A stretch of 63,981 nucleotides of DNA, filler included, from a bacterium (GTDB lineage Bacteria; JBBIVP01), in NCBI GenBank assembly GCA_037439705.1. It is 5 parts of 5 records of this genome, joined end to end, with 100 filler letters (N's around TTAATTAATTAA, not from the genome) between each part and the next. Parts side by side here need not be neighbours in the genome. Positions count along the whole stretch, not along the records: positions 14,604 to 28,747 come from JBBIVP010000033.1; 4 more parts are not named here. One strand, 5' to 3'. The position numbers and the translations under genes are program-made. The notes below the pieces were generated by a model, which was given only the letters and a program-made list of their open reading frames with translations, was not told where the DNA came from and made no database searches. Below are positions 1-63,981 of this stretch, one piece after another (the stretch's first letter is position 1; the number at the start of each line of letters is the position of its first letter).

Positions 1-1
1 C

Positions 2-448
2 CTTCAGGTAAACTCACCACAGATTAAATCCAGAGCAGAAGAAATAACAAATGGGATTGAAGACAACCTGGAAAAGGCAAAAAGGATATATGAATGGGTT
101 TATAAGAATGTAAAAAAGGAAGCGTCATTCACTGTTCCGTCCGCTCTTGATGTCCTGAACTCCATGAAGGGAGACTGCAATGAACATGCTGTTCTATTTA
201 CCACTCTTGCAAGAGCAGCAGGAGTTCCAGCAAGGATAGCAGTGGGACTTGTTCAACAGGGAGATTTCCTGTTCTATCATGCATGGGCTGAGATATTTTA
301 CAGAGAGTGGATACCCGTTGACCCAACCCTCGGACAGTTTCCGGCGGATCTCAGCCACATAAAACTTGGCGAGGGAGGAATATCTGAATGGATTGAAGCG
401 GTAAAAGGGCTTGGAAAAATAAAGGTTGAAGTGATAAAAGCAGAATGA
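2..448 (+). CDS. Transglutaminase-like domain protein (5'-partial)
   Basis: Frame is open from the window start. Cys-His-Asp triad motifs GDCNEHA, HAWAE and VDPT. Confidence 0.85.
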   Translation, partial: LQVNSPQIKSRAEEITNGIEDNLEKAKRIYEWVYKNVKKEASFTVPSALDVLNSMKGDCNEHAVLFTTLARAAGVPARIAVGLVQQGDFLFYHAWAEIFYREWIPVDPTLGQFPADLSHIKLGEGGISEWIEAVKGLGKIKVEVIKAE

Positions 449-1179
449 TTCTTATTGAAAACCTGACGAAGGAATTCGGAAAAACAAGAGCCATAGATTC
501 ACTCAACCTTGAAATAAAAGATGGAGAGATTTTCGGGTTCCTTGGACCCAATGGCGCTGGAAAGACAACAACCCTGAAAATAATGTCCGGACTCTTAAAA
601 CCAACCTCCGGAAGGGTTCTCATAAATGGACTGGATGTCTGGAAAGAACCGGAAAAGGTAAAAAAAATTATAGGATTTGTTCCGGACAAACCATTCGTGT
701 ATGGAAAACTCACCGGAAGAGAATTTTTAAACTTCATCTCAGAAATTTATGGGGTTGAAGATGAAAGGGAGAAAAGAATAGAAGAGATGCTTGAACTCTT
801 TGACCTTTCTGAGTGGGCAGATGAACTTGTTGAAAGTTATTCGCACGGCATGAAACAGAGACTTGTTATGGCAGGAGCATTCCTTCACAATCCTTCTGTC
901 TTCATAGTGGATGAACCGATGATTGGACTTGACCCTGTTGGAATAAGGATGCTGAAAAACCTTTTCAAGAAAATGCAGGAGATGAACAGAATAGTTTTCA
1001 TGTCAACACACATCCTTGAGATTGCCGAAGAGGTGTGCTCAAGAATAGGCATTATAAACAATGGCAAATTGATCGCAGAAGGCACACTGGATGAACTGAG
1101 AAAGAAAGCAAAAACCGAATCGCCCGACCTTGAAACAATTTTCCTTAAACTTACCGGCAAAGAAATTCCGATAAAGTGA
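445..1179 (+). CDS. ABC transporter ATP-binding protein (ABC-2 type)
   Basis: Walker A GPNGAGKTT, signature YSHGMKQ, Walker B FIVDEP. ATGA overlap with the upstream gene. Confidence 0.93.
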   Translation: MILIENLTKEFGKTRAIDSLNLEIKDGEIFGFLGPNGAGKTTTLKIMSGLLKPTSGRVLINGLDVWKEPEKVKKIIGFVPDKPFVYGKLTGREFLNFISEIYGVEDEREKRIEEMLELFDLSEWADELVESYSHGMKQRLVMAGAFLHNPSVFIVDEPMIGLDPVGIRMLKNLFKKMQEMNRIVFMSTHILEIAEEVCSRIGIINNGKLIAEGTLDELRKKAKTESPDLETIFLKLTGKEIPIK

Positions 1180-2861
1180 TAAAGAAAATCACCTTACCTT
1201 TATTAAAGTCTATCCTGAGAAAGATAAAACCAAAAAGTAGGGGCGAGTTTTTGAAATTTTTCAGTGTAATTTTTGTGGCATTGCTCATATTCGGGGTATC
1301 ATTCTGGGCAATGACAAAGCTCCTTATCTATTTTCGTTCCATAGAAATAGTTGGAGAAATCCTCGCGAGAAAGGTTTTCTCAATTATTTATCTCTCATTT
1401 TTCTTCGTCCTCATAATGAGCAACTCAATAACAGCATTCTCTACCTATTTCTTTTCAGAGGACCTGAACCTTTTAAAATTTTCACCCGTTCCCATTTATG
1501 ACCTCTTTCTATCAAGATTTATCTATACCCTCATCATCAGTTCCTATCTTGTCATGTTCTTTTTTCTCCCCGTTCTCTTCTCCTACGGATATGTTTATAA
1601 AGCAGGAATAATCTACTACCTCGTCTCAATACCAGTCTTTTTCATTTTTCTCCTCATTCCCTGTGCTATCGGCTCCTCAATCTCTTTTCTTCTCGTTTCC
1701 ATCTTTCCTGCGAGAAGGGCAAGGGATTTTCTGTTTATCACAGCAATGCTTTTCGGCGTAGCCCTTTATATTCTCATAAGGGTCTTGAGACCCGAAAGGC
1801 TTGTTGACCCTGAAAGGTTCAGAGACCTCGCCAATTACATCTCATCCCTTTATATGCCCGAAAAGTTTTATCTTCCATCCTTCTGGCTCACAAAAATAAG
1901 CTTTGATGCACTTAAAGGAGAAATAAATTCTGGATTTCTTTTGCTTCTCTTAACCGGCTCCATTTCTCTGACATATCTAACAATGCTCCTTTACGGAACA
2001 ACAGATAAAGTTGCATGGTCAAAAGCGCAGGAGGCAAGAGGAGCTCCAATTACCCGTTCAACGATTTTCAACAGGATTCTTGACTTTCTCATCCGTCCTG
2101 CGGGAAGAACATTCAGGGCATTTCTCTTAAAGGACACCAAAACATTCTTCAGGGACACTGCCCAGTGGTCTCAGATTTTTCTTCTGGCTGCACTCATAGC
2201 GGTATATCTCTACAATTATTATGTCCTTCCCCTTGACAGACTTCCCTTTCCGACATTTTACATGCAAAATTTTATAGCGTTTGTCAATAAAGGTCTTGCG
2301 GGTTTCGTGGTGGCCGCTGTTGCCACAAGGTTCCTCTATTCTGCTGTCAGCCTTGAAGGAGAAGGTATATGGATTGTAAAAGGAGCACCCATTTCGGCAG
2401 GAAAATTTTTGCTGAGCAAAGCAATAATAGGTTTCATTCCGCTGTTTATCCTCGCTGAAATTCTAATCATCGCCACAAACATTCTGCTTCACACCACAAA
2501 ATTTATGATGGTTATATCCGCAGTCCACATTGCAATAATAGTCACCGGACTTGTTAGCCTCGGGATTGGAATAGGAACCATGTATCCGAATTTCAAATAT
2601 GAAAATGTTGCCCAGATACCAATGAGCTACGGTGGATTTATATACATGGTTTTAAGCCTCCTTTATGTCGGAGCCTCAGTTCTTATAAGCGCTGTCCCCA
2701 TCTACACATTCTTTAAACTCATTCTGAAAATGAAGGTTTATCCCTATCAAATTTTCATAAGCATCATTTTTATTATACTTCTCATAGCTCTTCATTTAGA
2801 GGTAATATACCGGTTCTTCAGAATGGGAGAAAAGGCTTTTGAATCTCTTGAGGTCTCATAA
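1176..2861 (+). CDS. Putative ABC exporter permease
   Basis: 561 aa with many hydrophobic segments; coupled to the ATPase gene. Confidence 0.8.
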   Translation: MIKKITLPLLKSILRKIKPKSRGEFLKFFSVIFVALLIFGVSFWAMTKLLIYFRSIEIVGEILARKVFSIIYLSFFFVLIMSNSITAFSTYFFSEDLNLLKFSPVPIYDLFLSRFIYTLIISSYLVMFFFLPVLFSYGYVYKAGIIYYLVSIPVFFIFLLIPCAIGSSISFLLVSIFPARRARDFLFITAMLFGVALYILIRVLRPERLVDPERFRDLANYISSLYMPEKFYLPSFWLTKISFDALKGEINSGFLLLLLTGSISLTYLTMLLYGTTDKVAWSKAQEARGAPITRSTIFNRILDFLIRPAGRTFRAFLLKDTKTFFRDTAQWSQIFLLAALIAVYLYNYYVLPLDRLPFPTFYMQNFIAFVNKGLAGFVVAAVATRFLYSAVSLEGEGIWIVKGAPISAGKFLLSKAIIGFIPLFILAEILIIATNILLHTTKFMMVISAVHIAIIVTGLVSLGIGIGTMYPNFKYENVAQIPMSYGGFIYMVLSLLYVGASVLISAVPIYTFFKLILKMKVYPYQIFISIIFIILLIALHLEVIYRFFRMGEKAFESLEVS

Positions 2862-2983
2862 ATCGCTGGCTTGAGGTCAGGGATTGAATTTTCATCATTA
2901 ATTCATCAGTGAATTTTTCTAAATATCTTTGCATTCTGGTATTGCCTTAGCTTTTTAGTTTTTATTTCCTTTTTTATCCATAA

Positions 2984-2992
2984 TGGTATAAT
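2984..2992 (+). promoter_or_regulatory. Extended -10 promoter of mlaE (candidate leaderless)
   Basis: TGGTATAAT ends 6 nt before ATG 2999; no Shine-Dalgarno. Confidence 0.6.
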
Positions 2993-2998
2993 AATCCC

Positions 2999-3760
2999 AT
3001 GAACCTGAACGCTGCTGAAAAAATCTTCAGAGAGATAGGAAGGGGATGGCTACTTTTCAAGGACTCTATGGCCAGATTAGGAAAAAAGCCTTTCTACCGG
3101 GATGAATTCTTTACACAGATGGATTACATCGGTGTTTCATCCATTCCCATAATAATACTCACAGGACTCTTTTCAGGAATGGTCATCGCCATAAACACTG
3201 CTTATTCTCTTGAAATGTTTGGTGTAAAGGCTTATATAGGAAAAGGAGTTGCCATAGCTCAGGTAAGAGAACTCGGACCGGTTATAGGAGCGCTCATGGT
3301 AAACGGAAGGGTTGGAGCAGGAATTGCTGCTGAGATTGCATCAATGGTTATTACAGAGCAGGTTGAAGCAATGAGGGCTTTAGGAGTTGACCCTTTAAGG
3401 AAACTCGTCCTTCCAAGAATTCTTGCGGGAATGATTTCAATGCCCCTTTTAACAATAATAACTGACATAGCAGGAATTGTTGGAGGAGGAATTATTACTG
3501 TTTTTTTCCTGAAACTTTCAGCGGCCTTTTACTTTTCATCAGCGCTGGAAATTCTTGATCACCAGGACATAATTATAGGTCTTACAAAACCATTCTTTTT
3601 CGGGCTGATTATAACTGCCTGCTCGTGCTACATGGGAATGAGCGCCTACGGAGGACCACAGGGCGTTGGAAAGGCTACAACGAGAGCGGTTGTAGTTTCT
3701 TCAATCCTCGTTCTCTTTGCAGACTTCCTCCTCGCAAAGTTTTTCTTCTGGATATTCTAA
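2999..3760 (+). CDS. mlaE: MlaE-family ABC permease
   Basis: RELGPV...GRVGAGIAAE...EQVEAM and GVGKATT motifs. Confidence 0.92.
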   Translation: MNLNAAEKIFREIGRGWLLFKDSMARLGKKPFYRDEFFTQMDYIGVSSIPIIILTGLFSGMVIAINTAYSLEMFGVKAYIGKGVAIAQVRELGPVIGALMVNGRVGAGIAAEIASMVITEQVEAMRALGVDPLRKLVLPRILAGMISMPLLTIITDIAGIVGGGIITVFFLKLSAAFYFSSALEILDHQDIIIGLTKPFFFGLIITACSCYMGMSAYGGPQGVGKATTRAVVVSSILVLFADFLLAKFFFWIF

Positions 3761-3762
3761 AA

Positions 3763-4485
3763 ATGGAGGAAGTCATAAGGTTTGAAAATGTGGTTTACAG
3801 AATCCAGAAAAAGAGGGTCATTGACAGAATCTCGTTCAGCGTTCAAAGAGGGGAAACAAAGGTTATCCTTGGAGGAAGCGGAGGCGGAAAAACCACCATT
3901 TTAAGACTCATTTTGGGTCTAATCACTCCGGATAGTGGAAGCATCTATCTCTTTGGAAAGGACATAACAAAAATGGAAGAGGAAGAGATTAATGAAATGA
4001 GAAAGAAGATAGGGATGGTTTTTCAATCTGGCGCTCTTTTTGAATCCCTTACTGTGGAGGAAAATGTTTCTTATCCCCTTGTTGAAATGGGCTTTCCTGA
4101 TGATAAAATAAAAAAGAAAGTGAAAGAAGTGCTTGAACTTTTAAATCTTTCAGAAACAGAAGATATGATGCCTTCTGAGCTCAGCGGAGGTATGAGAAAA
4201 AGAGTTGCTATAGCGAGGGCACTGATCACAAATCCTGAAGTAATGCTTTATGACGAACCAACCACGGGGGTTGACCCAATTCTTGCAAAAACAATAATTG
4301 AACACATAAAAAAGTTGAAGGAGGAACTGAAAGTGACTTCTGTTGTAGTAACCCACGAATTGAAATATGCTTTTATGATAGGAGATAGTTTTGCTATGCT
4401 TAAGGAAGGGAAAATTGTATTTGATGGCTCAAAGGAAGAACTTATTGAGTTTAAAGACGATTATGTGAGGGCATTTGTATCATGA
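3763..4485 (+). CDS. mlaF: MlaF-family ABC ATPase
   Basis: GGSGGGKTT, FQSGALF, LSGGMRKR, YDEPT. Start moved to ATG 3763, just after the mlaE stop. Confidence 0.92.
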   Translation: MEEVIRFENVVYRIQKKRVIDRISFSVQRGETKVILGGSGGGKTTILRLILGLITPDSGSIYLFGKDITKMEEEEINEMRKKIGMVFQSGALFESLTVEENVSYPLVEMGFPDDKIKKKVKEVLELLNLSETEDMMPSELSGGMRKRVAIARALITNPEVMLYDEPTTGVDPILAKTIIEHIKKLKEELKVTSVVVTHELKYAFMIGDSFAMLKEGKIVFDGSKEELIEFKDDYVRAFVS

Positions 4486-5363
4486 AGAAAAAAGAATACA
4501 TATCTATTCACGAGTTCAGGGTTGGGATATTTGTAACGGTTGCAGTAGTTGCACTTACTGCCGTTATAGTAATGATGAGCGGAAAGTTCGGATTTTTCGC
4601 GAGGACAATAGAGATAGAGGCTGAATTTGATAATGTGGGAGGTCTCATAGAAGGGGCTCCTGTTTTCTTCTCCGGTGTGGAAGTTGGAAAGGTAAGCAAA
4701 GTTTATCTCCTCCCGGATGGAAATGTAAAGGTAAGAATGAAAATCCTTCAAAGGGAATCCGTTAAAATACCAAGGGATTCAGTAGCTACCCTGAGAACAA
4801 TGGGGGTTCTCGGAGATGTGGTTGTGGAGCTTCAAAAGGGTGTCTCATGGAAGTCAGTAAAAAACGGAGATTTGATTTCAGGAACTCCAATGAAAACAAT
4901 ACCACAGGCATTTGAAGTATTCGGAGTTCTCGCCCAGAAGATGGCAGATGCAGTGGACAGTTTAAAAGTAATTGCAACTTCAATCTCAGAAGGCAAGGGG
5001 TCCCTCGGAAAATTCATAAACGACCCATCGCTTTATAACAAATTCCTTTCTACCATATCCGAGCTTGAATCAAGCATTAAGGATGTAAAATCTGTAACAG
5101 AGGATATAAAAAACGCAGTTTCAAAGTTTTCTCCAGAAAAAACTGCTGAGGATTTCAGAAAGACAGTGGAAAACCTTGAAAAGCTAACAAAAAGACTGGA
5201 AGAATTCTCAAAATCTCTTGAATCAAAGGACGGCACCCTTTCTAAACTTTTAACAGAAGACAAAATGTATAAAGACCTGCTCGGAGCAATAAATGAACTG
5301 AAAGAACTGATAGCAGACATTAAAAAGAATCCAAAGAAATATATGAACATAAAAATTTTCTGA
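4482..5363 (+). CDS. mlaD: MlaD/MCE-family protein with long helical tail
   Basis: N-terminal TM, MCE motif GL..GAPV..SGVEVGKV, coiled-coil C-terminus. Confidence 0.88.
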   Translation: MKKKEYISIHEFRVGIFVTVAVVALTAVIVMMSGKFGFFARTIEIEAEFDNVGGLIEGAPVFFSGVEVGKVSKVYLLPDGNVKVRMKILQRESVKIPRDSVATLRTMGVLGDVVVELQKGVSWKSVKNGDLISGTPMKTIPQAFEVFGVLAQKMADAVDSLKVIATSISEGKGSLGKFINDPSLYNKFLSTISELESSIKDVKSVTEDIKNAVSKFSPEKTAEDFRKTVENLEKLTKRLEEFSKSLESKDGTLSKLLTEDKMYKDLLGAINELKELIADIKKNPKKYMNIKIF

Positions 5364-5365
5364 AT

Positions 5366-6343
5366 TTATCCAAACCTTACATGATTTTTGGAAGTAAATT
5401 TCAGAATTTTCTCCATCCTTTCTGACGATGGAACACAGCTGTATTTCAAGAAATCCTTGTTTATGGGATAATAAAAATCAGTAATCCCGAGTTTCCACTG
5501 TATTGAGTTTATCATAGAAAGAACAAAAGGTGGAACGGGAATCACTTTTCTTTTATTCAATCTCAAAAATGTAGAAAGAGGCGCAGTTTCCTTTCCTTTT
5601 ATGTTAAACACGCCTCTGACATTTGTGTGAACAGCGTATTGAATCGCATTGACCACATCTCTTGAATGAATGAGGTTTATTACCGGGTCAAATCCCAAGT
5701 GTTTGAACACAATTCTTTGATTAAGATATATGTTCATCTGAGAATTTATATTTCTTCCTATAATATGAGGAAACCTCAAAACAACTATATCCATTTTGTC
5801 ATTTTCCATAGCTGCTCTGCACAGCATATCTGCATCCACTCTATCTTTTATCCACTGTGGCGCCTGAGGGTCAAAATTCAGGTCCCAGCTTTCATTGATT
5901 ATAGCAGGTGAATTGTTTTTGAGTTTATAAACATATATTGTGCTTTTAAAAACAAATTTTTTTATCCCTTTTGTATTCAGGCACATATCAAGAAGATTTT
6001 TTGTTCCTTCTACATTAAGTGTATGAGGGTCAAGGTCCCTCCTTGAAACCTCCTCCACAAAAGCAAGATGAACCACTGTGTTTATGTTTGCGTTCCTGAA
6101 TTCAGAAGAAATGAAAAGATTGTGGAGCTCCCTGTATTTCAGAATATCAACCTTCATATATATAAATCTGGATGGACTGTAATCGTTGAAATAATAGGGC
6201 TTGTCAATTCTTCCAATTCCTATAATTTTTCCAACCCTTTTATCAAAATAGAATTGTTCAGCAACCATCCTCCCCGTTGTGCTCGTTACCCCCGTAATGA
6301 AAATGTTCTTCCTCGCATTTCTTGTTGAGTTTTTTTTCTTCAT
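5366..6343 (-). CDS. Extended SDR / NAD-dependent epimerase-like protein, degenerate motifs
   Basis: Rossmann start IFITGVTSTTG, VVHLA, NVEGT..LL. No canonical YxxxK. Confidence 0.75.
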   Translation of the reverse strand: MKKKNSTRNARKNIFITGVTSTTGRMVAEQFYFDKRVGKIIGIGRIDKPYYFNDYSPSRFIYMKVDILKYRELHNLFISSEFRNANINTVVHLAFVEEVSRRDLDPHTLNVEGTKNLLDMCLNTKGIKKFVFKSTIYVYKLKNNSPAIINESWDLNFDPQAPQWIKDRVDADMLCRAAMENDKMDIVVLRFPHIIGRNINSQMNIYLNQRIVFKHLGFDPVINLIHSRDVVNAIQYAVHTNVRGVFNIKGKETAPLSTFLRLNKRKVIPVPPFVLSMINSIQWKLGITDFYYPINKDFLKYSCVPSSERMEKILKFTSKNHVRFG

Positions 6344-6344
6344 T

Positions 6345-7226
6345 TTAAAAGAATATTCTCTTTCTTTTCTTTAATCCCTGATTTATCATCTCCTGAATTA
6401 CCTTCTGAACATGGTCTGCGAGCCTTCTCATCAGTTCAGGGTCTTCTGCCGAGCCAGGAGGATGTTTTTTATAAAACTCTATTGGTTTTCCGTAGTATAT
6501 GTAATACCTTGAAGGAAGTGGAATTAATCCGAGGAGACCGAGCCAGGGGAATGTAGGCGTGACAGGAATGTATGGAAATCCGAGAAGTCTTCCCAGCCAT
6601 CTTATTTTTCCTATCTGGGGAAATTGTTCTTCTGCTCCTATAACTGCAACAGGAATAATTGGTGCCTGATATTTTATGGAAAGTTCAACAAATCCCACAT
6701 TGAAACGAACAAGTTTATATCTTTGAGAAAATGGTTTACCTATACCTTTTGTCCCCTCCGGAAATACTCCAACGAGCTCATCAGCCTTAAGAAGTTCTTC
6801 CATGTTCTCCCTTGAACCTATTACAGAACCGCCTCTGTAAATAAAAAGATTGATATATGGAAGAGAAGCCGCAAAGTGGTCCACTATTCCCCTTGCTATT
6901 CTTGGAGGATTTGCATGTTTCATCACATCAATGGCAATCATTATGAAATCAATCGGAATCATCCCGCTGTGATTGGCAACAAGCATTGCTCTTCCTTTCT
7001 TCGGAATGTTTTTATGACCCTCGCTTTTTACCCTGAACCAGTATGTGTAGAGAAGGTTGAAAAAGAGGTAATAGGCTAAAGCGCTTTCAGGTTCAAAGCC
7101 GAATTTATCATACCCAAATCCCTCATCTTTCACTTGGGTTTTCAGAGAAAGCAGACGCTCTATCTCTTCCTTTGTAAGAATTTTTTCACCTATCTTCCTA
7201 ACCAGATTTCTCTGTCTCTCATTCAT
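6345..7226 (-). CDS. PlsC-family phospholipid/glycerol acyltransferase
   Basis: NHSGMIPID and FPEG motifs. Confidence 0.88.
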   Translation of the reverse strand: MNERQRNLVRKIGEKILTKEEIERLLSLKTQVKDEGFGYDKFGFEPESALAYYLFFNLLYTYWFRVKSEGHKNIPKKGRAMLVANHSGMIPIDFIMIAIDVMKHANPPRIARGIVDHFAASLPYINLFIYRGGSVIGSRENMEELLKADELVGVFPEGTKGIGKPFSQRYKLVRFNVGFVELSIKYQAPIIPVAVIGAEEQFPQIGKIRWLGRLLGFPYIPVTPTFPWLGLLGLIPLPSRYYIYYGKPIEFYKKHPPGSAEDPELMRRLADHVQKVIQEMINQGLKKRKRIFF

Positions 7227-7246
7227 CTCTTTTCCTTTATAATTTT

Positions 7247-7275
7247 ATTTTAAATCACTCTTCCAAAAATGTCAA
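7247..7275 (-). promoter_or_regulatory. Sigma70-type promoter of the acyltransferase-SDR pair
   Basis: TTGACA-17 nt-TAAAAT on the minus strand, followed by AAGGA before ATG 7226. Confidence 0.7.
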
Positions 7276-7333
7276 TACATAACATCGCATTCAAAAAAAC
7301 CCCATTCCAAACCCCTCCACTTCATCTAATTAT

Positions 7334-9763
7334 TTATTGCGATGCGGAAGGAGAAGTCTCTACTAACTCCTCTTTTTTCTCAAATTGTAGTTCCTGGGAT
7401 ACTTTTCCTCTTCCTTTCCATATCTCGTCCGGAGATGCGTTGAGGGAAAATTCAAGGACTTCATCCATATGGCTCACAAGCTTTATCTCCAATGGCTCAA
7501 TGATTTTTTTCTCTATCTCAGAAAGTTCTTTTTCGTTTTCAATCGGTATTATAACCTTTTTTGTACCACCCCGAAGGGCAGCGAGAAGTTTTTCCTTTAA
7601 ACCTCCCACTGGCAAAACCCTTCCCCTCAAAGTTATTTCGCCTGTCATTGCCACATCGTGTCTTACAGGTATCTTTGTAAGAGCAGAAGCAAGAGCAACT
7701 GCCATAGTAATTCCAGCAGAAGGACCATCTTTTGGAATTGCTCCCTCAGGAAGGTGAATGTGAATATCAAATTTTGAATGAAAATCTTCCTCAATGCCGA
7801 GTTCCTTTGCCCTTGACCTTATGTAGGTCACTCCTGCCTGTGCTGATTCCCGCATAACCTCACCGAGTTTCCCTGTGAGTATGAGATTTCCCTTGCCGGG
7901 AACAACTGAAACCTCTGCCACAAGAATTTCTCCGCCACTTTCCGTCCAGGCAAGTCCATTTGCAATTCCAACTTTATCAACCTCCTCGGGTCTGCTGTGT
8001 CTGAACTTCGGAACCCCGAGATATTTCTCAACAGAATTTTCTCTTATGACTATATGCTTTTTAATCCCTTTCTCAACCTTCTCCTTCGCAACCTTCCTTA
8101 ATATGTTTCCTATCTCCCTTTCAAGATTCCTGACGCCGGATTCTTTGGTGTATTCCCTTATGATTTTCAGGATTGCAGAATGAGTAAAACTAATCTCCTC
8201 CTTACTCAAACCNNNNNNNNNNNNNNNNNNNNNNNNNATCGCTATCTCAAGTTTTTCATCCTCCGTATATCCGGGAAGCCTTATCACTTCCATCCTGTCA
8301 AGGAGAGGAGGAGAAATTGTATATATTACATTTGCTGTTGTTATAAAAAGGACATCTGAAAGGTCATAATCAACTTCTATATAATGGTCATTGAAAACAT
8401 GGTTCTGTTCAGGGTCAAGAACCTCAAGAAGTGCTGCTGCGGGGTCACCCCTGTAATCAATCCCTACCTTGTCAATCTCATCCATCAAAAATACAGGATT
8501 TCTTGTTCCAGCCTTTCTCATCCCATGAATTATCTTGCCTGGAAGGGCACCTATGTATGTCCGCCTGTGGCCCCTTATCTCAGCCTCGTCCCTTATTCCT
8601 CCGAGGGAAATGCGAACGAATTTCCTTCCTGTGGCTCTTGCAATTGATTTGGCAAGGGATGTTTTTCCTGTTCCTGGGGGACCAACAAAACAGAGAACAG
8701 GAGCCTTCATTTCTTTCTTTGCAAGAGCCCTTACAGCGAGGAATTCAAGAATTCTCTCCTTCGCCTTTTCAAGCCCGTAATGGTCCTCATCAAGAATTTT
8801 TTTTGCTTCCTTTATGTCAAGTTTTTCCTTTGTCCTCTCCTTCCATGGAATGGAAAGAAGCCAGTCAATATAATTTCTTGAAACGGTTGCCTCAGCAGAA
8901 AGTGGAGACATCATCTTGAGTTTCTTTATCTCTCTTTCAACCTTCTCCTTCACCTTTTTAGGCATTTTCTTCTTTTTGAGGAGCGCCTCAAATTCCTCAA
9001 TCTCCTGTTTGTAATCATCCTTTTCACCAAGTTCTTTCTGAATAGCCTTCATCTGTTCGGTGAGATAGTATTCCTTCTGCGCCCTCTCCATCTGTTTCTT
9101 TACCCTCTGTCTAATCCTTTCTTCTATCTCAAGAATTTCAATTTCTCCCTGAAGGAGTTTTAATATCATCTCAAGCCTTTTGTTTACATTCTGTTCTTCA
9201 AGAACTGCCTGCCTGTCGGGGAATTTTAAAATCATCTGCGCCACAATCACATCTGATAATATAGAAGGATTGGATATGTTTGATATTGAAACAAGAGCCT
9301 CGGGCGGAATTTTTGGATTGACTTTTGTATATCTTTCAAAGCTTTGAATAACTGCCCTCATTAAAGCTTCTGTTTCCTGGTCGTTCGGATTTATCTCAAC
9401 GAGTTCCTCTGCTTCCACCATTATATGTGTTTGCACATCTACAATCCTGTGAGCATAACCCCTCTTTTTCCCTTCAACAAAAACCTTTAATGTTGTATCA
9501 GGAAGCCGCAGAACATTGGATATAGTAGCAAAAACTCCAACCCTGAAGAGGTCTTCGGGTTTGGGGTCATTTATCTGGGCATCTTTCTGAGCAAGCAAAA
9601 ATAGATGTTTACCAAGTTTTAAAGATTCCTCAATAGATTTTATTGACTTCTCCCTTCCGATGAGAAGAGGGAGGGTCATTCTCGGAAACACCACGACATC
9701 CCTTAATGGAATAAGTGGCAGAAAATACTTTTTTCCTGTTCCAATAAATTTTTTTTCTTCCAT
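7334..9763 (-). CDS. lon: ATP-dependent protease La
   Basis: LON N-domain, [17 protein letters not shown] catalytic Ser. Contains a 25-nt N gap. Confidence 0.97.
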
Positions 9764-11019
9764 CAGGCTCCCTCACTTATCTTTCGCTCTCCCTTAATAA
9801 GAATCGGAGATGCAGAATTCAAAATCACATCTTCATTGATAATACATTCTTTTACCACTCCTCTCATATTGGGAATATCATACATTATATCAAGCATCTT
9901 CTCCTCAAAAATTGCACGAAGCCCTCTTGCTCCAGTTTTCTTTTTGATGGCAAGTTGGGCAATAGTTTGAAGTGCATCTTCCGTAAAAACGAGATTTATT
10001 CCCTCCAGTTCAAAAAGTTTTTGATATTGCTTCACAATAGCATTTTTTGGCTTGGTAAGTATTTCTATAAGTGCGTTTACATCAAGTTCATCAAGAACCG
10101 CTATTACAGGAAGTCTTCCAACAAATTCCGGGATGAGCCCATACTTTATCAAATCCTCTGGTTCAACCATAGCATAAAGTTCTCCCTTTGTATATTTCTT
10201 TTCTCCTTTCACCTCTTTCCCGAACCCGATGCTTCCCGTGGAAACCCTCTTCTCCACAATTTTTTCAAGTCCTTCAAAAGCACCACCACATATAAACAGG
10301 ATGTTGGTGGTATCCACAGGTATATAATCCTGATATGGATGTTTTCTCCCTCCCTTTGGAGGAACATGAGCAATCGTTCCTTCAAGAATTTTGAGAAGAG
10401 CCTGCTGAACCCCTTCTCCTGAAACATCCCTTGTTATAGATGGACTATCGCTTTTACGAGATATCTTATCTATCTCGTCAATATATACTATTCCCTTCTG
10501 AGCCCTTTCTATATCAAAATCCGCATTCTGCAGAAGGTAAAGAAGAATGTTCTCCACATCTTCGCCCACATACCCTGCTTCCGTAAGGGTGGTCGCATCA
10601 GCTATTGCAAAAGGAACATTCAAAAACTTCGCGAGGGTTTGGGCGAGAAGGGTTTTCCCGGTACCCGATGGTCCTATGAGAAGGATGTTGCTCTTCTGAA
10701 TCTCCACATCCTTTATTTGATTTACACTCTCAATCCTTTTGTAATGATTGTATACTGCAACTGACAAAATTTTCTTTGCCCTCTCCTGATTTATAACATA
10801 TTGGTCCAAAAATTTTTTTATCTGGACTGGCTTCGGGATTTTCTCGCTTATAACCTCACTTATTTCCTTTTCCCAATCTTCTAAAAGCAGGTCATTACAC
10901 AGTTCCACGCACTCATCACATATATAAACCGATGGACCCGCTATGAGTTTCTTAACTTCCTTCTGACTCTTACCGCAAAAAGAACATTTAACTAATTTAT
11001 CATCAAGTTTTCTTACCAT
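9763..11019 (-). CDS. clpX: ClpX ATPase
   Basis: Zn finger CSFC...[26 protein letters not shown] and IGF loop. Start placed at MVRK. Confidence 0.97.
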
Positions 11020-11641
11020 TGTTTTTCTTCTCCCTGTTTCTTGAAAAAAGGATTTCATCTATAATTCCATACTTTTTCGCCTCATCAGGTCTCATAAAAT
11101 AATCCCTTTCAATGTCCTTTGCTATTTTTTCAAGTGTCTGACCTGTATGCTGTGCAAGAAGTTTTTTTACTTCTTCCTTTGTTTTTACGAATTCCCTTGC
11201 ATGAATTTCTATGTCTGTTGCCTGTCCACCCACAGAGCCCCATGGTTGATGAATGAGAATTCTTGAATGGGGAAGGGCAAATCTCTTGCCTTTTTCTCCA
11301 CCGGCAAGAAGTATCGCTGCCATACTTGCTGCTATCCCTACACATATAGTATAAACTGGCGATTTTATGTACTGCATTGTATCGTAAATTGCAAGACCCG
11401 ATGCCACATCACCTCCGTATGAATTTATATAAAGGTAAATCTCCTTCTCTGGCTCCTCTGCCTCAAGATAGAGCAGTTGCGCTATAACAAGATTGGCTGA
11501 CCACATATTTATTTCTCCACCTATGAATACAAAACTGTCTTTTAAACGCCTTGAATATATATCATAAGCCCTTTCCCCCCTGTGGGTCTGTTCTATAACA
11601 ATTGGGACGAGCTGGGAAACCTGCTTTTCAATCCCTTTCAT
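11003..11641 (-). CDS. clpP: ClpP protease subunit
   Basis: AASMAA, IHQP and ERDYF triad motifs; lies between tig and clpX. Confidence 0.96.
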
Positions 11642-12746
11642 ATTCAACCTCACACCTTTTTTCTAAGAATTCCATCGTTTTCTTTCTTATTATACCATCC
11701 TCAATCCTTCTTTTCAATTCACTATTTGCCGAGAGAACCTCTACTCTTCTGTTCATTTCCTTCGCAAGTTTTTCAATTTCCTCCATAATTTCTTCATCTT
11801 CAGCTCCTATATTTTCCTTTTCCGCTATGGCATAAAGGAGTATCTCGCTTTTTACCCTTTCTTCAGCGATTTTCGGAAGTGCCGGGTCATCCTTTTTGAG
11901 CTCCTCCTTGAGCCTTCTGTATTCCTCAGAAACGAGGCTTTCCGGTGCCTCAAAGTTATTAACTTTAATCAAATGCTCAAATATAGCATTTTGAATCCGG
12001 TTTTTGATAACCCTTTCTCTGTCCATTTCCAGTTTTTCCCTTATTTTTTTCCTCACACTTGAGAAATCTGGTTCACCGAGAACCTTCGCAAATTCATCAT
12101 TTGCCTCTGGCAGGATTAACTCGTAGATTTTTAAAATTTTTAAAACCCTGTCCTTAAAGTTGACCACATCACCAATCCTCTTCCCATCAAACTCATCGCC
12201 TTTTTCAACAATGAGGAGAATACCCTTTTCTTTACCCTCAGGAGAACCTGCTTCCACCACATCCTTTTCTTTTACAGAATCCCTTTCTTCTACAGGTTTG
12301 AGTGTAGCATGTTTTCTTCTAAGGTCATCAATAACAGCCTCCACATCATTATCAGTGAGCGTCCAGTCTTTTATCTTGATTTTCATCTTTTCATAACCCA
12401 ATGGTTCAATTCTAGGCAGAACATCAAATCTCACTGCGTAATTGAAACTGTCTTCTATAAACATCTCCTCAATGAGGGGCGGATGGATTGGATTCAAACC
12501 TTCTTTTTGAAGGATTTCAGAAAGCGTCCGCTTAATTGTGGTTTCCATCGCCTCCCTTTTAGCACTTTCTCCATAATAACTATGAATTATCTCTATGGGA
12601 GCCTTTCCCTTTCGGAATCCTTTTATATCGGCATTTCTTTGAACCTCTTTGAGTATTCTCTGAATTTCCCTTTCCACCATCTCCTTTTCAACTGATACCT
12701 TAACCTTTCTTTTTGTTTGAGAAATGTTCTCTACTTTGTATTCCAT
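11628..12746 (-). CDS. tig: Trigger factor (short form)
   Basis: GFRKGKAP ribosome-binding motif; canonical tRNA-Leu-tig-clpP-clpX-lon order. Confidence 0.9.
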
Positions 12747-12758
12747 TTTTTTATCCTC

Positions 12759-12840
12759 TGCGAGGGAGGGGACTTGAACCCCTACCTCTTTCGAGACTGG
12801 ATCCTAAGTCCAGCGCGTCTTCCTGTTCCGCCACCCTCGC
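12759..12840 (-). tRNA. tRNA-Leu (anticodon TAG)
   Basis: GCGAGGG/CCCTCGC acceptor stem, anticodon arm CTGGA-CTTAGGA-TCCAG, long variable arm, GGTTCAAGTCC T-arm. CCA not encoded. Confidence 0.95.
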
Positions 12841-12901
12841 TTATTATTTTATTCTACACAGCCCAACAATTTTTACAACTTAACAAATATGAAGGTCTGG
12901 G

Positions 12902-13318
12902 CTAAACATCAAAAACCACTTCTGTAACAAACTCATTTCCCTTCTTTTCAATTCTGAGATTATGATAGGTTGCCGCCTTTAATTCCGTCCTTAATTCAAA
13001 AAACTCCTCATTCAGAGGAGAAAAAAGAATTTCTGCCTCAAGACTTTTTTCATAAACCTTCAAATTTTCAATCTTCAATGGAACTTTTTTTAAGGAAACA
13101 AAATAAATGAGTTCGTTCAGAAACCTGACAAGAACCTCCTCCTTGTCAATCCCTTCTACAAAAATTTTTTTCCTCTCAAAATTTTTTATTTTTTTTCTCT
13201 TTCTTTTTACGACTATATCCAGAAATCCCTGGAAAGCCGAGGAAAAAAGGTCCTCTATCGTCTTCCCCTTTATTTCAATTTTTATGTCTGCCTTGTGGTC
13301 AATAATCCTGTAACCCAC
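12902..13318 (-). CDS. Archease
   Basis: DHKADI at the N-terminus, KAATYH, and a C-terminal FDV. Confidence 0.9.
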   Translation of the reverse strand: MGYRIIDHKADIKIEIKGKTIEDLFSSAFQGFLDIVVKRKRKKIKNFERKKIFVEGIDKEEVLVRFLNELIYFVSLKKVPLKIENLKVYEKSLEAEILFSPLNEEFFELRTELKAATYHNLRIEKKGNEFVTEVVFDV

Positions 13319-14331
13319 TATATTTTCCAGAAGACCCTGAATGTGGAAAGAAGGGGCTCCCTCAAATAAGGGGGTATCATGCCTTTCATTGAAATTTTTT
13401 CCTCTCCTAAAAGAACCCTGAATACCTTTTCAACACTTTCCGTTAAACCCTTTATTGAATATCCGCCCTCAAGAAGGAGAAAAGGCCCTCCTGCACCTAT
13501 CTCATCCGCAACTTCTACAATTATTTCCGCCATCCTTCCAAACCCTTCTGATGTAACCCTCATATCTCCAAGAGGGTCATCAATGAATGGGTCAAAGCCT
13601 GCTGAAACGAGAATTATATCCGGGCGATAATTTCTTATTACAGGAGCGATTATCTCTTCAAAACATCCCACATAAACCATATCATCCGAACCACCTGGGA
13701 GTGGAATGTTCACGGTATATCCTCTTCCCTCTCCCTCACCAACTTCTCTCAAAGAACCTGTTCCGGGATAATATGGCCATCTGTGAGTGGAAATGTAAAG
13801 GACATCACTTCTCGTCCAGAAAGCCCACTGTGTTCCATTTCCATGATGTAAATCCCAGTCAATTATTGCAACCCTTTCCATTCCATTTCTTATGCAGAAT
13901 TCAGCAACAATGGCTATATTATTGAAAAAACAGAATCCCATTGCTCTGTCTGATTCAGCATGGTGTCCCGGTGGTCTTATAAGGGCAAACCCTCTTTTTA
14001 TGTTTCCCTTTATAAATTCCTCCATCATGTTCAGAGAACTTCCTACAGCAAAAAGGGCTGTCTGAAATGAATCGGCTGAGGTTGATGTATCAGTATCAAG
14101 GTAAACGCTTCTGCCATCTGTACCTTTTATCCGGTTAAAGTGGAATTTCGTATGAATTAAAAGAATTTCCTCCTCTTCTGCCTTCCTCAAAGGAATGGAT
14201 TTAAGTTTTGAAATCAATCCTTTTTCCTTTAGCATCTCATTAAGAGCCCTCACCCTTTCAGGACTTTCAGGATGCCCGTAAGAGGGAAGATGATTCTCAA
14301 AAATTTTATCTGCTACTACACCTACGCTCAT
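13318..14331 (-). CDS. Zn-dependent histone deacetylase family amidohydrolase
   Basis: HPESPER, RPPGHHA, DWDLHHGNGTQ, SAGFD, LEGGY. Confidence 0.93.
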   Translation of the reverse strand: MSVGVVADKIFENHLPSYGHPESPERVRALNEMLKEKGLISKLKSIPLRKAEEEEILLIHTKFHFNRIKGTDGRSVYLDTDTSTSADSFQTALFAVGSSLNMMEEFIKGNIKRGFALIRPPGHHAESDRAMGFCFFNNIAIVAEFCIRNGMERVAIIDWDLHHGNGTQWAFWTRSDVLYISTHRWPYYPGTGSLREVGEGEGRGYTVNIPLPGGSDDMVYVGCFEEIIAPVIRNYRPDIILVSAGFDPFIDDPLGDMRVTSEGFGRMAEIIVEVADEIGAGGPFLLLEGGYSIKGLTESVEKVFRVLLGEEKISMKGMIPPYLREPLLSTFRVFWKI

Positions 14332-14503
14332 TTTTTTATTATCTCTCCTGTTCAAAAAATTTCAACAAAAAACAAATTCTATATTCACACAAAATTTTTA
14401 TAACTTCCTTTACATCATTGCAAGGCTGGTTCTTTTTATTTTGTAGACACACATAGACATTGTTACCAGGGGAAAGGGATAAAATTGGATGAAAAGGTTT
14501 TTT

Positions 14504-14603
14504 NNNNNNNNNNNNNNNNNNNNNNNNNNNNNNNNNNNNNNNNNNNNTTAATTAATTAANNNNNNNNNNNNNNNNNNNNNNNNNNNNNNNNNNNNNNNNN
14601 NNN
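14504..14603. other. Artificial contig linker
   Basis: N44-TTAATTAATTAA-N44, stops in all six frames; identical at four sites. Confidence 0.98.
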
Positions 14604-14604
14604 T

Positions 14605-14655
14605 CAATCCAACGCCCTGAACGGTTCCTTTCACCAGTATTTTTGATGCCTTCAT
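14605..14655 (-). CDS. hypF: 5' fragment of probable HypF (acylphosphatase-like N-terminus), cut by the contig end
   Basis: Manual translation gives MKASKILVKGTVQGVGL (VxGxVQGVG motif). Divergent from a [NiFe]-hydrogenase operon. A stand-alone acylphosphatase is also possible. Confidence 0.6.
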
Positions 14656-14724
14656 TGATTTTATCTTATGAAATTTCTAATCCAAAGGCAAAGATTATTG
14701 ATTTTCTTGAAATGAATTTTTGAT

Positions 14725-14733
14725 TGTTATAAT
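14725..14733 (+). promoter_or_regulatory. Extended -10 promoter of the redox operon
   Basis: TGTTATAAT, with TTGAAA 15 nt upstream of the TATAAT hexamer; AAGGAG SD before ATG 14818. Confidence 0.55.
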
Positions 14734-14817
14734 GTTTTACTGGGAATAGGGTGGGATTAAAGGAAGGGGAGGTAGAAAGATGGATTTTGGGAGGAAGAAA
14801 AATCAAGGAGAGAAAAG

Positions 14818-15981
14818 ATGAAGAAGGGAAGAGTTTATCCAGGATTTGTCTATGAGGTAAAAAAGTATGGAAGATTTGATTTCACAGGTTGTTACAACTG
14901 CGGAACCTGTCCTCAAGTATGCGCTCTCTCTTCAGATAGTGCCCCTTTTCCAAGAAGACCAATTCAGTTTGCGCTCCTCGGATTGAGGGATGAGATGTTA
15001 AAGAGCCTTGAACCGTGGCTATGTCATGATTGTGGGGATTGTTCAAAGTGGTGTCCAAGGGAGAATGAGCCACAGCATTCAATGGCAACCCTTAGAAGGT
15101 TTCTCCTTGCTCAATATGACTGGACAGGAATTGCAAAGTGGATAATGAGGTCAAAGGTTTTACATTTCAGTCTATTATTTTTGACAGCAATTCTATTTCT
15201 CCTTCTCGTATGGGTTTATCATACCTTCATTGACCCGGATGTTAGAGGAACCATATCAACAAAGGAATTTTTATCTACCCCTATGGATTTATCCCATATG
15301 TTTTCAAGCCCATATCCTATTATGCTATATTTTACCCTCTTTGTTATCCTTTTCCCGATTTTTATTTTAGGAGTAAATCTGTTCAGGATGTGGAGGTGGA
15401 CGATGGCAGATTTGAGGATTCCATTTTCAATATATCTAAGGGAATTCATAACTTATATAAGGCACTCTGTAACCCATGAGAATATAAGAAAGTGTGAGGA
15501 AACAAAAGAGAGGTGGCTCCCACACTGGCTTATGGCTTTGGGATGTGTGATGATGCTTTTTATTCTGGTATTTGCATTAAAATGGTTTCAGACAGATAAG
15601 GTTCATCCTGTTTATCATCCCCAGAGATGGCTTGGATATATTGCAACAATTTTTATGCTCTATGGCTCAGGTGATGCGCTTTTGAGCAGGATAAGAAAAA
15701 AATCGGTTGTTCATAAGTATTCTGAATTCAGCGATATCACATTTCCGCTTCTTCTCTTCCTTGTTGCTTTGAGTGGAATTGTCCTTCACATATTTAGAAT
15801 TTTAGGGCTTTCACTTGCAACCCATTATGCTTACGCAGTTCACATAGCAATAACCATTCCAATGCTTCTTGTTGAACTTCCATTTGGAAAGTGGTCTCAC
15901 ATGATTTACAGACCAATGGCAATCTATTTTCAGAAAGTTAAAGAAAGTGTGATGGAAAAACAGATTAGGGAGGTAGCATGA
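14818..15981 (+). CDS. QmoC-like quinone-interacting membrane subunit (2x[4Fe-4S] plus cytochrome b-type TM domain)
   Basis: CYNCGTCPQVC and CHDCGDCSKWCP, followed by about six TM helices with candidate heme His residues (WLPHW, VLHIF, VHIAI, KWSHMIYRP). Confidence 0.8.
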   Translation: MKKGRVYPGFVYEVKKYGRFDFTGCYNCGTCPQVCALSSDSAPFPRRPIQFALLGLRDEMLKSLEPWLCHDCGDCSKWCPRENEPQHSMATLRRFLLAQYDWTGIAKWIMRSKVLHFSLLFLTAILFLLLVWVYHTFIDPDVRGTISTKEFLSTPMDLSHMFSSPYPIMLYFTLFVILFPIFILGVNLFRMWRWTMADLRIPFSIYLREFITYIRHSVTHENIRKCEETKERWLPHWLMALGCVMMLFILVFALKWFQTDKVHPVYHPQRWLGYIATIFMLYGSGDALLSRIRKKSVVHKYSEFSDITFPLLLFLVALSGIVLHIFRILGLSLATHYAYAVHIAITIPMLLVELPFGKWSHMIYRPMAIYFQKVKESVMEKQIREVA

Positions 15982-16853
15982 GCAAAACAAAAATAGGAGC
16001 AGCAATGGTAGTGGGAGGAGGGGTTGGAGGAATTCAGGCAGCCCTTGACCTCGCTGAGGCTGGAATAAAGGTCTATCTTGTAGAAGATAAACCATCCATA
16101 GGTGGTGTAATGTCACAACTGGATAAGACATTTCCGACGAATGACTGCGCTATGTGCACATTGGCACCGAGGCTTGTCGGTGTTGGAAGGCATAAGGACA
16201 TAGAGATAATCTCCCTTTCGGAGATAGAAAAAATTGAGGGAGAGCCCGGAAATTTCAGGGTAACTTTGAAGAGAAAGCCGAGATATGTTGATGAGGAGAA
16301 ATGCACTGGTTGTGGAACATGCGTTTCAAACTGTCCTACAAGAAACAGGGTTCAACCGCTTGAGCCCTCACCCATTGAGATTGAGCATGAGTTTAGAGAT
16401 AAGGTTGTGGAAATCGTTCAGAGGAATAAAGGAAGGGATGGACCGCTTATGCCAATTCTTCAGGAGATAAATGCTACATTCAACTACCTTCCTGAAAGTG
16501 CATTAAGATATGTAGCCAAAGAAACTGGTTATCCTCTTTCTCATATTTTAAGAATTGCCACATTCTACAGTGCATTCAGCATTACGCCGAGGGGAAAATA
16601 TGTAATAAATGTGTGCATAGGCACAACATGTTATGTGAGAGGTGCTGATAAACTTATGGAGAGATTTAGGGATGAGTTGAAAATAAAAGAAGGGGAAACA
16701 ACACCTGACAGGCTCTTCACATTGAGAGGAGTAAGGTGCATAGGTTGCTGTGGACTTGCCCCTGCTCTTATGGTGAATGAAGAGGTTCACGGAAAGGTCA
16801 CAATTCCTCATGTAAGAGAGATTATAAACAAATATAAAAAGGAGGCGGCATAA
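15978..16853 (+). CDS. Fusion of an HdrA N-terminal fragment with a NuoE/HydC-type [2Fe-2S] domain
   Basis: aa 1-120: GGGVGG, DKTFPTNDCAMC, RYVDEEKCTGCGTCVSNCP. Remainder: ATFYSAF, CIGTTC, CIGCCGLAP. Confidence 0.88.
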   Translation: MSKTKIGAAMVVGGGVGGIQAALDLAEAGIKVYLVEDKPSIGGVMSQLDKTFPTNDCAMCTLAPRLVGVGRHKDIEIISLSEIEKIEGEPGNFRVTLKRKPRYVDEEKCTGCGTCVSNCPTRNRVQPLEPSPIEIEHEFRDKVVEIVQRNKGRDGPLMPILQEINATFNYLPESALRYVAKETGYPLSHILRIATFYSAFSITPRGKYVINVCIGTTCYVRGADKLMERFRDELKIKEGETTPDRLFTLRGVRCIGCCGLAPALMVNEEVHGKVTIPHVREIINKYKKEAA

Positions 16854-17236
16854 TGCCGAAGCTCACAATTGATGAATTGAGAAGGAAAAGGGAGGATGCT
16901 AAGAAGGGGTTATATTTAAGGGAGGGAGAATTCAAGGGAAAGGTGATAGTTCATATGGGAACCTGCGGAATAGCTGCTGGAGCGAGAAATATCCTATCAG
17001 CATTCCTTGAGGAATTGGAAAAGAGTGGAAGAAAGGACATAATGATAACAACAAGTGGATGTGCAGGGTTGTGTTCAAGGGAGCCTATGGCTACAGTGGA
17101 AATCCTTGACAAACCGCCTGTCAAGTATGTTGACCTCACTCCTGACAAAGTCAGAAAAATTTTCAGGGAGCACCTTTTGGAAGGCAAAATAGTTGTTGAA
17201 TACGCCCTTGGAATAGGTTCTGAAAGGGGAGGATAG
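16853..17236 (+). CDS. Thioredoxin-fold ferredoxin subunit (HydD/HndB-like)
   Basis: VHMGTCGIAAGA...SGCAGLCSREP. Confidence 0.85.
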   Translation: MPKLTIDELRRKREDAKKGLYLREGEFKGKVIVHMGTCGIAAGARNILSAFLEELEKSGRKDIMITTSGCAGLCSREPMATVEILDKPPVKYVDLTPDKVRKIFREHLLEGKIVVEYALGIGSERGG

Positions 17237-17238
17237 AT

Positions 17239-19116
17239 ATGGCTGTAAGAAGGATAGAACTTATGTTATGCACAGGAACAGGCTGTGTCGCAGGTGGGGC
17301 ATACAAGATAAAGGATGCCCTTGAGAAGGAACTGAAAAAGCACGGGCTTGATAAGGAAATATCAATTGTTATTACAGGATGTAATGGCTTCTGCGGACAG
17401 GGTCCGCTTATGGTTGTTGAGCCCGATAAAATTTTTTATGGTTGGTTGAAGCCCGAAGACATACCACATCTCGTTGAGGAGCATTTTCTAAAGGGAAGAC
17501 CTGTTAAAAAACTGATGTTCGTTCCACCTGAAAAGAAGGAACCCGTTCCATTAGTTTCAGATATTTCATTCTTTAAGAAACAGTACCTTATTGTCTTAAA
17601 GAACAAGGGAATGATAGACCCAGAGAAGATAGAGGAATACATTGCAAGGGATGGATATGCAGCCCTTGAGAAGGTTTTGACATATATGGACCCCGAATCT
17701 GTCATTGAGGAAATAAAGAAATCTGGATTAAGGGGAAGGGGAGGTGCAGGATTTCCAACTGGAATCAAATGGGAAGTGTGCAGGAAACAACCAAAAACCC
17801 CCAAGTTCATAGTAGGCAACTGCGACGAGGGAGACCCAGGTGCTTATATGGACAGAAGCGTTTTTGAATCAGACCCCCATTCTGTTATTGAGGGAATGAT
17901 AATTGGAGGATATGCAATAGGTGCAAATAAGGGATATATATATGTGAGGACTGAATACCCACTGGCAATTCAGAGGATGAAGCTCGCAATTCAACAGGCA
18001 AGGGATTATGGGCTCCTTGGAGAAAACATTCTCGGTTCAGGATTCAGTTTCGACCTTGAGATAAGAGAGGGTTCTGGCGCATTCGTCTGCGGTGAAGAGA
18101 CATCACTTATTCATTCCATAGAAGGAAAATCTCCTGAACCACGACAGAGACCACCTTTTCCTGCACAGGAAGGAGTATGGGGATGTCCAACGGTTATAAA
18201 CAATGTTGAGACATGGGCTAATGTTCCAGTAATCATTCTCAGGGGTGCAGAATGGTTTTCAAGCATAGGAACGAAAACGAGCAAGGGGACGAAGATATTC
18301 TCTCTCGTCGGAAAGATAAACAATACAGGTCTCATTGAGGTTCCAATGGGGATAACCCTTAGAGAGATAATTTATGAGATAGGAGGAGGGATTCCGAAGA
18401 ATAAGAAGTTCAAGGCAGTTCAAACAGGTGGTCCATCAGGTGGATGCATACCAGCATCACTTATAGACCTTCCAATTGACTATGAGAGCTTAACAGAAGC
18501 GGGCTCAATGATGGGTTCAGGAGGAATGATTGTGATGGATGAGGAAACCTGTATGGTTGATGTGGCGAAGTTCTTCATACAGTTTACAAACGATGAATCC
18601 TGTGGAAAGTGCTCTACCTGCAGGGAAGGAAGCGAGGCCATGCTTGAGGTTCTAACCAGGATTACAGAAGGAGAAGGAAGGGAAGGGGATATTGAGTTCC
18701 TTGAGGAACTCGGTCAGGTTGTAAAAGATGCCTCAATGTGTGGACTCGGTAAGACCCTTCCAAACCCTGTTCTTTCTACAATAAGGTATTTCAGGGATGA
18801 GTATGAGGCTCACATTAAGTATAAAAGATGCCCTGCACTGGTCTGCAAGAATCTGATCAAATATTACATCCTTCCAGAAAAGTGTATAGGATGTACTGTT
18901 TGTATGAAGGAATGCCCTGTAAATGCTATAAAGGGACAGACGAAATACATTCATATTATAGACCAGTTGCTGTGCACAAAATGTGGAACCTGCATAGAAG
19001 TTTGTCCTCCAAAGGTATCAGCAATCATTAAGGTCACAGGAAAGGAAGCAGAAGAATTACAAACCATTCCGGAACCCATTCCAGTAGTAGAATTTAAAAA
19101 GAGGAGTAAAAAATGA
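17239..19116 (+). CDS. Long NuoF/HydB/HndC-type FMN- and NAD(P)H-binding subunit
   Basis: N-terminal CTGTGC..GCNGFC domain, GRGGAGFP, DEGDPGAYMD, GGPSGG, ESCGKCSTCREG and C-terminal 2x[4Fe-4S]. Confidence 0.92.
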   Translation: MAVRRIELMLCTGTGCVAGGAYKIKDALEKELKKHGLDKEISIVITGCNGFCGQGPLMVVEPDKIFYGWLKPEDIPHLVEEHFLKGRPVKKLMFVPPEKKEPVPLVSDISFFKKQYLIVLKNKGMIDPEKIEEYIARDGYAALEKVLTYMDPESVIEEIKKSGLRGRGGAGFPTGIKWEVCRKQPKTPKFIVGNCDEGDPGAYMDRSVFESDPHSVIEGMIIGGYAIGANKGYIYVRTEYPLAIQRMKLAIQQARDYGLLGENILGSGFSFDLEIREGSGAFVCGEETSLIHSIEGKSPEPRQRPPFPAQEGVWGCPTVINNVETWANVPVIILRGAEWFSSIGTKTSKGTKIFSLVGKINNTGLIEVPMGITLREIIYEIGGGIPKNKKFKAVQTGGPSGGCIPASLIDLPIDYESLTEAGSMMGSGGMIVMDEETCMVDVAKFFIQFTNDESCGKCSTCREGSEAMLEVLTRITEGEGREGDIEFLEELGQVVKDASMCGLGKTLPNPVLSTIRYFRDEYEAHIKYKRCPALVCKNLIKYYILPEKCIGCTVCMKECPVNAIKGQTKYIHIIDQLLCTKCGTCIEVCPPKVSAIIKVTGKEAEELQTIPEPIPVVEFKKRSKK

Positions 19117-22100
19117 AAAGCGTTGAGGTAATTATAAATGAAAAGAAGGTTGAGGAGGGGACAAAGCTCATAAATGCAATTGAAAAGGCTGGATTCTCTG
19201 TTCCTATTCTTTGCTATCACAAAGTCCTCTCTCCTTACGGTGCGTGCAGGTTGTGCCTTGTTGAAGTAAAGACCCCCGGAAGGGCTCCTGCCCTTCAGGC
19301 TTCATGCTCCTATCCCGTTCATGAGGGGATTGAGGTTTTGACAGATACAGAGAGGGTTAAAAAGGCAAGAATAATGGTTGCAGAGCTTCTCCTTGCAAGG
19401 TGTCCTGATTCAGACCTCATAAAAACCATTGCATATGCACACGGTGTTAAGGAGCCGAGGATAAGGAAAAAGAACGATGACTGCATCTATTGTGGCCTGT
19501 GCGTGAGAATGTGTGAAGAGAGGATGGGAAGAAGCGCAATAGGATTTACTGGAAGGGGTCCAAGAAAGAAGCTTGAGCCCCCATTTGGAAAGCACAATGA
19601 GATGTGCTGGACCTGCGGTGCTTGCAATTTTATATGTCCTGTTGGAAAGAAGGTTACAGTTCTAACTACAAAAAGACCATTCATTCCAATTCCAAATACC
19701 TTCAATATGGGTCTTGACTCAAGACCATCCATTTTCATCCTTTATCCACAGGCAGTTCCAAATAAGGCAATGATAGACAAAAATACATGTATCCATCTTA
19801 ATTATGAAGCCTGTGGAATATGTAAAGAGGTGTGCCCTGCTGGTGCAATAAATTATGAGGATAAGGAAAAGAAAATAGAATTAAATGTTGGAGCAATAAT
19901 TGTTGCTCCAGGATATGAACCATTTGATGCAAAATTGAAAGAGGAATATGGATACGGAAAATATCCAAATGTGGTTTCTGCGCTTGAGTTTGAGAGAATC
20001 CTTTCAGCATCAGGTCCATATTCTGGAAATGTTTTAAGACCCTCTGATAAGAAGCATCCAAAAAGAATCGCATTCATCCAGTGCGTTGGGTCAAGGGATA
20101 ATGAGAGGGATTATTGCTCAGCAGTTTGCTGTATGTATGCAACGAAGGAGGCGGTGTATGTGAGGGCATACAGCAAGTTATTTGAAGCGTATTATGAAAC
20201 AGCAAAAAAACAGGGGGTTAGATACATAAGGTGTAGACCAGCAAAAATTGAGGAGGTCCCTGAAACCAGGAACTTGATAGTCCATTACCTTGAAGAAGGG
20301 GATAAAAAGGCTTCTCATGAATATGATATGGTTGTTCTTTCTGTTGGAATGCTTCCTCCAAAGAGTGCGAAAGAACTGGCAAAAAGACTTGGAATTGAAC
20401 TTAACGAGTTCAACTTCTGCAGAACCTCTGTCTTTTCTCCAGTAGAAACTGTAAGAGAAGGGATATATGTGGCAGGACCATTCACTGAACCAAAGGATAT
20501 TCCTGAAACCGTGATGCAGGCATCCGCATCCGCATCAAGGGTTCTCTCACTTCTTTCCGATGTAAAGGGAAGCCTTATAAAGGTAAAAGAATATCCACCT
20601 GAGATTGATGTAACTGGTCAGGAACCAAGAATAGGGGTATTTGTCTGCCACTGCGGAACAAACATAGCGGGTGTTGTAAATGTGCCTCAGGTTGTTGAGT
20701 ATGCAAAGACATTACCGAATGTCATATGGGCTGAAAACTTCCTTTATACCTGCTCAGCAGATGCATGCGAAAAGATAAAGGAAAGGATAAAGGAGTACAA
20801 TCTTAACAGGGTTATTGTAGCATCCTGCACGCCGAGAACCCACGAGGTATTGTTTAGAAGCGTAATAAGGGAAGCAGGGTTAAATGAGTATCTCTTTGAG
20901 ATGGCAAACATAAGAGACCAGTGTTCATGGGTGCACATGGAGGAGAAGGAAAAATCCACAAAGAAAGCAAAGGACCTTGTGAGAATGGCAGTTGCAAAGG
21001 CAGTGCTCCTTGAACCCCTTCAGAAAGGGAAACTTCCAATAACAAAGGGGGCACTTGTTATAGGAGGTGGACTTGCTGGAATGACATCTGCATTAGAACT
21101 TGCTGAACAGGGATACAATGTCTACCTCGTTGAAAAGGAGAAGGAACTTGGAGGGAATCTGAGAAATATAAGGTATCTTTTCAATGGAGAAGACCCGCAG
21201 AGGGAACTAAGAGGAATAATTGATAAGGTTAAAGGAAATCAAAAAATCCATCTCTTCCTTGAATCAAAGGTTGAAAGCGTTGAGGGTTCTGTTGGAAACT
21301 TTAAAACAAGTATAAAAACGAAGGATGGAATAAAAGAGGTTGAGCACGGGGTTGTTATAATAGCAGTTGGAGCGAAGGAATATAAACCAAAGGAGTACCT
21401 CTACGGAGAAGACAGAAGGGTTATCACTCAGAGGGAGCTTGAGGAGAAGATTTCAAGTGAGGGAATCTCCTCTCCAAAGACATTTGTTATGATTCAGTGT
21501 GTAGGTTCAAGGGATGAAGAAAGACCTTATTGCTCAAGGATATGCTGTAATGAGGCAGTGAAGAATGCCTTGAAGATAAAGGAAATTTCCCCTGAATCAA
21601 ATGTCTACCTTCTTTACAGGGACATAAGGACATACGGTTTTAAGGAAAGTTATTACACTAAGGCGAGAAAAGAGGGCGTTGTTTTCATAAGATACAGGGA
21701 GGACAGAAAGCCTCAGGTTTCAAAAGATGGAGATAAACTTATAGTTAGCGTTTATGATTCCATCCTTGGAATGGAGGTTGAAATCCCAACAGATTTTCTT
21801 GTTCTTTCAGCAGGGGTTGTTCCTTATGAAGACAACAAAGAGGTTGCGCAGCTCTTTAAGGTTCCACTCACTCAGGACAAATTCTTCCTTGAGGCGCACA
21901 TAAAATTGAGACCCGTTGATTTTGCAACAGAGGGGGTGTTTCTCGCAGGGCTTGCCCATTCCCCAAAACTTATTGAGGAAAGTGTGATTCAGGCTCAGGC
22001 ATCAGCAGCAAGGGCGAGCACAATCCTTTCCCATGACCACCTTGAACTTGAGGCAAACATTTCTCACATAATTGATGAAAACTGTGATGGATGTGCATAC

Positions 22101-22313
22101 TGTGTTGACCCATGTCCATTTAAAGCAATCACACTTCTTGAATATATGTGGCAGGGCTCAATAAAGAAGGTTGTCGAGGTTAACGAAAGCCTATGCAAGG
22201 GTTGTGGATGCTGTATGGCTACCTGTCCAAAGAGGGGAGCAATGGTTAAAGGTTTCACCCTTGACCAGATAAGCGCACAGATTAATGCAGCTCTTGAATC
22301 AATGGAGGTGTGA
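19113..22313 (+). CDS. Fusion of a NuoG/HydA N-terminal Fe-S domain with the remainder of a double-module HdrA
   Basis: aa 1-180: CYH..GACRLC..ASC plus 2x[4Fe-4S]. Then PQAVP, EFER, QCVGSRD..CSAVCC, VFVCHCG, ASCTPR, NIRDQC, a second GGGLAG/QCVGSRD..CSRICC module and a C-terminal ferredoxin. Confidence 0.88.
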   Translation: MKSVEVIINEKKVEEGTKLINAIEKAGFSVPILCYHKVLSPYGACRLCLVEVKTPGRAPALQASCSYPVHEGIEVLTDTERVKKARIMVAELLLARCPDSDLIKTIAYAHGVKEPRIRKKNDDCIYCGLCVRMCEERMGRSAIGFTGRGPRKKLEPPFGKHNEMCWTCGACNFICPVGKKVTVLTTKRPFIPIPNTFNMGLDSRPSIFILYPQAVPNKAMIDKNTCIHLNYEACGICKEVCPAGAINYEDKEKKIELNVGAIIVAPGYEPFDAKLKEEYGYGKYPNVVSALEFERILSASGPYSGNVLRPSDKKHPKRIAFIQCVGSRDNERDYCSAVCCMYATKEAVYVRAYSKLFEAYYETAKKQGVRYIRCRPAKIEEVPETRNLIVHYLEEGDKKASHEYDMVVLSVGMLPPKSAKELAKRLGIELNEFNFCRTSVFSPVETVREGIYVAGPFTEPKDIPETVMQASASASRVLSLLSDVKGSLIKVKEYPPEIDVTGQEPRIGVFVCHCGTNIAGVVNVPQVVEYAKTLPNVIWAENFLYTCSADACEKIKERIKEYNLNRVIVASCTPRTHEVLFRSVIREAGLNEYLFEMANIRDQCSWVHMEEKEKSTKKAKDLVRMAVAKAVLLEPLQKGKLPITKGALVIGGGLAGMTSALELAEQGYNVYLVEKEKELGGNLRNIRYLFNGEDPQRELRGIIDKVKGNQKIHLFLESKVESVEGSVGNFKTSIKTKDGIKEVEHGVVIIAVGAKEYKPKEYLYGEDRRVITQRELEEKISSEGISSPKTFVMIQCVGSRDEERPYCSRICCNEAVKNALKIKEISPESNVYLLYRDIRTYGFKESYYTKARKEGVVFIRYREDRKPQVSKDGDKLIVSVYDSILGMEVEIPTDFLVLSAGVVPYEDNKEVAQLFKVPLTQDKFFLEAHIKLRPVDFATEGVFLAGLAHSPKLIEESVIQAQASAARASTILSHDHLELEANISHIIDENCDGCAYCVDPCPFKAITLLEYMWQGSIKKVVEVNESLCKGCGCCMATCPKRGAMVKGFTLDQISAQINAALESMEV

Positions 22314-22314
22314 A

Positions 22315-22740
22315 ATGGGAGAACAGGAAAAAAAGTTTGAGCCTTTTATCATCGCCTTCTGCTGTAACTGGTGCTCCTATGCAGGAGCGGATTTAGCAGG
22401 AGTATCAAGGCTTCAGTACCCGCCAAATGTTAGAATTATAAGGGTTATGTGTTCTGGTATGGTTCATCCAAATCTCGTCATAGATGCTTTGACAAAGGGC
22501 GCGGATGGCGTCATAATGTGTGGCTGTCATCCAGGTGATTGTCATTATCGGGAAGGAAATCTCAAGGCTCAGAAAAGGGCAGAGGGAATCCACCTTATGC
22601 TTGATGACCTCGGAATTGAAAGGGAAAGGTTCAGGCTTGAATGGGTTTCTGCCTCTGAGGGAATTAAATTCGCCCAGGTAATTAGTGAGTTTACTGAACA
22701 GATAAGAAAACTCGGACCAAATCCTATGAAAGGAGGGTAG
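22315..22740 (+). CDS. mvhD: MvhD [2Fe-2S] subunit
   Basis: FCCNWCSY..AD.AG, RVMCSG, GCHPGDCHY, WVSASE. Start set at MGEQ. Confidence 0.94.
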   Translation: MGEQEKKFEPFIIAFCCNWCSYAGADLAGVSRLQYPPNVRIIRVMCSGMVHPNLVIDALTKGADGVIMCGCHPGDCHYREGNLKAQKRAEGIHLMLDDLGIERERFRLEWVSASEGIKFAQVISEFTEQIRKLGPNPMKGG

Positions 22741-22742
22741 AG

Positions 22743-22943
22743 ATGAGGGTGAAAATAGTTGAGAGAAAAAAATTTATGTGGGATGGTAATGAATATAAGA
22801 CTGAAGAAGAGGCAAAGGATGCAATGCTCAAGTATAAATCTGATGGATTTGAGGTCCTAATGGAGAAAGGAGGTGATAAATACTACCTTTATACAAGAAG
22901 GGTTGCAGCGCAGGTGGTGGTTGAAGGAACTCCACCTGTTTAA
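22743..22943 (+). CDS. Small hypothetical protein (66 aa)
   Basis: Has its own SD (AGGAGG) and fills the mvhD-mvhG gap. Confidence 0.7.
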   Translation: MRVKIVERKKFMWDGNEYKTEEEAKDAMLKYKSDGFEVLMEKGGDKYYLYTRRVAAQVVVEGTPPV

Positions 22944-22961
22944 AAATAAAGGAGGTGAATC

Positions 22962-23885
22962 ATGGCTGTAAGAGTAGCAGAAGAGTGGTTCGCCATATGT
23001 GGGGGTTGTGAGGTCACAATCCTTGACATAGGCGAAAAGCTTCTTGACCTTCTGCCAAACCTTCAATTCGTCCATATCCCAGTTTTAATGGACCACAAGG
23101 TTTTCGGGCAGAAGGGAGAGAAGAAAAAGATGGAGATTCCACAGGCAGATGTTGGAATCATCGCGGGCTCAATAAGGAATGAGGAGAACAGGGAACTGGC
23201 GAAGGAGATGAGGGCAAAGTGCAAAACCCTTATTGCTCTTGGCTCCTGTGCCTGCTACGGAGGAATTCCCGCACTCGCAAACCTCTTCAAGTTAGATGAC
23301 CTATTGAAAAAGGTTTACAAGGAATCAAAGTCAACAGACCCAGCAGAGCCTCCCAAAGATAATATTCCATCTCTCGCCGACAGGGTGTATGCACTTGATG
23401 AGATTGTGAAGGTGGATGTCTATATCCCTGGATGCCCAACATCCCCAGACCTCGTAGTTGATGCCCTGACAGCCCTTCTTCAGGGAAAGCCATTTACCCT
23501 TCCAGAAAGGAGCGTATGCGATGACTGCCCAACACAGAGACAGAAGAAGGCGGACATCCAGCTGAAGAGACCCCTTGAGTCTGTGACAGACATAAGTAAG
23601 CCAGTGAATAAATCAAGGTGTTTTATGGAACTCGGTTATCTTTGCTTAGGACCAGTGACAAAATCAGGATGTGGAGGTCATGAAAAGGTTCCAAGATGCA
23701 TAAAGGGCTACATGCCATGCAGGGGCTGTTTCGGTCCAATCAGAAAGGGCGCAAATCCACTCGTTGAGATGATGGGAGCACTCTCAAGCATAGGGCTTGA
23801 TGCAAAGGTAATTGCTGACAGGGCACCCACAATTCAGAGGTACATAGGCGGGCACGGAAGGCTGAAACCAACGCCTGCAAGATAA
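22962..23885 (+). CDS. mvhG: Group 3c [NiFe]-hydrogenase small subunit
   Basis: CGGCE, GSCA, PGCP, VCDDC, CLGPVT..GC, CRGC. Strong SD AAAGGAGGTGA. Confidence 0.9.
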   Translation: MAVRVAEEWFAICGGCEVTILDIGEKLLDLLPNLQFVHIPVLMDHKVFGQKGEKKKMEIPQADVGIIAGSIRNEENRELAKEMRAKCKTLIALGSCACYGGIPALANLFKLDDLLKKVYKESKSTDPAEPPKDNIPSLADRVYALDEIVKVDVYIPGCPTSPDLVVDALTALLQGKPFTLPERSVCDDCPTQRQKKADIQLKRPLESVTDISKPVNKSRCFMELGYLCLGPVTKSGCGGHEKVPRCIKGYMPCRGCFGPIRKGANPLVEMMGALSSIGLDAKVIADRAPTIQRYIGGHGRLKPTPAR

Positions 23886-23900
23886 AAAGGAGGTGAAAAA

Positions 23901-25346
23901 ATGGGAGAAAGAATAGTAATACAACCAGTATCAAGGATTGAAGGGCATGCAAAGATAACAATTCAACTTGATGATGTAGGAAATGTGGAGAACACATGGG
24001 TGAATGTGATTGAACTAAGGGGATTTGAGAAGTTCTGTATAGGAAGACCTGTTGAGGAACTTCCGAGGATTATGACAAGCATATGCGGAGTCTGCCCATG
24101 GTCCCTCCACCTTGCCAGTGCAAAAGCAAATGATGCTGTATTCGGCGTTAAAATCCCACCCGCAGCAAAGAAACTGAGAGAACTATGCAATTCAATCGCC
24201 TATACAGAGGAACACATCCTTCACTTCTATTTCCTCGCAGGAGCGGACTTTGTAATGGGTCCGGATGCAGATTATTCAGTCAGGAATGTAATTGGAATAG
24301 CCCAGAAGCTTCCAGATGTTGCTAAGAGGGTTGTGAGGTGCAGGTGGCTCGGAGCAGAGATGCTTCAAATAGTTTCTGGAAAATCAATCCATCCTGTTAC
24401 AGCGGTTCCTGGTGGGTTCAGCAAGCCTTTGACAAAAGAAGAGGTTGAAAAATTAAAACCTATGGCTCAGGAGGTTCTTGACCTTGCAAAGTTTACAATT
24501 GATTATGCAAAGAAGAACATCTTTCCACAGTATCTTGATGCAGTAAAGACGCTCGGCGTAATAAAGACAGGCTTTCTCGGAACTGTAAGAGAGGATGGAA
24601 CATGGGATGTTTATGATGGAAAACTGAGGATGATGAACCCTGACGGAACCTACCTTGACTTCAAATATGAGGAATACACCGATTACATAGCAGAGCACAT
24701 TGAACCATGGTCATATCTGAAATTCCCCTATATGAAGAAGGCTGGAAAAATTGTTATGGACATTGACAATCCCGTTGGGGTTTACAGAACCAATACCCTT
24801 GCGAGGATAAATGTTTGTGATAAGATGCCAACCCCACTTGCTCAGGCTGAGCTTGAGGAGTTCAGGAAGAACTTCGGAAGACCAGCACAATTGACCCTCC
24901 TTTATCATTGGGCAAGGCTGATTGAACTTCTTGCAAATGCAGAATATGTGGTTCAACTTCTTAATGACCCTGAAATAACGAGCACAGATATAAGGGTTCC
25001 TGTTAAACCCAGAGCTGCAAGGGGAGTTGGATGCGTTGAGGCACCAAGGGGAACACTCATTCACGATTATGAGACAGACGAAAATGGAATTGTTACAAAT
25101 GTCAACCTCATAGTTGGAACAACACATAACAATGCTGCAATCAATATGTCCGTTAAGAAATCTGCGAAGGAGCTCATAAAGAATGGTAAGTATGATGAGG
25201 GAATACTAAACAAACTTGAAATGGCAATAAGGGCTTATGACCCATGCCTTTCCTGCGCCACCCACAAGCTTGATGGTTCTATACCAGTTAAAGTAACAGT
25301 CATAGGACCTGATTACCAGATCATAGATACCCTTAAGAACTTCTGA
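23901..25346 (+). CDS. mvhA: Group 3c [NiFe]-hydrogenase large subunit
   Basis: RIEGH, RGFE, ICGVC (L1), EAPRG, DPCLSCATH (L2) followed by a cleavable tail. Confidence 0.93.
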   Translation: MGERIVIQPVSRIEGHAKITIQLDDVGNVENTWVNVIELRGFEKFCIGRPVEELPRIMTSICGVCPWSLHLASAKANDAVFGVKIPPAAKKLRELCNSIAYTEEHILHFYFLAGADFVMGPDADYSVRNVIGIAQKLPDVAKRVVRCRWLGAEMLQIVSGKSIHPVTAVPGGFSKPLTKEEVEKLKPMAQEVLDLAKFTIDYAKKNIFPQYLDAVKTLGVIKTGFLGTVREDGTWDVYDGKLRMMNPDGTYLDFKYEEYTDYIAEHIEPWSYLKFPYMKKAGKIVMDIDNPVGVYRTNTLARINVCDKMPTPLAQAELEEFRKNFGRPAQLTLLYHWARLIELLANAEYVVQLLNDPEITSTDIRVPVKPRAARGVGCVEAPRGTLIHDYETDENGIVTNVNLIVGTTHNNAAINMSVKKSAKELIKNGKYDEGILNKLEMAIRAYDPCLSCATHKLDGSIPVKVTVIGPDYQIIDTLKNF

Positions 25347-25350
25347 TTTT

Positions 25351-25377
25351 AGGGGGGTTAACCCCCCTTTTCTTTTT
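25351..25377 (+). terminator. Intrinsic terminator after mvhA
   Basis: AGGGGGG-TTAA-CCCCCCT hairpin followed by TTTCTTTTT. Confidence 0.8.
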
Positions 25378-25851
25378 ATGAAGCCAAAAAGGATAATCGT
25401 TTTAGGGTGTGGGAATGTGTTGTTTGGAGATGATGGATTTGGTCCAGAGGTTGTAAAATTTCTTAACGAAAATTTTAAAATTCCTGATGATGTTGAGGCT
25501 ATTGATGCTGGAACGAGTGTTAGAAACATACTTTTTGACCTGGTTTTAAATCCGTCAAGGCCCGAGAAGGTTATTATAGTGGACGCAGTTGACATTGGAA
25601 GAACTCCGGGTGAGGTTTTTGAAATTGACATTTCATCAATTCCACCTATAAAAATTGATGACTTTTCAATGCACCAATTGCCAACATCAAGTCTCTTAAG
25701 GGAATTGAAGGATATATGCGGCGTTGATGTGAGAATAATATGCGTTCAGGTTCAGCATATTCCAGAAGAGGTGAAGCCTGGACTTTCAGATGTAGTAAAA
25801 AAGGCAATTCCCGTTGCCTGCGAAAGGATTTTAAAAGAAATTATTGATTAA
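25378..25851 (+). CDS. Hydrogenase maturation protease
   Basis: GCGNVLFGDDGFG, IDAGT, VDAV, SMH. Confidence 0.93.
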   Translation: MKPKRIIVLGCGNVLFGDDGFGPEVVKFLNENFKIPDDVEAIDAGTSVRNILFDLVLNPSRPEKVIIVDAVDIGRTPGEVFEIDISSIPPIKIDDFSMHQLPTSSLLRELKDICGVDVRIICVQVQHIPEEVKPGLSDVVKKAIPVACERILKEIID

Positions 25852-25859
25852 AATTTTCT

Positions 25860-25888
25860 TTGAAAATTAATTCTTAAGGGTTTAAAAT
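25860..25888 (+). promoter_or_regulatory. Sigma70-type promoter (candidate leaderless)
   Basis: TTGAAA-17 nt-TAAAAT, 7 nt before ATG 25896. Confidence 0.6.
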
Positions 25889-25895
25889 TTTCCAA

Positions 25896-26921
25896 ATGAA
25901 GCCTAATATATGCGTGATAGGGGCTGGATACTGGGGAAAAAACATTGTTAGGACTATTTACGAAATGGAATGCCTCTACGGAGTTTGCGAGATAGATATT
26001 AAAAAGATTGAAAAATTAAAAAATGAATATGAGTTCAAAGCATTTACCAACTTGAAGGATGCACTCAGAGACGAGAATATAGAAGGATATGCCATTGCTG
26101 TTCCTCCCTCTTCCCTTCCAAAAGTTGCTCTTGAGGTTTTGAAAAGAGAAAGGCATGCCTTTGTTGAAAAACCGCTTTCCCTTTCCTTAAAGGGAATAGA
26201 AAGGATGATGGAACTTTCAGAGAAACACGGAGTAGTTCTCATGGGGGGCTACATTCTTCTTTATAACGATGCCCTGTCGTTCATAAAAAACTGGTTCAAA
26301 TCCGAAAAACCCAGAACCTACTACATCTATTCCCAGAGACTTAACCTCGGAATAATAAGAAATGATGTGAATGTCTGGTGGAGTCTTGCTCCTCACGATG
26401 TTTCAATAATGAATTATCTGTTTGATGAAAAACCAGATTTCATCAGGGCATGGGGTTCTTCCTTCATAAGAAATGGTATAGAGGATGTTGTTCTGGGAGA
26501 GATTTCCTATTCGGACGGGATGAGGGTATACATTCATGTAAGCTGGATTGATCCGTGCAAGGTGAGAAGAACGGTATTCATTACGGACAAAGGAATGATA
26601 GAATTTGATGATACAAGGGCTGATGATAAGGTAAGGATTCATAAAAAAACCGTTGAAAAAAAGGAGGTTGAAAAGGGGCTTGGAGATTTTTCCTCTTTTG
26701 CTGAATTTCAGGTGATTCTCCGTTCAGGAGATACATTTATTCCAGCAATAAGGGTCAGGGAACCTTTGAAGGTTGAATTAGAGCATTTTGTTGATTGCAT
26801 AATCAAAAAGAAAAAGCCGCTCACAGATGGTTTATTTTCGTATCAGGTTTTAAAAGTCATCTCCGCCGGGGAAAGGGCTTTAAAATCCGAAAAAGGGGTG
26901 AGGATAAATTGGGAGAGATAA
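25896..26921 (+). CDS. Gfo/Idh/MocA-family oxidoreductase (sugar-nucleotide dehydrogenase-like)
   Basis: GAGYWG, VEKP, RLNLG, LAPHD. Confidence 0.88.
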   Translation: MKPNICVIGAGYWGKNIVRTIYEMECLYGVCEIDIKKIEKLKNEYEFKAFTNLKDALRDENIEGYAIAVPPSSLPKVALEVLKRERHAFVEKPLSLSLKGIERMMELSEKHGVVLMGGYILLYNDALSFIKNWFKSEKPRTYYIYSQRLNLGIIRNDVNVWWSLAPHDVSIMNYLFDEKPDFIRAWGSSFIRNGIEDVVLGEISYSDGMRVYIHVSWIDPCKVRRTVFITDKGMIEFDDTRADDKVRIHKKTVEKKEVEKGLGDFSSFAEFQVILRSGDTFIPAIRVREPLKVELEHFVDCIIKKKKPLTDGLFSYQVLKVISAGERALKSEKGVRINWER

Positions 26922-27547
26922 AGATATATCCAGGAGTAAAACTCGGGAAAGACTTAAGAATTGAAGAATGGGTTGAGATAGGGGTTCCTCCGAGGGATAA
27001 AGGTAATGAAATTCTTGAAACGGTTATAGGAGATAATGCATTTATAAGGTCAAAGAGCATTATATACGCGGGAACAAGGATTGGAAAAAATTTCTTCGCC
27101 GGGCATACAGTCATGATAAGGGAGAGGTGTATAATTGGAGATGATGTAAGTATTGGAACAGGGAGCGTTATTGAAAGGGATGTAAAGATAGGGAATGGCG
27201 TGAGAATTCATTCACAGGTTTTTATACCTGAATTTACGGAGATTGAAGATAGAGCATGGATTGGTCCAAGGGTTGTTATAACCAACTGCCTCCATCCATT
27301 GTGTCCTCAGAGCAAAAGATGCCTCAAAGGACCGTTAATAAAANNNNNNNNNNNNNNNNNNNNNNNNNNNNNNNNGGTTCTCCTTCCCGACATAATAATC
27401 GGCGAGAGGGCTTTTGTAGGAGCGGGTTCCGTTGTAACCTGTGATGTTCCTGAAGGAAAGGTTGTGGCAGGAAATCCAGCGAGAATAATAAAAGATATTT
27501 CAGAGCTTAAATGCCCATACAATTTTATTGATAAACCTTACAGGTAA
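26909..27547 (+). CDS. Hexapeptide-repeat N-acetyltransferase
   Basis: Left-handed beta-helix repeats, GAGSVVT, GNPAR. TTG start inferred; contains an N gap. Confidence 0.85.
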   Translation: MGEIKIYPGVKLGKDLRIEEWVEIGVPPRDKGNEILETVIGDNAFIRSKSIIYAGTRIGKNFFAGHTVMIRERCIIGDDVSIGTGSVIERDVKIGNGVRIHSQVFIPEFTEIEDRAWIGPRVVITNCLHPLCPQSKRCLKGPLIKXXXXXXXXXXXVLLPDIIIGERAFVGAGSVVTCDVPEGKVVAGNPARIIKDISELKCPYNFIDKPYR

Positions 27548-27677
27548 TTTTTAAATTATCTATGTTTCCATAAGGACACACTGTGTCTATGACAAGAAAC
27601 ATTTTGCTTATTTTTTTTAAATTTTTTTCTGGCATAAATTTTAAATATTTAATAAAATAAAATGGAGGTAAAAGGGA

Positions 27678-28427
27678 ATGAACTTTCTATATAATTTTCT
27701 TTTTTTGGGAGTTGCGGTTGTGTATTCAATGGCAGGGCTTGGAGGCGGAAGTATATATGTTGGACTTTTTTCTGCGTCAGATATGGAACACAGATTTATC
27801 CCTTCAACCAGTCTTTTTTTAAACATGGTTGTGACCTCTGCTGGATTTTTCAATTACAGAAAACACATAAATTTCAAAGAAAAAAATTTTTTAATACCTC
27901 TATATTTCCTCTCAATTGCAGGAGTTTACCTGGGAACAAAGGTGAATTTGAATTTAAAAAGAAAGGAATTTTTATTAATCCTTGGCATTCTGCTCATTCT
28001 TTCTGCAGTCATTTCTTTTTTCAAAAATAGGTTGAAGGTATACACAGGATTTAAGAAATCTTCTACAAAAAATAATGTTATTCTGTTTTGTAGTTTCATC
28101 TTTGGATTTTTTGCCGGACTTGTTGGAATAGCGGGCGGAGTATTTCTTTCGCCCCTTCTTTTAATTGCAGGATTTCATCCAAAAGAGATTGCTGGAATTA
28201 CTTCTCTTTATGTTTTTCTCAATTCCACATTGGGTTTTATGTTCCATTATTTTGAAAATAATGTGGATTTTTCAGTTATTTTTCCTTGTGTTTTTTTTGT
28301 TTTTACAGGCGGAATCATCGGTTCTTATCTTGGGTCTTTCAGATTTAATCCCGCTTTTGTGAATAAATTTCTTATATTTATAATATTTACAATAGGAACA
28401 AGAATAATATTGAAAGCAACCCGATAA
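27678..28427 (+). CDS. TauE/SafE-family (sulfite exporter-like) membrane protein
   Basis: Duplicated GLGGG / GIAGG..SP half-repeats, about eight TM segments. Confidence 0.82.
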   Translation: MNFLYNFLFLGVAVVYSMAGLGGGSIYVGLFSASDMEHRFIPSTSLFLNMVVTSAGFFNYRKHINFKEKNFLIPLYFLSIAGVYLGTKVNLNLKRKEFLLILGILLILSAVISFFKNRLKVYTGFKKSSTKNNVILFCSFIFGFFAGLVGIAGGVFLSPLLLIAGFHPKEIAGITSLYVFLNSTLGFMFHYFENNVDFSVIFPCVFFVFTGGIIGSYLGSFRFNPAFVNKFLIFIIFTIGTRIILKATR

Positions 28428-28430
28428 CTT

Positions 28431-28745
28431 TCATAAATCCTTTTTTGCCCGTGACATTCCCTCCTCCAGGATTTTCATTGCGAATCTGTAATCTTCAGGA
28501 GTATTTATATTAGCAAATATGATTTCTGGTTCCCCAAACTTTTCAATTTTTTGGCGCGGTATAAGACTTACACCATCCTCTATTGACCTTATAACATCAA
28601 AAAGACATAGCGAGTTTGAAAAAAGGTGCTTTTCAAAAACTTCAAGCACCTCCCTTTTAAACCCCATCGGAAAACCCCAGAGAGGGGATAAAACTGCTCT
28701 CGCCTTTTGCAGTTCTTCAATATAAATATTAAAAATATTTCTGTT
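28431..28745 (-). CDS. MobA-like nucleotidyltransferase, C-terminal fragment
   Basis: FANINTPEDY motif; frame is open to the contig edge. Confidence 0.65.
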   Translation of the reverse strand, partial: NRNIFNIYIEELQKARAVLSPLWGFPMGFKREVLEVFEKHLFSNSLCLFDVIRSIEDGVSLIPRQKIEKFGEPEIIFANINTPEDYRFAMKILEEGMSRAKKDL

Positions 28746-28747
28746 CA

Positions 28748-28847
28748 NNNNNNNNNNNNNNNNNNNNNNNNNNNNNNNNNNNNNNNNNNNNTTAATTAAT
28801 TAANNNNNNNNNNNNNNNNNNNNNNNNNNNNNNNNNNNNNNNNNNNN
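28748..28847. other. Artificial contig linker
   Basis: N44-TTAATTAATTAA-N44. Confidence 0.98.
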
Positions 28848-28848
28848 T

Positions 28849-31800
28849 GAGTCGGGAGTAGAGGTTGCTGAAACTCCTGAAAAAAAAGAGGAAGAAGTTC
28901 CAGAGTTCGTTAAAAAACTTTCTGACAGAGGTAAGGAAAGGTTCAGGAAATATCTTACAGACCCCTCATTTAAAGAGCATCTTCTCCTCGCAGAAGAACT
29001 TATAAATGTTGGAGCAATTCCACTTGCAGAAGAGATAACGAGATTCATATTAAAAACAGAACCAAGGTCAATAGGAGGAAGGGCACTGAACATGAGATGT
29101 CTCCTCGCCTCAGGAAAAAGGGAAGAGGCAAAAAAAATTGTTGATGAAATTGAAAAATTTGCAGAAGGCAATCCGGTGGTTTTAATGGCTCTTGTGGAGT
29201 TCTACAAAGACACAGAGCCTGATAAAGCTATGAAATATCTGGAGTTATATAGAGAAGAAAGACCCGAGGATCAATGTATACAGGAAATTGAGGAAAAATT
29301 GAAAGAGAGGGTTGAATTCGGCGCTGAAAAAGAAGAAATAGAAGAAGTTTATCAAGAACCTGCTGGGGAAGAGATGGTGATTGAAAGAACCTCTTATGAA
29401 GAAGGGGAAGAACTGAAATCAGGAATCCCAGAGGTTGTTGAAGAAATACCATCTGAAGAAGTTTTATTTAGAGAGGGAGCGGAAGAAGAACCTGCAGGAA
29501 CAAAAGAAGAGACCCCTTTTGAAGAAGGTGTGGAAGCACAAGAGGAGTTTACTTTTGAAAAAGGTTTAGAAGAAAAAACATCCATGGATATGGAAGAGGT
29601 TTCTTTTGAAGAAGGTAAAGGGGAAGAAGAGGGAATTATTGAAGGAGTGGAGTTTGAGGTTGAATCAACAAAAGAGGAGCCAGTTTCAGAAATAGAAGAA
29701 GGGGTGAAGGATGAAGCAGATTTCAGCAGTCTCATTAAAGAAACAGAACTTGAGGAGGTGGAAAAAAAGGAAGAAGAGGTCAGTGATGAACTTCTTGAAG
29801 AACTCGCCCTTGATGAAACAGAACTTGTGCTGGAGACAGGGCTTCCAGAGTTAGAAGAAAAAAAGAAGAAATGGAGATTATTTCCTTACATACTCGGTGG
29901 GATAGGAGGAGTTTTTCTGATTTTCCTTTCAGGGTTCCTGTTTTACATTTTCAAATACGAAATAGGAGGAGATGTCAAAACCGCAAGTCCTTCAAAGATT
30001 CTCTCTTTGAGCAAGGGTATATTTTCCCTGTCCAGAAAGGAGGGATTGTCAAAGGAAAGCTTTGATAAGGGAATAGTAGCCTTTATTGAAGGAAAGGAGG
30101 AAGAAGCACTGAACCTGTTTAAGGCATCTGCCTTTTACAATCCAAAAAATCCTGATGCCCTTTCTCTCTTTATATGTTTTTTGACAAGAAAAGGAGGAGC
30201 AAATGCAGAAACAGTTAATTCTTTTCTAAAAAGAGCAGAAGAGCTTGGTGGAGGTAAATACACAGAATTGGGAAAGAGCTGTGTTCTTCTTTCCAATGGA
30301 AAATTTGAATCAGCCTTTGAAGGGTTTAAAAAAGTTATAACCACTCAACCCGACCTTGAAATTGCCTATCATTTTTTGATTGAATCCTTTGCAAAACTTT
30401 CCATTAAACCCCATGAGGAATTTCAAAAAATTATAGACTCAATGCCAATCAAAGGAAAAAATGCAGGAATTATATACTGGAAAACAGCAGAAGCTTACCA
30501 GGACCTTGATGCGGATGTGGCTGACAAATACTTTACACTGTCTTTAAAATCCGCAGAACTTCCTGAAATAAAAATCTCATTCGCTAAATTTCTTCTGGAG
30601 AAGAGGTCAGATTATATTTCTGTAAGGGAAATACTTGAAACCCTTACTAAAGAAAAAAATCTACCTCCTTCAATTCTTTCCTCAGCCTACATTCTTCTCG
30701 GGAAATCCTATTATATTCAGGGAGACCTTGAAAATTCATCTAATGCCTTTAAAAAAGCCTATGAAATCAATCCGGAAGATATTACCCCTTTATACGAAGC
30801 GGTTAAAATTCTTATTTCAAGATACAAATTTGATGAAGCAAGAGCCATTCTTGTGGAAAAGGTTTCAAAAAAGGCAGGGCTTTCTCCGGAATTTTATTAT
30901 TTCATGGGAAGATGTGATTTTGAGCAGAGGCGATACTTCTCCGCTGTTGAAAACCTTAAAAAGGCAGTTTCTTTAAAGAAGGAAGAAGAATATCTCCTTT
31001 ACCTGGCGGATGCATATCTTGCTTCCGGAGAATTAAAACTTGCTGAAGGAACAATTAAGGAATTTCTTTCAAGCTCTCCGGATGATATAAGGGCAAAAAT
31101 TCTTCTTACGAAACTCATGGTTGAAAAGGGAGAAACGGAAGAAGCGGGAAGGCTCGCTGATAAAATAATAGAAGATTTTCCAAAATCCTCCGCTGGATAT
31201 TATGCAAAAGTTATTGTCCTCAAGAGTTTAAAAAGATATGAAGAAGCAGAAAGCTTTATCCACAAAGCCATCTCACTTGAAACAAATCCAGTTTATGTCT
31301 TACTTGCTGCGGAGTTAAACATGCTAACGAAAAAATATGATGGGGCAATAAAATTTGCCTCCATCGCCCTCGGCATCAATTCGCAGGACCCGAGGGGGTA
31401 CATACTCCGAGCAAATGCCTATGAAGCGAAAGGAGAGCTGGAGAAGGCTGTTTCGGAATATACAAGGGCACTTTCTTTCAATCCAACAGATGTGGAAACA
31501 AGCATACATTTTGTAGACCTCCTCGTTTTCCTGAAAAGATACGATGAGGCTTTAAGGGTAGCAGAAAAAACGCTGGAAATATCGCCGAACGATTACAGGG
31601 TGATTTATCAGATTGGAAACATATATTATTTCAAAAAGGATATGGAGAAATCAGCAGTTTATATGGGGAGGGTTATAGATTTAAAACCAGATTTTGCAGG
31701 AGCCCATTATTTTCTCGGGCTCATATATCTGGAAAAAGGAATCCTGAACAAGGCGGAAGAGGAATTATTTTCCGCTGTAAAATATGAAGAGAAAAATCCC

Positions 31801-32346
31801 CTTTATCTTTACTCCCTTGCAAAGGTTCTTTTCCTTCAAAAGAAAGCCTTTGATGCTCTGGAAAAAATTGAAAGGTCCATTGAGCATTCTCCAAGTTATA
31901 CCGATGCATGGGTCTTAAAAGGAAAGATAAAATTATTTCTCGGGTCTTATTCTGAAGCAAAAAATTGTTTTAAAAAGGCCATAGAACTGGACAGAAAAGC
32001 AGTTGATGCCTGGATCGGTCTCTCAGAGGTTGCGAAGGCTGAGGGGAATAAGAGGGAAGCATATTATTACCTTGAAACCGCTGAAAAGCTTAATCCAAAT
32101 TCCACTCTTTTTATTGCAAAGGGAAAATTCCTTCTTGATGATGGAAACCTTAAAACTGCCCTTGAGTATTTTGAAAGGGCGATAAAAGCCTCTCCTTCCA
32201 ATCCGGTTCCCTATTTCTATACTGGATTGATATACAAAAAGACAGGTTTCAAAGACAAAGCAATGGAAATGTTTGAAAAGGCAGTTAACAACGGACTTTC
32301 CGGTGAAGAAAGGATTCAACTGAACAAAGAAATTTCTAACTGGTAA
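28849..32346 (+). CDS. Large single-pass membrane protein: acidic linker, TM helix, long TPR array (5'-partial)
   Basis: Frame is open from the contig edge. Glu-rich region, then KKKKWR plus a TM helix, then many TPR-like units. Confidence 0.85.
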   Translation, partial: ESGVEVAETPEKKEEEVPEFVKKLSDRGKERFRKYLTDPSFKEHLLLAEELINVGAIPLAEEITRFILKTEPRSIGGRALNMRCLLASGKREEAKKIVDEIEKFAEGNPVVLMALVEFYKDTEPDKAMKYLELYREERPEDQCIQEIEEKLKERVEFGAEKEEIEEVYQEPAGEEMVIERTSYEEGEELKSGIPEVVEEIPSEEVLFREGAEEEPAGTKEETPFEEGVEAQEEFTFEKGLEEKTSMDMEEVSFEEGKGEEEGIIEGVEFEVESTKEEPVSEIEEGVKDEADFSSLIKETELEEVEKKEEEVSDELLEELALDETELVLETGLPELEEKKKKWRLFPYILGGIGGVFLIFLSGFLFYIFKYEIGGDVKTASPSKILSLSKGIFSLSRKEGLSKESFDKGIVAFIEGKEEEALNLFKASAFYNPKNPDALSLFICFLTRKGGANAETVNSFLKRAEELGGGKYTELGKSCVLLSNGKFESAFEGFKKVITTQPDLEIAYHFLIESFAKLSIKPHEEFQKIIDSMPIKGKNAGIIYWKTAEAYQDLDADVADKYFTLSLKSAELPEIKISFAKFLLEKRSDYISVREILETLTKEKNLPPSILSSAYILLGKSYYIQGDLENSSNAFKKAYEINPEDITPLYEAVKILISRYKFDEARAILVEKVSKKAGLSPEFYYFMGRCDFEQRRYFSAVENLKKAVSLKKEEEYLLYLADAYLASGELKLAEGTIKEFLSSSPDDIRAKILLTKLMVEKGETEEAGRLADKIIEDFPKSSAGYYAKVIVLKSLKRYEEAESFIHKAISLETNPVYVLLAAELNMLTKKYDGAIKFASIALGINSQDPRGYILRANAYEAKGELEKAVSEYTRALSFNPTDVETSIHFVDLLVFLKRYDEALRVAEKTLEISPNDYRVIYQIGNIYYFKKDMEKSAVYMGRVIDLKPDFAGAHYFLGLIYLEKGILNKAEEELFSAVKYEEKNPLYLYSLAKVLFLQKKAFDALEKIERSIEHSPSYTDAWVLKGKIKLFLGSYSEAKNCFKKAIELDRKAVDAWIGLSEVAKAEGNKREAYYYLETAEKLNPNSTLFIAKGKFLLDDGNLKTALEYFERAIKASPSNPVPYFYTGLIYKKTGFKDKAMEMFEKAVNNGLSGEERIQLNKEISNW

Positions 32347-32362
32347 GATAATTTATTGAAAC

Positions 32363-33535
32363 CTATACACCCCTTTTTCTCCTGTAAAATTTTACCAGAA
32401 CCTCGGCTATTTCCCTTCTTGTAAATTCTGGAGGAAGAAGTTTTCCCTTTGAAAGGATTTCTCTGGTTTTTGTGCCACTTATTGAGACCCTGAATTTTTC
32501 TCCGTGAGGACATGTCTTCTCTGTTGCCATTGAACCGCACTTCTTGCAGAAAAATGAATTCTCAAAAAACAATGGATTAATTCCAAGCTCGCTTTCATCA
32601 AATTCCTCAAATATCTTCTGGGCATCATAGGGGCCATAAAAATTACCAACCCCAGCATGGTCTCTTCCGACTATGAAATGGGTGCATCCATAGTTCTTTC
32701 TCACGATTGCGTGAAGGATTGCTTCCCTCGGTCCGCCATATCTCATGGCAGATGGATTGACGCATAGCATAACCCTTTCAGCTGGGAAATAGTTCTTGAG
32801 CAAAACCTCATAGCATTTCATCCTCACATCTGCAGGAATGTCTTCCTCCTTGGTCTTTCCTATTATGGGATGTATAAAGAGACCGTCACATATTTCAAGA
32901 GCACATTTTTGAATGTATTCGTGAGCCCTGTGAATTGGATTTCTGGTCTGAAAACCCACGACATTTTTCCATTTTCTCCTTTTGAATTCATTCCTTGTTT
33001 CTTCGGGATAAAGATAATACTTCTTGAATTTTTTTCTTTCGGGTTTCAAAAAGTATATATTTCCTCCAACGAGATATTCAGGGCATTCCTTTATGTATTT
33101 CACAGCGGGATGGGAGGTATCTGTTGTTTTAAAAACCTTTATACACTCTTCTTCTTTTTTTCTTTTGAATATATCCCGAATTTCAATAATTCCTACAGGT
33201 TTTTTCTGGAAGACAAGAAGCGCTTGTTCAGTTCTTTTGAAAACAGAGGGCTCTTCTACTGGGAGCACAACAGGCATACTCCATACTGTTCCATCGGTCA
33301 GTCTCATGGAATTGATAACAGAGATATAATTTCTTTCATCCATGAATCCTTCAAGAGGACTGAAACCACCGCATGCTATCATCTCCGCATCACAGATGGT
33401 CCACTCGTCCACTTGAATTTCTGAAACATTTGGTTTTCCAAGTAATTCTTCAACCTTTTCTCTTTCACAGAATCTGTTTTTAAGAACGCCCCCATGAGGT
33501 AAAATCAAAGCCGGAGAGGATTCGCTCTTTTCCAT
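32363..33535 (-). CDS. sat: Sulfate adenylyltransferase
   Basis: PHGG, GFSPLEGFM, FQTRNPIHRAHE, GRDHAG. Confidence 0.96.
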   Translation of the reverse strand: MEKSESSPALILPHGGVLKNRFCEREKVEELLGKPNVSEIQVDEWTICDAEMIACGGFSPLEGFMDERNYISVINSMRLTDGTVWSMPVVLPVEEPSVFKRTEQALLVFQKKPVGIIEIRDIFKRKKEEECIKVFKTTDTSHPAVKYIKECPEYLVGGNIYFLKPERKKFKKYYLYPEETRNEFKRRKWKNVVGFQTRNPIHRAHEYIQKCALEICDGLFIHPIIGKTKEEDIPADVRMKCYEVLLKNYFPAERVMLCVNPSAMRYGGPREAILHAIVRKNYGCTHFIVGRDHAGVGNFYGPYDAQKIFEEFDESELGINPLFFENSFFCKKCGSMATEKTCPHGEKFRVSISGTKTREILSKGKLLPPEFTRREIAEVLVKFYRRKRGV

Positions 33536-33544
33536 TTTTTCCTC

Positions 33545-34348
33545 CTATCTTCTCAACCCGCAAAATTCTTCATAATCAATCAACTCTTTCACCGTTGAAT
33601 TATCCCCACAAACGGGACAATTTGGATTTCTGTGTATCTTCACCTTTCTAATGTCCATCTTCAAAGCATCAATAACAAGGAGTTTGCCCACGAGGAGTTC
33701 ACCCTTTCCGAGTATAAACTTTATCACCTCAAGAGCCTGAATCACGCCGAGGAGCCCTCCTACAGGACCAATTATTCCTGCCTCCTGACAGGAAGGAACG
33801 CTTCCAGGAGGAGGTGGTTGTGAGAAAATGCATCTATAACATGGTCCCTGAAAAGGAATTATTGTTGTTGCCTGTCCATAAAATCTCAGTATTCCCGCAT
33901 GGGAGAATGGCTTTTTTGTGAAAACGCAAGCATCGTTTACAAGGTATCTCGTTGGAAAATTGTCACTTCCATCAACCACAATATCATAATCTTTTATAAT
34001 CTCCATTATGTTTTCTGATGTTAGCCTTAACTCGTATGTCTCTATCTTTACATCAGGATTTATTGCGCTAAGTTTTTTACTGGCTGAAAGAACTTTTGGC
34101 TTCCCCACATCTTCAGTAAAATGGACGATTTGCCTCTGAAGGTTATTCAATTCCACCTTATCGCTATCAACGAGACCTATCCTTCCTATTCCTGCGCTGG
34201 CAAGGTATAATGAAACGGGTGAACCAAGCCCTCCACATCCTACTATCAACACGCTGGCATTCAGCAGTTTTTTCTGACCTTCTCCGCCTACTTCCGGAAG
34301 AATTATCTGTCTGCTGTATCTTTCTATCTGCTCTTCATTTAATTCCAT
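33545..34348 (-). CDS. MoeB/ThiF-family E1-like adenylyltransferase, no rhodanese domain
   Basis: RYSRQ, GCGGLG, NLQRQ, DGSDNF, CYRC, CPVC. Confidence 0.93.
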   Translation of the reverse strand: MELNEEQIERYSRQIILPEVGGEGQKKLLNASVLIVGCGGLGSPVSLYLASAGIGRIGLVDSDKVELNNLQRQIVHFTEDVGKPKVLSASKKLSAINPDVKIETYELRLTSENIMEIIKDYDIVVDGSDNFPTRYLVNDACVFTKKPFSHAGILRFYGQATTIIPFQGPCYRCIFSQPPPPGSVPSCQEAGIIGPVGGLLGVIQALEVIKFILGKGELLVGKLLVIDALKMDIRKVKIHRNPNCPVCGDNSTVKELIDYEEFCGLRR

Positions 34349-34626
34349 AGTTTTCCTCCTGCTATGGCCGGGATTATTGATACCACATCACCATCTTTTA
34401 AGGAGGTATCCTCTCCGTTTAGAAACCTTATATCCTCATCGTTTACGAAGATGTTTACAAACCTCCTTAAATTGCCTTTCTCATCATATATTCTCTCTTT
34501 TATACCCGGATACTTTTTGTTGAGATTCTCAAACAATTCCCTCACATTACTTCCCTCACACTCCACCTCATCCTGATTTTTTGTAAGTCCCTGCAGTGGT
34601 AATGGAATTCTTACCTTTACCTTCAT
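34339..34626 (-). CDS. MoaD/CysO-type ubiquitin-like sulfur carrier with a capped C-terminus
   Basis: LRRFVNIFVNDEDIR...IIPAIAGG followed by KLWN. Confidence 0.9.
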   Translation of the reverse strand: MKVKVRIPLPLQGLTKNQDEVECEGSNVRELFENLNKKYPGIKERIYDEKGNLRRFVNIFVNDEDIRFLNGEDTSLKDGDVVSIIPAIAGGKLWN

Positions 34627-34645
34627 CTTATCACCTCCTTATTTT

Positions 34646-35797
34646 TTATCCTTCAAAATATTGCTGAATGCTGAAATATCTTTCTCCTGTATCTGGAAAC
34701 ACGGTAACCACTCTCTTACCAGATCCCAGTTCCTCTGCTATCTTTGTGGCTGCGAAACCAGCAGCACCTGATGATATTCCACAGAAGATTCCTTCCTCTC
34801 TGGCGAGTCTTTTTGCCATATTATATGCATCATTGTCTTTTACAGTAATAATCCTGTCTATTATTTTTCTATTGAGAACATCGGGAATGAATCCTGCACC
34901 TATGCCCTGTATCTTATGTGATCCAGGGGGTCTCCCGGAAAGCACTGCTGATGTTTCCGGCTCTACAGCTACCACAAGGACATTCGGATTTATTTTCTTT
35001 AAAACCTCACCTACGCCAGTAATTGTTCCTCCTGTTCCAACACCAGCTACAAAGGCATCCAGCTTTCCGTCCATGGCTTTAAGTATTTCATAAGCTGTTG
35101 TCTTCCTGTGTATCTCCGGGTTTGCGAGGTTTTTAAACTGCTGTGGCATAAATGCATTTTTTGTTTTTCTTACAATTTCTTCAGCCTTTTTTACCGCTCC
35201 ACTCATACCCTCTATGGCAGGCGTCAGAACCACTTCCGCTCCAAATGTTTTCAGAATATAAATCCTTTCAAGACTCATTGATTCGGGCATAACAAGAATG
35301 CATCTATACCCCTTAACCGCACATACAAGAGCAAGCCCTATTCCCGTATTTCCACTTGTCGGCTCAACCACTACCGCCCCTTCTTTTAAAATTCCCTCTC
35401 TTTCAGCAGATTCAATCATTGAAAGGGCTATTCTGTCTTTTACACTTCCGCCCGGGCTAAAAGCCTCTAACTTTGCAAATACCTCTGCCGAGTTTTTTCC
35501 CGTCACCCTGTTCAGTTTCACAATAGGAGTGTTGAAAAAGAGTTCAAGGACATTTTCTGCAACTTTTAAACCCGCCTTCTTCATCTGCTTATCTTCCATC
35601 CCGCCTCCCATGAAAAAAACCATTTCTACTGTATCACCATCTTTTAGAATTTTTTTCTCGTAATCACTCCTATCAATTATTACATCGTTGACCTCCACCA
35701 CAACCACTTCAGGTCTTATGTTCTTAAGTTTTAAAAGCTCAAGAACAGAAATCTCCCTTTCAAATTCCTCTTCTTTTCCGTTAAGAATTATCTTCAT
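34646..35797 (-). CDS. cysK: ThiS-like sulfur carrier fused in frame to cysteine synthase A
   Basis: aa 1-66 are ThiS-like and end FMGGG. Then SVKDR (PLP Lys), TSGNTG, GVGTGGT, HKIQGIG. No stop between the parts. Confidence 0.88.
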   Translation of the reverse strand: MKIILNGKEEEFEREISVLELLKLKNIRPEVVVVEVNDVIIDRSDYEKKILKDGDTVEMVFFMGGGMEDKQMKKAGLKVAENVLELFFNTPIVKLNRVTGKNSAEVFAKLEAFSPGGSVKDRIALSMIESAEREGILKEGAVVVEPTSGNTGIGLALVCAVKGYRCILVMPESMSLERIYILKTFGAEVVLTPAIEGMSGAVKKAEEIVRKTKNAFMPQQFKNLANPEIHRKTTAYEILKAMDGKLDAFVAGVGTGGTITGVGEVLKKINPNVLVVAVEPETSAVLSGRPPGSHKIQGIGAGFIPDVLNRKIIDRIITVKDNDAYNMAKRLAREEGIFCGISSGAAGFAATKIAEELGSGKRVVTVFPDTGERYFSIQQYFEG

Positions 35798-38102
35798 TCT
35801 TTACCCCCGATTTTATTACAATCACCCTGTAATAGTTTCCTATCGCCTCTATTTTTTCGATTTTATGCCCTTCATTTTCCAGGCTTTTCGGAACATTTCT
35901 TATCGGGTCTCCGTCATCAAGGTAAATCTCCAGAATCTCTCCGTCCTTCATCTGCTCAAGTTTGAGTTTTGCCTTTACAAAGTTTATGGGGCACGGAGTT
36001 CCTCTTAAATCATAAACGCTTGGCTTAACCTCATGGATTTCTTCCTTTTCCTTTTTGAATCTTTGAGGAAGGTTAAAATTGCTGTCCACAAGGGAGTAGA
36101 TTTCTTTTACATCCTCAAACAGATTCAAGGCGTAGTTGTATGCCTCCGCTCCTTCAATTTTTCCTGAAACAAGTTTTTCGTAAAACTCCTTTAAATTCAC
36201 GAAATCATTTTTGGCTATACCTCCGTTGACGAAGTGTTCTACAAAGGAAGAGATTATTTCTTCGTCTGTCTTCGGATCCAATCCCTTTAGGACAAGCAGA
36301 GCCCTTGCTGAATAAATAAGAGCGGATTTTATTTCTTCAATTGAGTAGTTATTATCTTTTGCAATGGAAAGTGACTGCTTTGCGGATGCTATATCTGCTT
36401 CTATCATATCAATCACGCCTGCACCACATTCTCCCTGAGATAGTCCTTCAAGCGAAAATTCCTCGTTCTTTCCGAAATCAATATAATAACTCCTGTCCTC
36501 CTCAATGGGTGGCACATACGAGTATTTTTTAATGAATTCTTCAGCAATTTTTCTGCCTTCCTTTTTAAGGAATTCTTCCAAAGGATTGTGATCAACATTT
36601 TCGCAGATTTTTGTAATAAAATCCCTCATAAATTTTGGAACCGCTCTCGCGGGAATGCTTCCTATTTCAGGAGCAAGCACTGTATTTTCCTCAGAAATTC
36701 TTCCTACTAAATGAATCCTGTAAAATGGAATGGTTCTATTGAAAACCTTTCTTGTCATACCTGATAGCGAAATATCACCTACTGGATGCTGTCCGCAGGC
36801 ATTTGGACAACCGTTTATGTTGATTTTTAAATTTTTGATTTTGAGAACCCTGTCCTTCATCTCCAATAATTCCTTTTCAAGTTCCTCTGCGAGCCCCTGG
36901 GAGTTGCAAAGGCCGAGATTGCAGGTGAGGGCTCCTTTACAACAAAGAATGTCAATCAGTGTTTCGGGATATAAAAATTTTTCTCCAAAAATTTCCTTCA
37001 ATTTTTTGTAAACCTCACCAACCTTTTTTGAAGGGACATTTGACAGAATGAGGTTCTGCCTCTGAGTGGTTCTTATAATGAGATGAGGAACAATTTCCGA
37101 TATTTTTGATACCGCAATTGCTTCGTTTGAAGAAAGGTCTCCCCTTGGGACCCTTACATTTATGTAATAATATCCTCTTTGTTTCTGTTTTCCGAGATTG
37201 AATTCCAGAAATTGGGTATCCTCAATTTCCAGTTCCTCCGGCACCTCTTCCAGTTCCGGAAGGTTATGCTCAAGATTTAAAGGGATATACTCTTCATCCT
37301 TCACCTTTTTGAGTTCTTCCCTGTAAAGGCTTACAAATTTATCCCAGCCTCTATCCTGTATGAAAAATCTAAGGCGATTGTGATGCCTGTTCTTCCTATC
37401 TCCAAATTTGTTGTATATGTTTAAAATGGCTTTCAAAGAATACGGAATCTCATCTGGAGAGAGACCTTCCTCAATAACCCTGCCAACCGATGATTTCGCT
37501 CCCATTCCTCCTCCACATAGAACCTTGAAACCATTTTCAGTGGCAACGAACCCAACATCGTTTACACCGGAAAGGGCACAATCTTTTGAACAGCCTGAAA
37601 ACGCAATTTTGAACTTTCTCGGAAGGTTTACAGACTCATCTAAATTCAGGAGATGTTCCGTAAAAGCGATTGCATATCTGTAAACCTCTATTTTTTCCTC
37701 TGCACATATTCCAGAGAGGGGACATGCTGTTATGTTTCTTACTGTATTTCCGCCTCCTCCCCTCGGAGAAATGTTGTATTTTCTTAATGCTTTAATCACC
37801 TTTATGGAATTTTCGTATGGAAGGTTATGAATCTGTATATCCTGACGGGTAGTGATGTGAATAGAGGCAGTGGCAAATTCCTCCGCTGCCTTTCCTATTG
37901 CTTCAAATGCTTCGGGAGTTATTATTCCTCCAGGTATTCTCAATCTCGCCATAAGGAGTTTTCCACCCCTGTGAGAGTAGAATCCCCAAGGAACCCTTAT
38001 ACCCCTGAAGAAAGAAGGACTCATTTTTCCGTTCAGAAAATCTTGAAGAGCCTTCTCAAATTTTTCTTCTTCAATTATAACCTTCTTAGGTAGTTGAAAC
38101 AT
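35781..38102 (-). CDS. Siroheme sulfite reductase with a C-terminal TusA/SirA domain
   Basis: TTRQD, RNITACP, LPRKFKI, NGCPNACGQH; C-terminal DLRGTPCP..FVKAK. Confidence 0.88.
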   Translation of the reverse strand: MFQLPKKVIIEEEKFEKALQDFLNGKMSPSFFRGIRVPWGFYSHRGGKLLMARLRIPGGIITPEAFEAIGKAAEEFATASIHITTRQDIQIHNLPYENSIKVIKALRKYNISPRGGGGNTVRNITACPLSGICAEEKIEVYRYAIAFTEHLLNLDESVNLPRKFKIAFSGCSKDCALSGVNDVGFVATENGFKVLCGGGMGAKSSVGRVIEEGLSPDEIPYSLKAILNIYNKFGDRKNRHHNRLRFFIQDRGWDKFVSLYREELKKVKDEEYIPLNLEHNLPELEEVPEELEIEDTQFLEFNLGKQKQRGYYYINVRVPRGDLSSNEAIAVSKISEIVPHLIIRTTQRQNLILSNVPSKKVGEVYKKLKEIFGEKFLYPETLIDILCCKGALTCNLGLCNSQGLAEELEKELLEMKDRVLKIKNLKININGCPNACGQHPVGDISLSGMTRKVFNRTIPFYRIHLVGRISEENTVLAPEIGSIPARAVPKFMRDFITKICENVDHNPLEEFLKKEGRKIAEEFIKKYSYVPPIEEDRSYYIDFGKNEEFSLEGLSQGECGAGVIDMIEADIASAKQSLSIAKDNNYSIEEIKSALIYSARALLVLKGLDPKTDEEIISSFVEHFVNGGIAKNDFVNLKEFYEKLVSGKIEGAEAYNYALNLFEDVKEIYSLVDSNFNLPQRFKKEKEEIHEVKPSVYDLRGTPCPINFVKAKLKLEQMKDGEILEIYLDDGDPIRNVPKSLENEGHKIEKIEAIGNYYRVIVIKSGVKNEDNS

Positions 38103-39507
38103 TTAACTCACACCTCCTTTTTGGAATTAGATTGAACTTCAAAACTGTCTCAAAGGTTTTTGGATTTGTCGCAATTATTTTTACCTTTTCAGGTGGTCTT
38201 CCATACCTTCTTAAAAAGTTTCTTACTGCCGATGGACTGGAAAAAACTATTTCATCAAAAATCTCCAGGTCTATCGGGGGGAGATTTTTCGGAATGGTTG
38301 TTCTGTATGCGGAATACTTGTATGGAATTCCTTTGAGTTTCTTTATGCCATTGGCAAGTCCTCTATCTCCTGAAACTGAAGAGACAATCCCAACCTTCAT
38401 ATTCTCAATCCCCATTTTCTGAAGAATGGTTAAAAGTTCCTGGAGGCTTCCAGATGGAGGATAAAAATCAGGAAGAATTCCCTTTTCTTTTAGTTTATCC
38501 ACAGCAGATTTTGTGAAGCAGGCTATTTTCACGGAGTTCAAAATTCTTGAATCGAGTCCGATTTTTAAAAGTTTCTCAAAGAAGAAATGGACAGCCCATC
38601 TGGATGTGAAAATCAAAAATGAAAACTCAGGCAAATATTTTACAAATTTCTTAAATTTTGAAATCTCCTTTGTGGGTTTGAGATTCACCATTGGAATGTG
38701 AAAAATTATCCCCTCCTCTGTAGATTCTGGAGGTGTGTATCCTGTCCACAGAATTTTTCTCTGAGTTCTGAACCAGTCAAACCTCTTTTCCAGTTCAACC
38801 GTTTCTCCAATTATAATTGTAGAAGGAGGACCAATTTTTTCCCTTTTTACCTTTTCTCCTATGTCTTTTAAAGTTCCCACAACCACTTTCTGATCCGGCA
38901 TACTGACATTTCTTATAACTGCTACAGGCGTGGAAGGACTTTTGCCATTCTTTATCAAAGTCTCTGCAATCTGTGAAAGGTTTTTTGTTGCCATATATAG
39001 AACAATTGTCTCAATCCCTGCTATCTTTTCCCAGTTAATAAAACCTGATTCCTTAGATGGAGCCTCGTGACCGGTAACAAAAACAACGCCTGAAGAAATG
39101 TTTCTCGTTGTCAAAGGAATGCCTGCGAAACAACCTCCAGCAGTTGCTGAAGTTACTCCAGGAATCACCTCAAATTCTATTCCATGTCTCACCAATCCGT
39201 TGAGTTCCTCTGCAATTCTGCCAAATATGAAAGGGTCTCCATTTTTTAGCCTCACCACCTTTTTCCCTTCCCTCAGCTTTTTCAATATAAGGTAAATTAT
39301 CCTCTCTTCTTTCCTGAATTTAGAAAATCTGTCCGTGCAAATGAGTTCCTTAGAAGAAACATCTGCAAAATTCAGAATCCACCTTCCCACGAGTGAATCA
39401 TAAATAACCACATCCGCTTCTTTAAGAACCTTCAGTCCTTTAACTGTGAGCAGATCAGGAGAACCGGGTCCTGCACCCACAATGTAAATTTTCTTATTCT
39501 TCCACAT
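38086..39507 (-). CDS. cobA: Uroporphyrinogen-III C-methyltransferase / synthase fusion (CobA-HemD)
   Basis: VGAGPG, RLKNGDPFIFGR, IPGVTS; HemD-like FTS and FSSPSAV. Confidence 0.88.
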   Translation of the reverse strand: MWKNKKIYIVGAGPGSPDLLTVKGLKVLKEADVVIYDSLVGRWILNFADVSSKELICTDRFSKFRKEERIIYLILKKLREGKKVVRLKNGDPFIFGRIAEELNGLVRHGIEFEVIPGVTSATAGGCFAGIPLTTRNISSGVVFVTGHEAPSKESGFINWEKIAGIETIVLYMATKNLSQIAETLIKNGKSPSTPVAVIRNVSMPDQKVVVGTLKDIGEKVKREKIGPPSTIIIGETVELEKRFDWFRTQRKILWTGYTPPESTEEGIIFHIPMVNLKPTKEISKFKKFVKYLPEFSFLIFTSRWAVHFFFEKLLKIGLDSRILNSVKIACFTKSAVDKLKEKGILPDFYPPSGSLQELLTILQKMGIENMKVGIVSSVSGDRGLANGIKKLKGIPYKYSAYRTTIPKNLPPIDLEIFDEIVFSSPSAVRNFLRRYGRPPEKVKIIATNPKTFETVLKFNLIPKRRCELNVSTT

Positions 39508-39901
39508 TCAGTTCAGCCTCCTCTATTTTTCCTTCCTTTATTTTGAATGCCCTTATCTCTTTTACCTCCTTTTCTTCAAGCCTCAAAATCAGGTAGAAAA
39601 CATCCGGATAATTTGCAAGTTCTATATCCCTCTTTGAGGGATAGGCTGGAGCATTTATGTGCGAATGGTATATCCCAACGAGTTCTAACCCTTCCTTTCT
39701 GAGTTCTTTAAAGACCTTAAGTTGTTCTTTTGGATCCATAAAATAGCAGGTTTGCGGGCTTTGAGATATGTTTGACATCTCGTACACCTTCTTTGCCATT
39801 TCTCCATTGCCACCAATTATCCCACAGGCTTCATTTGGATATTCTCTAATAGAATGAGCTTTCATCCTTTCAAAAACCTCTTTTTTTAAAACCATCTTCA
39901 T
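39494..39901 (-). CDS. JAB/Mov34 metalloprotease (Mec/HcyD-like)
   Basis: PNEACG and YHSH...PS..D. Start set at the ATGA overlap. Confidence 0.92.
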   Translation of the reverse strand: MKMVLKKEVFERMKAHSIREYPNEACGIIGGNGEMAKKVYEMSNISQSPQTCYFMDPKEQLKVFKELRKEGLELVGIYHSHINAPAYPSKRDIELANYPDVFYLILRLEEKEVKEIRAFKIKEGKIEEAELNVEE

Positions 39902-40863
39902 ACCCCAGCTATATGACAGAGTCCGTAAGAAAGAAACAAAGCAAGGAGAGGAGTTGCACTCCATATAAAGAGTATCCTTCTGATCTCACCTGTCTGGAAG
40001 ATTGACACCTCTGGATTTTTAATCCTGCTTATTGCCATAATGGAGCAAAGGTTCAATTCTACAAGTGGAAATGGTATTCCGAGAAGGGAGGCAATTAAAA
40101 GTATACTTCCTGTCACAAACGCAACAACCGGTGAAGATATCAGTCCGAGTTTTGCAACCCTTTTTCCTGCTGTTTCAAGTGTTCCGCTTCCGAATATAAG
40201 GGCACCAATCCCAAAAAATGGAGATAACAATAAAAGTCCTTCCTTCATATCAATTATCCCTGTCCCGTAAAGCGGTCCTACTGCATTTGCCACATTGTTT
40301 GTTCCAATTGCAAATGACACATAAAGGGCACTTAAATAAGAAACAATTTTCAATTTTTTCTCGTTCAGAAAAAGTTTTTCATAAAGGTTGATGTTATCAT
40401 TTGTAGGCGGATAGATTTTTCTGTAGATTAAAGAAGTAAGAAAAAAGGATAACAGAGGAAAAATGAGCCATGAGGGGATTATTTTAAAAAAAAGTATTTC
40501 TGCATTTAATTTTTTCAGATAAAGTCCTGCTCCTGCAACTGCTGACACTGTCTCCATACTCGTTGACTGTGGAATTTTTAAAAGATTGGCAATTAAAAGG
40601 CAGGTTGTTGCTGACACTATAACAATCAGGGCAAGTGCTGGCTCATGAATTCCGCCAGAGACCAATTTTTTTCCTATGGTGACGGACACATTCCTTCCAA
40701 GGGTGATGGCTCCCAGAATTACAAACGCGCCAAACAATAAAATTGCCTTTTTCTTTTTTATAAATCCACCTCCATAGAGGGAAGAAAATGAAGGTGCTAT
40801 TCCACTTCCGCCCATATTCATTGCGAAGAGAATGGATAAAAATATGAGAAGAATGTATTCCAT
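39898..40863 (-). CDS. cysP: PiT-family permease, probable sulfate permease
   Basis: FAMNMGGSG and GTNNVANA motifs resemble Bacillus CysP; sulfur operon context. Confidence 0.75.
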   Translation of the reverse strand: MEYILLIFLSILFAMNMGGSGIAPSFSSLYGGGFIKKKKAILLFGAFVILGAITLGRNVSVTIGKKLVSGGIHEPALALIVIVSATTCLLIANLLKIPQSTSMETVSAVAGAGLYLKKLNAEILFFKIIPSWLIFPLLSFFLTSLIYRKIYPPTNDNINLYEKLFLNEKKLKIVSYLSALYVSFAIGTNNVANAVGPLYGTGIIDMKEGLLLLSPFFGIGALIFGSGTLETAGKRVAKLGLISSPVVAFVTGSILLIASLLGIPFPLVELNLCSIMAISRIKNPEVSIFQTGEIRRILFIWSATPLLALFLSYGLCHIAGV

Positions 40864-41570
40864 TACTTTCGCTTAATGTGTAAACCGCATTCCTTCTTTT
40901 CGGGTGTCTCCCACCACCATCTTCCAGCCCTTATGTCCTCACCAGGTTTAATTGCCCTCGTGCATGGTGCACAGCCTATACTGGGATAGTTTCTGTCATG
41001 GAGAGCATTATAAGGGACACCATTTTTCCTTATGTAATCCCAGACCTCCCTTTCTGTCCAGTCTGCAAGGGGATTAATTTTCACGAGCACCTTCTTTACT
41101 CCATCAAAGGTTCTTTCATCCTCTTCCACTTTTTTAATATCTACCCTTGTTATGGATTGTTCCCTTCTCAATCCTGTTATCCAGGCATCAAGGTTTTTGA
41201 GAATCCTTTCAAGGGGCTCCACCTTCCTTATCTGACAGCATAACCTTCTCAACCCAACACTCTTATAGAACAGATTTGGACCGTGTTTTTCCAGCATCTC
41301 TTCCACCGCGTTTCTATCAGGGAAAAGAAATTCTATTTTTGCTCCGTATTTTTCCATTATTTTCTCAATGAGGTCGTATGTCTCCTGCGGAAGTCTACCC
41401 GTGTCAATTGTAAATATCCTTGCGGAAGGAGCTATTTTCATAAGCATGTCAATAAGAACGACATCCTCTGCACCGAAACTGGAAGAGAGAGCAACTCTTC
41501 TGCCAAACTTTTCAACAGCCCATTTCAAAATTTCCTCTGCACTTTTCTTTTCAAACTCATCTGCCATCAT
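40863..41570 (-). CDS. cysH: Assimilatory APS reductase ([4Fe-4S] type)
   Basis: DTG, CC..RK, SIGCAPCT, ECGLH. Confidence 0.93.
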   Translation of the reverse strand: MMADEFEKKSAEEILKWAVEKFGRRVALSSSFGAEDVVLIDMLMKIAPSARIFTIDTGRLPQETYDLIEKIMEKYGAKIEFLFPDRNAVEEMLEKHGPNLFYKSVGLRRLCCQIRKVEPLERILKNLDAWITGLRREQSITRVDIKKVEEDERTFDGVKKVLVKINPLADWTEREVWDYIRKNGVPYNALHDRNYPSIGCAPCTRAIKPGEDIRAGRWWWETPEKKECGLHIKRK

Positions 41571-41571
41571 T

Positions 41572-42330
41572 TTATATACCTCCTCCGTTAATAAAGTGTT
41601 CTGAATTTTTCATTGCAAATATCCTTTCTATCTCCTTTCTATTTTTTTCTATCTGTTCGTCAATGTACTCCTTAATCCCCTTTATTTCTTCAAACTTCTT
41701 CAACTTTTCTTCTATTTTCTTTTGGGTCTCAAGAACAAGCCTTATGGCTTCCGCTACAGGGTCTGGAAGTTTGTGATGTTCAAGGGGCTGAGGGGAATAT
41801 GTATGTGAGGTGCTCACTATTTTGGCAGGAACTCCAACAGCAGTTGATGCAAGTGGAACATCTGTGAGCACAACGGACCCGGCTCCTATTCTCGCTCTTC
41901 TTCCAATCCTTACAGGTCCAAGAATTATGGCACCTGCCCCAATAATCACTCCGTCTTCCACTGTTGGATGCCTTTTTTTCTTCTCAAGGGAAATTCCGCC
42001 AAGAACGGCTCCCTGATATATGAGGACATCATCTCCAACCTCAGCAGTTTCTCCTATTACCACTCCCATACCATGGTCAATGAAAACCCTCCTTCCTATT
42101 TTTGCTCCCGGATGAATTTCTATTCCTGTCAAAAATCTGTTTAGGTGAGAAATTATCCTTGCAATTGTGTAAAACCTTTTTTTGTAAAACCAGTGGGCTA
42201 TGCGATGAAGCCAGAGAGCATGAACTCCCGGATAGCACAGGATCACCTCCAGAGTATTTTTGGCAGCAGGGTCTTTTTCAAAAACAGTTTTTATATCTTC
42301 CTTTATCCTTTTAAACATCTCAAACCTCAT
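41572..42330 (-). CDS. cysE: Serine O-acetyltransferase
   Basis: [21 protein letters not shown]; ends in FINGGGI. Confidence 0.95.
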
Positions 42331-42770
42331 ATATAATACATATATTGATCTCTACCAACTTTTTCCGCGTGAATCTTTCTCAGCTCATCAAGGGTAATGG
42401 AGTGAAGAAAGCTTTCTATTGTATTCTTTAACCTTATCCATACATCCCTCACCGCACATGTTTTTATTCTTTTGCAAAGGTTAACATCCTCAATGCATTC
42501 AACAGGTGAAAGTGGTCCCTCAAGAACATTTAAAACTTCAGCCAGGGTGATACTTGAAGGATTTTTTGCAAGCGAACATCCTCCATCTTTTCCTCTGTTT
42601 GTTTTCACAATTCCTGCCTTCTTTAAAGCCACTATTATATGCTCCACATATCCTTTTGAGAGCCCCTGTTTTTTTGATATCTCTTTTACGGAAATGAAGC
42701 CCTTTCCATAGTTTAAAGCCAGCTCAAGGAGTATTCTCATCCCGTACCTTCCCCTTGTTGAAAGCCTCAT
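42327..42770 (-). CDS. Rrf2-family regulator (IscR-like, three Cys)
   Basis: STRGRYG, RG..GG, C-x6-C-x5-C; first gene of the sulfur operon. Confidence 0.92.
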
Positions 42771-42809
42771 CTTGTCCTCCTAAATATTAATTTTATTATC
42801 ATAATACTA

Positions 42810-42838
42810 ATAATAAATAATTATATCTCTCTTGTCAA
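42810..42838 (-). promoter_or_regulatory. Sigma70-type promoter of the sulfur operon
   Basis: TTGACA-17 nt-TATTAT; AGGAGG SD before ATG 42770. Confidence 0.7.
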
Positions 42839-42902
42839 GTATTTTGTGAAATGGTCTCTTAAAAAGGAGGGGATATTTTTGGCAATTGGTTTATTTTTGA
42901 AT

Positions 42903-43002
42903 NNNNNNNNNNNNNNNNNNNNNNNNNNNNNNNNNNNNNNNNNNNNTTAATTAATTAANNNNNNNNNNNNNNNNNNNNNNNNNNNNNNNNNNNNNNNNNN
43001 NN
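42903..43002. other. Artificial contig linker
   Basis: N44-TTAATTAATTAA-N44. Confidence 0.98.
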
Positions 43003-43201
43003 GATTCTGTTTCTTCCATTGCCATTCAATCTGATGGAAAAATCATAATTGGGGGAAGTTTTACAAATGTTAATGGAGAAGAGAGGAATTATATAGCGAG
43101 GTTGAACCCAGATGGAAGCCTTGATTCATTCAACCCTGATGCAGATGATTCTGTTTCTTCCATTGCCATTCAATCTGATGGAAAAATCATAATTGGGGGA
43201 A
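43003..43201 (+). repeat. Two identical 55-nt copies, period 144 nt
   Basis: 43003-43057 equals 43147-43201. Confidence 0.9.
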
Positions 43202-44769
43202 ATTTTGGAACTGTTGGTGGATCCACAAGAAATAGAATAGCAAGGCTAAAGAAGATATGCTTTCCTGATGAAGGAAGGGAATGCGACAATTACCTTTTGA
43301 CCATTGGCTCAGAGAATACAAAAAGCATTCTCGGAATTGAGATGGATGGAAATGCTGGAGCTATCAATGACGATTACAATGATTCACCATCAGATTTTAT
43401 AACACTTTTAAGCGAGTTAATCACTCCTTCTCCATTTCCAGGAGCATATAATTACGACTTAAAATTTGCGAAGGTTTATTCAAGGGATGGTGGGGATTTT
43501 CTCACACCCGAACTCAGTGATGCATATTTTCCTGAAAGGATTAACATCTGGTTTGATTCTTACATAAGAAAATCGGATATAAATAGTTCAAATGTTGAAA
43601 TCAGGGGACCTGACGGAAATTTAATAACTGGAACATGGTGGGTTGAGGACCCGAACAATATAGGGAATTTGATATCCATTGATTCTGCTCGCGAAACAAC
43701 CACTGGCTATGTAAATACCTATTATCAGGACTTTTACTTCAGACCAAATACATCCCCTCTAAGCCTCGGAAGGTATGTTATAATTGTCCACTGCAATTCC
43801 ATCCACAAGTTTCCAATAACAGACCCTGTTAATGGGGTATTTCAGAGGGAATTAATATGCAATGACTCTGAACCAGACGGAATTGACAACGATAAAATCT
43901 TTGAATTCTATGTAACACAGGATGGTGAACCACCTCCTACAACAAACAGTGTATGGGCTGTATATACTTCATCAAATCCAGGACCATTCGGCACAGAAAT
44001 AAAAGACAATCAGGCATTTGTTCTCTTCCAGACACCAGATCCTCTGGACAACATAATGGATGCATCAACGCTTATACCCAGGAATATAAGCCTCATTGAC
44101 GGAAGCCCATTGTCTGTAACAACATCTGTTCAAACCCGAATATCCAATTGTGCTCCATACACCCTTCTTATAATAGAATCAGGAAAGGATAAGGACATAA
44201 ATGGTTTAAGGCTAATCATAAGTTATTCAGTAAAGGATGAAGAGGGAAATACCCTTGATGGAAACGAGGATGGAATATATGAGATGAGCATACTTGACAA
44301 CTTTAATGACACCATTCCATGGCTGAATGGGCCATTCATACCTCCCATACCGCCCAATTACCTTGAGGTTCAAGGGGTATGGACTCAAAATTCACCCTTA
44401 CAGGGGTATTCACTTAACCAGGATGAACTATTGATTGCCTTTAAAACACCTGCTCTTAACGATGATAGGCTTGAGTTATCAACCCTTTCTGCAGATGATA
44501 TAATCCTTGAAGGAAGTGGGGATCCGGATCGCCCTAATTGCACCTGTCAATGTGCAGGAGGAGATTGTGATGGAGAGGCAATATCAACAACCATTGAAGA
44601 GGAGACAAGGACACTCTGGAAACTCAAGTTCACCAATTCTTCTAACTGCAACCTGAAGGACTGCAAACTTACCATTCAGGGAGGTTCACTTTTCTATGCT
44701 CAAAATAGACCGAGCGATATTTGTGGAAACTGGTTATATCCGGATTATACGGTTGAGAGGCTTCCGTAA
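43003..44769 (+). CDS. Secreted or surface protein with delta-60-type repeats and Ig-like domains (5'-partial)
   Basis: [14 protein letters not shown]...[10 protein letters not shown] repeats; Asp/Asn/Cys-rich remainder; open to the contig edge. Confidence 0.75.
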
Positions 44770-44773
44770 TTGT

Positions 44774-46327
44774 TTAATTGCTGATTGCTGAGTTTAATTG
44801 ATGTAAGAATTCAAAAAAACGGGGTAAGAGGTAATTTAGCGCCTTGTTGAGTGAATAATTGTGGCCGAGGATTTCCTTTCCAGAATAATTCTCATCCGGA
44901 GGACAGTTGTTTATTGAAGAAAGGTCAACATATATTGAATTGTTGAATGTAGGGTCATGCCAGTAGATGTAAATTAAGGGGATCCTCATTTTATTAATTT
45001 CAAAATAAGGTGGCTTTATTGAGAGGCAATCGTCATCAATCTCTTCAAGACCATATAATTCTTTAGGAAAGTGTTTTCCAGGAAGGCATGTCCAGCAAAA
45101 AATGCCATCTCCAATCTCCATTGATTTATAAGCAGTTTTTCCGAGTTCACCCTCTACAAGGAAAATTGTCTTTCGGTTTATCGTCTTCCAGAGGGGAAGC
45201 ATTCTTCTCAATGGAACCGCATTTTTGTAATTATCTGGAATGAGTTTTTTGAGGTTTATTGAAATGGTATCCGGAAAGATCGGGATTCTGTATGGAACTA
45301 TTTCGTTGAATTCAGAAAGGTTTAAAATCCTCCCATTGGATATACTTTTTGATAAATTCCTTAAAAATAGAACAAGATTTTTTATATAATCCTCTCCGAG
45401 GGAAAAGAAAAAAAGTCCAAAAAGGTCATCTGAAATTCTTATAGGGAGTTCAAAAGGAAAAGGCTCTCCATCCTCAGAATAGAACTTCAATATGCCTATT
45501 CTTATTTCATCGCCAATGTTTACCCTTCCGTCTTTGTTTTTATCAATATAGGAGAAGAAGGCATCCTCTTTTCCAGTTTCGGTTAAAAAAGTTTCCTCTA
45601 TTCCTGAAGCAATGTCCTCAAGTGCTCCAATCAGAGAAGGAGATGTGTAATTGAACATCTCTTTCCTTTCTTCACTCCATTCAAGAAATTCAGGAGAAGA
45701 ATCCATTATAATTCCAAGTTCCCTTATTAGCCCGATTATGTCATAGGAGAACTTATCCCTTATGTAATCAGAATTGAGGGTTTCAAGTAAAATCCCATAA
45801 TTCATGCTGAGGTCATGACTTGATATAAAGGATATAAAGGCATTTATGAATCCCATAACCCCTCTTACAAAATATGCCTCCTTTCTCAAAAATTCCTTTC
45901 CTATCCATATTTTTCTTTCAGGAATAACACTTATTGTAAACTCAATTCCGTTTTCTGTCCTGAAACTGCAATTTCTTTCAATCACGCTCTGTGCAGACGA
46001 GATTATGGGGATTATCATATGTTCCCTCATTGGTATGAGGTTGGTTTCGACAATTGTATCCAGGTCTCCGTATTCCTGTGGAAGAAACTCTGAAATCCAC
46101 TTACCGGAGACGCTTGAAGATGTTATGATGTAATTCAGGAAAAAAAGAAACCTTGAAAGGAGAAGCCCATAATGGGCAGAGCAATTGTTTTCATTTTTCT
46201 TGACCTCTTCTTCGTAAAGGGCAGATGAGATTCTGTAAAATCCATTTTCAAGATACCATTTAGCATCCCTTTCGTTTTCGTTCATACAGGTCATGATGAA
46301 GAAAAAAAGAATAAATGCCCTCTTCAT
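44774..46327 (-). CDS. Hypothetical lipoprotein
   Basis: 517 aa; MKRAFILFFFIMTC signal with a Cys; one EF-hand-like loop DKNKDGRVNIGD. Confidence 0.65.
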   Translation of the reverse strand: MKRAFILFFFIMTCMNENERDAKWYLENGFYRISSALYEEEVKKNENNCSAHYGLLLSRFLFFLNYIITSSSVSGKWISEFLPQEYGDLDTIVETNLIPMREHMIIPIISSAQSVIERNCSFRTENGIEFTISVIPERKIWIGKEFLRKEAYFVRGVMGFINAFISFISSHDLSMNYGILLETLNSDYIRDKFSYDIIGLIRELGIIMDSSPEFLEWSEERKEMFNYTSPSLIGALEDIASGIEETFLTETGKEDAFFSYIDKNKDGRVNIGDEIRIGILKFYSEDGEPFPFELPIRISDDLFGLFFFSLGEDYIKNLVLFLRNLSKSISNGRILNLSEFNEIVPYRIPIFPDTISINLKKLIPDNYKNAVPLRRMLPLWKTINRKTIFLVEGELGKTAYKSMEIGDGIFCWTCLPGKHFPKELYGLEEIDDDCLSIKPPYFEINKMRIPLIYIYWHDPTFNNSIYVDLSSINNCPPDENYSGKEILGHNYSLNKALNYLLPRFFEFLHQLNSAISN

Positions 46328-47238
46328 CTTCCAAAAACCTCCATCAGAAATTCATCAATTTTTTTCTCCGCCTCTTCGGTAAATTTTGAGTTTATCATGT
46401 CATCGAAGGCATGATTCGCACCCTCAATGAGCAAAAGCTCGCTTTTCTTTCCGTGCTCCAGAAGGGCATTGTGAAAATCAAGAGCCTGCTCAACTGGAAT
46501 CGGGTCTCCTGTTCCATGAATTATGAGGAAGTGAGCATTTGTCTTTTCAACATAAAAAATTGGTGAAGCCTTTTTAAGAATCTCATCTGAAGGAGGGTCT
46601 TCTCCGAGATATACCTCTCCGAGATCAAGAAATTTTCCGAACTGATAATACCATTTCGTCCAGTCATAAACTCCATAAAATGGAATTGCGGCATCCACCT
46701 CAACGCTTTCCTCAGGGAATACCTTACAGGTTGGTTTGAAAAACTCATCATCAGGAGTTACTGCTATCATTGCAGTTATGTGCCCTCCTGCAGAACCACC
46801 CATAGAGATGAATTTTTCTTTATCAATCCCATAAAGTTCTGAATTTCCCTTAAGCCATCTTATAGCGCACTTAACATCCCTTATGTCCTGAGGAAATTTT
46901 ATAGATGGAGCAAGTCTGTAGTCCACATCAAAAAATGCATATCCCCTGCATGCAAAGTGCTCTCCCCAGTATTTAGAATTTACCATACTTCTTGTTCCTG
47001 CAGTCCATCCACCTCCATGATTGAAGGCAATTGCTGGATATGGTTTTTCAAATCCCTTTGCAGGAAGGTAAAGGTCTCCTTTTAATTCATTTTCTACATC
47101 ATAAACGAGTGATGGAATAAACCTCCATTCTTTTCCTTCCATTGTAACCCCATTTCTATCAATGCATAGGAGGTCCTGGGCAGTCTCTCCACAGGAAGAG
47201 ATAAAAACAAAAAGCATTGAGAGAAATAATTTTCTCAT
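46324..47238 (-). CDS. HSL-family alpha/beta hydrolase, probable lipoprotein
   Basis: ISSC lipobox, HGGGW, GGSAGG, HGTGD, GANHAF. Confidence 0.88.
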   Translation of the reverse strand: MRKLFLSMLFVFISSCGETAQDLLCIDRNGVTMEGKEWRFIPSLVYDVENELKGDLYLPAKGFEKPYPAIAFNHGGGWTAGTRSMVNSKYWGEHFACRGYAFFDVDYRLAPSIKFPQDIRDVKCAIRWLKGNSELYGIDKEKFISMGGSAGGHITAMIAVTPDDEFFKPTCKVFPEESVEVDAAIPFYGVYDWTKWYYQFGKFLDLGEVYLGEDPPSDEILKKASPIFYVEKTNAHFLIIHGTGDPIPVEQALDFHNALLEHGKKSELLLIEGANHAFDDMINSKFTEEAEKKIDEFLMEVFGR

Positions 47239-47741
47239 TTTTTCAAAATTTTTATTATTTCCTCACAAACCTCTTCAGGATTTTTTCCATCCGTTGAGAT
47301 TTCCACATCCATTGCTTTTCTGTAAAACGGAAGCCTTTCTTCAAGGACTTCCTTTACCTCCTCCCAGTGGGTCTTTCCTTCTTTTAATGGCGGTCTCATG
47401 GTATCATCTTTTATTCTCTCTGCGAGGACAGATGGAGGAGCGGAAAGAAAAATAACAAATCCGTTCTTTTTTAAGGCTTTCACATTTTCTTCCCTCAAAA
47501 CGATGCCTCCTCCAGTATCTATAATAATATTATCCTCATCGGATAGTGCTTTTGCAACCTGTGTTTCTACATCCCTGAACCTCTTCCAGCCATGCTCTTT
47601 GACAAATTCGGGAATGGATTTACCGGTTCTTCTCACTATCTCTTCATCTGTGGAGATGTATTTTAGCCCAAGTTTATTTGACAGGATTTTACCAATTGTT
47701 GTTTTTCCGCTTCCCCTGTAACCTATTAGGACAATTTTCAT
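47235..47741 (-). CDS. aroK: Shikimate kinase
   Basis: GYRGSGKTT, FRDVE, TGGG, RPPL. Confidence 0.93.
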   Translation of the reverse strand: MKIVLIGYRGSGKTTIGKILSNKLGLKYISTDEEIVRRTGKSIPEFVKEHGWKRFRDVETQVAKALSDEDNIIIDTGGGIVLREENVKALKKNGFVIFLSAPPSVLAERIKDDTMRPPLKEGKTHWEEVKEVLEERLPFYRKAMDVEISTDGKNPEEVCEEIIKILKK

Positions 47742-48595
47742 ATGTATTTTTTCAGTATTTCCCTTATTCTTCTTTCAGATGTTTTTATGCCCGTAAAAAG
47801 TTTGTATTGCGCCATTGCCTGGTATACAAACATGTCAACTCCGGAAATGCATTTCAATCCCCTTTTCTTTCCCTCTCTAAGAAATTTCGTTATTGGTGGC
47901 GTATATACAACATCAAATAGAACCTGTCCCTTTTTGAAAACTTCCTGAGAAATTGGCGTCTTTTCAGTATCCGGTTCCATCCCAATTGGAGAGGAATTTA
48001 CAATGATTTCACAATCCCTTCCAATCTCAATTTCCTTTTTTTCATCCCTCATAAACCACTCCACTGAAACGGATGGATAGTGTTTCTCTATATCCTCTTT
48101 GAGCTTCTTCATTTCATTTTTTATAATACCTGCTATAAAAATTGTTCCTATACCCATTTCACACAGAGCAAAGGTAACAGCCCTTCCTGCGCCCCCGGAG
48201 CCAATCATAAGCGCTTTCTTTCCCTCTGGATTTACACCGTTTTTTTCAAAAGCCTCCTTAACTCCGATATAATCAGTATTATATCCGTAAAGCTTTCCAT
48301 CCCTGTTGATTATTGTATTCACCGCTCCTATTTTTTTTGCCATTTCATCTATTTCGTGAAGGTATTTCATACATGTGCTTTTATGAGGAACGGTCACACT
48401 CACCCCCTTTATCCTGAGGGCTTTTATCCCTTTTATTGCATCTTTCAGGTCTTTATTTTTGACCTCAAAGGCTAAATAAACTGCATCCACTTTATCCCTG
48501 TAAAAACAGTTTGTATGAATTACGGGAGAAAGGGAGTGTTTCACCGGACACCCTATAATCCCAAAAAGTGAGGTTTTTGAAGATATAGAGAGCAT
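47738..48595 (-). CDS. aroE: Shikimate dehydrogenase
   Basis: HSLSP, VTVPHK, GAVNT, NTD, GSGGAG. Confidence 0.94.
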   Translation of the reverse strand: MLSISSKTSLFGIIGCPVKHSLSPVIHTNCFYRDKVDAVYLAFEVKNKDLKDAIKGIKALRIKGVSVTVPHKSTCMKYLHEIDEMAKKIGAVNTIINRDGKLYGYNTDYIGVKEAFEKNGVNPEGKKALMIGSGGAGRAVTFALCEMGIGTIFIAGIIKNEMKKLKEDIEKHYPSVSVEWFMRDEKKEIEIGRDCEIIVNSSPIGMEPDTEKTPISQEVFKKGQVLFDVVYTPPITKFLREGKKRGLKCISGVDMFVYQAMAQYKLFTGIKTSERRIREILKKYI

Positions 48596-48601
48596 GTTTA
48601 T

Positions 48602-49402
48602 TTATACAACAAGTCCTCCGCTTACATTTATCACCTGACCTGTTACATAATCAGATAGAGGGGATGCAAAGAACAAAAATACCTTGGCTATGTCAAGCGG
48701 GGTTGCGGGTCTTCCGAATGGTATCATCTTTATGGTGGCTTCCCTCTGTTCGGGAGGAACTCCAAGAATATCTCCTTCTTTTTTCGGAGCGGTGAGTCTT
48801 GTTTCTGTAAATCCGGGAGCAACGCAATTGCAGTTTATGTAGAAACTTCCCCATTCCCTTGCCACAACCTTCGTTATTCCTATAATTCCTTCCTTTGCAG
48901 CCACATAGTTTATCTGACCCGGATTTCCTCTCAGTGCAGCGGTGGAAGAGGTATTTATTATCTTTCTGTGCTTTATAATTCCCTTCTCCTTTTCCCTTTT
49001 TGCTACATCCCTCATATATGGAGCGGCTGCCTGAATGCAATTAAAGGTGCCCTTCAGGTTCACATTTATGACAAGGTCCCACCATTCCTCGGGCATCTTA
49101 TGGATCACTGCGTCTCTTGTTATTCCCGCAATGTTTGCGAGAATATCTATTGAGAAGTTTCAGAGCACACCTCCGCACTTCATAAGATTTTCACAGAAAA
49201 ATATTTTTCAAACATCGCAAATGAAGATCACAGCCTATCCGCCGATTTTTTCTATTTCCTTAAGCGTTTCCTTCAGGGGTTCCTCATCTATGTCGTTTAT
49301 GACCACTTTCGCTCCTTCCGTTGCAAAAAGGATTGCTGTCTCCCTTCCAATTCCTCTACCTGCACCTGTTACGACTGCGATTTTTCCATCAAGCATTCCC
49401 AT
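48602..49402 (-). pseudogene. FabG-like SDR with three in-frame stops (pseudogene or local consensus error)
   Basis: TGAGRGIG N-terminus in the same frame as NIAGITRD and YVAAK. Stops at 49237, 49210 and 49162. Confidence 0.7.
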
Positions 49403-49419
49403 ATCTTCCCCCTTTTTAG

Positions 49420-49507
49420 TGCCTGGGGCCGGACTTGAACCGGCACTCCGGGTTTAACCGGAAGAGGATTTTAAGTCCTCTGCGTCTACCTTTTCCGCCA
49501 CCCAGGC
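49420..49507 (-). tRNA. tRNA-Leu (anticodon TAA)
   Basis: GCCTGGG/CCCAGGC acceptor stem, GAGGA-CTTAAAA-TCCTC anticodon arm, long variable arm, GGTTCAAGTCC. Confidence 0.95.
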
Positions 49508-49553
49508 ACATTTATATTTTTACATCCAATTTTTATGAAATTCAAACTTAACT

Positions 49554-49582
49554 TTGAAATTTAAAGGATTATCATTTATAAT
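49554..49582 (+). promoter_or_regulatory. Sigma70-type promoter (candidate leaderless)
   Basis: TTGAAA-17 nt-TATAAT, 7 nt before ATG 49590. Confidence 0.7.
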
Positions 49583-49589
49583 TTTATCA

Positions 49590-51107
49590 ATGGACGAATT
49601 GAAAGGTGCAAGGACAATCCTTTTTTCAATTTTTAAATCAATAAAGGGGATGAGACTCTATCCCCCGAATCATCCTGCCCTTGAAAAGATATTGACAGAA
49701 TCCTACGGAGTGTTTCTGAAAGTTTTAAAAGAATTGGGAAGGATAAAAATTGATGTTCACAGGGAAGGATTTAGCGTAAGAGGACTCAATCCGGATGAAG
49801 AGAGAAAGTTTTCAGAACTTGCCNNNNNNNNNNTATTTGTAAGAGGAGTAAAAACATTGATGATTGATTCCTTCGTAAGTGTTGAGGATTTCAAAAAGTT
49901 TATTACCCTCTTCCAGATGGAACCGGAGGAGGTTATAAGAATGGGAGGGGCGGGAGAGATAATAACTTCAATGAAAATAAATGGAATAAGGGTTGAGGTG
50001 ATGGATTTTCTTCTTAAAGCGGAAGAGGAGATAGAGAAAGAAGGAAGGGGAGTGGAATATGGAGAGGAAGAGACGGAAGTTTCTATATCCCTTGAAGAAT
50101 TCAGTAAAGAGGAAAAGGATGTTCTCGCACTGGTGGAGAAGTTAAAGAAAATTTCTGACCTCAAAGAATATGAGAGCATTCTTAAACAAATTGTTAACAG
50201 GTGCCAGGAACTGGTAACCATGTCGGATTTCAAAATTCTTCCTGTTGTTTTTCTTGAATTCTCAAGGATTTTTATAGACCAGAAAAAACCACATGAGATA
50301 AGAAGGATTACCGGTGAGGCTGCGAGGTCTATTTCAAATGAAAGGGTTGTTGGTTATCTCATAAATAAGGTCAAAACTCTGTCAGCGGATGAACTGGTTG
50401 AATACGGAAATATATTTTTAATGATGGGTGAGACAACAATAAAATACATCCTTGAGAGCCTTTTCGTGGAGGAGTCCGTAAAAGGAAGAAGATTTATGGC
50501 AGAAATAATAATTCGTTTTGGAAAGAAGGCTATCCCTCACCTGACGCCATATCTCAACGATAAAAACTGGTTCGTTTTGAGAAACTGCTTATTCATTCTT
50601 GGCGAGATAGGTGATAGGAAAACAATTGAGCTGATTTACCGTTTTGCTTTCCACAAGGATGAAAGGGTTAAGAAAGAGGCAATAAATGCAATATCAAAAA
50701 TAAAGGTGCCCGAAGCCATTTCAACACTTCTTAAAATCCTTGATGAGGTAGATGATAAGACGAAGCCACTCCTGATAAGAGCATTAGGGGATACAAGGGA
50801 CAAAAGCATTGAGCCGATAATTTATAAGTTCATGTATTCGGATGATCTAAATATGAAAAAGGAATGCGTTCTTGCTATGGCAAAAATTTCGTCTCCTTAT
50901 GCCCTTCGTCTCGCAAAAAAGATAATTGAGTCCGCAAAACTTCCAAGGGATAAAGACCTGGTAGATTCCGCACTGACTGCAATAGAAATTGTTGGAACCC
51001 CTGAAGCAGTGGGCCTCCTTGAGGGTTATATTTTTGGAAAAAGAAATGATTTGAAAGAAAGAGCAATTGAAACCCTTTTCAGGATATCTGAAAGGATAGG
51101 TATCTGA
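49590..51107 (+). CDS. HEAT-repeat protein with an N-terminal LYPPNHP domain
   Basis: WFVLRN...LGEIG and RVKKEAI..I HEAT units. Start set at ATG 49590. Confidence 0.82.
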   Translation: MDELKGARTILFSIFKSIKGMRLYPPNHPALEKILTESYGVFLKVLKELGRIKIDVHREGFSVRGLNPDEERKFSELAXXXXFVRGVKTLMIDSFVSVEDFKKFITLFQMEPEEVIRMGGAGEIITSMKINGIRVEVMDFLLKAEEEIEKEGRGVEYGEEETEVSISLEEFSKEEKDVLALVEKLKKISDLKEYESILKQIVNRCQELVTMSDFKILPVVFLEFSRIFIDQKKPHEIRRITGEAARSISNERVVGYLINKVKTLSADELVEYGNIFLMMGETTIKYILESLFVEESVKGRRFMAEIIIRFGKKAIPHLTPYLNDKNWFVLRNCLFILGEIGDRKTIELIYRFAFHKDERVKKEAINAISKIKVPEAISTLLKILDEVDDKTKPLLIRALGDTRDKSIEPIIYKFMYSDDLNMKKECVLAMAKISSPYALRLAKKIIESAKLPRDKDLVDSALTAIEIVGTPEAVGLLEGYIFGKRNDLKERAIETLFRISERIGI

Positions 51108-52459
51108 TGACAAAGTTTGAAGAAGACATTGTTAACTCTTTAAATGCTCTTATGATGAACATAGAACTTTATCCCCCAAATCATCCATCACTTATAAGGG
51201 CTGGTGAGAAGGCTGTTGAATACCTCCGTCCCATTCTTTTTGAAAAGGGTTCTTCCTATATAGCCATAAAAGAAGGACTTATCGCCTTTAATGGAATTCC
51301 AATCTACTCAATTCAGTCTGCAAAGGTGCTGGGGAGAATCCTTGCAACCATAAAAATAGGTGGAATTGAATTCAAAAGAGGAATTTCTTCCGAAGAGATA
51401 ATAAAGTTTTTTTCCCTTCTCTCAACTCTAAAATCAAGCGGTGAGCAGGCTGTGAAAGATATAGAGAAAAGTCTGGAAATGCTCGCCATAAAACACATAT
51501 CAGTGTATCCGGAAGAGGTTGAGGATATAAAGGATAGGGCGAGGAAGGCATATAAAGATGCGAAGAAAACAGTAATGGAAATAATGAACGAAGCGAGGCT
51601 CGGAAGGGTCTCAAGCAGCAGGAATGCCATAAGGGTTATAACTGAATTTAACAACATCCTCACAAAAAATAAAAACATCCTCTTTGGAATGGTTATGATT
51701 CAACACTTTGACGAATATACATTTTCTCACTGCGTGAATGTGGGGATAATCAGTATGGCAGTGGCAAAAGCTATGAACATGAGCAACGAGGAGGTTATGA
51801 AAATAGGGCTCGGAGGATTCATGCACGATATAGGGAAGGTTCATACACCTAAGAACATAATTTTGAAACCAGCACCGCTCACACCAGAAGAGTGGGCAAT
51901 AATGCAGAAACATCCTGTGGATGGAGCAAGGATAGTTCAGGAGATGGATGATATTCCAAAAGTTGTCTCCATTTATGTCTATCAGCATCATGTGGGATAC
52001 GACCTTTCCGGTTATCCAAAACTGAAACCCGGAGAAAGGCAATTAAAGGAAGCCAACCTCATTCAGATTGCTGATACATACGATTCAATGACCACGCAGA
52101 GACCATACCAGAAGAGGTTCGACCCGAAAGAGGCGATAGACATTATGAGAAGAAAGGTTGGAAAGGGTTTCAGCGATGAACTTTTTGATGCTTTCGTCAA
52201 TGCCATTGGAATTTATCCTGTGGGTTCAATTGTTCGGCTTGATACTAATGAAATAGCGGTGGTCACCCAGTTGAATCCGAAGGACCCATTAATACCAACT
52301 GTTCAGATAATTTTTGATTCCTTTGGGAGAAGATTAAAGGAACCTGTTGAGGTTTCTCTTGATGAAAGAAGAGAAGGAGGGGGGTTCAAGCGGAGCATAG
52401 TTAAGACGGTTGATTCCCTCACGCAGGGTTTGATAAACATATCATCATTCTTTGAATAA
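51107..52459 (+). CDS. HD-GYP cyclic dinucleotide phosphodiesterase
   Basis: YTFSH, HDIGK, HP, HH...GYP, IADTYD, RPY. Confidence 0.92.
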   Translation: MTKFEEDIVNSLNALMMNIELYPPNHPSLIRAGEKAVEYLRPILFEKGSSYIAIKEGLIAFNGIPIYSIQSAKVLGRILATIKIGGIEFKRGISSEEIIKFFSLLSTLKSSGEQAVKDIEKSLEMLAIKHISVYPEEVEDIKDRARKAYKDAKKTVMEIMNEARLGRVSSSRNAIRVITEFNNILTKNKNILFGMVMIQHFDEYTFSHCVNVGIISMAVAKAMNMSNEEVMKIGLGGFMHDIGKVHTPKNIILKPAPLTPEEWAIMQKHPVDGARIVQEMDDIPKVVSIYVYQHHVGYDLSGYPKLKPGERQLKEANLIQIADTYDSMTTQRPYQKRFDPKEAIDIMRRKVGKGFSDELFDAFVNAIGIYPVGSIVRLDTNEIAVVTQLNPKDPLIPTVQIIFDSFGRRLKEPVEVSLDERREGGGFKRSIVKTVDSLTQGLINISSFFE

Positions 52460-53446
52460 TTTTTTCTGAAAGCTCAATTCTATTTCGTCAGAAATTTCAT
52501 CTGGAGAAGGGGTTGCGGTCCCTGTTTTTCCCACAACAATGCTTGCACCTATGGAAGCAAGGTAGGCACAACTTCTTATGTCTCCTTCTACATCGATACC
52601 TGCTGAAATTATTCCTGCAACTGTATCTCCGGCTCCAGCCACATCATAAACCTCCCTCAAAACCGCTGGAATTCTTTCAACTCTTTTCTTCCCTATGAGA
52701 ATCATCCCCTTTTCTCCCCTTTTTATAAGAACCCATGTGAAGTTTCCTTTTCTCATCAAAATCTTCCCAGCCTTTTCACAGCCTGCTTCATCAGAGGTTA
52801 AAATTCCTGATATTTCCTGTGCTTCCTTAGCATTGGGAAGAAGGAGTAAAGACCCCTTATAGAGTGGAAAGTTTCTGGAAAATGGGTCCACTATAACCCT
52901 TGAAAAATTGCTTTTTACAAAATCCTTAATTTTTTGTGTTATAACACCTTTTCCATAATCCGATATAAGAACAGTCTTGAATTTTTCCTTCAATTCCTTC
53001 AGTCTCTCAATTATTTCAAATTCGGTAGTCCTCTCAATCTGGTGTGTATCTTCTCTGTCAAATCTCACAATATGCTGGGAATGGGAAATCACGCGGGTTT
53101 TTGTTGTTGTCTGCCTCTTTTCCTTTATGAGATAATATCCCATTCTTTCCTGAACGATTTCCTTTAACTTCTTTCCCTCCTCATCGTTGCCTATGACCCC
53201 TATTAAATAAGCGATGCCTCCTATTGAGCATATATTCATTGCAGCATTTCCTGCACCGCCCGGCATTTCCTTTGTTTCAACAACTTTTACCACAGGAACA
53301 GGTGCCTCAGGGGATAACCTTTCAGATATTCCATAAATGTATCTATCAAGCATCACATCACCTATAACAAGAACTTTTGACTTTTTAATCTCTGAAAGAA
53401 GAGCTTTCAGTTTTTCCTTTAAGCCTTTTTCACCACCTCTTTCCAT
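52445..53446 (-). CDS. Heptose-7-phosphate kinase (RfaE/HldE domain I, stand-alone)
   Basis: GDVMLD, RLSPEAPVPV, SDYGKG, DVAGAGD. Confidence 0.88.
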   Translation of the reverse strand: MERGGEKGLKEKLKALLSEIKKSKVLVIGDVMLDRYIYGISERLSPEAPVPVVKVVETKEMPGGAGNAAMNICSIGGIAYLIGVIGNDEEGKKLKEIVQERMGYYLIKEKRQTTTKTRVISHSQHIVRFDREDTHQIERTTEFEIIERLKELKEKFKTVLISDYGKGVITQKIKDFVKSNFSRVIVDPFSRNFPLYKGSLLLLPNAKEAQEISGILTSDEAGCEKAGKILMRKGNFTWVLIKRGEKGMILIGKKRVERIPAVLREVYDVAGAGDTVAGIISAGIDVEGDIRSCAYLASIGASIVVGKTGTATPSPDEISDEIELSFQKKLFKE

Positions 53447-54870
53447 AACATAAGCCTTTCTTTTCTTTCCTTCTCATTCATGGACGGGATAAATTCTCTT
53501 TCAAAAACCCATACCTTTGTCAGCTCTTCCAGTGAGGAGAAAATTCTAACTCCCAATCCAGCAAGCATTCCTGCTCCGAGTGCGGTGGTTTCAAGGATTT
53601 TGGGTCTTACAATTTTCTTTCCGGTTATATCAGCCTGAAATTGCATAAGAATGTTGTTCACCGAAGCACCTCCGTCCACCTTCATTACCTTTGTTTTTTT
53701 GCCGAGGTCTTTTTCCATACTTTCAAGAAGTTCCTGAACCTGAAACGCTATACCTTCAAGAGCAGCCCTTGCAATATGCTCCCTTGTTGTATCCCTTGTT
53801 ATACCCCATATAATTCCTCTTGCAGAACTTCTCCAGTGAGGAGCGCCAAGACCCACAAACGCAGGCACAAAAACAACTCCTCCGCTTGTTTCTCCTGCTA
53901 CTTTTTCTATTTCCGATGAAGAGTTTATTATTCTCAAACCATCTCTCAACCACTGAACAACAGCACCTGCTATGAACGAACTCCCCTCAAGGGCATAGGT
54001 GACATTTTCTTTAATCTTCCATGCGATAGTGGTGAGGAGCCGATGTTTTGATTTCACAGGTTTTTTTCCAGTATTCATGAGAAGAAACGCTCCTGTTCCG
54101 TATGTGCATTTTGAATCTCCCTCTTTAAAACAACACTGCCCGAAAAGTGCTGCCTGCTGGTCTCCAGCAATACCTGAAATTGGTATTCCGTCTGGAAGCG
54201 GGGAAGCGTTTTTTGTTTTGCCAAAAATTCCAGAGGAAGGAAAAACCTCCGGCAAAAATTCCCTTTTTATTCTTAAAAGTTTTAAAAGGTCCTCATCCCA
54301 TTTAAGGGATTTTATGTTGAAAAGCATCGTCCTTGAAGCATTGCTCACATCTGTTCCGTGAACTTCTCCACCTGTGAGTTTAAAAAGTAGCCAGCTGTCA
54401 ATTGTTCCAAAAGCGAGATCCTTTGAAGGGATTCCATTTTTTAAAAGCCATGCAATTTTTGTGGCTGAAAAATAGGGGTCTATCACAAGCCCTGTCTTTT
54501 CGGTTATAGTTTTTTCAAGACCTCTCTTTTTCAGTCTCTCGCAAATTTTCTCGGTCCTTCTGCACTGCCATACAATTGCCTTTCCATGGGGTTTACCTGT
54601 TTTTCTATCCCAGGCAACCACTGTTTCTCTTTGATTTGTTATCCCGATGGAAGCTATTTTTCCCGGGTCGATTTTGCTTTTTTCAATGGCAAGCCTTACA
54701 GCATTCATTGTCTTTTCGTATATTTCCTCCGGATCGTGCTCAACCCATCCCTTATTCGGATAAAACTGTGAAATCTCAAGGGAAACCTTCTCAATCACCT
54801 CAAGGGAAGAAGAAATAAGTATGACTGTTGTTGCGGTGGTTCCCTCATCAATTGCCAGAATGTATTCCAT
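53419..54870 (-). CDS. glpK: Glycerol kinase
   Basis: DEGTT, TNQRET, WQCRRT, YFSATK, GDQQAALFG, TYGTG. Confidence 0.96.
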   Translation of the reverse strand: MEYILAIDEGTTATTVILISSSLEVIEKVSLEISQFYPNKGWVEHDPEEIYEKTMNAVRLAIEKSKIDPGKIASIGITNQRETVVAWDRKTGKPHGKAIVWQCRRTEKICERLKKRGLEKTITEKTGLVIDPYFSATKIAWLLKNGIPSKDLAFGTIDSWLLFKLTGGEVHGTDVSNASRTMLFNIKSLKWDEDLLKLLRIKREFLPEVFPSSGIFGKTKNASPLPDGIPISGIAGDQQAALFGQCCFKEGDSKCTYGTGAFLLMNTGKKPVKSKHRLLTTIAWKIKENVTYALEGSSFIAGAVVQWLRDGLRIINSSSEIEKVAGETSGGVVFVPAFVGLGAPHWRSSARGIIWGITRDTTREHIARAALEGIAFQVQELLESMEKDLGKKTKVMKVDGGASVNNILMQFQADITGKKIVRPKILETTALGAGMLAGLGVRIFSSLEELTKVWVFEREFIPSMNEKERKERLMLWKEVVKKA

Positions 54871-55459
54871 TTTCTTCCTCCTTTTTGTAATTTATTCCCA
54901 CAAGATATACTTCTTTTGCAGACCTCATTGATGCAGAAGGTTTTATGGTTTTAACCATTTCAAATTGCTTTTTCATTTCCTTCAAAATCTCAGGAAACCT
55001 TTCTCCATAAAATGCCTTAACAACGCCAATTCCTCCATTTTTCAGGAATTTCTTTACCACTTTTATGAAAGCAAGAAAAAGTTCAAAGCTTCTTTCCTGG
55101 TCGGTATCAGGAATTCCTGAAATTTTCGGAGACATATCAGAAAAGACCGCATCCGCGTAGGAAATAATCGTTTTTATCCTTTCCATTGTATTGGTATCCA
55201 GAATATCTCCCTTTATGAAAAAGAACCTCTTATCATCAATGGCAGTTTCTTTTAAATCCACTCCCACTACCCGATTTGCCCTCTTCAAAAGAAATGAAGA
55301 CCATCCTCCCGGAAAGCAACCGAGGTCTATAACTGCTCCAAACCTTCTTTTTATTACCGTATCAACTATCTCTTCAATCTTGAAAAAAGCCCTTGAGGGA
55401 ACCTTCTTTTTGTGAGCGAGGGAATGAAATTTTTCCTTCTCACTATAATCCCTTTTCAC
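54848..55459 (-). CDS. rlmE: 23S rRNA 2'-O-methyltransferase RlmE/FtsJ
   Basis: SRAFFK, DLGCFPGGW, SDMSP, KP.AS...EVY. Confidence 0.9.
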   Translation of the reverse strand: MKRDYSEKEKFHSLAHKKKVPSRAFFKIEEIVDTVIKRRFGAVIDLGCFPGGWSSFLLKRANRVVGVDLKETAIDDKRFFFIKGDILDTNTMERIKTIISYADAVFSDMSPKISGIPDTDQERSFELFLAFIKVVKKFLKNGGIGVVKAFYGERFPEILKEMKKQFEMVKTIKPSASMRSAKEVYLVGINYKKEEENGIHSGN

Positions 55460-56381
55460 TTCTGTTCCTCATGTATATGAAAGAAAAGATGCCGACGGAA
55501 AATAGAATCAGGCTTGTGAACTGCGGAATTGAAAAAGGACCGATGTTTCCCCTGTCATCTCCTCTGAAGAACTCAATTATGAACCTGAAAACAGGATATG
55601 TAAGAAGATAAAGGGATGCTCCCATTCCTCTGAATTGCCTTTTTCTGAGAGGAGAAAGAAGTTTTGAAAGAAAAAACTTAAACCAAAAAAAAACAGAAAT
55701 GAAAATTATAAATATGGAGAGGTCAAGGATTGGATTGAAGGGGAAATCGTATGCGTAAAACCTTACAAGGAAAAAGAAGACGAGCGCATATATGTCATAG
55801 ATGCTCAAAATTTTTTCCTCCATTGATGCCATCAGAATCAGAAATACCACATAATTGGCAAAGGAAGAGTATATCTGTGTAGGATGAAGCGGGATATCAA
55901 GTGGAGCAATTGAACCTATTTCTTTAAATTTCACTCCTATTTTTGAGAGGGTAATTTCTCCGTAACAGCATCCTGCCGAAAAACATCCCCACCTTCCAAT
56001 TGAAAGTCCCATAGCAGCCGCAGGAGCAAGGGCATCAAGGAGTTTAATGAAATCAATTTTTCTCAAAACGGAGTATATAAAACATGTAATAATGGAGAGT
56101 AAAAATCCCCCGTACCAGACGAATCCGCCTTCCCATATTTTGAGCACACTTAAGGGTTTGTCTTTGAAGAGTTCGGGTTCTGATATTGCAAAGAAAATCC
56201 TTGCGCCGAGAAGTCCTGAAAGGACGACAAAAAATGAGAGGTCAATCATCTTTACAGGTTCTATTCCGAACCTTTCACCTTCTTTTATAGCGATGGAAAT
56301 TCCAACGATAAAACCAACCGCAACAAGTATTCCGTATGTGTAGATTTCTATCCCGAATATCTTAAATAAAACAGGATGCAT
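55443..56381 (-). CDS. lgt: Prolipoprotein diacylglyceryl transferase
   Basis: MHPVL, WEGG..YGG, GRWGCF.AGCCYG, HPTQ.Y, RF.IEFFR. Confidence 0.92.
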   Translation of the reverse strand: MHPVLFKIFGIEIYTYGILVAVGFIVGISIAIKEGERFGIEPVKMIDLSFFVVLSGLLGARIFFAISEPELFKDKPLSVLKIWEGGFVWYGGFLLSIITCFIYSVLRKIDFIKLLDALAPAAAMGLSIGRWGCFSAGCCYGEITLSKIGVKFKEIGSIAPLDIPLHPTQIYSSFANYVVFLILMASMEEKILSIYDIYALVFFFLVRFYAYDFPFNPILDLSIFIIFISVFFWFKFFLSKLLSPLRKRQFRGMGASLYLLTYPVFRFIIEFFRGDDRGNIGPFSIPQFTSLILFSVGIFSFIYMRNRSEKGL

Positions 56382-56695
56382 AAACTAAATTTAACATTTT
56401 TTAGGAGGATTTCAAGGGGATGCACTTATGCGTCATTTTACAATTTTGAATTGGATAATTAAGGGGGGTTTTTAAATCATGGATTTTGAAAAGAGTGTTC
56501 TGAAAAAGTGGGTTTTTTTGTAGATTTTTTTGAAGGGATTTTTGATTTCCTTGACATAAGACAAAATTAAAATTTTTAAATGGGCAAAAATTTCAATTTT
56601 CACAAACCAATACAATCTCCAGACCTTTTGCCCTGGCCAGAGTTCAAGCACGATATAAAAAACACTGGATTTTACACAGGAAATCCAAATCCACC

Positions 56696-56795
56696 NNNNN
56701 NNNNNNNNNNNNNNNNNNNNNNNNNNNNNNNNNNNNNNNTTAATTAATTAANNNNNNNNNNNNNNNNNNNNNNNNNNNNNNNNNNNNNNNNNNNN
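56696..56795. other. Artificial contig linker
   Basis: N44-TTAATTAATTAA-N44. Confidence 0.98.
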
Positions 56796-56796
56796 T

Positions 56797-56955
56797 AGAT
56801 TTGAGGGGCATCCGAACCTCAAAAGAATCCTCAATCCGGAAGGATTTGAAGAACATCCATTGAGAAAGGAATTTCCTTACAGAGGAAAAATTCCGAGAAG
56901 AGAAAAATATCATCCTGAGGATAAAAGGTTTGTAGAAGGAGAATTCTGGTTCTGA
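56797..56955 (+). CDS. nuoC: NADH-quinone oxidoreductase subunit C, 3' fragment
   Basis: Manual translation gives [11 protein letters not shown]...HPLRKEFP. Confidence 0.9.
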
Positions 56956-56956
56956 A

Positions 56957-58156
56957 ATGAAAGAAGGAAGAATGATAATAAACATCGGTCCTTCCCATCC
57001 CTCAACACATGGTGCTTTCAGAATGATAACGGAGATTGAAGGGGAAGTAATTATAAACTGTGAGGTTGAAATTGGATATGTGCACAGGGGCGTGGAAAAG
57101 TTTGCAGAAAACCTGACATACAAACAGATTTTACCCCTTACGGACAGGTTAAATTATGTTTCCGCGATAATGAACAATATCGGATATGTTACAGCCATTG
57201 AAAGGTTCATGAATATTGATGTTCCCAGAAAGGCACAGTACATAAGGGTGATTTTAAATGAGTTAGCAAGAATTTCAGACCACCTTACATGCATAGGTCC
57301 GAATGTGGTTGACCTCGGAGCACTCACTCCCTTCTGGTATTTCTTCAAGGAGAGGGAAAGGGTTTATGAAATAATTGAGATGTGGACAGGAGCGAGGCTT
57401 ACAACTTCATATCCATGGGTCGGTGGATTGCAGAGAGACCATCCCTGGGTTGGTGGATTCACCAGCGAGATACCCGATGGATTTGAGAAAAAGGTTAGAA
57501 GTTTTCTAAAAACCATGAAATCTACAATTGATGATGTTGAGGAATTGCTCACAGGAAATCGCATATTCATTGAGAGAACGAAGGGGATAGGAGTTATGCC
57601 GGCTGAAAAAGCCCTTGAATACGGATGGACAGGGCCATGTCTCCGTGCATCAGGAGTTGCGTGGGATTTAAGAAAGGTTGAACCATATATGTGCTACGAT
57701 GAGTTTCAATTTGAGGTTCCTGTGGGTGAAAACGGTGATACCTACGACAGATATTTGGTCAGGATGGAAGAGATAAGACAGAGCCTCAGAATTGTGGAAC
57801 AGGCAATTGATGGTATACCGGAGGGTCCGATTATGACTTTAGACCCGAGAGTTGCGTTTCCGCCGAAAAAACAGGTTTATTCTACAATTGAAGGACTCAT
57901 AAGGCAGTTTGAACTTGTGATGTACGACATTCAGGTCCCTCCCGGCGAATTCTATTATGCAGTGGAAGCAGCAAACGGAGAACTTGGTTTTTATATTGTA
58001 AGCGATGGAACCGGAAAACCCTACCGGTTCAGGATAAGACCGCCATGTTTTGCCATTTACCAGGCATTTCCGTATCTTGTGAAGGGATTGAAAATAGCGG
58101 ACCTCATTGCAATTCTTGGAAGTTTGAACATAATAGCGGGAGAGCTTGACAGATGA
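56957..58156 (+). CDS. nuoD: NADH-quinone oxidoreductase subunit D
   Basis: GPSHPSTHG, GYVHRG.EK, GELDR. Confidence 0.96.
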   Translation: MKEGRMIINIGPSHPSTHGAFRMITEIEGEVIINCEVEIGYVHRGVEKFAENLTYKQILPLTDRLNYVSAIMNNIGYVTAIERFMNIDVPRKAQYIRVILNELARISDHLTCIGPNVVDLGALTPFWYFFKERERVYEIIEMWTGARLTTSYPWVGGLQRDHPWVGGFTSEIPDGFEKKVRSFLKTMKSTIDDVEELLTGNRIFIERTKGIGVMPAEKALEYGWTGPCLRASGVAWDLRKVEPYMCYDEFQFEVPVGENGDTYDRYLVRMEEIRQSLRIVEQAIDGIPEGPIMTLDPRVAFPPKKQVYSTIEGLIRQFELVMYDIQVPPGEFYYAVEAANGELGFYIVSDGTGKPYRFRIRPPCFAIYQAFPYLVKGLKIADLIAILGSLNIIAGELDR

Positions 58157-58614
58157 TCCCGGAGGAAAAATTAAAAGAACTGAAAGAAATGGAGAAAATC
58201 TATCCCGATAAGAGGTCTCTTCTCCTTCCGTATCTTCAGGCAATTCAGGATATATACCGCTACATATCAGATGAGGCTATTGAATTTGTGGCAAAAGAGT
58301 TATCCCTCAACCCATCCTTCGTTCTCGGCGTGCTAACATTTTATACCTATTTTTCAAGAACAAAAAGGGGAAAGTATCACATCCAGGTTTGCAGGAATCT
58401 TTCCTGCTCTCTTCTCGGTGCTGAAAGTTTGATAGATTATATTTCAAAAAGATTGTCTTTAAAGCCAGGCGAAACGAGCTCTGATGGAAGGTTCACATTT
58501 TCCCTTGTTGAATGTCTTGGATGCTGCGACAGAGCTCCTATGATGATAAATGATAAATACTATACCGACCTCACCCTTGAAAAAGTGGATGAGATATTGA
58601 GTTCATTGAGATGA
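58153..58614 (+). CDS. nuoE: NADH-quinone oxidoreductase subunit E
   Basis: TFY, CRNLSC, CLGCC. Confidence 0.94.
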   Translation: MIPEEKLKELKEMEKIYPDKRSLLLPYLQAIQDIYRYISDEAIEFVAKELSLNPSFVLGVLTFYTYFSRTKRGKYHIQVCRNLSCSLLGAESLIDYISKRLSLKPGETSSDGRFTFSLVECLGCCDRAPMMINDKYYTDLTLEKVDEILSSLR

Positions 58615-59879
58615 ACGAAGGACCATTTTCACAACTTTTAAAAGTAGATGGTATAAATAAAATTGAAAGATATCTGGAACAGGGTGGATATTCTGCCCTG
58701 AAAAAAGCCCTGGGGATGAAACCCGATGAGATAATTGAGGAGGTTAAAACATCGGGAATAAGGGGAAGGGGTGGAGCAGGATTTCCAGCGGTAGTGAAAT
58801 GGAGTTTCATTCCGAAAGATAAGAGACCAGTCTACCTTGTATGTAATGCAGACGAAGGAGAGCCAGGAACATTTAAGGACAGGTACATAATAGAAAAAAT
58901 TCCACACCTTCTTCTTGAAGGGATTGCTATATCCTCTTATGCAGTGGGAGCAAATTTCGCTCTCATTTACATAAGATGGGAGTATGTGCGTGAGGCAGAG
59001 ATTTTAAAAAATGCCATAAGGGAAGCAAAGGAAAAGGGGATGCTCGGTAAAAATATCATGGGTTCAGGATTTGACCTTGAGGTTGTAGTTCACAGAGGAG
59101 CAGGTGCTTATATATGCGGTGAGGAAACAGCACTTCTTGAATCTGCGGAAGGGAAGAGGGGAAATCCGAGGGTTAAACCTCCTTTTCCGGCAAATGTAGG
59201 ACTTTATGGAGCTCCAACCGTGGTAAACAATGTGGAAACACTTGCATCTGTTCCTTTAATAATAGAGAAAGGAGGAAAATGGTACGCAAGCATAGGAAAA
59301 CCGAAATCAACAGGTTTTAAACTCTTTGCTGTAAGCGGGCATGTGAAAAAACCCGGATTATATGAGAAGCCGATGGGTTATCCACTTCTAAAACTTATCA
59401 ATGAAGATTGTGGAGGAATAAGGGAGGAAAGAAAGTTAAAAGCAGTGATACCCGGAGGAACATCCACTCCTCCTTTAACTGCAGAAGAGGCAGATGTTTC
59501 TCTTGACTATGAATCCATTCAGGAAAAGGGTTCAATGCTTGGTTCAGGAGCAATTATAGTAATGGATGACAGCACTTGCATGGTTTATGTGGCAAAAAAA
59601 CTTGCAGATTTCTATTCCCACGAATCCTGCGGACAGTGCACTCCCTGCAGGGAAGGAATGCCATGGTTAAAAGAAATTCTTGCAAGGATTGAGAACGGAC
59701 TGGGAGAGAGTGATGATATTCCGCTTTTGATGGATATATGCACAGGAATACTTGGAAGGACACTTTGCCCGCTCGGAGATGCAGGTGCTCTGCCTATTCT
59801 TGCGTATGTGAAGAAATTCAGGGAAGAATTTGAGGCTCACATAAAGGAGAAAGGGTGTCCATTCAAGGGGAAAAAATGA
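58611..59879 (+). CDS. nuoF: NADH-quinone oxidoreductase subunit F
   Basis: GRGGAGFP, DEGEPGTFKD, ESCGQCTPCREG. Confidence 0.96.
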   Translation: MNEGPFSQLLKVDGINKIERYLEQGGYSALKKALGMKPDEIIEEVKTSGIRGRGGAGFPAVVKWSFIPKDKRPVYLVCNADEGEPGTFKDRYIIEKIPHLLLEGIAISSYAVGANFALIYIRWEYVREAEILKNAIREAKEKGMLGKNIMGSGFDLEVVVHRGAGAYICGEETALLESAEGKRGNPRVKPPFPANVGLYGAPTVVNNVETLASVPLIIEKGGKWYASIGKPKSTGFKLFAVSGHVKKPGLYEKPMGYPLLKLINEDCGGIREERKLKAVIPGGTSTPPLTAEEADVSLDYESIQEKGSMLGSGAIIVMDDSTCMVYVAKKLADFYSHESCGQCTPCREGMPWLKEILARIENGLGESDDIPLLMDICTGILGRTLCPLGDAGALPILAYVKKFREEFEAHIKEKGCPFKGKK

Positions 59880-61396
59880 GCAAGGTAAAAATAAAGGTTG
59901 ACGGAAAAGAGATTTTTGCTGAAGACTGGATGACAATAATGCAGGCTTTGGAAGCCAATGACATAGAGATTCCGCATTTCTGTTATCATCCCGCTCTGAA
60001 GGTTGTTGCGACATGTAGGTTGTGTGTGGTTAAGATAGAGGGTGTGCCAAAACTCCAGACCGCATGTTCAACAAAGGTTTCAGACGGAATGGTTATCTGG
60101 ACAGATACGGATGAGGTAAGAAGGGCAAGAGCAGATGCACTTGAATTTCTCTTAATAAATCATCCGCTGGATTGTCCGCAGTGCGAAAAGGCTGGAGAAT
60201 GCAAACTTCAGGACTATACCTTCAAATACGGAAAACCGGAAAGCAGATTCAAAGAGAAAAAGAGTGATTTTGGTAAATGGGATATATCCTCAAAAATTAT
60301 GCTCCGTCCAAACAGATGTGTGCTCTGTACGAGATGTGTTAGATATATAGAACGGGTTTTGAAATCCGGGGGATTGTGCGTTGTAGAAAGAGGAGGAAAG
60401 GCGCACATAACCGTTTATCCGGAGGGAGGATTTGAAGGAGATTATACTCTGAATGTAACAACCCTTTGTCCGGTTGGAGCGCTTATTTCAAAGGACTGGG
60501 CTTTTAAAGCCCGTCCTGTTTATTTGAAAGTTGCGAGCTCTATATGCACTCTTTGTTCAAGGGGATGCTCTGTTTTTCTTGATGTAAAAGGGATTGAACC
60601 GGTGAGGGTGCGTCCGAGGAAAAATCTGAAAGTGAATTTTTACTGGCTCTGCGATTATGGATATTTGTCTTTTAAAGAGTTTCAACTATCAAGGAGAGAA
60701 CTTTATGCCCTTGAAAGAAAAAATTCAGGGCTTATAAGGGCGATGCCCGAGAAAGTAATAGATGGTATTTTGGAGTTTATAAAGAAAAACCCCGGGGAGA
60801 TTGGAATATGTCTTTCTCCGTTTCTTACAAATGAAGAGCTCATTGCTATAAAAGAATTCGGTGAAAAGATGGGAATCAGTTCTTTCTATTTCATTCCTCC
60901 AGAGTATGTAAAAGAACATGAGAATTCATGGCTTTTAAAGCCTGAAAAGGCACCAAATATGAACGGATTGAAGAGAATAATTCCTGCTATTAAAAATTTG
61001 TTGGATGCAGAAGAAAGAATACTTATTGTTCTGGGATGGATAATGAACGATGTTTCAGTTCCTTCAAGAGTGGAAAAGGTTCTTCTCGTTTCAAATAGAA
61101 TACCCGAAAACCTAAAAGAAAGGGTTGAGTTGTTTATTCCTGAAGCAGGATGGGCTGAGAAGGAAGGAAGCTGGACAAACTTTGATGGAATGGTTCAGTG
61201 GCTGAGCTCAGCGGTTGACCCGGCTGGCGAGTCTATCAGGATTCTGGACCTCATAATTTTCATCTCAAGAAATCTCGGTCTCAATCTTCCCTTCTCTTCA
61301 ATTGATGGTATTATCCCGTTATTAAAAACCTACTTTCCTGATGCGGATGTTGAAGGTGAAAAAAGAAATGCTATAAGGAAGATAGGAGTGCGATGA
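59876..61396 (+). CDS. nuoG: NADH-quinone oxidoreductase subunit G (short form)
   Basis: CYHP..CRLC, HPLDCPQC..GEC, CVLCTRC, CTLCSRGC. Confidence 0.9.
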   Translation: MSKVKIKVDGKEIFAEDWMTIMQALEANDIEIPHFCYHPALKVVATCRLCVVKIEGVPKLQTACSTKVSDGMVIWTDTDEVRRARADALEFLLINHPLDCPQCEKAGECKLQDYTFKYGKPESRFKEKKSDFGKWDISSKIMLRPNRCVLCTRCVRYIERVLKSGGLCVVERGGKAHITVYPEGGFEGDYTLNVTTLCPVGALISKDWAFKARPVYLKVASSICTLCSRGCSVFLDVKGIEPVRVRPRKNLKVNFYWLCDYGYLSFKEFQLSRRELYALERKNSGLIRAMPEKVIDGILEFIKKNPGEIGICLSPFLTNEELIAIKEFGEKMGISSFYFIPPEYVKEHENSWLLKPEKAPNMNGLKRIIPAIKNLLDAEERILIVLGWIMNDVSVPSRVEKVLLVSNRIPENLKERVELFIPEAGWAEKEGSWTNFDGMVQWLSSAVDPAGESIRILDLIIFISRNLGLNLPFSSIDGIIPLLKTYFPDADVEGEKRNAIRKIGVR

Positions 61397-62445
61397 TGAA
61401 TTTTTCAGATTTTGTGTGGTTTATCATTGTTATTGTAAAAATCATCGTAATTTTCTCCGCAGTTCTAACAGTTGTTGCCTATCTTACTTATGCGGAAAGA
61501 AGAATTGGTGGATTTATTCAGGACAGACTTGGTCCCAATAGGGTCGGACCATGGGGACTCCTTCAGCCAATTGCAGACGGTCTTAAATTCGTTTTTAAGG
61601 AAGATTTTATTCCGGCAAAGGCAAACAAGTTTCTTCATATACTTGCTCCGGCAATAATAATGGGAACAGCAATAATCGCTTTGGCGGTAATTCCGTTCAG
61701 CAGCTCCATTCAAATAGGAAAATGGAAGATAAACCTCATAATTTCTGATATTGACGGCGGAGTTTTGTTCCTTCTTGCAATAGGGGGAATTTCTCTCTAC
61801 GGATTAATTCTCGGGGGATGGGCATCAAACAATAAGTATTCCTTACTCGGAGCTTTGAGGAGTGCATCGCAACTTCTTTCCTACGAGACAACCATGGCTC
61901 TTTCTGTTCTTTCCACTGTGCTTCTCTTTGGAACGCTGAGTTTATATGAAATTACAGAGCTTCAGACAGCAAATCCACTCAAATGGGGAATAGTTAAAGC
62001 TCCCCTGAGTTTTCTTCTGTTTCTCATAACAGGATTTGCTGAAACCAACAGGGTTCCCTTTGACCTTCCGGAGGCTGATTCAGAACTGGTTGCAGGTTAC
62101 CATACGGAATATAGTGGTATGAAATTCGCAATGTTTTTTATGGCTGAATACACTCATATGGTTGTGGTTTCAAGTGTTATTACCTGCCTTTTCTTTGGCG
62201 GATGGCAGGTTCCTTTCTTTTCCCAGCAGTATCTCATAAATTCTATTGGACAGATTCCTGCTTTCCTTTTGAGCGTCATAAGTTTTTCCATCAAGACAGG
62301 ATTTTTCCTCTTCTTCTTTATATGGGTGAGGTGGACGCTTCCAAGGTTCAGATTTGACCAGTTGATAAATCTTGGATGGAAGGTTCTCCTTCCAATTGCG
62401 GTTTTGAACCTTTTGTTTACAGCAGGGGTGGTAATATATGCGTGA
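61393..62445 (+). CDS. nuoH: NADH-quinone oxidoreductase subunit H
   Basis: QDRLGPNRVGP, PFDLPEA, LPRFRFDQL. Confidence 0.96.
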   Translation: MMNFSDFVWFIIVIVKIIVIFSAVLTVVAYLTYAERRIGGFIQDRLGPNRVGPWGLLQPIADGLKFVFKEDFIPAKANKFLHILAPAIIMGTAIIALAVIPFSSSIQIGKWKINLIISDIDGGVLFLLAIGGISLYGLILGGWASNNKYSLLGALRSASQLLSYETTMALSVLSTVLLFGTLSLYEITELQTANPLKWGIVKAPLSFLLFLITGFAETNRVPFDLPEADSELVAGYHTEYSGMKFAMFFMAEYTHMVVVSSVITCLFFGGWQVPFFSQQYLINSIGQIPAFLLSVISFSIKTGFFLFFFIWVRWTLPRFRFDQLINLGWKVLLPIAVLNLLFTAGVVIYA

Positions 62446-62926
62446 AGATTTGTTGAAAAAATTCAACGGAAAAGTGGTAGGTAAAAGGATGGGATTTGTA
62501 GAAAAACTCTATATTCCGGCTATCATTAACGGATTAAAAATCACTCTCAAGCATCTTTTCGGGGAAAAGGTGACAATTGAATATCCTGAGGAAAAGAGAA
62601 CTTATTCACCAAGGTTCAGGGGAAGACATGTCCTCAAGGTTGATGAAAACGGAATAATTAAATGCGTTGCCTGTGAACTATGTGAAATTGCCTGTCCTTC
62701 ATTCGCAATAAAGGTGGTGGCGAAAAAGTCAGAGATTCCCGGAAGGGAGAGGGAACCAGAGATTTATGAAATAGATTACCTGAGGTGTATTTTCTGTGGA
62801 TTATGCGTGGATGCATGTCCATGCGATGCCCTTCACATGACATCACAACACGAATGGGCTATAACCTCCAGAAAAGGAGCAATCTGGACAAAAGAAATGC
62901 TTATGGAGAGGAAGAAAAATGGTTGA
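62438..62926 (+). CDS. nuoI: NADH-quinone oxidoreductase subunit I
   Basis: YPEE, FRGRH, CVACELCEIACP, CIFCGLCVDACP. Confidence 0.95.
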   Translation: MREDLLKKFNGKVVGKRMGFVEKLYIPAIINGLKITLKHLFGEKVTIEYPEEKRTYSPRFRGRHVLKVDENGIIKCVACELCEIACPSFAIKVVAKKSEIPGREREPEIYEIDYLRCIFCGLCVDACPCDALHMTSQHEWAITSRKGAIWTKEMLMERKKNG

Positions 62927-63407
62927 GAAATATGTGTTTTTCCTTGCAGGAATAATTGCCATTATTTCTTCCCTCATGGTGGTGTTTAACAAAAAGGTCA
63001 TTTATTCTGCCTACAGCCTTCTCCTTTTAATGATTTCACAGGCAATCATGTTTTTTTGCCTTCGTTCCACTTATTTGGGAATTATTCAACTGCTGGTTTA
63101 TGCTGGCGGTGTTGTGGTTCTGTTTATTCTGGTCATATCCCTTATGGGTACGGGCGAAACCGGTTTTCCTTCTCTCAGATGGTGGAACATACTAACTCCA
63201 ATACTTCTCCTTGCTTTCTCAATTTCATTTATCTATTCCATTCTCAAAACAGTGGAATTCATAGAAGGAAGGATAATTACCGCATCTGCAGATAGACTGG
63301 GTTATGGTGTTGTGATAAGAAATGCACTGGCATTTGAAGCAATAACCCTTCTTTTGATTTCCGCTCTTGTAGGAGCAATAGTTTTCGGGAGGAAAAAAGA
63401 TGATTGA
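62919..63407 (+). CDS. nuoJ: NADH-quinone oxidoreductase subunit J
   Basis: QLLVYAG..VLF; operon position. Confidence 0.92.
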   Translation: MVEKYVFFLAGIIAIISSLMVVFNKKVIYSAYSLLLLMISQAIMFFCLRSTYLGIIQLLVYAGGVVVLFILVISLMGTGETGFPSLRWWNILTPILLLAFSISFIYSILKTVEFIEGRIITASADRLGYGVVIRNALAFEAITLLLISALVGAIVFGRKKDD

Positions 63408-63696
63408 AGGTGGAGTAATAATCGGGCTTTTACTTTTTCTCATCGGAGGGATTGGATTCTTTGTAAGAAAAAATCTCATTGTGCTTCTTATGTGTATAGA
63501 AATAATGCTTGCAGGCGCGAATCTGGTTATACTCAGTTTTTCAAAGTCACTGATGAGTTTTGAGGGAGATATCACTGTTTTATTTGTGATAGGAATAGCG
63601 GCTGCTGAGGCAGGAGTTGGACTTGCAATTGCAGTTCACATGAGAAGAGCAAAAGATTCTCTTGATACAGATATAATGAGGAGGCTTGGAGAATGA
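63400..63696 (+). CDS. nuoK: NADH-quinone oxidoreductase subunit K
   Basis: MCIEIML, AAAEAGVGLA. Confidence 0.94.
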   Translation: MIEGGVIIGLLLFLIGGIGFFVRKNLIVLLMCIEIMLAGANLVILSFSKSLMSFEGDITVLFVIGIAAAEAGVGLAIAVHMRRAKDSLDTDIMRRLGE

Positions 63697-63981
63697 AGGA
63701 TTTTCTATTTCTCATTCCACTCTTTCCCCTCTTGGGTTTCATTTTTAACATACTATTCTGGAGAAAACTCTCTGAAAAAACAATAAGCTTCACAGGGGTT
63801 ATACCTATAGCAGTATCCTTCATCCTTTCATGTTTGACTGCATTAGAATTTTTTACTTCCGGAGAAAAGGTTTTTCATCGGGAGATTTTCCGCTGGATAA
63901 ATGTGGGAGACCTGAATGTTAATTTCGGTTTTCTCATAGACCCTCTTTCCCTTGTTATGATACTTATTGTTACCTTTGATG
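63693..63981 (+). CDS. nuoL: NADH-quinone oxidoreductase subunit L (3'-partial)
   Basis: ATGA overlap with nuoK; LIPLFPLLG...DPLSLVM; runs off the window. Confidence 0.88.
   Translation, partial: MKDFLFLIPLFPLLGFIFNILFWRKLSEKTISFTGVIPIAVSFILSCLTALEFFTSGEKVFHREIFRWINVGDLNVNFGFLIDPLSLVMILIVTFD

What the first reader, a model, noticed from the sequence alone, without database searches (positions are those of the whole stretch)
14818..25851. Candidate undescribed redox complex: QmoC + HdrA + HydBCD-type NADH module + Mvh hydrogenase in one operon, without HdrBC
Seen: nine tightly packed co-directional genes behind one promoter, ending in a terminator and a maturation protease, with a probable hypF divergent. 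No hdrB, hdrC, aprAB or qmoAB lies in the operon. Known: MvhAGD-HdrABC, HydABC and QmoABC are normally three separate systems, and HdrA and HydBC each carry a distinct flavin-based bifurcation site. Inference: one membrane-anchored assembly could link H2, NAD(P)H, ferredoxin and quinone, with the QmoC-like subunit replacing HdrBC as the high-potential branch. I do not recognise this combination as characterised.
Basis: partly seen in the sequence, partly recalled or inferred. Interest (0 to 1): 0.88.

Follow-up and report, generated by a model that had tools for sequence, protein, structure and literature searches.

The report
Quinone-linked hydrogenase with split HdrA
A ten-gene operon encodes what looks like one membrane-anchored hydrogen-handling enzyme, built by cutting the electron-splitting flavoprotein HdrA open and inserting a second NADH/ferredoxin electron-splitting module; the design is widespread in uncultured anaerobes but has never been studied at the bench.

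Summary
The operon is real and lies on one 14,144-base contig (14604-28747). It has ten genes, not nine: a conserved 66-aa ORF (22743-22943) was missed. The "divergent hypF" is wrong. That gene is a histone-deacetylase-family gene on a different contig, joined by an artificial N/TTAATTAATTAA linker.

HdrA is a fused pseudo-dimer whose first unit is split inside its inserted ferredoxin domain. Its N-piece is fused to BfuC/NuoE. Its remainder is fused behind a BfuA/NuoG-like N-terminus. The HndB-like and BfuB genes lie between them.

Of 80 related loci, 41 share this fusion. Upstream of the split gene, 22 of 26 readable loci carry the QmoC-like gene and 4 carry hdrC-hdrB in the same slot. A complex model (0.70; best control 0.00) places the QmoC-like FeS domain on HdrA.

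Best reading: H2 feeds HdrA bifurcation, which sends electrons to menaquinone (via the QmoC-like subunit) and to the Bfu module (NAD+/ferredoxin).

Closest characterised relative: class II benzoyl-CoA reductase, which has the same two modules wired differently.

Caveats: there is no biochemistry, and the window's HdrA gene has a private 17-aa gap.

This scan has noted the same design on other DNA (8 notes). It is a new variant of a known kind.

The parts
14504..14603 (.). Artificial contig linker (N44-TTAATTAATTAA-N44). Sequence to its left belongs to another contig.
14818..15981 (+). Gene 1: QmoC-like membrane subunit. It has an N-terminal HdrC-like 2x[4Fe-4S] domain and a 5-6-helix cytochrome-b-type domain.
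   Evidence: NCBIfam qmoC gives 199.9 bits over the full length, below the 300-bit cut-off. Residues 7-95 match HdrC of solved Hdr complexes. Eight Cys and His160/236/342/361 are conserved in 28-29 of 29 homologues, and hydropathy shows the helices.
15978..16853 (+). Gene 2: N-terminal piece of HdrA unit 1 fused to a BfuC/NuoE/HydC-type [2Fe-2S] domain. The HdrA piece holds the FAD Rossmann start, the Cys57/Cys60 pair and the first CxxCxxCxxxCP motif of the inserted ferredoxin domain.
   Evidence: Residues 8-121 align with HdrA 142-255 (8rvv_A) / 145-258 (5odc_A). Residues 141-287 align with 7t2r_C 10-156.
16853..17236 (+). Gene 3: small thioredoxin-like ferredoxin-family protein (HndB/HydD-like). 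It has only three Cys (38, 70, 74).
   Evidence: PF01257 E 3.2e-4, below cut-off; Cys positions; conserved next to gene 2 in 30 of 41 type-A loci
17239..19116 (+). Gene 4: full-length BfuB/HydB. It has an N-terminal [2Fe-2S] domain, an FMN/NADH core and a C-terminal 2x[4Fe-4S] domain.
   Evidence: 864 bits, gapless over residues 1-590, against HydB of the bifurcating NiFe-HydABCSL (7t2r_B)
19113..19646 (+). Gene 5, residues 1-178: BfuA/NuoG-N-terminal-like part, with a [2Fe-2S] domain and a 2x[4Fe-4S] ferredoxin-like domain.
   Evidence: Residues 15-178 align with 9mqx_A 18-181 (E 7.6e-36); PF13510 and Fer4 hits; Cys positions
19659..20561 (+). Gene 5, residues about 183-483: the remainder of HdrA unit 1. 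It holds the second cluster motif of the inserted ferredoxin domain and the rest of the FAD/TrxR domain, and has no C-terminal ferredoxin domain. A private 17-aa gap follows residue 349 (about base 20159).
   Evidence: Alignment to 5odc_A 249-510. The gap is absent from 37 of 37 homologues and from the 90%-identical P0122.
20619..22313 (+). Gene 5, residues about 503-1066: HdrA unit 2. It has the N-terminal cluster domain, a FAD/TrxR domain without the Cys pair and without an inserted ferredoxin domain, and the C-terminal 2x[4Fe-4S] domain.
   Evidence: Alignment to 5odc_A 2-237 and 397-646; GxGxxG at residue 651
22285..22740 (+). Gene 6: MvhD ([2Fe-2S] adaptor). The real start is probably the ATG at 22315, one base after the stop codon of gene 5 (which ends at 22313).
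   Evidence: PF02662 E 4.8e-57; VhuD 141 bits; homologues are 136-144 aa long
22743..22943 (+).
   Evidence: tblastn finds it in 39 of 80 loci; alignment of 35 sequences; model pLDDT 84; no family or fold match
22962..23885 (+). Gene 7: MvhG-type [NiFe]-hydrogenase small subunit.
   Evidence: PF01058; VhuG 219 bits
23901..25346 (+). Gene 8: MvhA-type [NiFe]-hydrogenase large subunit, with a C-terminal extension for protease processing.
   Evidence: VhuA 473 bits. Best solved relatives are 9sw2_F and 5odc_F (428 bits) and 7t2r_D (411 bits). RIEGH at residue 12 and DPCLSCATH at 447.
25351..25378 (+). Terminator-like GC-rich hairpin plus T-run, between mvhA and the protease gene.
25378..25851 (+). 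Gene 9: FrhD/HycI-type hydrogenase maturation endopeptidase.
   Evidence: TIGR00130 at 138.4 bits, above the 134.95 cut-off; PF01750

Best explanation
The operon encodes one membrane-anchored, multi-flavin [NiFe]-hydrogenase complex.

Shown by sequence:
- An Mvh-type hydrogenase (MvhA, MvhG, MvhD).
- An asymmetric HdrA pseudo-dimer. Unit 1 carries the Cys pair and the inserted ferredoxin domain but lacks the N- and C-terminal domains. Unit 2 carries the N- and C-terminal domains but lacks the Cys pair and the inserted domain.
- A complete Bfu/HydBC-type NADH-ferredoxin module whose genes sit inside HdrA unit 1. That unit is split between the two cluster motifs of its inserted ferredoxin domain, and each half is fused to a Bfu subunit.
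- A QmoC-like subunit (two [4Fe-4S] clusters and two haems b) in the slot that hdrC-hdrB occupy in sister loci.

Inferred mechanism: H2 is oxidised at MvhAG. [quoted passage not shown] The high-potential electron goes through the TrxR-domain cluster and the QmoC-like FeS domain and haems to menaquinone. The low-potential electron goes through the N-terminal-domain cluster and the reassembled inserted ferredoxin domain into BfuA, and then to BfuBC, which reduces NAD+ and/or ferredoxin.

In effect, the downhill reduction of quinone boosts H2 electrons to the roughly -400 to -500 mV level that a Bfu module needs. NADH and reduced ferredoxin could then be made even from trace H2. The machine may be reversible.
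For: Fusions and split: gene 2 residues 8-121 align with HdrA 145-258, ending at the first ferredoxin motif. Gene 5 residues 168-428 align with HdrA 249-510 (the HdrA remainder proper runs from about residue 183; the first few aligned residues are a shared cluster motif). Gene 5 residues 503-1057 form a second HdrA.

BfuB is collinear with A. mobile HydB, with all Cys aligned (864 bits). BfuC and BfuA parts match as well.

Domain complementarity (N-terminal domain against Cys197) matches the heterodimer logic described for fused and tandem HdrA. That paper also states the route MvhD -> C-terminal ferredoxin domain -> FAD -> HdrBC or inserted ferredoxin domain (PMC9012536 passages).

Conservation: 41 of 80 related loci carry the BfuA::HdrA fusion. 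Twenty-nine show the gene-2 fusion. Eleven have the whole set including mvhGA within 9 kb. MAG labels span Aminicenantes, Bacteroidota, Desulfobacterota/Syntrophia and Thermoplasmata. This argues against a chimeric contig.

The same insertion site holds a GltD/NfnB-like NAD(P)H module in 7 loci that also carry QmoC-like and mvhDGA genes.

QmoC-like and HdrCB are interchangeable by position: 22 against 4 of 26 readable loci.

QmoC-like protein: 8 Cys and 4 His are conserved in 28-29 of 29 sequences.

Complex model: QmoC-like residues 5-100 against HdrA scored 0.70, best of 3 controls 0.00. That mark was reached by 58 of 80 solved complexes and 2 of 110 mismatched pairs. The three runs share at least 91% of contacts and the partner's pLDDT is at least 82. 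Contacts include gene-5 residues 328-330, beside the Cys324 cluster motif of unit 1, and 830-892 of unit 2.

Five genomes with the operon: AprA above cut-off in 0 of 5, and CCG-domain genes absent from one. MenA or MqnA is above cut-off in 3 of 5, with sub-threshold MenA-family hits in the other 2.

A reviewed statement says that characterised group 3c hydrogenases oxidise H2 in cells (PMC11216029 passage).

Potentials (H2 -414 mV, menaquinone -74 mV, ferredoxin about -500 mV, NADH about -280 to -320 mV) come from PMC9304861 and the PMC10734219 abstract.
Against: - No biochemistry, no structure and no expression data exist. No RNA run was listed.
- The direction of electron flow and which flavin bifurcates are inferred only.
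- The complex model may pass from memory, because HdrA-HdrC complexes are solved (5ODC, 8RVU).
- The window's own gene 5 lacks 17 conserved residues four positions after the invariant Lys345. If the gap is real, unit 1 may be damaged.
- Gene 3 has only 3 Cys.
- In 9 loci with QmoC-like to MvhD genes, no mvhGA lies within 9 kb. In three Aminicenantes-type loci (L018, L026, L028; L026 carries hdrCB rather than the QmoC-like gene) a 71-73%-identical mvhA fragment lies about 9 kb away on the other strand. The hydrogenase may therefore be a loosely attached partner.
- In the one characterised enzyme that combines both modules (BCRII), the Bfu module feeds HdrA's input side, not its low-potential arm.
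- The QmoC-like protein is below NCBIfam's qmoC cut-off, and quinone reactivity is untested.
- The window's own genome is not held, so its quinone and ferredoxin inventory is unknown.
Confidence: 0.58

Rival explanations
1. The same complex works physiologically in reverse. Menaquinol (high-potential arm) and NADH/reduced ferredoxin through Bfu (low-potential arm) are confurcated at HdrA to make H2. This would dispose of quinol-level electrons in fermenters and syntrophs.
For: Many carriers are labelled as syntrophic or fermentative lineages, such as Syntrophorhabdales, Syntrophaceae, Aminicenantes and Bacteroidota. Bfu and Nfn-type enzymes are reversible (PMC5861303 passage). Confurcation of menaquinol with a low-potential donor was proposed for Qmo (PMC3333476 passages). 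BCRII uses its Bfu module in the confurcating direction.
Against: My own arithmetic from the published potentials: menaquinol at -74 mV needs a partner near -530 mV to reach even -300 mV, whereas NADH plus ferredoxin confurcation delivers only about -400 mV. Characterised group 3c hydrogenases consume H2.
Confidence: 0.15
2. One complex, but without energy coupling. It is a plain H2:NAD+ and/or H2:menaquinone oxidoreductase in which the HdrA flavins and Bfu clusters serve only as wires.
For: Reduction of both NAD+ and menaquinone by H2 is exergonic at standard potentials. Some HdrABC-containing and NuoF-containing complexes are thought not to bifurcate (PMC5861303 passage). In BCRII one of the two BamE flavins does not bifurcate.
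Against: BfuB keeps every extra cluster domain that separates bifurcating Bfu enzymes from plain NuoF/HoxF (criterion from the PMC9304861 passage). Both HdrA units keep the FAD motif, the cluster motif and the invariant Lys. Conserving so elaborate a design across phyla is hard to explain for a simple wire.
Confidence: 0.12
3. The functional unit is QmoC-like + HdrA + Bfu + MvhD, an NADH/ferredoxin:quinone oxidoreductase. The Mvh hydrogenase would be a separate or exchangeable partner that merely shares the operon here.
For: In 9 of the loci that have QmoC-like to MvhD genes, no mvhGA lies within 9 kb. mvhGA sits upstream instead of downstream in L002, L006, L013 and L060. MvhD accompanies HdrA/HdrL in organisms without Mvh (PMC2702500 passage).
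Against: In the window, mvhG starts 18 bases after the small ORF that follows mvhD, and the protease gene follows mvhA. Eleven loci keep the full set. Three Aminicenantes-type loci still have a 71-73%-identical mvhA fragment about 9 kb away.
Confidence: 0.08
4. In this particular genome the complex is defective, or the sequence is misassembled. The 17-aa gap in HdrA unit 1 is either a damaging deletion or an assembly artefact.
For: The gap is absent from 37 of 37 aligned homologues and from a 90%-identical relative. It removes nearly invariant residues next to the FAD-site Lys. The record is a draft pseudomolecule with N-runs.
Against: The reading frame stays open, and all other genes are intact with conserved cofactor ligands. 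The complex model still folded these chains with pLDDT 84.
Confidence: 0.07

Closest known systems
Class II benzoyl-CoA reductase Bam[(BC)2DEFGHI]2 of Geobacter metallireducens ('Bam-Bfu')
   Same: It is the only characterised enzyme that joins a HydBC/Bfu-type module (BamGHI) to an HdrA-type module. BamE is a fused HdrA dimer with one bifurcating and one non-bifurcating FAD, a Cys59-Cys62 pair in the N-terminal unit, and an MvhD-like adaptor (BamF). Source: bioRxiv 10.64898/2026.04.10.717634, abstract and sections 6-7. Gene 2 plus gene 5 here have the same order of HdrA units, and a Cys57/Cys60 pair.
   Different: In BCRII the Bfu module feeds the C-terminal ferredoxin domain and adaptor, which is the input side. 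The inserted ferredoxin domain feeds the tungsten enzyme BamBC. The high-potential exit is BamD (HdrBC-like), leading to ETF. Here the Bfu module is spliced into the inserted ferredoxin domain, the input side carries a [NiFe] hydrogenase, the high-potential exit is a QmoC-like cytochrome b, and there is no tungsten enzyme. HdrA is also split across two genes.
MvhAGD-HdrABC of methanogens (PDB 5ODC, 8RVU, 9SW2)
   Same: MvhA, MvhG, MvhD and HdrA are the best solved matches. The domain set and cluster motifs of HdrA are all present once in the pseudo-dimer.
   Different: There is no HdrB or HdrC. HdrA is an asymmetric fused dimer. The exit to free ferredoxin is occupied by a Bfu module. The predicted acceptor is a quinone rather than a heterodisulfide.
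QmoABC of sulfate reducers
   Same: It has two HdrA-like flavoprotein units, an MvhD-like element, and QmoC (an HdrC-like FeS domain plus a di-haem membrane domain) that reacts with menaquinone (PMC3333476 passages). Gene 1 matches the qmoC model end to end.
   Different: The score is below the qmoC cut-off (199.9 against 300 bits). There is no aprAB in the operon, and AprA is above cut-off in 0 of 5 related genomes. A hydrogenase and a Bfu module are attached.
Electron-bifurcating NiFe-HydABCSL of Acetomicrobium mobile (PDB 7T2R)
   Same: BfuB, BfuC and the BfuA N-terminus are its closest solved relatives. The large hydrogenase subunit is nearly as close to HydL (411 bits) as to MvhA (428 bits).
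   Different: There the hydrogenase docks directly on HydA. Here MvhD and an HdrA pseudo-dimer with a quinone branch are interposed.
HdrL of Desulfobacterium autotrophicum, and the HdrA-NfnB fusions (HdrA9-11) of ANME-1
   Same: An NAD(P)H-binding GltD/NfnB-like module is inserted into HdrA's inserted ferredoxin domain, followed by mvhD (PMC2702500 passages; PMC9012536 passages). Seven sister loci of this operon have exactly that, together with QmoC-like and mvhDGA genes.
   Different: In the window the insert is a four-gene Bfu cassette that splits the gene, rather than a domain within one polypeptide.
EtfABCX / FixABCX
   Same: It is a functional analogue: flavin-based bifurcation with menaquinone or ubiquinone as the high-potential acceptor and ferredoxin as the low-potential acceptor (abstracts in the listing; PMC9304861 passage).
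   Different: The proteins are unrelated, and the donor is NADH rather than H2.

Membership tests
Bfu family (BfuABC; Schut et al. 2022) | BfuB with an FMN/NADH core plus the extra clusters that plain NuoF/HoxF lack (an N-terminal [2Fe-2S] domain and a C-terminal 2x[4Fe-4S] domain) | tested here: met
   Gene 4 aligns without gaps over residues 1-590 with 7t2r_B (864 bits), and the Cys are aligned. Pfam finds an N-terminal 2Fe-2S_thioredx domain and a C-terminal Fer4 pair. The criterion comes from the PMC9304861 passage.
Bfu family (BfuABC; Schut et al. 2022) | BfuC (NuoE-like [2Fe-2S]) and BfuA (a [2Fe-2S] cluster plus [4Fe-4S] clusters) are present | tested here: met
   Gene 2 residues 141-287 align with 7t2r_C 10-156. 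Gene 5 residues 15-178 align with 9mqx_A 18-181. Which A-clusters are present was not resolved.
Bfu family (BfuABC; Schut et al. 2022) | Coupled NAD+/ferredoxin reduction (bifurcating activity) | not testable with these tools
   This needs an enzyme assay.
HdrA / fused HdrA dimer (BamE-like) | FAD-binding GxGxxG motif and the TrxR-domain cluster Cys motif in each unit | tested here: met
   GxGxxG at gene 2 residue 13 and gene 5 residue 651. Cys324/335/339/340 and Cys796/807/811/812 are invariant in 38 sequences.
HdrA / fused HdrA dimer (BamE-like) | [quoted passage not shown] | tested here: met
   the rule comes from PMC9012536 passages
HdrA / fused HdrA dimer (BamE-like) | A lysine at the flavin N5, the hallmark of the bifurcating FAD | tested here: inconclusive
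   Lys345 and Lys817, which follow the CC motif, are invariant. Equating them with the hallmark Lys (Lys280 of BamE) rests on my own mapping and recall, not on a structure. The window's 17-aa gap starts 4 residues after Lys345.
MvhAGD-HdrABC | HdrB with CCG domains (non-cubane clusters, the disulfide site), plus HdrC | tested here: not met
   PF02754 is absent from all nine proteins. No HdrB-like match exists in the window. Four sister loci do have hdrC-hdrB in the QmoC slot.
QmoABC | QmoC equivalog score | tested here: not met
   NF038018 gives 199.9 bits against a cut-off of 300, although it covers the full length.
QmoABC | Two [4Fe-4S] motifs and four His for two haems b in a multi-helix membrane domain | tested here: met
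   This rests on ligand conservation only; haem content is untested.
QmoABC | Genetic and functional link to AprAB | tested here: not met
   None lies on the contig. AprA is above cut-off in 0 of 5 genomes that carry the operon. The window's own genome is not held.
Class II benzoyl-CoA reductase | Tungsten aldehyde-oxidoreductase-type BamB with BamC | tested here: not met
   No such family is found among the operon proteins or the three downstream genes.
Group 3c [NiFe]-hydrogenase | NiFe-site motifs, and closest relatives among Mvh/Vhu | tested here: met
   RIEGH and DPCLSCATH motifs. The best solved hits are 9sw2_F and 5odc_F. VhuA gives 473 bits, below its 800-bit equivalog cut-off. The HydL of 7T2R is almost as close.
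Group 3c [NiFe]-hydrogenase | HydDB classifier assignment | not tested

The most novel reading that the evidence does not exclude
This is a two-stage redox amplifier and the first quinone-linked HdrA-type bifurcating hydrogenase. In stage 1, HdrA with the QmoC-like subunit uses menaquinone reduction to lift electrons from trace H2 (about -270 to -300 mV at a few Pa) to about -450 to -500 mV. In stage 2, the spliced-in Bfu module splits these electrons again between NAD+ and ferredoxin. The module order is the opposite of that in benzoyl-CoA reductase. This would explain what the abundant bacterial 'group 3c' hydrogenases without HdrBC do in sediments and the subsurface.
Probability: 0.33. Interest if true: 0.85.

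Novelty: new variant of a known kind. Interest (0 to 1): 0.66.

Why it matters
Bacterial Mvh-type (group 3c) hydrogenases are common in metagenomes and are routinely annotated as 'MvhADG/HdrABC', even where no HdrBC exists (for example PMC7509429, passage). The fusion proteins here are named only 'NADH:ubiquinone oxidoreductase subunit E' or 'heterodisulfide reductase subunit A' in databases.

If the reading holds, many anaerobes across several phyla own a hydrogenase that ties H2 to the quinone pool, NAD(H) and ferredoxin at once. That would change energy budgets in models of sediment, subsurface and digester communities.

It would also be a second natural example, with the reverse wiring, of stacking two electron-bifurcation modules. 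That principle was shown only in 2026, for benzoyl-CoA reductase.

The positional swap between the QmoC-like gene and hdrCB gives a natural experiment for how HdrA's high-potential branch is re-targeted.

Tried and rejected
- Whole-genome look-up of the window: no genome is held. Taxonomy and the organism's quinone and ferredoxin genes are therefore unknown. The listing of cluster members gave no names.
- Sequencing runs: only two DNA runs of one study hold small shares (0.09 and 0.06), and no RNA holder is listed. Laid contigs are pieces of 150-250 bases. They bridge only the gene 2/3 junction and the mvhA/protease junction, and do not cover the 17-aa gap. This gives no read-level test of contiguity or of the gap.
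- Promoter scan: the count is no higher than in shuffles.
- Small 66-aa protein: Pfam, NCBIfam, the ESM Atlas (only 'hypothetical protein' clusters, best score 0.90) and Foldseek against the PDB (no match at E <= 0.001) gave nothing.
- Literature: ten searches. No paper holds QmoC+MvhD+NuoF, and none holds 'QmoC-like'+hydrogenase. Papers holding HdrA+MvhD+NuoF, or 3 or more of HdrA/MvhADG/NuoEF/QmoC, were sampled by passages and treat these as separate systems.
- The review by Appel et al. 2021 (BBA 1862:148379) is not held, and Pereira et al. 2011 was not seen. Supplements (for example the Bfu clade tables of PMC9304861) were not available. Any of these may list this gene cluster.
- Considered and rejected: a chimeric contig (the synteny recurs in independent MAGs); three separate enzymes (the fusions argue against it); a Qmo-Apr system (no AprA).

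Full report
**1. What is at the coordinates**

The window is a pseudomolecule. Contigs are joined by N44-TTAATTAATTAA-N44 linkers at 14504-14603, 28748-28847, 42903-43002 and 56696-56795. The operon lies on the contig 14604-28747. Its length of 14,144 bases equals the contig length that the protein database records for these proteins.

They overlap or are separated by at most 31 bases. The supposed 222-base gap between mvhD and mvhG holds a tenth gene: a 66-aa ORF at 22743-22943. tblastn finds it in 39 of 80 related loci, usually straight after mvhD.

A GC-rich hairpin with a T-run lies at 25351-25368, between mvhA and the protease gene. Promoter-like sites are no more frequent than in shuffles, and none lies in the 214 bases between the contig start and gene 1. 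'One promoter' is therefore unverified.

The 'divergent hypF' is a histone-deacetylase-family gene (PF00850, E 1.9e-91). It is followed by archease and tig-clpP-clpX-lon, all on the neighbouring contig.

**2. Anatomy**

*Gene 1 (387 aa).* It matches NCBIfam qmoC end to end, but below the cut-off (199.9 against 300 bits). Its first 95 residues match HdrC of solved Hdr complexes. In 29 homologues, two CxxCxxCxxxC motifs and His160/236/342/361 are conserved in 28-29 sequences. Hydropathy gives 5-6 membrane helices. These are the expected ligands for two [4Fe-4S] clusters and two haems b.

*Gene 2 (291 aa).* It is a chimera. Residues 8-121 align with HdrA 145-258 of 5ODC. This stretch covers the FAD Rossmann start, the Cys pair equivalent to Cys194/Cys197, and the first cluster motif of the inserted ferredoxin domain, and stops exactly there. 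Residues 141-287 are a BfuC/HydC/NuoE domain.

*Gene 3.* It is a small thioredoxin-like protein with only three Cys.

*Gene 4.* It is collinear, without gaps, with HydB of the bifurcating NiFe-HydABCSL (7t2r_B, 864 bits). This includes the N-terminal [2Fe-2S] domain and the C-terminal 2x[4Fe-4S] domain, which plain NuoF lacks.

*Gene 5 (1066 aa).* It has three parts:
- It starts with a BfuA/NuoG-like N-terminus (residues 15-178 align with 9mqx_A).
- It continues with HdrA from just after the point where gene 2 stopped. This part holds the second cluster motif of the inserted ferredoxin domain and the rest of the FAD domain. It has no C-terminal ferredoxin domain.
- It ends with a second HdrA. 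[quoted passage not shown]

HdrA is therefore a fused pseudo-dimer. Its first unit has been cut inside the inserted ferredoxin domain by a four-gene Bfu cassette, and both cut ends are fused to Bfu subunits. The two pieces must reassemble to form one FAD domain and one 2x[4Fe-4S] domain.

The complementary loss of domains follows the pattern described for tandem and fused HdrA heterodimers in ANME archaea (PMC9012536 passages). It also follows the pattern of BamE (bioRxiv 10.64898/2026.04.10.717634, section 7).

*Genes 6-9.* These are MvhD, MvhG, MvhA and an FrhD-type protease. MvhA has RIEGH and DPCLSCATH motifs. Its best solved relatives are 9sw2_F and 5odc_F at 428 bits, with 7t2r_D at 411 bits.

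**3. Is it more than chance or a chimeric assembly?**

A scan of one genome per prokaryote species with gene 5 returned 80 loci. My synteny census sorted them into four groups:
- 41 carry the BfuA::HdrA fusion (type A).
- 11 were binned by gap size as carrying an insert at the same site (type B). A single roughly 1490-aa HdrA with a GltD/NfnB-like NAD(P)H module at that site was checked only in L034.
- 18 have an uninterrupted fused HdrA (type C).
- 10 are cut by contig ends.

Among type A loci, 29 show the gene-2 fusion, 30 show gene 3, 32 show BfuB and 36 show mvhD. Eleven have the complete set with mvhGA within 9 kb. The missing ones are mostly at contig ends.

The closest species-level locus, L001, has the window's gene order at 45-82% protein identity. 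MAG labels span Aminicenantes/Acidobacteriota, Bacteroidota, Desulfobacterota/Syntrophia and Thermoplasmata.

In the large protein collection, the best 120 hits to gene 2 are all fusions of 276-310 aa. They are named at most 'NADH:ubiquinone oxidoreductase subunit E'. Those to gene 5 are named 'heterodisulfide reductase subunit A' or 'FAD-dependent oxidoreductase'.

The architecture is therefore real and widespread.

**4. The role of the QmoC-like subunit**

A full-length QmoC-like gene accompanies type A (22 loci) and type B (7 of 11), and never type C (0 of 18).

In the 26 type A loci where the slot upstream of the gene-2 homologue can be read, 22 have the QmoC-like gene. Four (L014, L017, L023, L026) have hdrC-hdrB there instead. 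This positional interchange is the best evidence that the QmoC-like protein takes the place of HdrBC, the high-potential branch.

A complex model of QmoC-like residues 5-100 with gene-2 residues 5-122 and gene-5 residues 190-972 scored 0.70, with 0.00 for the best of 3 controls. That mark was reached by 58 of 80 solved complexes and 2 of 110 mismatched pairs. The runs agree in at least 91% of contacts, and the partner's pLDDT is at least 82. Contacts lie at gene-5 residues 328-330, beside the Cys324 cluster motif of unit 1, at 374-399, and at 790-892 of unit 2. HdrA-HdrC complexes are solved, so this pass shows likeness and not proof.

Five genomes that carry type A loci were searched:
- None has AprA above its cut-off.
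- One has no CCG-domain gene at all.
- MenA or MqnA is above cut-off in three, and the other two have sub-threshold MenA-family hits.

**5. Mechanism**

Published wiring of Mvh-Hdr runs as follows. MvhD passes electrons to the C-terminal ferredoxin domain and then to FAD. From FAD one branch goes to HdrBC. The other goes through the N-terminal-domain cluster (completed by Cys197 of the partner) and the inserted ferredoxin domain to ferredoxin (PMC9012536 passages).

Mapped on the window, only one such path is complete:
- H2 -> MvhAG -> MvhD -> C-terminal domain of unit 2 -> flavin.
- High-potential branch -> QmoC-like FeS domain and haems -> menaquinone.
- Low-potential branch -> inserted ferredoxin domain (gene 2 plus gene 5) -> BfuA -> BfuBC -> NAD+ and/or ferredoxin.

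The same loop houses a GltD-like NAD(P)H module in type B. In Aminicenantes-type loci, BfuB itself is fused to a GltD-like module in place of its ferredoxin-type domain (L016, L024). This arm is therefore the pyridine-nucleotide/ferredoxin port.

With menaquinone (-74 mV) as the sink, H2 electrons could be raised to the level a Bfu module needs even at trace H2. This is my inference. The direction of flow, the identity of the bifurcating flavin and the quinone reactivity are not shown. The rivals are reverse operation, an uncoupled wire, a hydrogenase-free core, and a defective copy. They are listed with odds in the rival explanations.

**6. Caveat on this copy**

Gene 5 of the window lacks 17 residues after residue 349. 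These residues are present in 37 of 37 aligned homologues and in a 90%-identical relative of 1085 aa. The gap starts four residues after the invariant Lys345. It is either an assembly artefact of a draft record or a damaging deletion. The runs I could lay do not cover it.

**7. Comparison with what is known**

The closest characterised system is class II benzoyl-CoA reductase. It has a fused HdrA dimer (BamE), an MvhD-like adaptor, a HydBC-type module (BamGHI) and an HdrBC-like exit. There, however, the Bfu module feeds the input side and the inserted ferredoxin domain feeds the tungsten enzyme. Here the hydrogenase is at the input, the Bfu module is spliced into the output arm, and the high-potential exit is a membrane cytochrome b.

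The other relatives each share one module: Mvh-Hdr, QmoABC, NiFe-HydABCSL and HdrL/HdrA-NfnB.

None of my ten paper searches found this combination described. The Appel 2021 review and paper supplements could not be seen.

This scan has already noted the same design on other DNA: eight notes, returned. I reached the split-HdrA reading before seeing them. Their pointer to the 2026 BCRII preprint was useful, and I read that preprint myself.

**Verdict**

This is a new variant of a known kind: a widespread, uncharacterised assembly of known modules with unusual gene-level splicing. Interest 0.66.

Noticed in passing
window 14504-14603, 28748-28847, 42903-43002, 56696-56795: Artificial linkers (N44-TTAATTAATTAA-N44) join at least five contigs. 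Gene neighbourhoods across them are not real. Further N-runs lie at 8213-8237, 27344-27375 and 49824-49833.
   Followed up: yes
window 22743-22943 (+): A conserved 66-aa protein with no Cys, an invariant K10/W13/D14/F36/R52 pattern and a predicted beta-beta-alpha-beta-beta fold. It travels with this gene set in 39 of 80 loci, after mvhD, next to the QmoC-like gene or next to the protease gene. It has no family or fold match.
   Followed up: partly
window about 20159 (gene 5 after residue 349): A private 17-aa gap in a nearly invariant stretch of HdrA unit 1, absent from all 37 homologues and from a 90%-identical relative.
   Followed up: partly
window 16853-17236 (+): The small thioredoxin-like protein has only three Cys (38, 70, 74), where a [2Fe-2S] site would need four ligands. 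I did not check whether the homologues share this.
   Followed up: no
L007 7258-10007: In many type-A loci, 1.4-2.9 kb lie between bfuB and the BfuA::HdrA gene. In L007 these are five small genes (DRTGG, CBS+HATPase, an unknown 115-aa protein, PHP, HATPase), the kind of accessory genes seen in HydABC operons. The window lacks them.
   Followed up: partly
L016 6896-9985; L024 6071-9994: In Aminicenantes-type loci, BfuB is fused C-terminally to a GltD/NfnB-like module (Fer4_20 + Pyr_redox_2) in place of the 2x[4Fe-4S] domain. This hints at NADP(H) as a further substrate.
   Followed up: partly
L026 2824-5570: hdrC-hdrB sit where the QmoC-like gene sits elsewhere. hypA and hypB are divergent just upstream.
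   Followed up: yes
window 7334-14355 (-): The neighbouring contig carries lon, clpX, clpP, trigger factor, archease and a histone-deacetylase-family gene. The N-run at 8213-8237 lies inside the lon ORF.
   Followed up: partly
window 25896-28427 (+): Downstream on the operon's contig lie a Gfo/Idh/MocA oxidoreductase, a hexapeptide-repeat transferase (cut by the N-run at 27344) and a TauE/SafE-family exporter. No link to the operon is evident.
   Followed up: no

Follow-up and report, generated by a model that had tools for sequence, protein, structure and literature searches.

An HdrA flavoprotein split between two genes around a nested HydBC/Bfu-type module, in a putative hydrogenase-linked electron-bifurcating complex

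In a bacterial genome (GCA_037439705.1), HdrA, ordinarily an electron-pair-splitting flavoprotein, is divided between two genes inside its inserted ferredoxin domain, and a four-part HydBC (Bfu) type module lies between and within the halves. Computational comparison establishes this architecture, its conservation in other genomes and the complementarity of the HdrA pieces. The split probably ties two energy-coupling devices firmly together in a single hydrogenase-linked complex. We think it rather probable that the whole operon, positions 14818-25851 of the window (the full 63,981-nucleotide stretch of DNA analyzed), encodes a single multi-subunit complex for electron bifurcation, with a fused HdrA heterodimer as its base. 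A literature search found no description of the split arrangement. All genes lie on the plus strand, with a QmoC-like gene first and a HycI-type protease gene last:

14818..15981, +, QmoC-like protein (NCBIfam NF038018 qmoC, 199.9 bits; Pfam Fer4_8/Fer4_9)
15978..16343, +, HdrA unit 1 N-terminal piece (aa 1-122 of ORF 15978-16853; 5ODC, 8RVV, HdrA2 profile)
16380..16853, +, NuoE/HydC (BfuC-type) thioredoxin-like [2Fe-2S] domain (aa 135-291 of ORF 15978-16853; PF01257)
16853..17236, +, HydD-like small thioredoxin-like ferredoxin, 127 aa (weak PF01257; NF041612)
17239..19116, +, HydB/BfuB-type NuoF, 625 aa (Pfam domains; 7T2R_B, 7Q4V_B, 8A6T_B, 9N5U_B)
19113..19667, +, NuoG/HydA N-domain, BfuA-type (aa 1-185 of ORF 19113-22313; PF13510, Fer4_21, Fer4_Nqo3)
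19668..20600, +, HdrA unit 1 C-terminal piece (aa 186-496 of ORF 19113-22313; 5ODC 249-510)
20619..22313, +, HdrA unit 2 (aa 503-1066 of ORF 19113-22313; 5ODC 2-237 and 397-646; Pfam)
22315..22740, +, MvhD, [2Fe-2S] adaptor (PF02662, E 4.8e-57; NF045873 VhuD)
22743..22943, +, conserved 66-aa ORF with its own ribosome-binding site (tblastn in related loci)
22962..23885, +, MvhG-type [NiFe]-hydrogenase small subunit (PF01058, E 9.2e-31)
23901..25346, +, MvhA-type [NiFe]-hydrogenase large subunit (PF00374, E 4.4e-32)
25347-25375, directly 3' of the mvhA-type gene, G+C hairpin with a T-run (read from the sequence)
25378..25851, +, HycI-type hydrogenase maturation protease (PF01750, E 1.6e-26)

Coordinates and domain content bear out the gene order proposed in the initial annotation, HdrA(N)-HydC, HydD, HydB, HydA(N)-HdrA(C); beyond that gene set, the operon also holds QmoC, MvhD, MvhG and MvhA. 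The genes overlap or abut, each preceded by a GGAGG-type ribosome-binding site, and the stop of the QmoC-like gene overlaps the start of ORF 15978. MvhD probably starts at the ATG at 22315 (22285 in the ORF list), just past the upstream stop.

ORF 15978-16853 (291 aa) joins the start of an HdrA FAD domain (about 120 residues) to NuoE/HydC. Its residues 8-122 match HdrA 145-258 of 5ODC (E 1.5e-39) and 142-255 of 8RVV (E 2.1e-45), and cover positions 141-256 of the NCBIfam HdrA2 profile. This piece carries the sole GxGxxG FAD Rossmann strand of unit 1 (aa 8-47; PF12831, PF07992), the FPTNDCxxC motif with Cys57 and Cys60, and the first ferredoxin motif, C109-C112-C115-C119-P (nt 16302-16337); G13, G15, G18 and all six of these cysteines are invariant among 31 sequences. 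Cys60 occupies the position of HdrA Cys197, and eight of 38 homologues, each from Desulfobacterota, have an in-frame TGA there; selenoprotein forms of HdrA and HdrL are already described in passages of PMC2702500.

ORF 19113-22313 (1066 aa) opens with a NuoG/HydA N-domain and then takes up HdrA from the end point of the first piece, aligning to 5ODC 249-510 from aa 168 on and covering HdrA2 profile positions 240-562. This C-terminal piece comprises the linker PIPNTFNMGL..PQAVP, the second ferredoxin motif (C226/C234/C237/C241, nt 19788-19835) and what remains of the thioredoxin-reductase fold. It has no C-terminal ferredoxin domain. C324, C335, C339, C340 and Lys345 within the fold are kept in 30/30 sequences. 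In 5ODC, we take Lys409 to be the lysine beside the flavin and to play this part in HdrA; for BamE, the role of a flavin-adjacent lysine, Lys280, is stated in part of a preprint (10.64898/2026.04.10.717634). The inserted 2x[4Fe-4S] domain is present with both cysteine motifs, all invariant, but only in trans, and the same invariance extends to every cysteine of the four 4Fe-4S motifs and both 2Fe-2S sites (30/30 and 31/31 sequences). Divided over two genes, the unit does not form one continuous HdrA of curated score: both chains miss the HdrA2 cut-off of 1100 bits (162.8 for ORF 15978, 802.2 for ORF 19113).

The two halves together cover a continuous HdrA, in line with the initial annotation. 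In an uninterrupted homologue, L042, residues 44-158 correspond to aa 6-120 of ORF 15978 and residues 147-1065 to aa 165-1059 of ORF 19113, colinear and abutting. A co-fold of ORF 19113 aa 1-500 with ORF 15978 aa 1-135 also passes, with an ipSAE of 0.84 against 0.00 for the best of three controls, although a split-gene co-fold can pass by its likeness to, or the predictor's memory of, solved single-chain HdrA. The pass mark is reached by 58/80 solved complexes and 2/110 mismatched pairs, counts that hold only roughly given our use of our own alignments. The runs share at least 95% of their contacts, and partner pLDDT is at least 85. Residues 108-128 of ORF 15978 touch 203-248 and 163-174 of ORF 19113, its strand 9-12 pairs with 259-263 in a match of Rossmann strands, and all eight cysteines of the two half-motifs lie at the modeled interface. 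As far as computation can show, domain maps, invariant residues and the co-fold agree with the original proposal of an HdrA broken inside its ferredoxin insert, and support a unit 1 whose FAD site and clusters need assembly from two polypeptides. Homology and model contacts suggest that, among the cysteine motifs of ORF 19113, it is the second ferredoxin motif that pairs with the motif on ORF 15978. With the FAD domain and the inserted domain both shared between chains, folding of unit 1 would need both, and the N-domain cluster is probably inter-chain too, completed by Cys60.

Beyond what the initial annotation noted, ORF 19113 carries a second HdrA unit and hence encodes a fused HdrA pair, or heterodimer. 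Unit 2 has an N-terminal cluster domain (C512, C514, C547, C572), a FAD domain with GxGxxG at 648-653 (Pfam range aa 648-683) and a C-terminal 2x[4Fe-4S] domain (986-1040). It lacks the inserted ferredoxin domain, aa 737-805 standing against 5ODC 237-397, and it lacks a Cys197 equivalent. C796, C807, C811 and C812 are present in 30/30 sequences; K817 is present in 23/30, compared with 30/30 for K345 of unit 1. The units are complementary, unit 1 having Cys197 without an N-domain and unit 2 an N-domain without Cys197, which is the pattern of the fused HdrA heterodimers of Chadwick et al. in the relevant part of PMC9012536.

The nested module has the four Hyd/Nuo parts initially annotated; it is not the plain NADH module then envisaged, but a full HydBC/Bfu-type NADH and ferredoxin module, with features of both BfuB and BfuC of the Bfu (HydABC-type) family. 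Residues 1-590 of NuoF align to 1-590 of the NiFe-HydB 7T2R_B (E 5.4e-259), and the full length matches the solved bifurcating enzymes 7T2R, 7Q4V, 8A6T and 9N5U. NuoF comprises an N-terminal 2Fe-2S domain, an FMN/NADH site, a 4Fe-4S site and a C-terminal 2x[4Fe-4S] domain (PF01257 at aa 5-81, PF01512, PF10589, Fer4 at 542-592). The NuoE/HydC domain (PF01257, E 2.5e-46) matches 8A6T HydC (aa 141-288 to 8A6T_C 15-162, E 1.1e-44) as well as 7T2R_C, with C213, C218, C254 and C258 invariant. The NuoG/HydA N-domain (aa 10-180 of ORF 19113) matches 9MQX_A 18-181 (E 7.6e-36) and 8A6T_A 12-206. It holds [2Fe-2S] ligands C34, C45, C48 and C65 and two 4Fe-4S motifs, A (124-134) and B (165-176), its cysteines being invariant in 30 sequences; the His-ligated cluster is absent, and the Pfam scan gave no PF10588 match. 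The HydD-like protein scores 21 bits with PF01257, below the cut-off, and 36.6 bits with the 2Fe-2S ferredoxin family NF041612. Its homologue is a separate gene in loci such as L001-L004 and L008, and is not listed as such in L005-L007.

The remaining genes point to hydrogen and quinone as partners. MvhD, the small and large subunits and the maturation protease (PF02662, PF01058, PF00374, PF01750) cluster with HdrA, and from this gene content the hydrogenase is read as Mvh (group 3c). The QmoC-like protein combines an N-terminal HdrC-like 2x[4Fe-4S] domain (Fer4_8/Fer4_9 at aa 23-82) with a hydrophobic C-terminal part, and residues 10-371 align to 5-360 of the 360 positions of NF038018, at 199.9 bits below its cut-off of 300. 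A canonical complex I operon, with a short 422-aa NuoF, lies elsewhere in the window, so a quinone pool is expected. The 66-aa ORF (model pLDDT 85) has tblastn matches in 31/80 related loci, always within these clusters; it matched no Pfam family and no PDB fold at E <= 0.001.

Among 80 related loci from other genomes, 42 carry junction 1 in one reading frame, 25 are HdrL-type with an in-frame NfnB-like insert and 10 are uninterrupted. Of the 42, 33 also keep junction 2 in frame, so that homologues with both junctions, the check proposed in the initial annotation, do exist. Its sequence was not found in eight, most of which have DNA that ends too early; L028 and L038 extend 1.9 and 3.2 kb beyond NuoF without it. 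The remaining locus, L068, falls outside the detailed junction-2 comparison. Hosts of the split span Acidobacteriota, Bacteroidota, Ignavibacteriota, Bacillota, Cloacimonadota, Spirochaetota, Planctomycetota, Thermodesulfobacteriota and one archaeon. The best 120 matches listed for ORF 15978 are all 276-310 aa and combine NuoE-type and 4Fe-4S families; at 50% identity, roughly 25 clusters cross junction 1, judged by eye from the matched ranges. Homologues are 46-82% identical over their full lengths. The split lies far beyond chance and is not an assembly artifact; the single sequencing run located spans fragments only.

Partners of the split core vary. In 26/42 split loci, MvhD is encoded after the fused HdrA; Mvh genes occur within the DNA analyzed in 15/42, and a QmoC homologue lies directly upstream in 12/42 (17/25 of HdrL-type and 2/10 of plain loci), indicating that H2 and quinone are not universal partners. 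A scan of ten upstream proteins from seven split loci without QmoC found HdrC-like and HdrB-like (CCG) genes in L013 and L023, a CCG protein in L021, FrhB/FdhB-like genes in L016, a response-regulator kinase in L030 and a GCV_H-domain protein in L031; in L022 it gave no family.

One of the nearest relatives described is HdrL, likewise an HdrA with its inserted ferredoxin domain interrupted by a pyridine-nucleotide module and followed by MvhD, as described for Desulfobacterium autotrophicum HdrL1-3 and ANME-1 HdrA9-11 in parts of PMC2702500 and PMC9012536. The suggested analogy to HdrL holds at the level of sister loci (25/80, 17 of them with QmoC), but not at the exact insertion point. In the HdrL-type protein of L043 (1489 aa; Fer4_20 and Pyr_redox_2 cover aa 162-550; 66% identity with ORF 19113 across 852 residues), the insert follows the PQAVP linker, whereas the window breaks directly after the first cysteine motif, about 35 residues earlier. 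HdrL contains its module, a GltD/NfnB FAD domain, within one chain, whereas the window has a polypeptide break with four nested coding regions, HydC-(HydD)-HydB-HydA(N), using FMN, NADH and ferredoxin. The Pfam scan found neither Fer4_20 nor an inserted Pyr_redox_2 between the window motifs; with no NfnB/GltD-like insert in the chain, the window version may work like HdrL without being a member.

The class II benzoyl-CoA reductase BamBCDEFGHI, as set out in parts of the preprint 10.64898/2026.04.10.717634 and of PMC9304861 section 5, is a precedent for coupling Bfu to a fused HdrA and likewise joins two bifurcation-type modules in one complex, with a fused HdrA dimer (BamE), an MvhD-like adaptor (BamF) and a HydABC-like Bfu (BamGHI). 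Its subunits are separate, unsplit genes, and on its output side stand the tungsten enzyme BamBC and BamD, in place of Mvh hydrogenase and QmoC. The input arm there, with the C-terminal ferredoxin domain and BamF, is fed by BamI; the window module is instead fused at the inserted domain. Within the Bfu family (HydABC, NiFe-HydABCSL, NfnABC), the HydB- and HydC-type parts match solved members over their full lengths, and the BfuA-type N-domain, with one 2Fe-2S and two 4Fe-4S but no His-ligated cluster, resembles 'clade 45' Type 2 in PMC9304861 section 5. The window differs from known members as described in having BfuC and BfuA each fused to an HdrA piece; the 'third substrate' side would be HdrA, as a bifurcating flavoprotein, together with hydrogenase and quinone modules. 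The 'hdr' passages and section 5 part 2 of the PMC9304861 main text name no HdrA-split Bfu type.

MvhADG-HdrABC of methanogens shares the HdrA fold, cofactor ligands, MvhD/MvhG/MvhA partners and Cys197/N-domain cluster logic. Its HdrA is a homodimer rather than a fused asymmetric pair, HdrBC stands in place of the QmoC-like membrane protein, and free ferredoxin serves the inserted domain where the window has a tethered Bfu module. QmoABC likewise has two HdrA-like flavoprotein units and a QmoC membrane subunit, and qmoC is the best NCBIfam match of ORF 14818 over its full length, although below the equivalog cut-off (199.9 versus 300). The gene order differs, the window adds hydrogenase and Bfu modules, and no aprBA/AprAB was seen among the ORFs scanned, which cover part of the window.

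These comparisons suggest a bifurcating complex of Mvh, HdrA and QmoC, with the low-potential arm connected to an NADH/ferredoxin module of HydBC (Bfu) type. The split would clamp the HydC domain, the HydD-like protein, HydB and the HydA N-domain onto the inserted ferredoxin domain. In methanogen HdrA this domain serves as the low-potential arm, and the wiring of the module to this arm is proposed by that homology. MvhD, MvhG and MvhA would give or take H2 electrons at the usual input arm, and the QmoC-like protein would be the high-potential outlet to the quinone pool. In the likeliest reaction, H2 would be oxidized and the HdrA FAD would bifurcate, sending one electron through QmoC to menaquinone and the low-potential electron to the Bfu module, where NAD+ and ferredoxin would be reduced. 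Running forward in this way would entail a large free-energy loss, and the whole complex may run in reverse.

That reverse direction is itself a competing account, which we judge unlikely: Bfu would confurcate NADH and reduced ferredoxin into HdrA, electrons from menaquinol (QmoC) or thiols (HdrBC) would join, and H2 would leave through MvhD and MvhAG. No sequence feature fixes direction, and fermenting or syntroph-like lineages are common among the hosts (Cloacimonadota, Syntrophaceae, Syntrophobacterales, Spirochaetota, Sedimentisphaerales). Group 3c Mvh hydrogenases, however, are usually taken as H2-oxidizing. HydABC and BamGHI do serve as NADH and reduced-ferredoxin confurcating inputs in parts of PMC9304861 section 5 and of the preprint 10.64898/2026.04.10.717634. 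By our own estimate, though, if confurcation is to take menaquinol electrons (about -74 mV) to H2, the other electron must come at around -470 mV, even with H2 as low as about 1 Pa. This is below the potential of roughly -400 mV ascribed to NADH and ferredoxin confurcation in a passage of PMC9304861.

A module acting solely as an NADH dehydrogenase (diaphorase) that gives or takes electrons at HdrA, the role supposed for the NfnB-like insert of HdrL, and involving neither a second bifurcation nor ferredoxin, is more doubtful still. Split and HdrL-type loci have a common backbone and neighbors and replace one another on the tree, suggesting equivalent roles. Nevertheless, over aa 1-590 NuoF retains both end domains of bifurcating HydB (N-terminal 2Fe-2S, C-terminal 2x[4Fe-4S]) and is not of the short respiratory type, which is present separately in the complex I operon; moreover, NfnB itself holds a bifurcating FAD, according to part of PMC9012536. 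An hdrA that is frameshifted, misassembled or dead and interrupted by a hyd operon has almost no probability: nothing but the unusual gene structure speaks for it, and the recurrence of junctions 1 and 2 in 42 and 33 independent loci from many phyla refutes it; invariant ligand and cofactor residues in both pieces, selenocysteine codons at the key cysteine and translational coupling of the genes also speak against it.

More broadly, though this proposal is tentative and somewhat doubtful, the inserted ferredoxin domain of HdrA may be an evolutionary socket in which low-potential partners have been swapped repeatedly by recombination, from none (free ferredoxin) to an NfnB-type domain to a whole HydBC/Bfu module, the split form placing two mechanistically different bifurcation devices obligately in series through the low-potential arm. 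[quoted passage not shown] Series wiring, if true, would set this complex apart from BCRII and couple H2, quinone (or disulfide), NAD+ and ferredoxin in one assembly. If the flow is in fact opposite, fermenters and syntrophs would have a soluble or peripheral route by which electrons from quinol or thiols are shed as H2; run in reverse, the series wiring could drive those electrons out as H2 without membrane potential.

The operon at 14818-25851 (plus strand) is tightly packed, with stops and starts that overlap or abut and a GGAGG-type ribosome-binding site before each gene. Its genes are listed below.

14818-15981, plus: QmoC-like protein
15978-16853, plus: ORF 15978, 291 aa
16853-17236, plus: HydD-like thioredoxin-like ferredoxin, 127 aa
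17239-19116, plus: NuoF, 625 aa
19113-22313, plus: ORF 19113, 1066 aa
22315 (likely start) to 22740, plus: MvhD
22743-22943, plus: unannotated 66-aa ORF between mvhD and mvhG, with its own ribosome-binding site and below the 80-aa listing cut-off
22962-23885, plus: MvhG
23901-25346, plus: MvhA, followed by a hairpin with a T-run
25378-25851, plus: HycI-type protease

One HdrA is divided between ORF 15978 and ORF 19113. Residues 8-122 of ORF 15978 correspond to HdrA 145-258 of 5ODC (E 1.5e-39) and 142-255 of 8RVV (E 2.1e-45), and this segment holds the GxGxxG strand, FPTNDCAMC and a C109-x2-C-x2-C-x3-C-P motif. After a linker of ~15 residues the chain continues as a HydC/NuoE domain (aa 141-288; 8A6T_C, E 1.1e-44; PF01257, E 2.5e-46). 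ORF 19113 starts with a NuoG/HydA N-domain containing a 2Fe-2S site and the 4Fe-4S motifs A (124-134) and B (165-176); the PF10588 His-cluster region is absent from ORF 19113 and present in the complex I NuoG of the window. There follow PIPNTFNMGL...PQAVP..., the cysteines C226/C234/C237/C241 (motif C) and the remaining HdrA thioredoxin-reductase (TrxR) fold (5ODC 249-510). The breaks in HdrA fall at about nt 16340 and nt 19640-19690, and the domain alignments of both ORFs bear out the initial annotation of a split HdrA with a nested module, coordinates included. The nested NuoF is of the HydB/BfuB type, matching NiFe-HydB 7T2R_B at full length (aa 1-590, E 5.4e-259) as well as the HydB and NfnB proteins from further bifurcating enzymes of known structure. 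Seven short contig pieces from a sequencing run that covers 0.10 of sampled words map to 15900-22400, among them 16474-16684, 16769-16971, ~17734-18030, 18836-18986 and 22366-22400; none lies at 16340 or 19660.

A second HdrA unit, absent from the initial annotation, occupies aa 503-1066 of ORF 19113. This unit 2 has an N-terminal cluster domain, its own GxGxxG and a C-terminal 2x[4Fe-4S] domain, and lacks the inserted ferredoxin domain (68 residues opposite 160 of 5ODC). Unit 1, the split HdrA, is without the N-terminal and the C-terminal domain. The equivalent of Cys197 is on unit 1 (Cys60 of ORF 15978), and variable non-cysteine residues occupy the position in unit 2. Such complementarity is the pattern of the fused or tandem HdrA heterodimers described by Chadwick et al. 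(PMC9012536).

A natural uninterrupted homologue, L042 (1084 aa, from a Methanoperedens MAG), served as the reference for rebuilding HdrA in place of joined sequences. L042 44-158 aligns with ORF 15978 aa 6-120 at 73% identity, and L042 147-1065 aligns with ORF 19113 aa 165-1059 at 57% identity. Both alignments are colinear and overlap only in the Cys motif, as expected of two halves of one HdrA. Motif B of ORF 19113, followed by 'CPVGK' and a 15-residue linker, resembles L042 motif 1 and its linker, and the recombination point is therefore probably within a ferredoxin motif. Motif B (C165-C175) could also be taken as the true HdrA motif 1, with nothing split. This was rejected as the main reading: motifs A and B match NuoG/HydA dicluster domains (Fer4_21, Fer4_Nqo3, 9MQX_A, 8A6T_A), the ORF 15978 motif is invariant, and the Rossmann strand is found on ORF 15978 only. 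With HdrA split over the two ORFs, the similarity of motif B to L042 motif 1 may be the mark of the recombination point.

Conservation extends over both pieces. No cysteine of motifs A-C, the 2Fe-2S site or either TrxR cluster is lost in any of the 30 ORF 19113 homologues, and Lys345 and Glu294 are also kept throughout. Likewise, G13/G15/G18, C57, C60, C109-C119 and the NuoE cysteines are kept in 31/31 ORF 15978 homologues, an alignment that leaves out eight further homologues with an in-frame TGA. In those eight of 38 homologues (L024, L025, L031, L033, L035, L036, L037 and L039, all Desulfobacterota MAGs) the TGA falls exactly at Cys60, the HdrA Cys197 position. Selenocysteine is known for HdrA and HdrL (PMC2702500), and the TGA-60 homologues probably encode selenocysteine-containing versions of the split protein.

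Co-folding used ORF 19113 aa 1-500 and ORF 15978 aa 1-135, with custom alignments of 30 and 31 rows. The co-fold of the two HdrA chains proposed in the initial annotation passes, with ipSAE of 0.84, 0.85 and 0.84 in three runs versus 0.00 for the best of three controls, although HdrA has been solved as one chain and the result may show likeness rather than binding. Among solved complexes 58 of 80 reach the pass mark, and among mismatched pairs 2 of 110; with custom alignments these counts are only rough. Agreement between the runs covers at least 95% of contacts, with a partner pLDDT of 85 or more. Residues 108-128 of ORF 15978 contact ORF 19113 at 203-248 (linker and motif C), at 163-174 (motif B) and at 133-138 (motif A). 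In addition, strand 9-12 is paired with 259-263, and residues 37-54 pack on 291-300 and 449-490. These contacts are as expected for a FAD domain and a ferredoxin domain that each form between the two chains, with the ferredoxin domain placed against the BfuA-type clusters.

The arrangement recurs widely. Each of the best 120 database matches of ORF 15978 shows the same domain combination at a length of 276-310 aa; the window's own record excepted, they are 67-93% identical. Related loci came from a scan of species-representative genomes that gave at least 600 stretches and at least 568 relatives among the matches listed; the best 80 were kept and assigned to classes by tblastn with window segments.

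Classes among the best 80 of at least 568 relatives
Split, HdrA(N) running in frame into NuoE: 42/80 loci
HdrA pieces separated by 1.47-2.0 kb inserted in frame: 25/80 loci
Contiguous HdrA pieces: 10/80 loci
Locus ending too early: 3/80 loci

In L043, a locus of the insertion class, the insert is Fer4_20 + Pyr_redox_2, an NfnB/GltD-like module of the HdrL type. Both junctions recur in homologues: the 42 split loci carry junction 1, and 33 of them carry junction 2 (NuoG-N into HdrA-C) in frame. Another eight have no junction-2 sequence in the available DNA, most ending within or just after NuoF, and L068 was left out. Of these eight, L028 and L038 retain just 1.9 and 3.2 kb of DNA beyond NuoF, which is shorter than, or about as long as, the extra genes found there elsewhere. 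Such extra genes, 1.0-4.4 kb, lie between hydB and the NuoG-HdrA gene in 16/34 split loci, and in L008 (13128-15877) they encode DRTGG, CBS-HATPase and PHP proteins. Accessory or regulatory genes of these kinds (DRTGG, CBS + HATPase, PHP, HATPase) are not in the window, where hydB and the NuoG-HdrA gene overlap. A scripted HydD count of 31/41 was set aside because the query also matches the NuoF N-terminal domain.

About 25 protein clusters at 50% identity, counted from matched ranges, span junction 1, some with proteins of 418-439 aa. P0128 (436 aa) carries the HdrA N-terminal cluster domain ahead of the same NuoE junction, as do P0131, P0134, P0138 and P0145, so this junction is not confined to one HdrA backbone. 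Hosts of the split family include Acidobacteriota, Bacteroidota, Ignavibacteriota, Bacillota, Cloacimonadota, Spirochaetota, Planctomycetota, Thermodesulfobacteriota and one archaeon.

The backbone tree, built on ORF 19113 aa 250-1066 and its equivalents, has 58 rows (30 split, the window included, 18 HdrL-type and 10 plain), 20 loci having been left out as truncated or frameshifted. The split, HdrL-type and plain states are interleaved on it; the tree needs 14 changes, and the starred branches force at least 10 for the split state. Forcing the split rows into a single group lowers the log-likelihood by 1346 units (AU p 3.3e-54; groups defined before tree building). The tree of the nested HydB (30 split rows) conflicts with the backbone tree, and it rejects two of three backbone clades, L004+L005 (p 2e-69) and L014+L016+L018 (p 0.001), but not L011/L012/L013/L023 (p 0.33), a test weakened by picking the clades after the trees were seen. 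Because the junctions are the same throughout, we favour a history in which the middle cassette was swapped between homologous HdrA flanks, or the flanks underwent gene conversion, over one of many independent inventions. In L043 the HdrL insert comes after the PQAVP linker, elsewhere in the same domain, and so represents a separate event.

The high-potential port and the hydrogenase are variable among split loci. Within the best 80 of at least 568 relatives, a QmoC homologue is directly upstream in 12/42 split, 17/25 HdrL-type and 2/10 plain loci. Ten upstream proteins from seven QmoC-less split loci were scanned. HdrC-like and HdrB-like (CCG) genes precede L013 and L023, a CCG protein L021, FrhB/FdhB-like genes L016 (8858-9971), a response-regulator kinase L030 and a GCV_H-domain protein (glycine-cleavage H, lipoyl-carrier-like) L031 (8624-9946); the upstream protein of L022 had no family match. 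The GCV_H-domain and FrhB/FdhB-like neighbours hint at further partner modules. MvhD follows the fused HdrA in 26/42 split loci, and MvhG or MvhA is encoded in the available DNA of 15/42. From these counts, the conserved core is ORF 15978 + HydB + ORF 19113, usually with MvhD.

The product of the 66-aa ORF may be an extra subunit or assembly factor. K10, W13, D14, Y31, F36, Y50 and R52 are invariant in 19 sequences, and tblastn finds homologues in 31/80 loci. All three kinds of cluster (split, HdrL-type and plain) are represented, and the ORF either follows mvhD or immediately precedes qmoC. Its model (pLDDT 85) has a strand-strand-helix-strand-strand fold; it belongs to no Pfam family, and a fold search of the PDB gave no match at E <= 0.001.

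Elsewhere, the window holds a canonical complex I operon at ~56957-61396 (plus strand), with NuoD, a short 422-aa NuoF distinct from the HydB-type NuoF, and NuoG with the His-cluster region. A sulfur assimilation-like set lies at 32363-38102 (minus strand). Between 8213 and 56795 there are 419 N (masked or unresolved bases), one run of which is inside ORF 26795-27547 and gives an X run in its translation.

27678-28427, plus: TauE/SafE exporter
32363-33535, minus: ATP sulfurylase
34646-35797, minus: ThiS-PALP fusion
35781-38102, minus: sulfite/nitrite reductase with a fused C-terminal TusA domain

The in silico analysis gives the architecture and the complementarity of the units, and the steps of a mechanism are inferred from descriptions of the homologous methanogen complex (PMC9012536) and HydABC/Bfu enzymes (PMC9304861). 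The FAD of unit 1 would be the bifurcating flavin; the flavin-side Lys is invariant in unit 1 and present in 23/30 sequences in unit 2. In BamE, the fused HdrA of class II benzoyl-CoA reductase (BCRII), only the first FAD is held to bifurcate, according to a preprint (10.64898/2026.04.10.717634). The high-potential electron would leave by way of the TrxR cluster, enter QmoC at its HdrC-like domain and finally reach the quinone pool; a quinone is expected because the window encodes canonical complex I. The low-potential electron would pass from the N-domain cluster, completed by Cys60, through the trans-assembled ferredoxin domain and the BfuA-type clusters to the HydBC core, where NAD+ and ferredoxin would be reduced. 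The main rival to this bifurcating scheme is the same complex running in the reverse direction. The bifurcating scheme differs from BCRII in its wiring: the Bfu module is on the input arm in BCRII, according to the same preprint (10.64898/2026.04.10.717634), whereas it would be on the low-potential arm in the split-HdrA complex. The low-arm wiring would therefore be new, and is put forward as a proposal only.

No description of an HdrA split by a nested nuoE/F/G-like (Hyd/Nuo) cassette was found in the main texts of the literature searched. The arrangement is absent from the available portions of PMC9304861, PMC9012536, PMC2702500, PMC5947623, PMC4046663, PMC6305446, PMC10327494, PMC11216029, PMC11237513, PMC5736913 and the BCRII preprint. 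That nuoEFG genes can lie together with hdrA and mvhD is published, and the nearest precedents are the 'nuoEFGmvhD; nuoGEFmvhDhdrA' units of Desulfotignum phosphitoxidans (PMC4046663). Fused HdrA pairs, NfnB inserts in the inserted ferredoxin domain, HdrL and Bam-Bfu are likewise already in print.

Flavin-based electron bifurcation provides low-potential electrons at minimal energy cost in many anaerobes. Two bifurcation modules in one complex had been unreported before BCRII, according to the 2026 preprint (10.64898/2026.04.10.717634). The split-HdrA family would be a second two-module design, with different wiring and a much wider taxonomic range than BCRII. The split is also a natural site where the HdrA fold tolerates cutting and reassembly around another enzyme, of use in structural work and engineering. 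Since split, HdrL-type and plain forms interleave on a single backbone tree, they also allow module swapping to be tested as a route of redox enzyme evolution. ORF 15978 homologues are currently labelled only 'NADH:ubiquinone oxidoreductase subunit E' or 'NAD(P)H-dependent oxidoreductase subunit E', so that a site that would couple H2, NADH, ferredoxin and quinone is probably overlooked when the metabolism of peat, sediment and digester organisms is reconstructed.
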